Positions 1 to 20,292 of a stretch of DNA of 20,292 nucleotides are shown in pieces. Below the pieces are notes generated by a model. That model saw only the letters and a list, made by a program, of their open reading frames with translations, made no database searches and was not told the origin of the DNA. The stretch is taken from assembly GCA_039714075.1 (NCBI GenBank), contig JBDLKA010000064.1:1-20292 (forward strand), given 5' to 3'. The translations under genes were made by a program, and so were the position numbers. Every line of letters starts with the position of its first letter. Within the stretch, counting starts at the first letter, position 1. The stretch comes from Candidatus Krumholzibacteriota bacterium (GTDB lineage: Bacteria > Krumholzibacteriota > Krumholzibacteriia > LZORAL124-64-63).

Positions 1-45
1 AAGTATCTTTTGAACCTGGACAATGAAGTCCCGGCGGAGGAATAG
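1..45 (+). CDS. Possible 3' end of an upstream gene (KYLLNLDNEVPAEE*), product unknown
   Basis: Frame 1 is open from the window edge to TAG at 43-45 and a strong terminator follows at 69-102. Confidence 0.4.
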   Translation, partial: KYLLNLDNEVPAEE

Positions 46-68
46 AAAACCCACCGATGGGGAAACTG

Positions 69-102
69 AAAGGGCCGGACGATTTTTCGTCCGGCCTTTT
101 TT
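69..102 (+). terminator. Rho-independent terminator
   Basis: GGCCGGACGA (73-82), loop TTTT, TCGTCCGGCC (87-96), then TTTTTT. Confidence 0.85.
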
Positions 103-161
103 CCCGAAATCGCCTACCAAATTGGTTTATTATCGACTTATGGCCCTGTTAAAAATTTATC

Positions 162-190
162 TTGTATAGGCCACCGGCGCCCCATATCCT
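162..190 (+). promoter_or_regulatory. Putative sigma70 promoter of the decaheme/porin operon
   Basis: TTGTAT (162-167), 17 bp spacer, TATCCT (185-190), with an AT-rich tract upstream; RBS GGAGG at 223-227. Confidence 0.45.
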
Positions 191-233
191 AGCCTATGTC
201 AACAATCGTTTACTCCGTCCGGGGAGGTTTAAC

Positions 234-1157
234 ATGCTGCGTCTGATTCTACCGGTCGCGGGAATTCTCCTGTTGAGCCCGGGTATCGCGGCAAGCGGCG
301 TTTCCTTCGTCGATGCTTTCGAGGTTCCCGCTGGCGCCGACTATGTCGGATCCGAGACCTGTCTCGACTGCCACGATGATGTCGGCGAATTCTACGCCAA
401 CTCCCCCCACTCTCCCGAGCGCGGACTTGCCATCCCGGGCACCGGGATTGCCGGCTGCGAGGCTTGCCACGGACCCGGCAGCCTCCATGTGGAAGAGGAG
501 GGTGACGGTTTCATCATCGGACCCGGGATCCTGGCGAGCCAGGACCAGGGCGTCAAGGTTGCCATGTGCACCCAGTGCCATACTGATCAGGGACTGGAAT
601 GGACCGGCGGCCCCCATGCGGGCACGGACATCTCCTGTGCCAATTGCCACACCGATCAGGTCCATTTCGCCGGTGGCGTCACCCCCGTTTCCGATTTCCG
701 GAACAAGGGCGAATTCTGCCTGCAGTGCCACCCGGCCCAGGTCGCGGATTTCCGGCTTCCCTTCCGTCATCGCGTACTCGAGGGCCAGCTCGACTGCCAG
801 GATTGCCACGATCCCCACGCGGATTTCGACCAGACCGCCTGGAACGGCATGAACAGCGTCTGTCTGGAATGTCATGTGGAAATGGAAGGCCCCTTCGTCT
901 ACGAACACGAAGGCGTGGCCAGCGAGGACTGCGTGACCTGCCACCGTCCCCACGGTTCGAATCACGACAAGTTGCTCATCACCGAATCCAACAGCATGTG
1001 CCTGCAGTGCCATTTCGAACAGGGCTTCAATGCCGCCGACGGTTGGACGATGGGTGCAATGGGACACTCGACCCCTCTGAACGCAGAAGCACGTTGCTAC
1101 GACTGTCACACCGAAGTTCACGGATCGAATTCCGATCCGAACTTCAAGGACCAGTAA
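234..1157 (+). CDS. mtrA: DmsE/MtrA-family periplasmic decaheme c-type cytochrome
   Basis: Start moved to ATG 234 (GGAGG RBS, hydrophobic signal peptide MLRLILPVAGILLLSPGIAA). Ten CXXCH motifs (CLDCH, CEACH, CTQCH, CANCH, CLQCH, CQDCH, CLECH, CVTCH, CLQCH, CYDCH) and family-typical YVGSETCxxCH, GPFVYEH, CHxPHGS and CHTEVHGSN motifs. Confidence 0.88.
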   Translation: MLRLILPVAGILLLSPGIAASGVSFVDAFEVPAGADYVGSETCLDCHDDVGEFYANSPHSPERGLAIPGTGIAGCEACHGPGSLHVEEEGDGFIIGPGILASQDQGVKVAMCTQCHTDQGLEWTGGPHAGTDISCANCHTDQVHFAGGVTPVSDFRNKGEFCLQCHPAQVADFRLPFRHRVLEGQLDCQDCHDPHADFDQTAWNGMNSVCLECHVEMEGPFVYEHEGVASEDCVTCHRPHGSNHDKLLITESNSMCLQCHFEQGFNAADGWTMGAMGHSTPLNAEARCYDCHTEVHGSNSDPNFKDQ

Positions 1158-1169
1158 AGGAGTACGACC

Positions 1170-3110
1170 ATGAAGATGAATAGGACGATGACCGTTACGG
1201 TCCTGGGCCTGGCGCTTCTGGCGTACGCCTTGCCGACCCTGGCCGAAGACACCGTGGACCTGCCCGCCCAGGCCCAGCGCATCTGGGCTCCGACGGGTGA
1301 TTTGATCGGACAGAACAACCATGGAACGGCCACCTTCCAGGCCAAGGACCCGCACGGCAACGAAGCCAAGGGGGCCGAGGACTGGCAACTGGTCCAGAAA
1401 TATTCCGGCGAGGGGTTGTTCGGATATTTCCGCACCCGCCAGGACGGCTCCCGATACTGGCTGCGGGCTTCCGGAGACAACGGAGGCACGGGCGGCCCGG
1501 TCGGCAAGATCGACCTGGGCGGCAACATTCCCGGCAAATTGAAGTGGAGCATCGAATACCGGGATTTCGACTACTTCTACGACCGGACCAGCGAGATGCG
1601 GGCGCCGGGCTTCGCCGCTCCCCCGCCTCCGCCGGAACTCGGGATCCTGCCCGAACTCAACTGGCGGCGGGGTTCCCTGCAGGCCGCCTACCGCCTGTCC
1701 GACAAATTCTCGTTGGCCGGCGGCTTCAACCGGAAATGCCGTCATGGTGAAAAGGGGAGCCTTTTGCGGGGCCTGTTCAACTCCGGAGCATCCGTCCCCG
1801 GCAGGAAGCTTTTCGATACCTCGACCAATGAATTCTGGGGCGGGGTCGGCTTCGCCACCGGAAGTTTCGGCTCGGATCTGAACCTGAGCTACCGCAGCAC
1901 CGAAGGGACCCGCGCCCTGGAGGGCCCGCATTACTACTCCGACGACCAGACCCGGTTCGGCGCCAGACTAGGGCTCTCCTATGTCCTGAACGACAGGTTC
2001 AAGCTTGTCGGGCACGGGGCAACCTCCAAACTGGAAAACACCGGTTGGGACAATACGGGACTCAGAACCTACGATCTCAATGGTGAAACAAAAACCAACG
2101 CCGGGCAGATCGGATTGCTGGCCCGGTTGGGGAAATCCGGCAACCTGGCCGCTTCCGCGAATTTCCGAAGTCTGGATACCGACGCCCGGGCCAACCTGGC
2201 GGCGGACATCCAGCAGGCCACTGACCGCAAGCGGGACAGCCAGGATTATCGGGTCTCCTTCAACTACCACGGGCTGGCCAAGACACGACTGCGGCTCGAT
2301 TACCGGTACGGCACCTCCAACCTGGACCAGACCGTGGCCGAGGGAGACGTTCCGGGGGGCGGTCAGGTCGGTGACTACCAGGTGACCAACCAGACCAGGA
2401 CCCGGCAGGACCTGGGCTTGCGCGGCCGTTACCGTTTCGGCTCCGCGATGTCCATCAAGGCCGTGGTCGCGTGGCGGAAGCTGGAGATCGACCAGAAGGA
2501 TCCCACGCTCTCCAACCCGGCCAACCCGTTGACCTTCTGGATGGGCGACCGGAACCAGGACCGTCTGCGCTGGGAGTTGGCCCTGCGCATGCGCCTCGGA
2601 CGGTGGGTCCGTTTCGACATCGGCCACCAGGCCATCGACCAGACCTTCGAGCGCAAGGATTTCGGACTGAGCGAATCCACCTGGAAGGCCAACCGCGGTT
2701 TCACCAACCTGACCTGGACGCCCGGCGGGGGCAGCCTGGACCTCTACGGCATGTTCTCCTACGGGGTGGAGGAATACGCCCTGACCACCGATCCCGTGCC
2801 GACGACGGACATGAACGCGATCGCCTACAACGGGAGCACCATGCGGTTCAGTCCGGGCGCCACGCTCCGCCTGGGTGACAACCTCCGCCTCGAAGGCCAC
2901 TACGAAGGCATCAGGTTCGAGGATACCGGCAACGAAGACGTCATCAGGAAGCTGCAGGCCGACCATGACCGGCTCGCCCTGCGGGCCGGTTATCAGGTCT
3001 CGACCTGGGCCAGGGTGTCCGCTTCCTACACGCGCAATGAATTCGACGAAAACAGGTGGGACGATTACATCCATCACCTGTACGCCGTTTCGGTTTCGAA
3101 AACTTTCTGA
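1170..3110 (+). CDS. mtrB: MtrB/PioB-like outer-membrane beta-barrel (porin partner of the decaheme)
   Basis: AAGGAG RBS; signal peptide ending in TLA-E; 646 aa of alternating amphipathic beta-strand pattern; C-terminal Phe (YAVSVSKTF, BAM-type signal); 12 bp downstream of the decaheme gene. Confidence 0.75.
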   Translation: MKMNRTMTVTVLGLALLAYALPTLAEDTVDLPAQAQRIWAPTGDLIGQNNHGTATFQAKDPHGNEAKGAEDWQLVQKYSGEGLFGYFRTRQDGSRYWLRASGDNGGTGGPVGKIDLGGNIPGKLKWSIEYRDFDYFYDRTSEMRAPGFAAPPPPPELGILPELNWRRGSLQAAYRLSDKFSLAGGFNRKCRHGEKGSLLRGLFNSGASVPGRKLFDTSTNEFWGGVGFATGSFGSDLNLSYRSTEGTRALEGPHYYSDDQTRFGARLGLSYVLNDRFKLVGHGATSKLENTGWDNTGLRTYDLNGETKTNAGQIGLLARLGKSGNLAASANFRSLDTDARANLAADIQQATDRKRDSQDYRVSFNYHGLAKTRLRLDYRYGTSNLDQTVAEGDVPGGGQVGDYQVTNQTRTRQDLGLRGRYRFGSAMSIKAVVAWRKLEIDQKDPTLSNPANPLTFWMGDRNQDRLRWELALRMRLGRWVRFDIGHQAIDQTFERKDFGLSESTWKANRGFTNLTWTPGGGSLDLYGMFSYGVEEYALTTDPVPTTDMNAIAYNGSTMRFSPGATLRLGDNLRLEGHYEGIRFEDTGNEDVIRKLQADHDRLALRAGYQVSTWARVSASYTRNEFDENRWDDYIHHLYAVSVSKTF

Positions 3111-3126
3111 TTGACGATGACCAACC

Positions 3127-3154
3127 GGGGGCCCCGAAGGGGGCCCTCTTTTTT
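3127..3154 (+). terminator. Rho-independent terminator after the porin gene
   Basis: GGGGGCCCC-GAAG-GGGGCCCTC followed by TTTTTT. Confidence 0.85.
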
Positions 3155-3212
3155 CCACCTGGTGAACCCTTCTAACTCCCACCATTTCTGTATGTTATAT
3201 TAAAAACAAATA

Positions 3213-3241
3213 TTGACAAATTTTTCACAGGACGCCATTTT
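3213..3241 (+). promoter_or_regulatory. Sigma70 promoter of the TetR-cytochrome-rhodanese operon
   Basis: Perfect TTGACA (3213-3218), 17 bp spacer, CATTTT (3236-3241), AT-rich UP-like tract at 3190-3212. Confidence 0.6.
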
Positions 3242-3245
3242 CCCG

Positions 3246-3265
3246 GTAGGTAAACGTTTCCTTAC
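3246..3265. promoter_or_regulatory. Imperfect 20-bp palindrome, probable TetR operator
   Basis: GTAGGTAAAC|GTTTCCTTAC (8 of 10 positions symmetric) lies over the predicted transcription start, just upstream of the TetR gene. Confidence 0.6.
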
Positions 3266-3283
3266 TCAATGAGGGAAGAGATT

Positions 3284-3931
3284 GTGAACCCCGTTAACGG
3301 CCCCCCGAACCGGCGCCTGCAGATCCTCACCGAGGCCACTCATCTTTTTGCCGCCAAGGGATTCGAGGGTGCGTCCATGCGGACCATCGCCAAAGCCTGC
3401 GGCATCACCGAGGCCGCCATCTACCGCCATTTCACCAGCAAGAACGATCTGTATGAACAGGTCATCACCGCCAAGGCTGTTCAGCACAACATCGCCGGAC
3501 AATTGGAGACCTTCTCCTCCGACTGGAGTATCGAGCAGGTTTTGCGGGCAATCGCCGAACACATCCTGGAGATGGCCAGGCAGGACCCGGAGTTGATGCG
3601 CCTGATGGTCAACAACAGCCTCGAGCGCGGCTCCTCGGTGGCCCGGGTCCTCTTCAAGGAAGTCCGTCTGCCCTACATCACCTATATGTCGGGTGAATTG
3701 ACGAAGCGCATTGCCGCCGGTGAAATCCGCGCCATCGACCCGGTGATCACCAGCCGCTGCTTCGTGGGCATGGTCATGGACTGCGCCCTCAACGTCGGAG
3801 TCTGGAACCGGATCGCGGGCCTGGATATCGCCGCCGACGACGTGGTGTGCAACAACGTTCCCATTTTCGCCCTCGGTCTTTCCAAGGATTTCGGAACCGA
3901 TAACCCCGTTACCCAACCAGGGAGAGCCTGA
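3284..3931 (+). CDS. TetR/AcrR-family transcriptional regulator
   Basis: N-terminal HTH ILTEATHLFAAKGFEGASMRTIAKACGITEAAIYRHFTSKNDL. GTG 3284 after GAGGGAAGAG is preferred as start (ATG 3269 is an alternative). Its stop overlaps the next ATG (TGATG). Confidence 0.9.
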   Translation: MNPVNGPPNRRLQILTEATHLFAAKGFEGASMRTIAKACGITEAAIYRHFTSKNDLYEQVITAKAVQHNIAGQLETFSSDWSIEQVLRAIAEHILEMARQDPELMRLMVNNSLERGSSVARVLFKEVRLPYITYMSGELTKRIAAGEIRAIDPVITSRCFVGMVMDCALNVGVWNRIAGLDIAADDVVCNNVPIFALGLSKDFGTDNPVTQPGRA

Positions 3932-5397
3932 TGAAACGCTTCATCATCCTACCCGTCCTACTCCTCCTGGCGCTTGTCGTCCTGTGGGGATGCGACAACG
4001 ACACGTCCAACGATCCGGTCGATCCCGGAGCCGGTGACATTCCTCCGGAAAAATCCTGTCTGGGCTGCCATTCGAGCGAGGAACTACTGAAGGCGGCTAT
4101 TGGGGATACATCAGGATCAATGGTCCTGCTTCGTGCGAAAGACGGCGGCTGAGGTGGCGAAGTTCCCACGCTGGAAGCGTGGCAAAAAGTCTTCATCGAC
4201 CTGGGGAACAATTATGGCGCGGGTTTCGTCGCCAGTGTCCATGGTCCGAATTACACAGGGCAGGCCATTCCCCACAAGCTTTCCTGCCAAGCCTGTCATG
4301 CGGGACCCGAGGACAACAATTTCAACGGCATGGCCGAGGCCCATGTGGGCATGGTCCCCGACCCCAGCAGGCCGGGCGAGGTAGGATGCAACGCCACCGG
4401 CTGCCACAGTGCCGAACCATTTGCTTCCGCCTGTTCGTCCAGTGACTGCCATCCCACCCATGCGGAGAACTGGACCTCCAGCCTCCACGCCAACCTCCAG
4501 GGCGAGGTCAATGCCGTGGAAGGCCGCTGTGCCATCGACCTGGACCAGTCCGGCTTTCGCCCTTCTTTCAACAACCAGTGCGCCCAGTGCCACGCCACCT
4601 GCGGCCAATGCCACGTTTCACGACCCAACAGCTCCGGCGGCGGATTTGTCTACCTGGAGGGCGCCACGGTTTCCCGTTCGCATCTTTTCCAGAGCAAGCC
4701 CCACATGACCGAACAGTGTACCGCCTGTCATGGCACAAGGATCGCCACGGACTACCTGAAGCAGGGTGATGGGATTCCCGAAACGAATGTCGAGGACATC
4801 CATTGGAGGCTCCTTTCCTTCACCTGCATCGATTGTCACAGCGGCAATGAACTTCACGGTAACGGCCAGGTCCTGGACCATCGCTACGAGGTGGCGGAAA
4901 TGCCCCGTTGCGAAAAGTGCCACAGCAGCCTGGAGCCGGGTAACGACTTCCATGATTTCCACGTGGGAGTGGAGGGCCGCGACCTGCAATGCCAGATATG
5001 CCATTCCCAGCCCTATCGGAATTGTACGGGATGCCACAACACGGTTGACGGAACCGTATACGACGAAGAGTTCAACCTGAAGATCGCCAGGAACGACCCG
5101 ACGGCGTTCCCCTACCGCCAGGACAACCCCTATCGCCCTGACAACAAGGGGTATGACTTCGTGCTGGTCAGGCACGTCCCGGTCGCGCGAAACACGTACG
5201 AACACTGGGGATTGGTCGATATGCCCAACTACACGGGCAAACCGACCTGGTTATACACGTCGCCGCACAACATCGTCAAAAACACTCCCCGGGCCGCCGA
5301 CTGCGGCAGCTGTCACGATTCCGACTTCTACCTGAAGACCAGCGACTTGACGACACCCGACGAGCGGACCGCCAACGCCGGGATCGTCATGGATTGA
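3931..5397 (+). CDS. Multiheme c-type cytochrome lipoprotein with probable selenocysteine (TGA 4150-4152, Sec74); 488 aa, 10 CXXCH plus 2 CX4CH
   Basis: ORFs 3931..4152 and 4330..5397 are in the same frame. The 59 codons between them are open (GGEVPTLEAWQKVFIDLG...SCQACHAG) and contain a heme motif. The only signal peptide/lipobox (LWG-C21) is upstream of the TGA. SECIS-like hairpin at 4166-4182. Confidence 0.8.
4150..4182 (+). other. In-frame UGA plus candidate bacterial SECIS element
   Basis: TGA, 13 nt, then CCACGCT-GGA-AGCGTGG (perfect 7-bp stem, G at the first loop positions, loop about 20 nt after the UGA). Confidence 0.7.
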
Positions 5398-5502
5398 GAA
5401 AGTCGAGAGGTGCGGGCGTTATAACGATGCCCGCCGAAGTAAGAAGGGTGACTCCACCCACCACCCGGACCTTTAACTTTCAGGTCCCTGCAAGGAGAAA
5501 AA

Positions 5503-6546
5503 ATGCACAAGCGACTTACCTGGATGCTTCTCATGCTCATGGCATTGCTGGTCTTCGTCGGTTGTTCGGACGATGACGACCCTGCCGCACCACCGGCGGC
5601 AACCAATTTCGAGACCATAGCTGAAGCAGTCGAAGCCTACCTGCCGGTCGTCGGCACTTCGTACATCAAGGCGGTCGACCTGAACCCCATGGTCAACGCC
5701 GATCCGCCGACCACCGTGGTCTTCGACATCAGGAATGCCGATTATTATGCGTCTGGCCACATCAAGGGCGCGATATCCACAACCCTCGCGGACATCGTTA
5801 CCGCGGTCGAGGCAGAAGGTCTGGCCAAAACCGACCATCTCGTAATCGCCTGTGACACGGGTCAGGTCGCCGGGCACGCGGTATTGGCCCTGCGGTTGCT
5901 AGGTTACGAGAACGCCAAGACCCTAAAGTTCGGCATGAGTTCCTGGAACGATAAAGGCACCGGTCCCAGGTGGACCGAACCCGTCGCCCCGGCGACGACC
6001 TCCGGTTCCTGCAAGGACGACCTGGCGCCGACCAACATCGAAGTCACCGAAAACGCACTCGGTGACGATGACCTCCAGGACTACCCCACCGGGCAGAAAA
6101 CCCTCCGGGACGCCGTGCTGGACATGCTGGCCGCCGGCTTTCAGAAAACAACCATGGGCGACGTCAATTTGGCCGGTAACATGGACACCTACTTCTGGCT
6201 CAATTACGTTCCCATGGACGACTATACCGACCAGGGTGTCACGCCGGGCCACGTGAAAGGCGCCTACCAATTCTCACCCAATGGTTCCAACGACATCGAC
6301 AGGAACCTGAAGATGAAGTACCTGCCCACCGACGGCACGACCATCCTTGTCTACTGCTACACGGGCCAGGGGTCAAGCCAGGCCGTCGCTGCCTTGAATG
6401 TTCTCGGCTACAAGGCCAAGTCGGTTAAATTCGGGTACAACCACCTGTTCTACAACAACGTTGGCTATACCGCCGGCAGCAAGTGGAAAGACACCATGTG
6501 CGGCGACTACCCGCTGTACAACAACGACGGTATCCTTATCCCCTAG
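5503..6546 (+). CDS. Tandem rhodanese-domain (sulfurtransferase-like) lipoprotein
   Basis: AAGGAG RBS; lipobox FVG-C; two rhodanese domains (VFDIRNADYYASGHIKGA...IACDTGQVA...LLGY and GHVKGA...VYCYTGQGS...VLGY), each with an active-site Cys. Confidence 0.88.
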   Translation: MHKRLTWMLLMLMALLVFVGCSDDDDPAAPPAATNFETIAEAVEAYLPVVGTSYIKAVDLNPMVNADPPTTVVFDIRNADYYASGHIKGAISTTLADIVTAVEAEGLAKTDHLVIACDTGQVAGHAVLALRLLGYENAKTLKFGMSSWNDKGTGPRWTEPVAPATTSGSCKDDLAPTNIEVTENALGDDDLQDYPTGQKTLRDAVLDMLAAGFQKTTMGDVNLAGNMDTYFWLNYVPMDDYTDQGVTPGHVKGAYQFSPNGSNDIDRNLKMKYLPTDGTTILVYCYTGQGSSQAVAALNVLGYKAKSVKFGYNHLFYNNVGYTAGSKWKDTMCGDYPLYNNDGILIP

Positions 6547-6559
6547 CCGAAAAGACGGC

Positions 6560-6608
6560 CTGGAATAATAAAGGGAGGGCCAAACGGCCCTCCCTTTGAT
6601 TATTCCAG
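6560..6608. terminator. Bidirectional terminator between the convergent rhodanese and patB genes
   Basis: CTGGAATAATAAAGGGAGGGCC-AAAC-GGCCCTCCCTTT(G)ATTATTCCAG: 22-bp stem with one bulge and A/T-rich flanks on both sides. Confidence 0.85.
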
Positions 6609-6615
6609 CATCGCC

Positions 6616-7764
6616 TCAATCATCCGCGGCAACAGCTCCCCTTAGCCGGTCGCATGCTGCCACCAGGGTGGCCCGCGTGCACCCGAAATTGAAACGGACA
6701 TACCCAGGCCCCGCAAAATCCCGCCCGTCCGAAAAACCCAGCCCGTGGTTTTCGAAATGACCGATCGGATCATCAAGGTCCAGGGCGTCCACATCGAGCC
6801 AAGCCAGATAGGTGGCTTCGACCGGAGCCATGGTGACGCCCGGCAAATCTTCCACCTGACCCGCCAGGTAGTCCCGGTTTTCCCGGAGATATTCATTCTG
6901 CGCGGCCAGCCAGTCGCTTCCGTCCCGCCAGGCGGCCAGGGCCGCCACATATCCCAGGACGTTGACCGACGGGACGATGCCGGCCTTGGCCCGGCGAAAA
7001 CGGCGGCGCAGACCGTCATCCGGTATCACGGCCAACGAACAGCTGAGCCCCGCCACGTTGAAGGCCTTGCTCGGCGCCATCAGGGTGATGGTCCGCGCGG
7101 CGATGTCTCGCCCGAGGGCCGCCATGGGCACATGCTTCACGCCCTCGGCCAGGATCAACTGGCTGTGGATCTCGTCGCTGCAGATGACCGTCCGGTTTTC
7201 CAGGCAGGTCTCGGCGACCATTTCCAGTTCCTCGCGGCGCCAGGCCCGACCCACCGGATTGTGGGGATGGCACCACAACAGCACCGAACAGTTGTCGTCC
7301 AGCCCGGCCGCCAGCCTGCGGTGGTCCACGGACCACCCGGCAAGGTTGTCACCGGACAGGGGAATCGTGACCAGTTTGCGGTCCATGAGGGCGGGCGCCT
7401 TCAGGAAGGGCGGGTAGACGGGCGTCAGGACAGCCACTCCGTCACCCGACGTCCCGACGGCACGGCAGGTGACATTGATTCCGCTGACCAGGCCGGGCAG
7501 CCAGACCAGCCAGGCGGGATCAACCTCCCAACCCCATTCGCTTTTACAGGTTTCGACAGTCGTTTCCACCAGTTCCGCCGGTGGGTCACCGTACCCGAAC
7601 ACCCCGTGTTCAACCCGCCGTGCCAAGGCCTCGATCACCGCAGGGGAACAACGGAAATCCGTATCGGCCACCCACAGGGGCAGGATGTCACGGCCGACGT
7701 ACCTGGCCCATTTGTGGCTGTCGGTGCCCGTCCGTTCCACCGGGGTGTCGAAATCGAATTCCAC
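6616..7764 (-). CDS. patB: PatB/MalY-family PLP-dependent cystathionine beta-lyase / cysteine-S-conjugate C-S lyase
   Basis: Motifs FDFDTPVERTGTDSHKW, LPLWVADTDF, HGVFGY, CHPHNPVGR, SDEIH, APSKAFNVAGL (PLP lysine), EATYLAWLD, RFNFGC. Confidence 0.92.
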   Translation of the reverse strand: MEFDFDTPVERTGTDSHKWARYVGRDILPLWVADTDFRCSPAVIEALARRVEHGVFGYGDPPAELVETTVETCKSEWGWEVDPAWLVWLPGLVSGINVTCRAVGTSGDGVAVLTPVYPPFLKAPALMDRKLVTIPLSGDNLAGWSVDHRRLAAGLDDNCSVLLWCHPHNPVGRAWRREELEMVAETCLENRTVICSDEIHSQLILAEGVKHVPMAALGRDIAARTITLMAPSKAFNVAGLSCSLAVIPDDGLRRRFRRAKAGIVPSVNVLGYVAALAAWRDGSDWLAAQNEYLRENRDYLAGQVEDLPGVTMAPVEATYLAWLDVDALDLDDPIGHFENHGLGFSDGRDFAGPGYVRFNFGCTRATLVAACDRLRGAVAADD

Positions 7765-8261
7765 TAGCGGCCCAACTCCTGCAAGTAATCACGGACCTGG
7801 TCCACGGCCTCGGCGGGGGTGGACGCCAGCGACCACTTGGCGCCATCGGCGCCGGCGTTGAGAAAGGCCTCACCGGGATCGAAATCCAGCAACACCACCG
7901 GCCGGCCGAAACGCAGGGCCATCGCGATCTCGCTCAGGGTCCCGCCGTTGCCGCGGCAGGCGACCACCACGTCGCTGGAAAAAACGTTGATGATGTTGCG
8001 GGCCGCCCCCATCCCCGTGGGAATCACGATATCCAGGCCCTCGGCGGCATTTTCGCGGTCCTCGTCATAAAGAACCCCGACCGTCAGACCACCCGCTTCG
8101 TGGGCGCCGGTCACCGACGCCTGCATGACCCCCGTGGACCGTCCGCCGGAAACCAGCACCCAGCCGTGTTCCGCGATCAGGCGGCCCATTTCCCGGGCGG
8201 CGGCGGCGGTGCGTTCATCTGCCGAGCAACCGCCCATGACCCCCACCGTCGTTCTGCGCAT
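7764..8261 (-). CDS. TIGR00725 / LOG-like Rossmann-fold nucleotide-binding protein
   Basis: VGVMGG, GWVLVSGG..GVMQA...GAHEAGGLTVGVL, IPTGMGAARNIINV, GGTLSEIAMAL. Confidence 0.88.
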   Translation of the reverse strand: MRRTTVGVMGGCSADERTAAAAREMGRLIAEHGWVLVSGGRSTGVMQASVTGAHEAGGLTVGVLYDEDRENAAEGLDIVIPTGMGAARNIINVFSSDVVVACRGNGGTLSEIAMALRFGRPVVLLDFDPGEAFLNAGADGAKWSLASTPAEAVDQVRDYLQELGR

Positions 8262-8262
8262 A

Positions 8263-8997
8263 TCAGAATCCTCCTTCGCGAATCTGGCCGGGATCCGGAA
8301 GGATCTGTTCCAGCTTGGAAGTGTCCACCTGGGGATGGAATTCCCCTGAGGGTACGAATTCGAAATCGACTTTGGTCGCCCCCAAACCCTGGGCGAGCAT
8401 GGTCAGGGTCCGTGCCGCAGACCTCTGCGCCTCACCGGTGGCCTTGCGCACCAGATCCCCCGCGTAGTTGCTGGTCTGGACCCGGGTCTCGCTGATGAGC
8501 TTGTTCTTGGCCTCCACGCTGAACCCGCCGGTGAAAACCCGATCCACCACCTCGGGCATCAGCCAGGGCAGCAGCTTGGTCTTGTCCTCGCTGTGGATCT
8601 GCATGTCGCGGATCAGGACGTCGTGCCGGCAGGGCGGCAGGATCACGTTGAACTCGCCTTCGCCCTGGCGCTGCACCTGGAACTGGGGATCGTCCAGGTC
8701 GTAGCGGAAATCGATATCGAACTCGATGACCAGGGTGATCCGCTGTTCGGACAGCAGCCAGTTCAGGTACTTCTTGCCGAATTCCCCGAACCAGTGCTCG
8801 CTGGCGGTGATCACTTCCTTGGTCATGATCCTGAAGACACTGAGTTCGCCCACGGCCTTCATGCTGGTGATGAAGCTTTCGTGGGTCACGACCGCGGGCG
8901 CCTTGCCGCCGCGGCCGCGCCGCGCGAATTTCCAGACGCCCCAACCGACCAGCGCGACGACCAGGCCGCCGAAAAATCCGATGAACAGGTAATCCAC
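8263..8997 (-). CDS. DUF4230-like membrane-anchored protein
   Basis: Start moved to GTG 8997 (GGAG RBS 8 nt upstream); N-terminal TM helix, then IxSMKAVGELSV...IDFRYDL...VILPP pattern and a helical C-terminus. Confidence 0.65.
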   Translation of the reverse strand: MDYLFIGFFGGLVVALVGWGVWKFARRGRGGKAPAVVTHESFITSMKAVGELSVFRIMTKEVITASEHWFGEFGKKYLNWLLSEQRITLVIEFDIDFRYDLDDPQFQVQRQGEGEFNVILPPCRHDVLIRDMQIHSEDKTKLLPWLMPEVVDRVFTGGFSVEAKNKLISETRVQTSNYAGDLVRKATGEAQRSAARTLTMLAQGLGATKVDFEFVPSGEFHPQVDTSKLEQILPDPGQIREGGF

Positions 8998-9109
8998 TTC
9001 CAGATCTCCAAGGTTGATGAAATCTTGCCGGACCCAACATCTTGCCAAGCCCAGCATGGCAAATCACCGCCGGGCGATCAAGAAGCGATCGTCCGGGGGT
9101 GCCCCCGAC

Positions 9110-10294
9110 CTACTTGCGCCCACCACCCCGCCGCAGCATGGGACCGAATTTACCGTGGACCTGGTCCATGATACGGTCCAGTTTCCGGTCCCGATCCCGG
9201 TCGCGGTCGGGAAACAGCTCCGCCTGCCCCTCGCCCGGCCGCACCAGGTTCGACGCCGTCACCCCGACAAGACGCAGCGACCGGCCCCGGCGCCCCAGCT
9301 TGACGGCCAGCAGACCGCGGGCGGAGTCCCTGATATCCACACTCGAATCACTGGGTTGGAACAGGGTTTCGCTGCGCGTATGGGTCGTGAAATCGGGGTA
9401 GCGGGCCTTGAGAGTCACCGTACGGGCCAGGAATCCGTGGGACCGCAGGCGGCGGGCCACCTTGGCCGCCAAGTGGTCCAGGATGTCCTGCAGATGGTCC
9501 GCGTCGCCGATATCCTCCCGGAACGTGGTCTCGTTGCCGATGGATTTCGCTTCGTGCACCGGGACGACGGGCCGCTCGTCATGGCCGACCGCCAGTTCCA
9601 GAAGGTGGGCGGCGTGGTCGCCGAACTGTTCGACCAGAAGTTCGGGCGGGATGGCCAGCATGTCCCCCACCTTGCGGATGCCGAACCGGTGCATCTGCTT
9701 CTCGGCGACCTTCCCCACACCCCAGAGCTTGCCGATGGGCAGGGACGCCAACAGGTCGCGGGCCCGGTCCGGAGAAATGACGACGAAACCGTCGGGTTTC
9801 TCCAGGTCGCTGGCCAGCTTGGCCAGGAACTTGTTGGCTGCCAGGCCCACCGAGGCGACCAGCCCGACCTCCCGGAGGATCCGCTCCTTGATCGTCCGGC
9901 CTACTTCTTCCGCCGAACCGAACAGGCGGCGGCAGCCGGTCACGTCCAGAAAGGCCTCGTCGATGGACAGGGGTTCGACCAGGGGCGTGTAGTCATCGAA
10001 GATGGCGAAGACCTGCTGGGAGATTTCGGCGTAACGGTCCATGCGGCCGCGCAGAAAAACGCCGTCGGGACACAGCCTGACGGCCCGGGCGGCGCTCATG
10101 GCGCTGTGAACCCCGTACCGGCGGGCTTCGTAACTGGCAGCCGCGACCACGCCCCGTCCTTCGGGAGTTCCTCCCACCATGACGGGTTTGCCCTTCAGGG
10201 AGGGATCATCCAACACCTCGACCGAAGCATAGAACGCGTCCATGTCTATGTGCAGGATGGCCCGGTCCGGAAACATGGAATTGCTGGTCGTCAT
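9110..10294 (-). CDS. dinB: DNA polymerase IV (Y-family)
   Basis: ILHIDMDAFYASVE, RGVVAAASYEARRYGVHSAM, EPLSIDEAFLDV, NKFLAKLASDLEKPDG, LWGVG, KSIGNETTF, LRLVGV. Confidence 0.96.
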   Translation of the reverse strand: MTTSNSMFPDRAILHIDMDAFYASVEVLDDPSLKGKPVMVGGTPEGRGVVAAASYEARRYGVHSAMSAARAVRLCPDGVFLRGRMDRYAEISQQVFAIFDDYTPLVEPLSIDEAFLDVTGCRRLFGSAEEVGRTIKERILREVGLVASVGLAANKFLAKLASDLEKPDGFVVISPDRARDLLASLPIGKLWGVGKVAEKQMHRFGIRKVGDMLAIPPELLVEQFGDHAAHLLELAVGHDERPVVPVHEAKSIGNETTFREDIGDADHLQDILDHLAAKVARRLRSHGFLARTVTLKARYPDFTTHTRSETLFQPSDSSVDIRDSARGLLAVKLGRRGRSLRLVGVTASNLVRPGEGQAELFPDRDRDRDRKLDRIMDQVHGKFGPMLRRGGGRK

Positions 10295-10365
10295 GGCCTT
10301 TCCGGGGGTTGGGTGCTATGGTGGAGCCCGACAGCGATCCGGTCACCTCTTGCGGGGAAGGTAAC

Positions 10366-11163
10366 ATGGATATCCGTCTTTCCGCCATCCACCTCTATCC
10401 GGTCAAAGGCATCCGCGGTGTGTCCGTGGCGGCGGCCCAGGTGGAACGCGCCGGTCTGCGGCACGATCGGCGCTGGATCATCGTTGACGAGCGGGGAAAA
10501 TTCATCAGCCAACGGACCCATCCCCGGTTGGCCCTCATCAGCGGCAATTTCGACGGGGACAGACTTGAATTGGCCGGCCCGGGCCGGGAACCTTTCCAGC
10601 TTAAGGTGCCCGCGGGAAACCACCGTGCCGAGGTAACGGTGTGGAACGACAGGGTCGATGCCGCGGTCGCCGGGCCCCAGGCCGACCGCTGGTTGTCCGC
10701 CTTCCTGGACCAACCCTGCCGTCTGGCCTATCTGGATGACGCCGCGGCCAGGCCCATCACCTCGGCCGCCGGCCGGCCGGCCGAAACCGTGAGTTTTGCC
10801 GACGGTTATCCCTGCCTGCTGACCTCCACCGCTTCGGTGACCGATCTCAACGGCCGCCTGGACGACCCCGTGCCCATGGACCGGTTCCGGCCGAATCTGG
10901 TGGTCACGGGGACCGACGCCTTCGCCGAGGACTCCTGGGCCAAGGTTGCCATCGGGGAGGCCGTCTTCCGTGTCGCGGGTCCCTGCAGCAGGTGCGGGGT
11001 CACCACTGTGGACCAGGCCACGGGGGAACGCGCCTCGGAAGAGCCCCTGCGCACCCTGGCCACCTACCGTCAAACAGCCAAGGGGATCGAATTCGGGATC
11101 AACCTTGTCCCCGAACGGGAAGGGACCATTTCCGTCGGGGACGAGGTCAGGGTGGAGGAATAG
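10366..11163 (+). CDS. MOSC-domain protein (YcbX/mARC-like, N-terminal beta-barrel plus MOSC)
   Basis: Start ATG 10366 after GGGGAAGG; IHLYPVKG, GLRHDRRW, FISQRTHPRLALI, SFADGYP, MDRFRPNLVV, FAEDSW, PCSRC. Confidence 0.92.
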   Translation: MDIRLSAIHLYPVKGIRGVSVAAAQVERAGLRHDRRWIIVDERGKFISQRTHPRLALISGNFDGDRLELAGPGREPFQLKVPAGNHRAEVTVWNDRVDAAVAGPQADRWLSAFLDQPCRLAYLDDAAARPITSAAGRPAETVSFADGYPCLLTSTASVTDLNGRLDDPVPMDRFRPNLVVTGTDAFAEDSWAKVAIGEAVFRVAGPCSRCGVTTVDQATGERASEEPLRTLATYRQTAKGIEFGINLVPEREGTISVGDEVRVEE

Positions 11164-11444
11164 GTGACCGGGGACCGGATTCGTGGTAGTTTCGGGCCAA
11201 ACCAGGATGTATTTCGTCTTTTTTATTCCGATTCAAGGATAGTGTAAGGTGTTGTCATTTTTAATTTTAAACCCATCTGGTGAACCTCATTTTTTTCTGG
11301 ACTTTACCCTGGACCCCACTAACTTTCAATTAGTCTACAAACATCGCAACTATGAAATTACTGGGTGTCACTTGGGTCACCCGACGGCTGGAAAAACAGC
11401 CTGATTCCTGACGGGAACCCGAAACCGCCGAAAGGTGCCCGACG

Positions 11445-11945
11445 ATGAAACGCCTCTTCACCTTCGTATTCATCACGGCCGTCCTGTGGCTCATGTGGCT
11501 GGCCTTCGCCGGCAGCCTGGACCCCCAGGAAATGATCGCCGGCGCGTTGGTCGCGGTCATGGTGACCCTGCTGCGCAGCGGCGGTCCCTGCCTGCTGGGC
11601 GGACCGGAAATTTTGCATCCCCGGCGGGTCCTCTACGCCCTGCTCTACCTGCCGTTCATGGTCTGGTCCATCATCATGGCCAACCTGGACGTCGCCCGGC
11701 GCATTCTCAGCCCCCGGCTGGCCATCAACCCGGGGATCGTCAAGGTCAAGACGCGCCTGCAAAGCCCCGTCGGCCGCATGATTCTGGCCAACAGCATCAC
11801 CCTGACGCCCGGCACCCTGTCCGTGGATATCGCCGGCGACGACATGTACATCCACTGGGTGGATGTGGAATCGCGCGACGCGGAAGCCGCTTCGCAGAAA
11901 ATCGCGGCCGGTTTCGAGAAGTATCTGGAGGTCATCTTTGGTTGA
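11445..11945 (+). CDS. mnhE: Na+/H+ antiporter subunit E (MnhE/MrpE; MbxA-like)
   Basis: IIMANLDVARRILSPRLAINPGIV, LANSITLTPGTLSVDI, YIHW. Confidence 0.93.
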   Translation: MKRLFTFVFITAVLWLMWLAFAGSLDPQEMIAGALVAVMVTLLRSGGPCLLGGPEILHPRRVLYALLYLPFMVWSIIMANLDVARRILSPRLAINPGIVKVKTRLQSPVGRMILANSITLTPGTLSVDIAGDDMYIHWVDVESRDAEAASQKIAAGFEKYLEVIFG

Positions 11946-12198
11946 TCTGATTCTTAAAGCCGCCCTCGTCTTCGCGGGATCCGGAGTGGCCCTGGCCACC
12001 GTCCAGCTCCTGCGTGGACCGGACGCCCCCAACCGGGCCGTGGCCCTCGACGTGCTGACCCTGATCACCATGCCCCTGCTGGTGGGATCGGCCATCTTCA
12101 CGGGCCGGATCATCTATCTCGACGTGGCGCTGGTCTACGCCGTCCTGGCTTTCCTGGGCGTCGTGGCCCTGGCCCGCTACTACGATCGGGGGATCTGA
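11938..12198 (+). CDS. mnhF: Na+/H+ antiporter subunit F (MnhF/MrpF; MbxB-like)
   Basis: TTG start 11938 after GGAGG, overlapping the mnhE stop; LLRGPDAPNRAVALD, YLDVALVYAVLAFLGVVALARY. Confidence 0.9.
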   Translation: MVDLILKAALVFAGSGVALATVQLLRGPDAPNRAVALDVLTLITMPLLVGSAIFTGRIIYLDVALVYAVLAFLGVVALARYYDRGI

Positions 12199-12199
12199 C

Positions 12200-12595
12200 A
12201 TGACCCTGAACGACACGCCCCTGAACCTGATCGGCGCGGTGCTGACCCTGGCCGGCTCGATGTTCCTGTTCCTCGGGGCCCTGGGCATTTTCCGGATGCC
12301 CGACCTCTACAACAGGATGCAGGCCGGCACCAAGGCCACCACCCTGGGCAACATGCTGACCCTGGCGGGCCTGGGTCTGCTGGCCCCCGGCTGGCTGCCC
12401 AAGATCGTGTTGATCATTCTTTTTGTCCTGATCACCAACCCCATCAGCAGCCACGCCCTGGCCCGGGCCGCCCACAAGTCGGGCCTGCCCCTGGCCGCCG
12501 GGTCGGTCCTGGACCAGCTGCGCGAGGACGAGGACGCCGTGGCCGCGCTTGAAGCCGAGGGCCGCGCTTCTTCCGCGACGGAGGTGGACCAATGA
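12200..12595 (+). CDS. mnhG: Na+/H+ antiporter subunit G (MnhG/MrpG; MbxC-like)
   Basis: GALGIFRMPDLYNRMQAGTKATTLG, TNPISSHALARAA. Confidence 0.93.
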   Translation: MTLNDTPLNLIGAVLTLAGSMFLFLGALGIFRMPDLYNRMQAGTKATTLGNMLTLAGLGLLAPGWLPKIVLIILFVLITNPISSHALARAAHKSGLPLAAGSVLDQLREDEDAVAALEAEGRASSATEVDQ

Positions 12596-12831
12596 TCTAT
12601 CTCGACCTTTTGATCTGTCTGGTAACGGTTCTGGCCGCCGTGGGCGCCATGCGCAGCCGCAACCTGGTGTCCGCCGCAGTGATGGTGGGCGCGGTCAGCC
12701 TGATGGTCAGCTACCTGTTTGTGCGCATGAGCGCGCCGGACGTGGCCATGACCGAGGCGGCCATCGGCGCGGGCCTGAGCACCCTGATCTTTTTGATCGC
12801 CATCCGCCGCACCGGGGAGGACGAAGGATGA
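12592..12831 (+). CDS. DUF4040 / MbhD-like small subunit (MrpA C-terminal fragment)
   Basis: APDVAMTEAAIGAGLST motif; three TM helices; ATGA overlaps at both ends. Confidence 0.88.
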   Translation: MIYLDLLICLVTVLAAVGAMRSRNLVSAAVMVGAVSLMVSYLFVRMSAPDVAMTEAAIGAGLSTLIFLIAIRRTGEDEG

Positions 12832-13541
12832 AACAGATTTTTTCCCTGGTCCTGCTGGTGATCATGGGCGTCATGCTCTGGTCCCTGATTCCGCTGGGCC
12901 AGCCGACCGAACCGGGCGAGGTGGCGGAGCACTATATCCGGCACGGCATCGAAGAGAACCGCGGGGCCAACCTGGTGACCAGCGTGATCGTCAACTACCG
13001 GGGTTTCGACACCCTGGGCGAGGTGACGGTCCTGTTCCTGTCGGTTGCCGGCGCGGGCTTCGTCCTGCGTCGCCGTGAGGGCCTGGCGCCGCTGACGGCC
13101 CGCCCCTCGAGCGAGATCCTTCAGACGGGCGCCCGCATGCTGTTCGCGCCCCTGATAGTGTTCGGAGCCTACATCTTCGTCCACGGCCACCTGTCCCCCG
13201 GGGGCGGTTTCCAGGGCGGGGCCGTCGTGGCCTCGGCCGTGATGCTGCTCCTGCTGGCGGACCGCGACCACCGTCTGCCCCACGGCTTCATGTCCTGGCT
13301 GGAATCGGCCGCGGGATTCGGCTACGTGCTGACGGGCCTGGCGGGACTCATGGTGGCGGGCTCGTTCCTGTCCAACCAGGGCGTCCTTCCCCTGGGAACC
13401 TGGAACCGGCTGTTCTCCGGCGGCGTGATCCCCGTCATCTACATCCTGGTCGGCCTGAAGGTCGGCACCGAGCTGAGCGTTCTGCTGGAAACCATGATGA
13501 ACTCGGGCCGACCGGCCGACACCACGGGAGGCGAGCATTGA
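12828..13541 (+). CDS. mnhB: Na+/H+ antiporter subunit B (MnhB; MbhE+MbhF-type fusion)
   Basis: True start ATG 12828 (MKQIFSLV); NLVTSVIVNYRGFDTLGE and HGHLSPGGGFQGG motifs. Confidence 0.9.
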   Translation: MKQIFSLVLLVIMGVMLWSLIPLGQPTEPGEVAEHYIRHGIEENRGANLVTSVIVNYRGFDTLGEVTVLFLSVAGAGFVLRRREGLAPLTARPSSEILQTGARMLFAPLIVFGAYIFVHGHLSPGGGFQGGAVVASAVMLLLLADRDHRLPHGFMSWLESAAGFGYVLTGLAGLMVAGSFLSNQGVLPLGTWNRLFSGGVIPVIYILVGLKVGTELSVLLETMMNSGRPADTTGGEH

Positions 13542-13906
13542 ACACCCTGACTCCCGCCACCCTGTATCTGGCCACGGCCATCGCCCTGATCCTCATCGGG
13601 TTCGCGGGACTTCTGGTCCGCCGCAACATCCTGAAGATGGTCCTGGGTTTCGCCCTGGTCGACACGGGCATCCACCTGCTCATCGCCACGTTGGGCAGCA
13701 ATCCCGGAAAGGCGGCGCCCATCCTGGACTCCGCCGAACTGGCCGCCGATCCCGGCCTGGTCGTCGATCCGGTGCCCCAGGCGCTGGTGCTGACCGCCAT
13801 CGTCATCGGCCTGGGCGTGACCGCCCTGATGCTGGCCTACGTGGTCCGCCTCTTCGCGCTGAAAAAGACCCTGGACGTGAGTGAATTCGGGAGGCTGAAG
13901 TGGTAA
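13538..13906 (+). CDS. mnhC: Na+/H+ antiporter subunit C (MnhC/MrpC, NuoK-like)
   Basis: RRNILKMVLG, DPVPQALVLTAIVIGLGVTA. Confidence 0.93.
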   Translation: MNTLTPATLYLATAIALILIGFAGLLVRRNILKMVLGFALVDTGIHLLIATLGSNPGKAAPILDSAELAADPGLVVDPVPQALVLTAIVIGLGVTALMLAYVVRLFALKKTLDVSEFGRLKW

Positions 13907-16900
13907 ACCCCGTTCTTCTTGTCGCCGTACCGTTGGCCGCGGCCTTTCTGCTGCCTTTGTTCGGCAAGGTCGGCCGCGCGGCCGCCCGGACGGCCCAGGT
14001 CTTGACCATCGTCTTCACGGCCGCCGTTTCGGTGTCCTGGATCGTGGCCTTCGCCTCGGGCGCGGCCCCCGAACCCCTGAACATCCTGACCGGCGGTTAC
14101 GACGGCCCGATAGGCATCAATCTGCACTACGGCCTGCCCGAGGCGATATTCTGCCTGCTGGCTTCGCTGACCACCCTGGCCGGTTCCCTGTACCTGGGCG
14201 CCCGCGAGGACGCCGCCACGGTCGGGCGCAGCGGCCTGCTGCAACTGCTGATCATGGTCGGCGCCTTCGGCCTGATCATGACCCGCGACCTGTTCAACCT
14301 CTTCGTCTTCCTGGAAATCGCCTCCATCGGCACCTATGCCCTGGTCGCCTTCGGCAAAGAGGAAAAGGCCCTCGAGGCCGGTTTCAAGTACATGCTGATC
14401 GGCGCCGCGGCCAGCGCCTTCCTGCTGATCGGCATCGCCTTCCTGTACAAGATGACCGGCACGTTGAACATCGACGACATGGCCGGCAAGATGCCGGCCG
14501 CCGCCACCGCGGGTCTGGCCACGGTCATGCTGTTCCTGCTGGCGGGCATGGCCATCGAATTGAAGCTGCTGCCGGTCAACGGCCCCGCGCTGGACCTCTA
14601 CGACGGCGCCGAACCCGGCGTGATGGCCCTGCTGGTCGGCACCACCGTCAACGGCGTCCTGTTCGCCTTCTGGAAGATGAGCAGCCTTTTCCCCGGCTCC
14701 TGGGACACGGCCATCATGGCCCTGGGCATGATCACCTTCGTGGGCAGCAACCTGCTGGCCACCGGCCAGGACCGCCCCCGGCGGATGCTCGGTTACAGTT
14801 CCAGCGGCCAGATCGGGCTGGTCGTCTTTTTGATTCCCCTGATCCGCCTCGATGTCGTGCCCTTGGCCGCCGCCGGGCTGCTGTTGATCAACCACACCCT
14901 GGCCAAGACCGGCCTGCTCTGGTTGGCCGGATGCATCACCGGTGACGGCCGCAAGGACTGGCTGGGCGCCTTCCGGGGCAGCGTGGCCGGCCGCACGGCC
15001 TTGATCGTCTTCATCCTGGCCATCGTCGGTCTGCCGCCCTTCCCCGGCTTCTGGGGCAAGTGGCAGGCCCTGTCCGGCATGGCGGCAAACGGATTCGGCT
15101 GGTGGATCGTGCCCCTGCTGATCGGCTCGCTCCTGGAATTCGTCTACTACTTCGGCTGGTACCGCCGCGTGCAATCGTCCCGGCCGGACGAGGCCCCCAT
15201 GCCCGGTTCCCTCAGACCTCTGGCCGACCTGGCGGGCGTCGTACCCTTCGCCCTGGGCTCCCTCGTTTTCGGCCTGTGGACCCTGCGCCACCTCGCCGGA
15301 CCCCAGGACCAGGGTTGGCTGTTCCTGGCCGCCGCCGGCGCCGTCCTCATCATCGTGCGGCGCTTGCCCCAGACCATCCTTTCGGCCACGGTCCTGGGAG
15401 CCCTGGCCGTGGCGGGATGGGTATTGTTCACCGCCGGGTCGCTGGTCCCCTCCACGCCGGGCGGCCTTTTCCTGCTGATGGTCATGACCGGCGCCGTGGT
15501 CACCGCGCTGGCCGGACTGGGCCGGATCAACCGTCGGGACAGTTACCAGGGCCTGTTCCTGATCCTGGTCGCTTCACTGGTGATGCTGACCAGGGCCGAG
15601 TCCCTGCTCGCGTTTTTCGTGGCCTGGGAAGTGATGACCTGGGCAAGCTACCTGATCATCGGCTTCGGCCGCAACGGCGCCCGGGCCAGCCAACTCTATA
15701 TCGTCTTTTCCGGCGCCGCGGGCTTCCTGCTGCTCGGTGGCATGATGCTGGCCATCGGGGCCGGCCAGACGACCCTGACGGGTCTGGGATTCCTGACCGG
15801 CGGCGCCGCCGTCTGGGTCTGGGGCCTGCTGGTGGTCGGATTCCTGGTCAAGGCCGCGGCCTGGGGCGCCCACGTCTGGGCACCCGGCGCCTATTCCGAA
15901 TCCCCGGACCTGTTCACCCCGTTCCTGTCGGGCGTGATCAGCAAGATTCCCATGTTCGGCCTGGCCATGGCGGCCTTCCGCATCGGTGCGGGCAACCTGC
16001 CGGCGCTGGGCGCGACCCTGGATGCGACCTGGCTGTTGGCGGTGGTCGGCGGCGTGACCGCTTTCGGCATGACCCTGGTCGGCGTCTTCCAGGAAGACGC
16101 CAAGAAGCTGCTGGCCTACTCCTCGGTCGGCCAGGTGGGCTACATCGTCGTCGGCCTGGCGGTGCTGACGCCCCTGGGCTGGACCGCCGCCCTGTTCCAC
16201 GCCGTGCACCACCTGCTGTTCAAGGGGCTGTTGTTCCTGGCGATCGCCGGCGTGGTCATGCGCACCGGCACCCGCACCATGTACGAGATGGGCGGACTCA
16301 TCAAGAAGATGCCCATGAGCTTCATCTCCGTGCTGATCGGCATCATCGCCCTGTCCGGTGTCCCGCCCCTGGCGGGCTTCACGGGCAAGTGGCTGCTTTA
16401 CCAAGCCCTGCTTGAACGCGGCTGGCTCTTCATCCTGGTCCTGATGATGTTCGCCTCGGTGGTGGCCTTCGTCTACCTGTTCCGGCTGATCCACACCGTC
16501 TTCCTGGGCCAGCTCAAGACCGTCCACCAGACGGTGAAGGAAGCCCCCCTGCCCCTGGCCCTGGCCCAGGTGCTGCTCATCGGCGCCATCATGGCCCTGT
16601 CGGTCTATCCCCAGTTGCTGCTGCAACCGCTGGACACCCTGGTCACCGGCCAGTTCAACGCCGGCGCTTTGACCTTCGCCGAAGGCGGCGCGCTGGTGGC
16701 CGGAGCCGGCCAGTTCAACCCCGTGAACATGATGATCCTGGTGATCGTCCTGTTCGCGGTGATGGTCCTGCTGCTTCTGGTCCTGGGTCCGAAGACCCGC
16801 AAGGTGGGCCAGCTGGACATCGTCTACCAGGGCGAGATCCCGCCGCCGCCCGAAGAGCTGCATTACGCCTCGAGATTCGCCCAGCCCTACCGGCGGGCCT

Positions 16901-17070
16901 GGGAGCCCCTGCTGGTGCCCCGGGTCACGGCTTTCTGGGCCTCGCTGGCCGACAACACCCAGGGCGTCGTCGACGTGCTGCGCCGTGTGTATTCGGGCAA
17001 CGGCCAGACCTATGTCATGTATTCGGTCCTGATGGTGGTCGTTTTCCACCTGCTGGGACTCGGGAGGTAG
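13900..17070 (+). CDS. mnhD: Double proton-translocating antiporter-like subunit (two fused MrpD/NuoN-M-like modules; MbxH+H'-like), 1056 aa
   Basis: Module 1: TRDLFNLFVFLEIAS..ALEAGFKY..RRMLGYSSSGQ..GLPPFPGFWGKW. Module 2: LLAFFVAWEVM..VKAAAWGAHVWAPGAY..KKLLAYSSVGQ..GVPPLAGFTGKW. Confidence 0.88.
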   Translation: MVNPVLLVAVPLAAAFLLPLFGKVGRAAARTAQVLTIVFTAAVSVSWIVAFASGAAPEPLNILTGGYDGPIGINLHYGLPEAIFCLLASLTTLAGSLYLGAREDAATVGRSGLLQLLIMVGAFGLIMTRDLFNLFVFLEIASIGTYALVAFGKEEKALEAGFKYMLIGAAASAFLLIGIAFLYKMTGTLNIDDMAGKMPAAATAGLATVMLFLLAGMAIELKLLPVNGPALDLYDGAEPGVMALLVGTTVNGVLFAFWKMSSLFPGSWDTAIMALGMITFVGSNLLATGQDRPRRMLGYSSSGQIGLVVFLIPLIRLDVVPLAAAGLLLINHTLAKTGLLWLAGCITGDGRKDWLGAFRGSVAGRTALIVFILAIVGLPPFPGFWGKWQALSGMAANGFGWWIVPLLIGSLLEFVYYFGWYRRVQSSRPDEAPMPGSLRPLADLAGVVPFALGSLVFGLWTLRHLAGPQDQGWLFLAAAGAVLIIVRRLPQTILSATVLGALAVAGWVLFTAGSLVPSTPGGLFLLMVMTGAVVTALAGLGRINRRDSYQGLFLILVASLVMLTRAESLLAFFVAWEVMTWASYLIIGFGRNGARASQLYIVFSGAAGFLLLGGMMLAIGAGQTTLTGLGFLTGGAAVWVWGLLVVGFLVKAAAWGAHVWAPGAYSESPDLFTPFLSGVISKIPMFGLAMAAFRIGAGNLPALGATLDATWLLAVVGGVTAFGMTLVGVFQEDAKKLLAYSSVGQVGYIVVGLAVLTPLGWTAALFHAVHHLLFKGLLFLAIAGVVMRTGTRTMYEMGGLIKKMPMSFISVLIGIIALSGVPPLAGFTGKWLLYQALLERGWLFILVLMMFASVVAFVYLFRLIHTVFLGQLKTVHQTVKEAPLPLALAQVLLIGAIMALSVYPQLLLQPLDTLVTGQFNAGALTFAEGGALVAGAGQFNPVNMMILVIVLFAVMVLLLLVLGPKTRKVGQLDIVYQGEIPPPPEELHYASRFAQPYRRAWEPLLVPRVTAFWASLADNTQGVVDVLRRVYSGNGQTYVMYSVLMVVVFHLLGLGR

Positions 17071-17074
17071 AGAA

Positions 17075-17989
17075 GTGGAACTGTTGCCCCGCATCGGGTG
17101 GACCCTGCTGAGCCTGTTCGTGGCCGTCAACTACGGGTTCGTCATCAACGGCATCATCCGCAAGGTCATGGCCCGCATCCAGGGCCGCTTCGGACCGCCG
17201 GTGTGGCAGCCGTACATCGACATGGGCAAGCTGCTTTTCCAGCGGAACTCGGTCATGCACGGGCTGATGTTCTGGCTGGGCCCCGTGTTCCGTTCGGTGG
17301 GCGGCATCGGCCTGTACCTGCTGGTGCCGGTGGTCATCGGCGATCCGCGACTGGCCGGATTCTCCGCCAACGGCGACATGCTGCTGGCCCTGTACTTCAT
17401 GGCCTTCGGTTCCCTGGGCATGGCCCTGGGCGCCGGCGAGGGCGGGCATCCCCACAGCCCCATCGGCATCAGCCGCGGGCTGAGCCAGATGACCGCCTAC
17501 GAGTTGCCGTTCATCCTGGCGGTGATCGCGGTCGTCACCCAGGCCGGATCCTTCGATATCAACGCCATCATCGCCAGCCAGCAGTCGGGCGTGCTGGGGT
17601 GGAACCTGTTCGCCAATCCCCTGGCGACCGTCGCGGCGTTCCTGGCCATGCTGGGCATGAACATGTACCCGCCCTTCAACATCGTGGGCGCGCCCACGGA
17701 AATTCCCGTCGGCCCGGCCACGGAATACCACAACACCTATCTGTCGTTCATGATGATCGGCCGCAGCGCCTTCGCCATCGCCAAGATGGTCCTGTACATG
17801 GACCTCTTCCTCGGCGGGGCGCACAGCGTGCTCGAGGCCGTCGTCAAGGTTTTCGTCATCTACTTCTGGTCCGTGTTCGTCGGAGCGGTCTTTCCCCGCT
17901 TCCGCACCGAACAGTCGGTCCGGTTCTTCCTGCGCTGGCCCACCGCCTTCGGCGTGGCCGGCCTGGCCCTGACCTTCTGGGTCAGGTAA
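17075..17989 (+). CDS. nuoH: Complex I subunit 1 family (NuoH/HyfC; MbxM-like)
   Basis: RKVMARIQGRFGPPVWQPYIDMGKLL, PFNIVGAPTEIPVGPATEY, FPRFRTEQ. Confidence 0.9.
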   Translation: MELLPRIGWTLLSLFVAVNYGFVINGIIRKVMARIQGRFGPPVWQPYIDMGKLLFQRNSVMHGLMFWLGPVFRSVGGIGLYLLVPVVIGDPRLAGFSANGDMLLALYFMAFGSLGMALGAGEGGHPHSPIGISRGLSQMTAYELPFILAVIAVVTQAGSFDINAIIASQQSGVLGWNLFANPLATVAAFLAMLGMNMYPPFNIVGAPTEIPVGPATEYHNTYLSFMMIGRSAFAIAKMVLYMDLFLGGAHSVLEAVVKVFVIYFWSVFVGAVFPRFRTEQSVRFFLRWPTAFGVAGLALTFWVR

Positions 17990-17998
17990 AGGAGCGTC

Positions 17999-18682
17999 AT
18001 GAAACGGTTCGATCCCGACAAACCCTGGGACCTGACCACCCTTCCGACCACGGCAGGTCCCGACGGTTCGGTGCCCCACGCCCCGGTCGTCAAAAAGGCC
18101 GACGGACAGGACCAGTGTTTCCTGGGCGCGGGCGAGGTGCCTGCCGCCCCCAAGCTTCAGGAAGCGGTCGCCACCATCAAGAACTGGTTCCGCGCGAACA
18201 GCCTGAACGTGCTGGCCTTCGGCACGGGTTGCGGCGCCATCGAATTGCGGCCCCTGATGACCAGCCGCTTCGACATGTCCCGCTTCGGCATCACGGGCGC
18301 GCCCACGCCCCGGATGAGCAACGTGTTCATCATCTCGGGCTACCTGTCCACCAAGACGCTCAAGCGGGTCATCCGCAGCTACGAGCAGATGCCCAACCCC
18401 AAGTGGGTGGTGGCCCTGGGTTCGTGCACCATCAACGGGGGCATGTACTGGGACTCGTACAACACCATCAAGGTTCTGGATCTCTACATGCCGGTGGATG
18501 TCTACATCTCCGGCTGCATGCCGCGGCCCGAGGCGCTGATCGCCGGGTTCCAGTACCTGATGACCGAGATCAAGGCCGGCGACGCCAACGGCTGGCACCA
18601 TTATCTGGAGAACCTCGACTGGTACCGGGAAAACCAGAAGCAGGTCATCAAGGACTGGGATCTTCCCGACTACAGCTGGTAG
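17999..18682 (+). CDS. nuoB: NuoB-family Fe-S subunit of MbxJ/MbsJ type
   Basis: AFGTGCGAIELRPLMTSRFD, KTLKRVIRSYEQMPNPKWV, GSCTINGGMYWDSY, PVDVYISGCMPRPEA, GWHHYLENLDWYRENQ; lacks the CC pair of complex I NuoB. Confidence 0.9.
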   Translation: MKRFDPDKPWDLTTLPTTAGPDGSVPHAPVVKKADGQDQCFLGAGEVPAAPKLQEAVATIKNWFRANSLNVLAFGTGCGAIELRPLMTSRFDMSRFGITGAPTPRMSNVFIISGYLSTKTLKRVIRSYEQMPNPKWVVALGSCTINGGMYWDSYNTIKVLDLYMPVDVYISGCMPRPEALIAGFQYLMTEIKAGDANGWHHYLENLDWYRENQKQVIKDWDLPDYSW

Positions 18683-18688
18683 GTTGTG

Positions 18689-19279
18689 ATGTTCGAGATC
18701 AATGAAAAATCCAATCCCGCGGACCCCACCCCGTCCGACCACGGCCAGGACATCCTGGCCCGGTTGCAGGCGCGGTTCGGAACCCTGGAATCCCACCGGC
18801 AGAAGCAGGATCTGTTGCGGATCGAGGTCGACCGGGACCGGTTGCTGCCCGTGCTCAGCTGGCTCAAGGGCGACACCCCCTTCGTGCAGCTGACCCACCT
18901 GACGGCGGTGGACTGGATCGAGGAAGACCGGTTCGAGCTGATCTACCTCGTGACCGCCCCCACCTTGAATCTGACGTTGATGATCGCCACGTACATCGAC
19001 CGGCAGACCGCGACGGCCGAATCGGTCTTCAACCTGTGGTTGCAGGCCGAGACCTACGAGCAGGAAATCAACGAGATGTTCGGCATCGATTTTCCCGGCA
19101 GCCCGCGGCAGGGCGTGCCCTTCATCCTCGAAGGCTGGGACGACATGCCCCCCATGCGCCGCGATTTCGACACCGTCGAGTATTGCGAACGAACCCACCC
19201 CGAACGGCCCGGACGCGAGCACACCGATCCCCGCACCTACGTGGGCAAAAAATTCGGGGAAAAGGGGTACCTCTCATGA
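18689..19279 (+). CDS. nuoC: NuoC-family subunit (MbxK-like)
   Basis: LTAVDWIEEDRFELIY, AETYEQEINEMFGIDFPGSP, LEGWDDMPPMRRDFDT; GTG 18686 is an alternative start. Confidence 0.9.
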   Translation: MFEINEKSNPADPTPSDHGQDILARLQARFGTLESHRQKQDLLRIEVDRDRLLPVLSWLKGDTPFVQLTHLTAVDWIEEDRFELIYLVTAPTLNLTLMIATYIDRQTATAESVFNLWLQAETYEQEINEMFGIDFPGSPRQGVPFILEGWDDMPPMRRDFDTVEYCERTHPERPGREHTDPRTYVGKKFGEKGYLS

Positions 19280-20292
19280 GCCGCAACGAACATTTGAAAT
19301 CCCTGGGCTACGACGTCATCCCCAACGCCGGCACCGAAGTGGATCCCCGCGAGGTGCAGCTCTGGTTCGGCCCCCAGCACCCGGGCATCACCGGCAACAT
19401 GTCGGTGCAGGTCTGGCTGGAAGGCGACACCATCAAGCGGGGCATCACGCACGTCGGCTACCTGCACCGGGGTTTCGAAAAACTCATGGAGCGGCGTAAG
19501 TTCATCCAGAGTTTCCCGGTCGTCTGCCGGATCTGCGTGGCCGAGCCCGACACCAACGAATACCTGCTCGCCCAGAGCCTCGAAGAACTTTCCGGCATGG
19601 ACAAGGACGTGCCGGAAAAAGCCCAGTGGATCCGCACCCTGGTCATGGAAATGTCCCGGCTGCAGGCGGCTCTCATGGTTCTCGGCGGCTCCGTCGGCAC
19701 CATGGGCATGGGAACGGCCCCCAACTGGACCTACACCCTGAGGGACTTCCTGCTTGACAGCTTCGAAGAACTCACCGGGGGCCGTGTCTATCACATGTAC
19801 ATCACCTACGGTGGCGTAAGGCGCGATTTACCCAAGGGTTTCGCGCTTCGCCTCGAGGAGACCCTCAAGAAGATCGACGAGCGCCTGCCCTTCCTGGACG
19901 ACCTGATCTTCCACAGCGAGGTCTTCCGCAAGCGCTCCATCGGCGTGGGCGTGGTCCCCGTCGAATGGGCCGATGAGATCGGCATCACCGGTCCCCCGCT
20001 GCGGGCCATGGGCATCGCCCGGGACGTTAGGCGTGACTACCCGTACCTGAAGTATCCCGAGCTGGATTTCGATATCTGCACGGGCGAAGGCAGCGACATC
20101 TACGCGCGGGCCTGGGTCCGGCGCCAGGAGATCGCCCAAAGCGTCCGGATCATCCGGCAGATCCTCCAGAAGATGCCCCACGAGGGCGCCTACTCGGCCA
20201 AGCTGCCCAACATGCTGACCTGGACCATCCCGCGGGGCAGCACCTACGTCCGCGCCGAGGCCAGCCGCGGCGAGATGGGCTACCTGATGGTC
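19276..20292 (+). CDS. nuoD: NuoD-family large subunit of MbxL/MbsL type (3'-truncated by the window; missing from the ORF track)
   Basis: ATGA overlap with nuoC; my translation MSRNEHLKSLG...WFGPQHPGITGN...HVGYLHRGFEKLME...VVCRICVAEPDTNEY...FEELTGGRVYHMYITYGGVRRDLP...GITGPPLRAMG...YVRAEASRGEMGY; open to the window end. Confidence 0.92.
   Translation, partial: MSRNEHLKSLGYDVIPNAGTEVDPREVQLWFGPQHPGITGNMSVQVWLEGDTIKRGITHVGYLHRGFEKLMERRKFIQSFPVVCRICVAEPDTNEYLLAQSLEELSGMDKDVPEKAQWIRTLVMEMSRLQAALMVLGGSVGTMGMGTAPNWTYTLRDFLLDSFEELTGGRVYHMYITYGGVRRDLPKGFALRLEETLKKIDERLPFLDDLIFHSEVFRKRSIGVGVVPVEWADEIGITGPPLRAMGIARDVRRDYPYLKYPELDFDICTGEGSDIYARAWVRRQEIAQSVRIIRQILQKMPHEGAYSAKLPNMLTWTIPRGSTYVRAEASRGEMGYLMV

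Follow-up and report, generated by a model that had tools for sequence, protein, structure and literature searches.

What a decaheme cytochrome and an outer-membrane barrel of the MtrAB type do beside a selenocysteine (Sec) multiheme cytochrome and a rhodanese is the question raised by a 20,292-nt contig from Candidatus Krumholzibacteriota (hereinafter the window, the whole stretch of DNA analysed). The block comprises five ORFs, all on the + strand. The initial annotation, which read the block as a candidate cell-surface sulfur or selenium reduction system, had named an MtrA-like decaheme, an MtrB-like barrel, a TetR regulator, a Sec multiheme lipoprotein and a double-rhodanese lipoprotein, and all five identities are confirmed. 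It had also seen no MtrC/OmcA gene, and indeed none of the five proteins matches TIGR03507; a molybdenum catalytic subunit and an Fe-S subunit of the DmsAB type are likewise absent among the five genes. The gene set, a Sec multiheme and a sulfur carrier beside an outer-membrane wire, suggests cell-surface sulfur respiration. The hosts are uncultured anaerobic bacteria.

The first gene (234..1157, + strand) encodes a 307-aa decaheme cytochrome c of the MtrA/DmsE family, with ten CXXCH motifs and a profile score of 197.1 bits against TIGR03508 (DmsE; cut-off 192.2). The second (1170..3110, + strand) encodes a 646-aa outer-membrane barrel with the MtrB fold, assigned by fold match and orthologue profiles; it belongs to a divergent subfamily restricted to one Krumholzibacteriota family (f1). 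Specifically, the AlphaFold model of the barrel (pLDDT 85.8, about 26 long strands) best matches MtrB (6R2Q_B; E 5e-17, TM 0.67), followed by TonB receptors (TM 0.35–0.46), and in the ESM Atlas the clusters closest to it are MtrB/PioB (0.98). The barrel sequence itself does not match Pfam MtrB_PioB (PF11854), which is matched by 8 of 30 orthologues, and MtrB was not among the matches in a profile search of the PDB. Sister barrels have their own upstream 8–16-heme lipoprotein, and the clade of the window barrel lacks one. Complex prediction for the barrel (residues 45–646) and the post-UGA part of the Sec cytochrome gave a score of 0.00 and a mark of 0.32, which weighs neither for nor against contact.

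The Sec cytochrome ORF (3931..5397, + strand) contains one in-frame TGA, at 4150..4152, which corresponds to residue 74 (GGUGG, within DGGUGG). Across 159 related loci the site carries TGA in 155, Cys in one and another residue in two, and is truncated in one. A SECIS-like hairpin with a 7-bp stem and a GGA loop was located at 4166..4182 (+ strand) by folding and family comparison. The loop is GGA in 107 of 111 segments, and the hairpin is more stable than synonymous (codon-preserving) shuffles in 106 of them; at two stem positions, pairing is seen in only 45 and 57 of the 111. The window hairpin alone, folded against dinucleotide shuffles, gave no significance (z −0.24 to −1.12). The genome encodes selA, selB and selD, all above cut-off, and tRNA-Sec. 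On the strength of the retained TGA, the hairpin, the Cys homologues and the Sec machinery, UGA74 is a predicted Sec, as first proposed; a pseudogene reading is ruled out by TGA conservation across loci together with the family test of the hairpin.

The encoded lipoprotein (488 aa, lipobox Cys21) has ten CXXCH and two CX4CH motifs, thus up to 12 hemes, and, by motifs, fold and profiles, an OTR-like core. Across the family, eleven heme motifs are conserved against ten extra His, and in 92 sequences no conserved Cys was found outside the heme motifs beyond position 74. The model aligns with octaheme tetrathionate reductase (OTR) with Z 7.4, middling by the comparison tool's own scale (rmsd 4.7, 232 residues aligned; next match 2.7). 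OTR is also the best match in a profile search of the PDB (E 1.2e-5), with an hhalign value of 95.4% and a weak Foldseek match (E 0.025). The fold and the order of hemes 1–7 align with those of OTR (1SP3, TIGR04315) and MmcA, and the catalytic heme-2 motif of OTR is retained. In contrast to OTR, in which heme 2 has a conserved Lys ligand and a Cys (10.1101/2023.04.20.537704), the Sec cytochrome has no conserved Lys/Cys, and it carries three to four extra hemes, a lipid anchor and a Sec arm; between H186 and C217, Arg199 alone is conserved. As placed by profile and fold comparison, the Sec cytochrome is a distant relative of OTR without the Lys/Cys of the latter. Model residues 48–96, around Sec, have pLDDT <50, and the Sec–heme placement is not fixed by the model.

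Three known families were considered and rejected. TIGR04315 (OTR; cut-off 375 bits) does not match the Sec cytochrome of the window and is matched weakly by 2 of 25 homologues (best E 9.7e-5); NF040886 (ExtKL/MccSep), a family with five hemes and Sec in the C-terminal part, is matched by none of the 25, and the protein here has 11–12 hemes and Sec at 74; and ExtM reached E 1e-4, far below cut-off. A true OTR is encoded elsewhere in the same genome. An acidic patch after the lipid Cys is reportedly a surface-export signal in Bacteroidetes. As 33 of the 66 lipoproteins predicted in the genome carry such a patch, it is uninformative on surface export.

The last gene (5503..6546, + strand) encodes a 347-aa tandem-rhodanese lipoprotein (PF00581 twice) that retains Cys117 and Cys285. 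Its loops are CDTGQ and CYTGQ, and neither Cys varies in an alignment of 32 homologues. The proposed pairing with the cytochrome is supported at gene level: the two genes adjoin in 113 of 129 loci (13 are too short to tell and three lack the rhodanese), and the proteins are fused in 3 of the 19 long homologues that were scanned, the fusions having come from a representative search. A search for homologues of 855–2440 aa returned none.

The initial annotation had added the caveat that a terminator splits the block into two transcription units. The terminator scan does place an intrinsic terminator at 3127..3154 (+ strand; hairpin 3127–3148 and T-run), and the site recurs in 19 of 35 orthologous loci, namely 19 of the 22 with a long gap; terminator-like sites are not enriched in the region (5 against 8.2 in shuffles). 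The remaining 13 loci have single-operon spacing with no room for a terminator. Before mtrA lie a putative σ70 promoter (162..190, + strand; TTGTAT, 17 nt, TATCCT), found by direct inspection, similarly spaced in orthologues and not called by a consensus scan, and a 16-bp palindrome, GTCAACAATCGTTTAC (198..213), a candidate TetR operator. Before tetR lie a second candidate operator, the 16-bp palindrome GTAAACGTTTCCTTAC (3250..3265), and a putative σ70 promoter (3213..3241, + strand; TTGACA, 17 nt, CATTTT), inferred with the help of a TTGAC box that is conserved where orthologous loci have a long gap. With a matrix trained on 12 tetR-proximal sites, all from loci without MtrAB, the mtrA palindrome scores 14.0, ranking first against 1688 control upstream regions of the same genome, and the tetR palindrome scores 11.3, above the 99.5th percentile of the controls (7.6).

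The regulator (PF00440; 3269..3931, + strand; start GTG at 3284 probable from orthologue starts) has a stop codon overlapping the cytochrome start (TGATG), and tetR is directly 5′ of the cytochrome gene in 38 of 40 phylum loci. A palindrome scoring at least 9 precedes mtrA in 20 of 32 TetR-linked loci, being absent in seven and weak in five, and in 0 of 8 loci without the TetR cassette. Genome-wide, the matrix is unspecific (12 sites of at least 12, the top one outside any upstream region), and the scan gave no further convincing regulon member. Computationally, the palindrome thus has the distribution of a TetR regulon site, standing before tetR itself and before a target and gone where TetR is gone, and it likely binds the TetR of the block. 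The two halves of the block look co-regulated; the palindrome before both mtrA and tetR, together with the 13 single-operon loci, argues against two independent units, and the caveat falls while the terminator itself stands.

The reading we prefer, at slightly less than an even chance, is a DmsEFAB-like, conduit-fed sulfane-sulfur reductase, with the five genes forming one respiratory module under TetR control. The catalytic core would be the Sec cytochrome and the rhodanese, and we infer every chemical step as follows. The two rhodanese Cys would take sulfane sulfur from polysulfide or S0; the glycine-rich Sec74 arm would attack the S–S bond; and the selenosulfide would be brought to the sole heme without a second His, probably the C217 heme (the counterpart of OTR catalytic heme 2), to be reduced by the heme chain with release of sulfide. 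Different lineages would plug different electron inputs onto the core, and that of family f1 would be MtrA inserted through the MtrB barrel. Such an input is most readily understood with both lipoproteins facing outward, like DmsAB behind DmsEF. Lipoboxes are present in both; by analogy with DmsAB, the terminal enzyme may be exposed at the surface. Rhodanese adjacency and fusion, the invariant rhodanese Cys and the OTR-like fold point to sulfur, and MccSep reduces polysulfide with a Sec next to a heme (PMC13510729). Sulfane sulfur is a fairly probable substrate; the reductive direction and the surface location are each about evenly balanced.

The best-surviving rival, itself unlikely, is a periplasmic sulfane-sulfur reductase core like MccSep, with MtrAB co-regulated by the same condition and either serving another surface partner or reducing extracellular S0/Fe(III) directly. 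Within family f1, mtrAB adjoins the cassette in 46 of 53 Sec-cytochrome genomes and 13 of 15 genera, counts that, like the others across genomes, overstate independence because the genomes are kin. The conserved synteny foreseen by the initial annotation is therefore found, and the flanks of the block are not conserved among loci. Gene order long retained over 13 genera and one-operon fusion in 13 of 35 loci, like the common palindrome, favor a functional link to the conduit, as does genome G110, where mtrA, barrel and cytochrome are still contiguous though Sec, tetR and rhodanese are lost. Other multiheme lipoproteins of the genome (contigs C17 and C104) could partner MtrAB, but they lack the 16-bp palindrome. 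For the periplasmic site speak the cassettes in 8 of 12 genomes of family f3 and 7 of 10 of family f4, since no DmsE/MtrA-type decaheme was found in these 22 genomes, including the 15 cassette carriers. Conduit and cassette are also each lost singly: G138 has cleanly lost mtrAB while retaining Sec and rhodanese, and in G130 and G139 mtrAB persists but the cassette is missing. A core without the wire, as in f3, f4 and G138, fits a periplasmic site, provided that an outer membrane exists in those organisms, and MccSep, the only tested analogue, is periplasmic (PMC13510729).

MtrAB is hence not the necessary part that the first reading had made of it. Judged from gene content, it is an add-on, confined to family f1, to a widespread and sometimes fused Sec-cytochrome and rhodanese core, which in other lineages has 4Fe-4S and cytochrome b561 genes, or NrfD/QrcD-type genes, beside it. 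A wider reading, possible and on the whole doubtful, is an uncatalogued OTR-fold selenoenzyme family in which the Sec arm replaces the Lys/Cys site and may ligate heme (His/Sec). It would be a rhodanese-partnered, plug-in sulfur reductase across several uncultured phyla, and in one family it would sit at the cell surface behind MtrAB, for extracellular S0/polysulfide respiration under one TetR switch.

It is improbable that the Sec cytochrome works in the opposite direction, oxidising sulfide or persulfide (TsdA/SoxA-like, with a His/Sec heme), with the sulfane product cleared by the rhodanese and the electrons carried off through MtrAB or quinol modules, to extracellular acceptors or inward. 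Nothing in the sequence fixes the direction, but both OTR, the closest fold, and MccSep, the closest Sec analogue, are reductases, and the partner modules look like reductase inputs. MtoAB and PioAB are MtrAB homologues without MtrC that serve electron uptake. Both are named in an excerpt of PMC9732548, and the Discussion of PMC13510729 relates the chemistry of MccSep to that of TsdA/SoxAX in reverse.

There is a slim chance of selenium or tellurium handling, in which the envelope would be the site where selenite or elemental Se is reduced, whether for detoxification or as a selenium supply, and the rhodanese would carry the selenium. Selenium is scarce relative to sulfur in such habitats, and selenium genes are not clustered with the core in any loci other than L003 and L004, which have a putative SelD-like ORF, recognized by eye, upstream. 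MccSep also reduces selenite, although it prefers polysulfide sevenfold (PMC13510729), and ext genes affect selenite/tellurite reduction (PMC5877670). Just as slight is the chance that the cytochrome, as a relative of OTR, chiefly transfers electrons (like MmcA) or reduces nitrogen oxides (like OTR on nitrite/hydroxylamine), standing in for MtrC with an accessory, protective Sec: MmcA, an OTR relative without the catalytic Lys, is a conduit (10.1101/2023.04.20.537704), and in many full-length homologues position 74 is neither Sec nor Cys, but the heme-2 motif is kept, unlike in MmcA, Sec and hairpin are maintained across phyla, and the rhodanese partner is constant and sometimes fused.

According to the MccSep paper, it is not known how polysulfide crosses the outer membrane (PMC13510729, Discussion). 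If the conduit-fed reading is true, a surface reductase equipped with a sulfane carrier would directly answer how cells gain access to insoluble sulfur. MtrAB-type wires would then have a third kind of terminal partner, so that MtrAB without MtrC would not automatically mean iron metabolism. The Sec cytochrome would add a second, independent family of Sec multihemes, overlooked because the protein is truncated at UGA in databases. We found no description of the family or cluster in the literature searched, in which Sec-protein catalogues are incompletely covered. The family is absent from the whole of Table 1 of PMC13188914 (119 families), which includes a GenBank-annotated Sec form of TIGR04315 (WP_331457571.1), known here by entry only. 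The operator, the natural Cys-type homologues and the fused forms make the proposal testable without culturing the host.

Among known systems, the Geobacter ext cluster had been offered as the parallel. This holds for the set of Sec multiheme, rhodanese and outer-membrane protein in one cluster, and in both the Sec comes after Asp-Gly or similar. It does not hold for the cytochrome, which is OTR-like and unrelated to ExtKL: MccSep/ExtKL has 5 hemes rather than 11–12, U325 rather than a Sec near the N-terminus, a heme-ligating Cys beside Sec that is not conserved here, and a soluble periplasmic form rather than a lipid anchor. Likewise, ExtI contrasts with the MtrB-type barrel, and ExtH with a rhodanese that does not match the ExtH model NF040901. 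Given the small size of the ExtI porin and the periplasmic location of MccSep/ExtKL (PMC5877670, PMC13510729), DmsEFAB is the closer architectural model. In DmsEFAB and MtrCAB of Shewanella, as described in an excerpt of PMC9732548, lipoprotein terminal proteins are encoded with a decaheme and a barrel, as here with a DmsE-family decaheme and an MtrB-fold barrel. In contrast, the partner here is a Sec multiheme plus rhodanese, neither MtrC nor a molybdenum enzyme, TetR lies in between, and the conduit is optional across the phylum. PsrABC with a rhodanese-type sulfur transferase, to judge from an excerpt of PMC12142623 in which a Psr operon carries a rhodanese lipoprotein, shares the exported reductase, that lipoprotein and an Fe-S/NrfD-type input, as in the other lineages carrying the core; the catalyst there is a molybdenum subunit, and here heme/Sec.

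GSU2203/GSU2204 (NF041028/NF041027) is also an MtrAB-type pair tied to selenocysteine, but there the Sec sits in the barrel. The window barrel was rejected as GSU2204, having no UGA, no CXXCH and no NF041027 match. A true GSU2203/GSU2204-type pair lies on contig C55 of the same genome.

The window begins contig C64 of a 4.06-Mb genome. Five genes lie on the + strand between 234 and 6546, and they are those of the initial annotation: decaheme, MtrB-fold barrel, TetR, Sec multiheme lipoprotein and double rhodanese. The first gene, mtrA (234-1157), encodes a DmsE/MtrA decaheme that exceeds the family cut-off in a family profile search. For the barrel (1170-3110), a Pfam search of this sequence gave no MtrB_PioB match and a PDB profile search gave no MtrB. 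MtrB_PioB is matched by 8 of 30 barrel orthologues, the ESM neighbours of the barrel are MtrB/PioB, and the best fold match of its confident predicted model is MtrB. TetR (from 3269 or 3284 to 3931), a 488-aa lipoprotein cytochrome (3931-5397) and a tandem rhodanese lipoprotein (5503-6546) follow. The cytochrome contains 10 CXXCH and two CX4CH motifs, its frame is interrupted by one TGA, and its closest named relative (86%) is from a Candidatus Krumholzibacteriia MAG.

Comparison across loci indicates that the in-frame UGA is a selenocysteine codon, as first proposed. Specifically, TGA occupies the same site in 155 of 159 loci from genomes and metagenomes, a partly redundant set in which some genomes were fetched twice; one locus has Cys, two have another residue and one is cut off. 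Full-length database homologues have Cys at the Sec site or have lost the residue, and most database homologues begin just past the UGA. A natural Cys homologue occurs in L152 together with its rhodanese. Among 111 distinct segments, the hairpin 16-32 nt 3' of the UGA has GGA as its loop in 107 and folds more stably than codon-preserving shuffles in 106 (mean -11.3 versus -6.3 kcal/mol), while the window hairpin taken alone is no better than dinucleotide shuffles. The genome carries selA, selB, selD and tRNA-Sec. Locus L059 (genome G110) has lost Sec, tetR, rhodanese and both palindromes, with mtrA, barrel and cytochrome still in a row. In L057 (G195), the cytochrome gene is spread over three frames, a frameshifted copy or an assembly error, in an otherwise intact cassette.

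The rhodanese is the constant partner of the Sec cytochrome. It adjoins the cytochrome or lies within about 2 kb in 113 of 129 loci; 13 others are too short downstream, and three lack a rhodanese, two of these with <100 nt upstream. Both active-site Cys are invariant, and cytochrome and rhodanese are fused in 3 of the 19 long homologues scanned. Homologues bear names from Chloroflexota, KSB1, Deltaproteobacteria and Thermodesulfobacteriota. The first rhodanese loop in the window (5851-5865) reads CDTGQ versus CYTGQ in close orthologues; the Asp recurs in metagenome locus L109. In loci L060-L092, rhodanese genes differ in length by multiples of a double-domain unit, giving 2, 4 or 6 domains, all with Cys. 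In two metagenome clades (L109-L158 and L118-L157), ccmABCEF (cytochrome c maturation) adjoin the core.

We tentatively favour a reading in which sulfane sulfur is reduced by a conduit-fed and probably surface-facing system. The MtrAB conduit would feed electrons to a reduction site probably at the cell surface, the rhodanese would carry sulfane sulfur to the cytochrome, and Sec would act as nucleophile beside an open heme. This reading is drawn by analogy with MccSep, a Sec-heme polysulfide reductase described as periplasmic and pentaheme (PMC13510729) and unrelated to the Sec cytochrome of the window. Every single idea has a precedent: the DmsEFAB architecture, the Sec-heme polysulfide reductase, and Psr with a rhodanese as described in PMC12142623. 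What 10.1101/2020.09.22.307553 attributes to Krumholzibacteria is a potential for iron cycling rather than this cluster.

The conduit is a lineage-specific add-on to the core. Within the phylum, the cytochrome occurs in 73 of 208 genomes from five families, and the barrel in 59, every one of family f1. The 90 f1 genomes besides that of the window comprise 49 with both, 4 with cytochrome only, 9 with barrel only and 28 with neither. Of the 53 f1 genomes that have the cytochrome, 46 have the barrel no more than 1.2 kb upstream of it, with three more split across contigs, and this adjacency spans 13 of 15 genera at barrel identities as low as 27%; no flanking genes of the block are conserved. The initial annotation of one conduit-plus-Sec-rhodanese system stands for synteny within f1, but the conduit is optional. 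The TetR-cytochrome-rhodanese cassette is found in 15 of 22 genomes of families f3 and f4, and none of these 22 yielded a DmsE-type decaheme at E 1e-30. In G138, a clean deletion fuses the mtrA start to the barrel tail; G130 and G139 keep mtrAB and have no cassette. Each of five distant barrels is preceded by its own multiheme lipoprotein or lies on a short contig.

The terminator between barrel and tetR (3127-3154), initially taken to split the block, is present. Judging from orthologous loci, however, it does not separate the functions of mtrAB and cassette. Among 35 orthologous barrel-tetR gaps, whose lengths rest on estimated gene starts, 13 are <45 nt and 19 have a terminator; the other 3 are long, and no terminator was called in them. 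Close to the inferred tetR start site is a 16-bp palindrome, and a matrix was trained solely on 12 such tetR-proximal sites from loci without MtrAB. With this matrix, the window tetR palindrome (3250-3265) scores 11.3, and the mtrA site (198-213) scores 14.0, ranking first among 1688 upstream regions of the genome (99.5th percentile, 7.6). We scored 41 distinct mtrA upstream regions. Among the 32 with tetR in the locus, 20 score at least 9, with the site mostly 36-40 nt upstream of the gene start; another 5 reach 4.8-7.4, and the 7 that have no palindrome come mainly from genera g16, g9 and g14. Of the nine others, eight without the cassette (including G130, G139 and G110) score ≤4.4; the remaining one, G152, whose cassette is on another contig, reaches 11.8. 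We also checked 10 single-operon loci: all have the palindrome at mtrA (8 strong, 2 weak) and none has it at tetR. A shared TetR operator, for which the palindrome is a candidate, would give this pattern; the genomes compared are kin. We consider a periplasmic core with a co-regulated yet separate conduit rather unlikely.

A second mtrA copy (contig C5, 88446-89369, at the contig end; 90% amino-acid and 85% DNA identity) has its own palindrome (7.9) and adjoins an S9-peptidase gene, which in relatives lies upstream of the cluster. Contig C5 stops 4 nt past the stop codon. The copy reflects duplication or strain mixture; a single barrel copy is assembled. G136 also has barrel-tetR-cytochrome in two copies. 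In G019 (f3), an operator-like palindrome (locus L184, 1501-1516) separates two divergent genes, one encoding a membrane-anchored NapC/NrfH-like pentaheme and the other an 11-heme cytochrome. It may bring quinol oxidation into the TetR regulon of this genome, which lacks MtrAB; this is one case, and a control pattern also matched once in G019.

Other neighbours of the core are a 4Fe-4S protein in 22 metagenome loci, 11 of them also with cytochrome b561, and an NrfD/QrcD-type protein in 7 loci including one of f1. Shewanella DmsEF takes the place of a membrane anchor. By analogy with this DmsEF (PMC9732548), electron input to the core appears swappable.

Three comparisons point to the cytochrome being distant kin of octaheme tetrathionate reductase (OTR). 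Its profile matches 1SP3 best in the PDB (E 1.2e-5); its predicted model (pLDDT 65) matches the OTR fold with Z 7.4 and rmsd 4.7 over 232 residues (next row, 2.7), with a Foldseek E of only 0.025; and a profile-profile comparison of the family with the genome's own OTR gave 95.4%. The C217 motif aligns with OTR catalytic heme 2. The Lys and Cys described as OTR features (10.1101/2023.04.20.537704) are not conserved in the family, which has four conserved Arg. None of 25 family members reaches any NCBIfam cut-off or matches ExtKL, and ExtKL was not found in the whole genome. The family is missing from NCBIfam and from the 119-family table of PMC13188914, though that table lists a GenBank-annotated Sec form of TIGR04315 (WP_331457571.1). 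In the family core, 11 heme motifs stand against 10 conserved extra His, which leaves one heme open. The only conserved chalcogen candidate is Sec74, which sits on a flexible arm that is poorly modelled; its placement at this heme is a geometry that we infer. Activity in the oxidative direction is improbable, selenium handling by the Sec-rhodanese pair is very improbable, and we give equally little credence to a conduit or nitrogen-oxide role for the cytochrome. Homologue P0217 has a fused N-terminal NapC/NrfH-like domain; P0143, P0148 and P0158 have extra hemes and a hydrophobic C-terminal tail.

The genome has 52 ORFs with at least two CXXCH, one OTR above cut-off with weaker OTR relatives, and three NrfD-type modules. 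Contig C55 (locus L174, 8654-11949) carries a second Sec-linked conduit: a GSU2203 decaheme and a barrel of the GSU2204 family whose frame contains a UGA. Both exceed their cut-offs, and the pair is divergent from the gene of an 11-heme cytochrome. In the window, an inverted repeat (6571-6597) lies 3' of the rhodanese, followed by a convergent PLP aminotransferase class I/II (6616-7764, Pfam), presumably MalY/PatB-like, which just a few close loci keep next to the cluster. Labelled by eye are a DinB-like polymerase (9110-10294) and a MOSC-like protein (10309-11163), both on the - strand, and, from 11445 onward, a long operon on the + strand whose products resemble subunits of Mrp antiporter/membrane-bound hydrogenase.

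Follow-up and report, generated by a model that had tools for sequence, protein, structure and literature searches.

The window, by which we mean the whole 20,292-nt stretch of DNA that was analysed, contains a group of genes on one strand in which a multihaem cytochrome gene with an in-frame TGA codon lies between the genes for a TetR-family regulator and a rhodanese lipoprotein. The features are as follows:

234..1157, + strand: periplasmic decahaem c-type cytochrome of the DmsE/MtrA family (TIGR03508, Pfam Paired_CXXCH_1)
1170..3110, + strand: outer-membrane beta-barrel (porin) of 646 aa with a signal peptide (Pfam OMP_b-brl)
3127..3148, + strand: terminator-like GC hairpin followed by TTTTTT, after the porin gene (consensus scan only)
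3269..3931, + strand: TetR-family regulator (Pfam TetR_N, E 3.3e-17)
3920..3926, + strand: Shine-Dalgarno-like GGGAGAG, 4 nt 5' of ATG 3931 (direct reading of the sequence)
3931..5397, + strand: predicted selenoprotein gene, encoding a 488-aa lipoprotein cytochrome with 12 haem motifs (in-frame translation, homologues)
3931..3993, + strand: signal peptide and lipobox LWGC, with the Cys21 codon at 3991-3993 (translation)
4057..4071, + strand: haem motif 1, C43-L-G-C-H47, 5' of the Sec codon (translation)
4150..4152, + strand: UGA read as the selenocysteine (Sec) codon, U74 (frame and homologue conservation)
4166..4182, + strand: SECIS-like hairpin, CCACGC 4166-4171, loop UGGAA 4172-4176, GCGUGG 4177-4182
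5503..6546, + strand: two-domain rhodanese lipoprotein, lipobox VFVGC then SDDDD (Pfam Rhodanese, E 6.3e-22)

The order decahaem cytochrome, porin, TetR, Sec gene, rhodanese is conserved. Among 21 distinct loci the rhodanese gene is directly downstream of the Sec gene in 19, the TetR gene is directly upstream of it in 18, and a porin gene is found upstream in 14. The decahaem cytochrome has 10 CXXCH motifs and scores 196.7 bits with TIGR03508 (cut-off 192.2); its start is likely to be ATG 234, which precedes a signal peptide, rather than the listed TTG 162. Its gene adjoins that of the beta-barrel, the arrangement that defines a porin-cytochrome conduit, and the barrel itself scores 32.5 bits with OMP_b-brl (cut-off 28.7) and contains no CXXCH and a single Cys. 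The terminator-like site after the porin gene was one of 5 returned by a scan in which 6.9 were expected by chance. The stop codon of the TetR gene, TGA 3929-3931, shares one base with ATG 3931. In the rhodanese the catalytic residues Cys117 and Cys285 are invariant across 76 homologues. No fused cytochrome-rhodanese or other longer form was found at E <= 1e-20, which is weak evidence.

The open reading frame that begins at ATG 3931 is terminated after 73 aa by TGA 4150-4152. When that TGA is read as U, the frame continues to TGA 5395-5397 and specifies 488 aa (...LRAKDGG-U-GGEVPTLEAWQK...), as translation confirmed for an earlier, sequence-only reading of this DNA that had described the same frame as open to 5397. 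The N-terminus, MKRFIILPVLLLLALVVLWGC, carries a lipobox (LVVLWGC, Cys21; the lipobox pattern is [LVI][ASTVI][GAS]C), and Cys21 is retained in 28 of the 30 homologues that cover the position, as is haem motif 1 in 28 of 30. The joined protein contains 10 CXXCH and 2 CX4CH motifs; one CXXCH (C43-H47) precedes the TGA, and our recount of the part 3' of it agrees with the 9 CXXCH and 2 CX4CH reported before. The lipobox and these motifs, present together in the joined frame, bear out the earlier description of a 488-aa lipoprotein with about 12 haems. The family body has 11 haems, or 10 in most homologues, which are without haem 3. After signal cleavage the apo-protein has a mass of 50.9 kDa, or 4.24 kDa per haem. 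Other than the lipobox Cys, C200 is the only free Cys and is retained in just 22% of homologues; no conserved non-haem Cys partner was found among them.

Public annotation treats the UGA as a stop and splits the locus into one gene for a 73-aa monohaem lipoprotein and another, with its own start, for a cytochrome. The public entry for this contig, P0002, is a 355-aa protein that starts at ATG 4330, and databases carry separate entries for upstream ORFs of 68-78 aa, one of which, of 68 aa, ends ...RAKGGG. Such an arrangement is very hard to reconcile with what lies downstream of the TGA. The first in-frame ATG, GTG or TTG on that side is ATG 4330 itself, the local sequence 5' of it has no GGAGG-like run, and the downstream part has no signal peptide, the last two points as the sequence-only reading had it, but the attachment of c-type haem needs export. 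Initiation at 4330 would also cost the protein a haem, as previously claimed, through loss of the haem-2 motif C119-H123 (conserved in 123 of 123 aligned homologues), and with it the near-invariant H104 (116 of 118). All relatives show in-frame conservation of the residues encoded from the TGA to 4330. Gene callers, moreover, place the start inconsistently among homologues, at codons 78, 81, 86, 87 and 98-141, and 83 of 107 partial database homologues begin 4-13 residues after the site, which substantiates the suggestion that standard callers miss the joined gene. Because its members are almost always annotated as a truncated, signal-less cytochrome and an orphan mini-ORF, the family is overlooked when selenoproteomes or extracellular electron transfer are surveyed.

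The TGA is conserved far beyond this genome. A scan of relatives found exactly one in-frame TGA in each of 15 site-spanning matches, at identities from 87% down to 42%, and a scan of the phylum found the gene in 71 of 208 genomes, 69 of which have the TGA. The codon was also found in MAGs labelled as four other phyla, including ones labelled Deltaproteobacteria (Myxococcota by tree), Thermodesulfobacteriota and Fibrobacteraceae. In public data the family comprises 337 clusters at 50% identity. Besides uncultured Krumholzibacteriota, it occurs in MAGs that carry the labels Fibrobacteraceae, Deltaproteobacteria (placed in Myxococcota), Thermodesulfobacteriota, Chloroflexota and KSB1. One might suspect an error of sequencing or assembly, or decay to a pseudogene, at a site in a draft of 260 contigs that is 92% complete with 4.3% contamination, but we find this scarcely credible: 69 genomes of the phylum that were assembled independently have the same TGA, as do other phyla, the 488 codons contain no further stop or frameshift, and a contig from a public run (depth 17.3), which belongs to the one study compared and may come from the source sample, does not differ at 4150-4152. 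Reassignment of TGA throughout the genome was rejected, since TGA is the ordinary stop for 6 of the 11 genes in the window.

Protein-level conservation extends over both flanks of the TGA in every relative examined, with the motif K-x-DG-U-GG-[DES]-VP-x-LEAW-x-KV around the codon. The earlier idea that GG-U-GG forms a flexible linker did not survive this comparison: no other local motif in the N-terminal part is so well conserved, and most relatives have it as DG-U-GG. Among 30 homologues that have a sense codon at the site, a set that is biased because Sec forms are annotated as truncated, Cys occurs most often (12 of 30, and 11 of these 12 are C-G-G) and no other residue occurs more than three times. 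This substitution, the retention of TGA in the phylum and the conserved flanks answer to what the sequence-only reading expected of homologues of a selenoprotein. The 18 of 30 that have neither Cys nor Sec are annotated full-length forms and indicate that the residue is dispensable in some lineages. Five of the non-Cys variants (P0007, P0008, P0013, P0018 and P0020) nest within the Sec clade in a tree made by a quick method with a midpoint root; that tree lacks the Sec forms of distant branches, whose database entries are truncated, so it carries no information on whether Sec or Cys is ancestral. The two copies in the phylum that do not have Sec, Trp (TGG) in G164 and Gln (CAA) in G127, the genome encoding P0007, retain LEAW/LEPW but neither the flanking GG nor the pairing of the hairpin.

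That hairpin lies directly 3' of the UGA. In the relatives its stem has 7 pairs and begins 12 nt 3' of the UGA, and its loop, UGGAA, which has G as its second base and again as its third, begins 19 nt after the UGA. The bacterial SECIS consensus is given as 16-37 nt from UGA to loop with G in the first two loop positions (PMC13188914), and the hairpin fits it. The 7-bp stem is paired in 92.1% of cells among the relatives, compared with 13.6-45.7% when the partner strand is slid, and none of 500 shuffles scored as high for pairing or for covariation. At pair 20-30, 11 sequences have C-G and 8 have A-U, a compensatory change that links the synonymous third base of an Ala codon to a non-synonymous change elsewhere, and this is the only one of the 7 pairs in which a double-sided change is seen. 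Conservation of the hairpin is in part a protein constraint because it sits in a conserved peptide. Folded alone, the 66 nt that follow the UGA have unremarkable stability (z -0.89; 36 of 200 shuffles were equally stable). Rfam returned no match, either for the whole window at gathering thresholds or for 4100-4300 at E <= 10; this carries little weight, as few bacterial SECIS models exist there.

The genome encodes what is needed to use such a signal. The genes selA, selB, selC and selD were all found: selA (448.1 bits), selB (327.8 bits) and selD (363.8 bits) exceed their curated cut-offs, selD is of the Sec type with one in-frame TGA of its own, and a tRNA-SeC with anticodon TCA scores 68.5 bits. 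One could still imagine readthrough of the UGA that places an ordinary residue at position 74, for example Trp by near-cognate decoding, and Trp is evidently tolerated there, being found in G164 (TGG), P0008, P0256 and P0270. We regard this as very improbable. Retention of TGA instead of TGG in 69 of 71 genomes would be pointless were Trp the product, the Sec machinery is complete, and the hairpin covaries and is of SECIS type in both position and loop; moreover, it is Cys, in the same C-G-G context, that is the commonest sense residue. The conserved TGA, the hairpin, the Cys homologues and the Sec machinery together uphold the earlier assignment of the UGA to Sec. On each of the three points at which that reading could have failed, namely the homologues, the selA to selD set and the sequence at the codon itself, the outcome favoured it.

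These observations lead us to conclude that 3931-5397 is very probably one gene for an exported, lipidated Sec cytochrome with up to 12 haems, in which a hairpin directs the decoding of UGA, and that it represents a widespread, undescribed family. UGA 4150-4152 would be decoded as Sec by SelB and tRNA-Sec under the direction of the intragenic hairpin at 4166-4182. The signal peptide would export the product, Cys21 would be lipidated and up to 12 c-type haems could be loaded, as the motifs in the translation predict. An N-terminal module made up of haem 1 and the DG-U-GG loop would then precede a body of 11 haems that resembles octahaem tetrathionate reductase. Our search of the literature found no description of the family, which may be listed in a survey of groundwater selenoproteins (Deng et al.).

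The resemblance of the body to octahaem tetrathionate reductase comes from a structural model of the cytochrome (pLDDT 86.8, pTM 0.81), in which the loop that carries U74 has low confidence (pLDDT 51-69). The best structural match is 1sp3_A, with rmsd 4.2 A over 264 residues within model residues 101-488 and a Z of 8.2, a value only at the level common for best matches; the next match has a Z of 4.0. The structure 1sp3 is the octahaem tetrathionate reductase of Shewanella oneidensis, of family TIGR04315, and this sulfur-compound reductase is the closest in structure to the body of the Sec-cytochrome. The two share 17% identity in the structural alignment and differ in that the Sec-cytochrome has 11-12 haems rather than 8 and adds the N-terminal module, with haem 1 and Sec, and a predicted lipid anchor. 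Foldseek found nothing in the PDB at E <= 0.001, its top row being octahaem tetrathionate reductase at E 0.042; a sequence search of the PDB gave nothing below E 0.3, and the joined protein had no match to TIGR04315 at E <= 0.01. The modelled fold thus suggests resemblance to that family and not membership of it. TIGR04315 is described as including one GenBank-annotated selenoprotein (PMC13188914).

Two known systems invite comparison. MccSep/ExtKL of Geobacter sulfurreducens (GSU2937-2936, NF040886) is, like the Sec-cytochrome, a multihaem c-type protein whose in-frame UGA splits its annotation into two ORFs, with a SECIS-like hairpin directly 3' of the UGA and Sec in a D-G-U context (D323-G324-U325 in MccSep, DG-U-GG in most relatives of the Sec-cytochrome). 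Both are probably directed at chalcogens, and ExtH is presumably a rhodanese lipoprotein. A porin gene also lies near both, being ExtI in the cluster of ExtKL (PMC5877670). MccSep is described as a selenoprotein with five haems that reduces polysulfide, its Sec attacking both polysulfide and selenite (PMC13510729). It is the only multihaem cytochrome selenoenzyme to have been characterised (2026). It has 5 haem motifs whereas the Sec-cytochrome has 12 (family core 11), its U325 lies in a C-terminal Ig-like domain whereas U74 lies near the N-terminus, before haem 2, and it is a soluble periplasmic tetramer whereas the Sec-cytochrome is a lipoprotein, one in which no conserved free Cys corresponds to C239, a haem ligand in MccSep. 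The joined protein has no match to NF040886 (cut-off 250 bits) at E <= 0.01, and in its own genome nothing exceeds that cut-off, the only scores being 27.3 and 24.8 bits at other loci. We therefore rejected identity with ExtKL/MccSep, given the missing family match, the 12 rather than 5 haems and the N-terminal Sec, in keeping with the sequence-only reading, which had judged the layout to be unlike that of ExtKL. The five-haem MccSep homologues of Krumholzibacteriota that appear in Data S1 of PMC13510729 are different proteins. The second comparison is with the MtrCAB and DmsEF conduits, which have the same set of a DmsE-family decahaem cytochrome, a beta-barrel (646 aa here) and a nearby lipoprotein multihaem cytochrome. 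The locus described here differs from them in the Sec of its cytochrome, in its rhodanese partner and in predicted co-transcription with TetR after the terminator-like site. The lipoprotein cytochrome matched no MtrC/OmcA family and the barrel no MtrB/PioB family.

With regard to function, we give an even chance to the proposal that the Sec-cytochrome is the chalcogen-reactive terminal end of an outer-membrane electron conduit. Electrons are predicted to leave the DmsE-type decahaem cytochrome, cross the porin and reach the Sec lipoprotein. There U74 would use its selenolate to attack S-S (or Se/Te) bonds in polysulfide, sulfane derived from S0, tetrathionate or selenite, forming an adduct that the haem chain would go on to reduce. 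The rhodanese lipoprotein next door may carry or deliver sulfane sulfur, and the translationally coupled TetR protein may regulate the unit. Taken as a whole, identity and function together, we hold this to be the best explanation with a good degree of confidence.

The same selenoprotein could alternatively serve extracellular electron transfer to minerals or partner cells in the manner of MtrC or OmcA, its Sec having a redox or structural role or acting as a selenium-dependent translational checkpoint. The porin-cytochrome layout would suit such a role, some lineages have lost Sec with no Cys replacing it, and 4.24 kDa per haem places the protein in the 'peptide-minimized' class, which is associated with electron transfer rather than catalysis (PMC7096707). 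We consider this unlikely, since a rhodanese lipoprotein with invariant catalytic Cys is its constant neighbour, the fold resembles that of a catalytic sulfur-compound reductase, a costly Sec in a strictly conserved DG-U-GG is typical of catalytic sites and the sole characterised multihaem selenoprotein is a polysulfide reductase.

A bolder extension of the chalcogen-reactive proposal concerns the haems themselves. The homologue alignment has 10 invariant non-motif His for 11 core haems, which leaves a candidate haem that has no conserved distal His. U74 might be the sixth ligand of that haem or sit directly over it, in a protein that would be surface-exposed together with the rhodanese lipoprotein and act as an extracellular, selenium-dependent terminal reductase of insoluble sulfur (or Se/Te) served by the porin-cytochrome conduit. 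We put this forward as a long shot. If true, it would amount to a natural selenolate-haem catalytic centre, and to a respiratory module unlike either periplasmic MccSep or the molybdenum polysulfide reductases.

If our reading of the gene is true, the Sec-cytochrome would be a second multihaem selenoenzyme family, architecturally unrelated to MccSep, and a second test case for cooperation between Sec and haem. It links the use of selenium with an electron conduit in the outer membrane and with a sulfur-carrier protein in uncultured Krumholzibacteriota and other lineages, and so makes a concrete candidate, open to testing, for the respiration of sulfur or selenium by these bacteria.

The window contains two open reading frames in one frame, 3931-4152 (73 amino acids) and 4330-5397 (355 amino acids), and with the TGA at 4150-4152 translated as selenocysteine (U) the frame stays open from 3931 until TGA 5395-5397 and encodes 488 residues. 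The product begins with a signal peptide carrying the lipobox LVVLWGC (Cys21); its haem motifs start with C43-H47, U74 lies in the context KDGG-U-GGEVPTLEAWQK, and nine CXXCH and two CX4CH motifs come in addition to C43-H47. Its ATG shares one base with the TGA stop of the TetR gene just upstream. The sequence-only reading had described this joined frame, lipobox and motif count, and all were found again.

Features of the cytochrome gene and its surroundings in the window
234-1157, upstream of the cytochrome gene, DmsE-family decahaem cytochrome with 10 CXXCH motifs, above the TIGR03508 cut-off
1170-3110, upstream of the cytochrome gene, beta-barrel of 646 amino acids with a signal peptide
3127-3148, terminator-like hairpin after the barrel gene and before the TetR and cytochrome genes
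3920-3926, + strand, Shine-Dalgarno-like GGGAGAG before ATG 3931, read from the sequence
4166-4171 with 4177-4182, + strand, six-pair stem of the SECIS-like hairpin
4387-4407, haem motif 3 (C153-H159), a clade-specific insertion that 47 of 135 homologues share
5503-6546, downstream of the cytochrome gene, two-domain rhodanese, a lipoprotein (VFVGC-SDDDD)
6616-7764, - strand, class I/II aminotransferase flanking the cluster, syntenic in close relatives
9110-10294, - strand, DinB/IMS-family polymerase flanking the cluster
10309-11163, + strand, MOSC-domain protein flanking the cluster
11358-20292, + strand, Mrp/Mbh-type membrane complex (genes at 12549-13541, 13900-17070 and 19036-20292)

Conservation across genomes, together with the machinery, hairpin and stop usage described below, makes it very probable that U74 is selenocysteine. 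A six-frame search found the gene in 16 of 41 related genomes. Fifteen matches extend across the site, at identities falling from 87% to 42%, and each has exactly one in-frame TGA; the remaining three rows are C-terminal fragments. The translated related loci share the motif K-x-DG-U-GG-[DES]-VP-x-LEAW-[EQ]-KV, preceded in every case by a signal peptide, a lipobox and the first haem motif. Phylum-wide, the gene is present in 71 of 208 genomes and the TGA is kept in 69, the exceptions being TGG (Trp, KGDA-W-VGEVPPLEAW) and CAA (Gln, GSG-Q-AGDLPPLEPW). The TGA also occurs in MAGs titled Deltaproteobacteria (Myxococcota in our tree), Thermodesulfobacteriota and Fibrobacteraceae. In 30 database homologues the site is a sense codon, which gives Cys in 12, with C-G-G as the context in 11; the others have P, W and A (three each), M (two), Y, G, H, V, Q and L (one each) and one gap, and these mostly lack the GG. 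One copy (genome G195, C17:85337-86614) is split into three matches, one with a TAA besides the TGA, and is probably broken or frameshifted.

The source genome encodes a tRNA-SeC with anticodon TCA, selA, selB, and a selD with its own in-frame TGA. That selD homologue (C31:20863-21777, locus L018; 363.8 bits, one in-frame TGA) probably encodes a selenoprotein itself. Reassignment of TGA can be ruled out, since it is the ordinary stop of six of the 11 window genes. A sequencing-run contig (depth 17.3), possibly originating from the source sample, spans 3900-5400 with two differences, none at 4150-4152, which speaks against a sequencing error. The earlier proposal of UGA read-through thus agrees with the homologues, conserved on both flanks, with the machinery and with the run contig.

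A hairpin, CCCGNGC-UGGAA-GCNUGGG, lies 12 nt 3' of the UGA in 21 of 21 aligned sequences (20 distinct). Of the alignment cells, 92.1% pair; sliding the 3' partner lowers this to 13.6-45.7%, and none of 500 shuffles did as well as the real alignment in pairing or in covariation score. At pair 20-30, 11 sequences have C-G and eight have A-U. One side of this pair is the second position of a variable codon (Ala/Thr/Pro to Glu) and the other is the synonymous third position of the Ala codon in LEAW, a coupling not explicable by conservation of the peptide. This is the only pair with two-sided change. The loop's position and composition fit the bacterial SECIS consensus given in a selenoproteome review (PMC13188914): G as the first and second loop nucleotides, with 16-37 nt separating loop and UGA. 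Two copies in the phylum without selenocysteine retain LEAW/LEPW and have lost the pairing. Folded alone, the region is of unremarkable stability (z -0.89), and Rfam gave no match to it or to the window.

Public annotation divides the gene. The source contig is recorded with the 355-residue form (P0002), and upstream ORFs of 68-78 amino acids are recorded as separate entries. The public protein collection has 107 partial homologues, whose first residue aligns to position 78 in 52, to 81 in 19, to 86-87 in 12 and further downstream in 22, and two have other N-termini. An exhaustive profile-free search, clustered at 50% identity, returned 337 clusters at E <= 0.001, falling to 183 at a threshold of 1e-10 and to 83 at 1e-30; among the names on the hits are Krumholzibacteria, KSB1, Eisenbacteria, Chloroflexota/Anaerolineae and a Thioalkalivibrio MAG. 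Many truncated homologues (P0006, P0009, P0018, P0035, P0049, P0062 and others) carry the JGI label "thiosulfate/3-mercaptopyruvate sulfurtransferase", although every precomputed Pfam domain in them belongs to a cytochrome family; the label was probably carried over from the adjoining rhodanese or from a fused form. A search for fused homologues found no cytochrome-rhodanese fusion at E <= 1e-20.

Pfam assigns the product only a generic cytochrome c7 stretch, and NCBIfam release 20 gives it no family, neither NF040886 (ExtKL) nor TIGR04315 (octahaem tetrathionate reductase), its sole trace being a 20-bit touch on ExtM. The alignment of 135 sequences defines eleven core haem motifs and ten invariant or nearly invariant non-motif His (104, 138, 186, 251, 291, 309, 341, 344, 415, 446); C200, the only free Cys, is kept in 22%. 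Motifs 3 and 4 are CX4CH here and CXXCH in relatives. After signal cleavage the apo-protein has a mass of 50.9 kDa, which works out at 4.24 kDa for each haem; a review (PMC7096707) links this range to cytochromes of electron transfer and not to those of catalysis. Overall confidence in the AlphaFold model is good (pLDDT 86.8, pTM 0.81), less so in the lipid-anchor linker (20-33), at 64-69 and in the U74 block (average 69). In a structure search the best match for its residues 101-488 is 1sp3, the octahaem tetrathionate reductase of Shewanella, with 264 residues aligned at Z 8.2 and rmsd 4.2 A, followed by MtrA, hydroxylamine oxidoreductases, OcwA and octahaem nitrite reductase at Z <= 4.0; Foldseek also ranks 1sp3 first, though weakly.

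The neighbourhood is conserved among 21 distinct related loci (23 in the set, with two contigs included twice). The rhodanese lies downstream in 19; of the other two loci, one ends at the site and one (L044) is without it; TetR precedes the gene in 18, the barrel was detected in 14, and the decahaem cytochrome in the three with enough flank (five rows, two from contigs fetched twice). Both catalytic Cys and the lipobox Cys of the rhodanese are invariant in 76 homologues (consensus CSDDD following the lipobox), and in several genomes it is doubled to four domains. In L041, L042, L043 and L045 the rhodanese lipoprotein has 618-635 amino acids, with about twice the domains, or a second rhodanese gene follows it. 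The lipobox Cys is followed by an acidic stretch that is strongly conserved across phyla in loci L022-L047: the cytochrome has C-[DE]-NDTSN (3994-4014) and the rhodanese C-SDDD(D) (5566-5580). It resembles the acidic surface-export signal of Bacteroidota lipoproteins, and may serve as one.

The family is outside MccSep/ExtKL, the pentahaem selenoprotein polysulfide reductase of Geobacter sulfurreducens, whose membership tests came out negative. The likeness is one of working principle; the cytochrome does not match NF040886, and it has 12 haems rather than five, an N-terminal selenocysteine rather than one in a C-terminal Ig-like domain, and a lipid anchor where MccSep is soluble. The five-haem MccSep homologues listed from Krumholzibacteriota in PMC13510729 (Data S1) are a different protein, and a scan of the source genome found no NF040886 member above cut-off. 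We found no description of the family in the literature searched or in the available text of the 2026 review PMC13188914. In a quick, midpoint-rooted tree one subclade without selenocysteine (Q, W, P, P, gap) sits inside the selenocysteine clade, and the Myxococcota (L041, L042; labelled Deltaproteobacteria) and Fibrobacterota (L047; Fibrobacteraceae) MAG copies nest among those of Krumholzibacteriia, which suggests that the gene and its rhodanese have moved horizontally between phyla.

The conserved selenocysteine codon and SECIS, export signal, haem motifs and gene order are direct observations, and the mechanism proposed for the cytochrome borrows from MccSep, whose U325 lies in a D-G-U-P loop beside a His/Cys haem and there attacks polysulfide or selenite (PMC13510729). 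The selenolate of U74, in a flexible Gly-flanked loop, would attack chalcogen-chalcogen bonds, the haem chain would then reduce the adduct with electrons arriving through the decahaem-porin module, and the rhodanese would handle sulfane sulfur. The family has no conserved Cys partner and ten conserved distal His for eleven core haems, so one may speculate that selenocysteine acts at or on a haem directly. The Mrp/Mbh-type complex has MnhB/MbhE domains, a 1056-residue Proton_antipo_M subunit and a Complex1_49kDa gene (NuoD or [NiFe]-hydrogenase large-subunit-like) that runs past the window end; a group-4 hydrogenase is one possible identity and an MBX/MBS-like sulfane-reducing complex another, and it is of interest for its closeness to a sulfur-linked cytochrome cluster.
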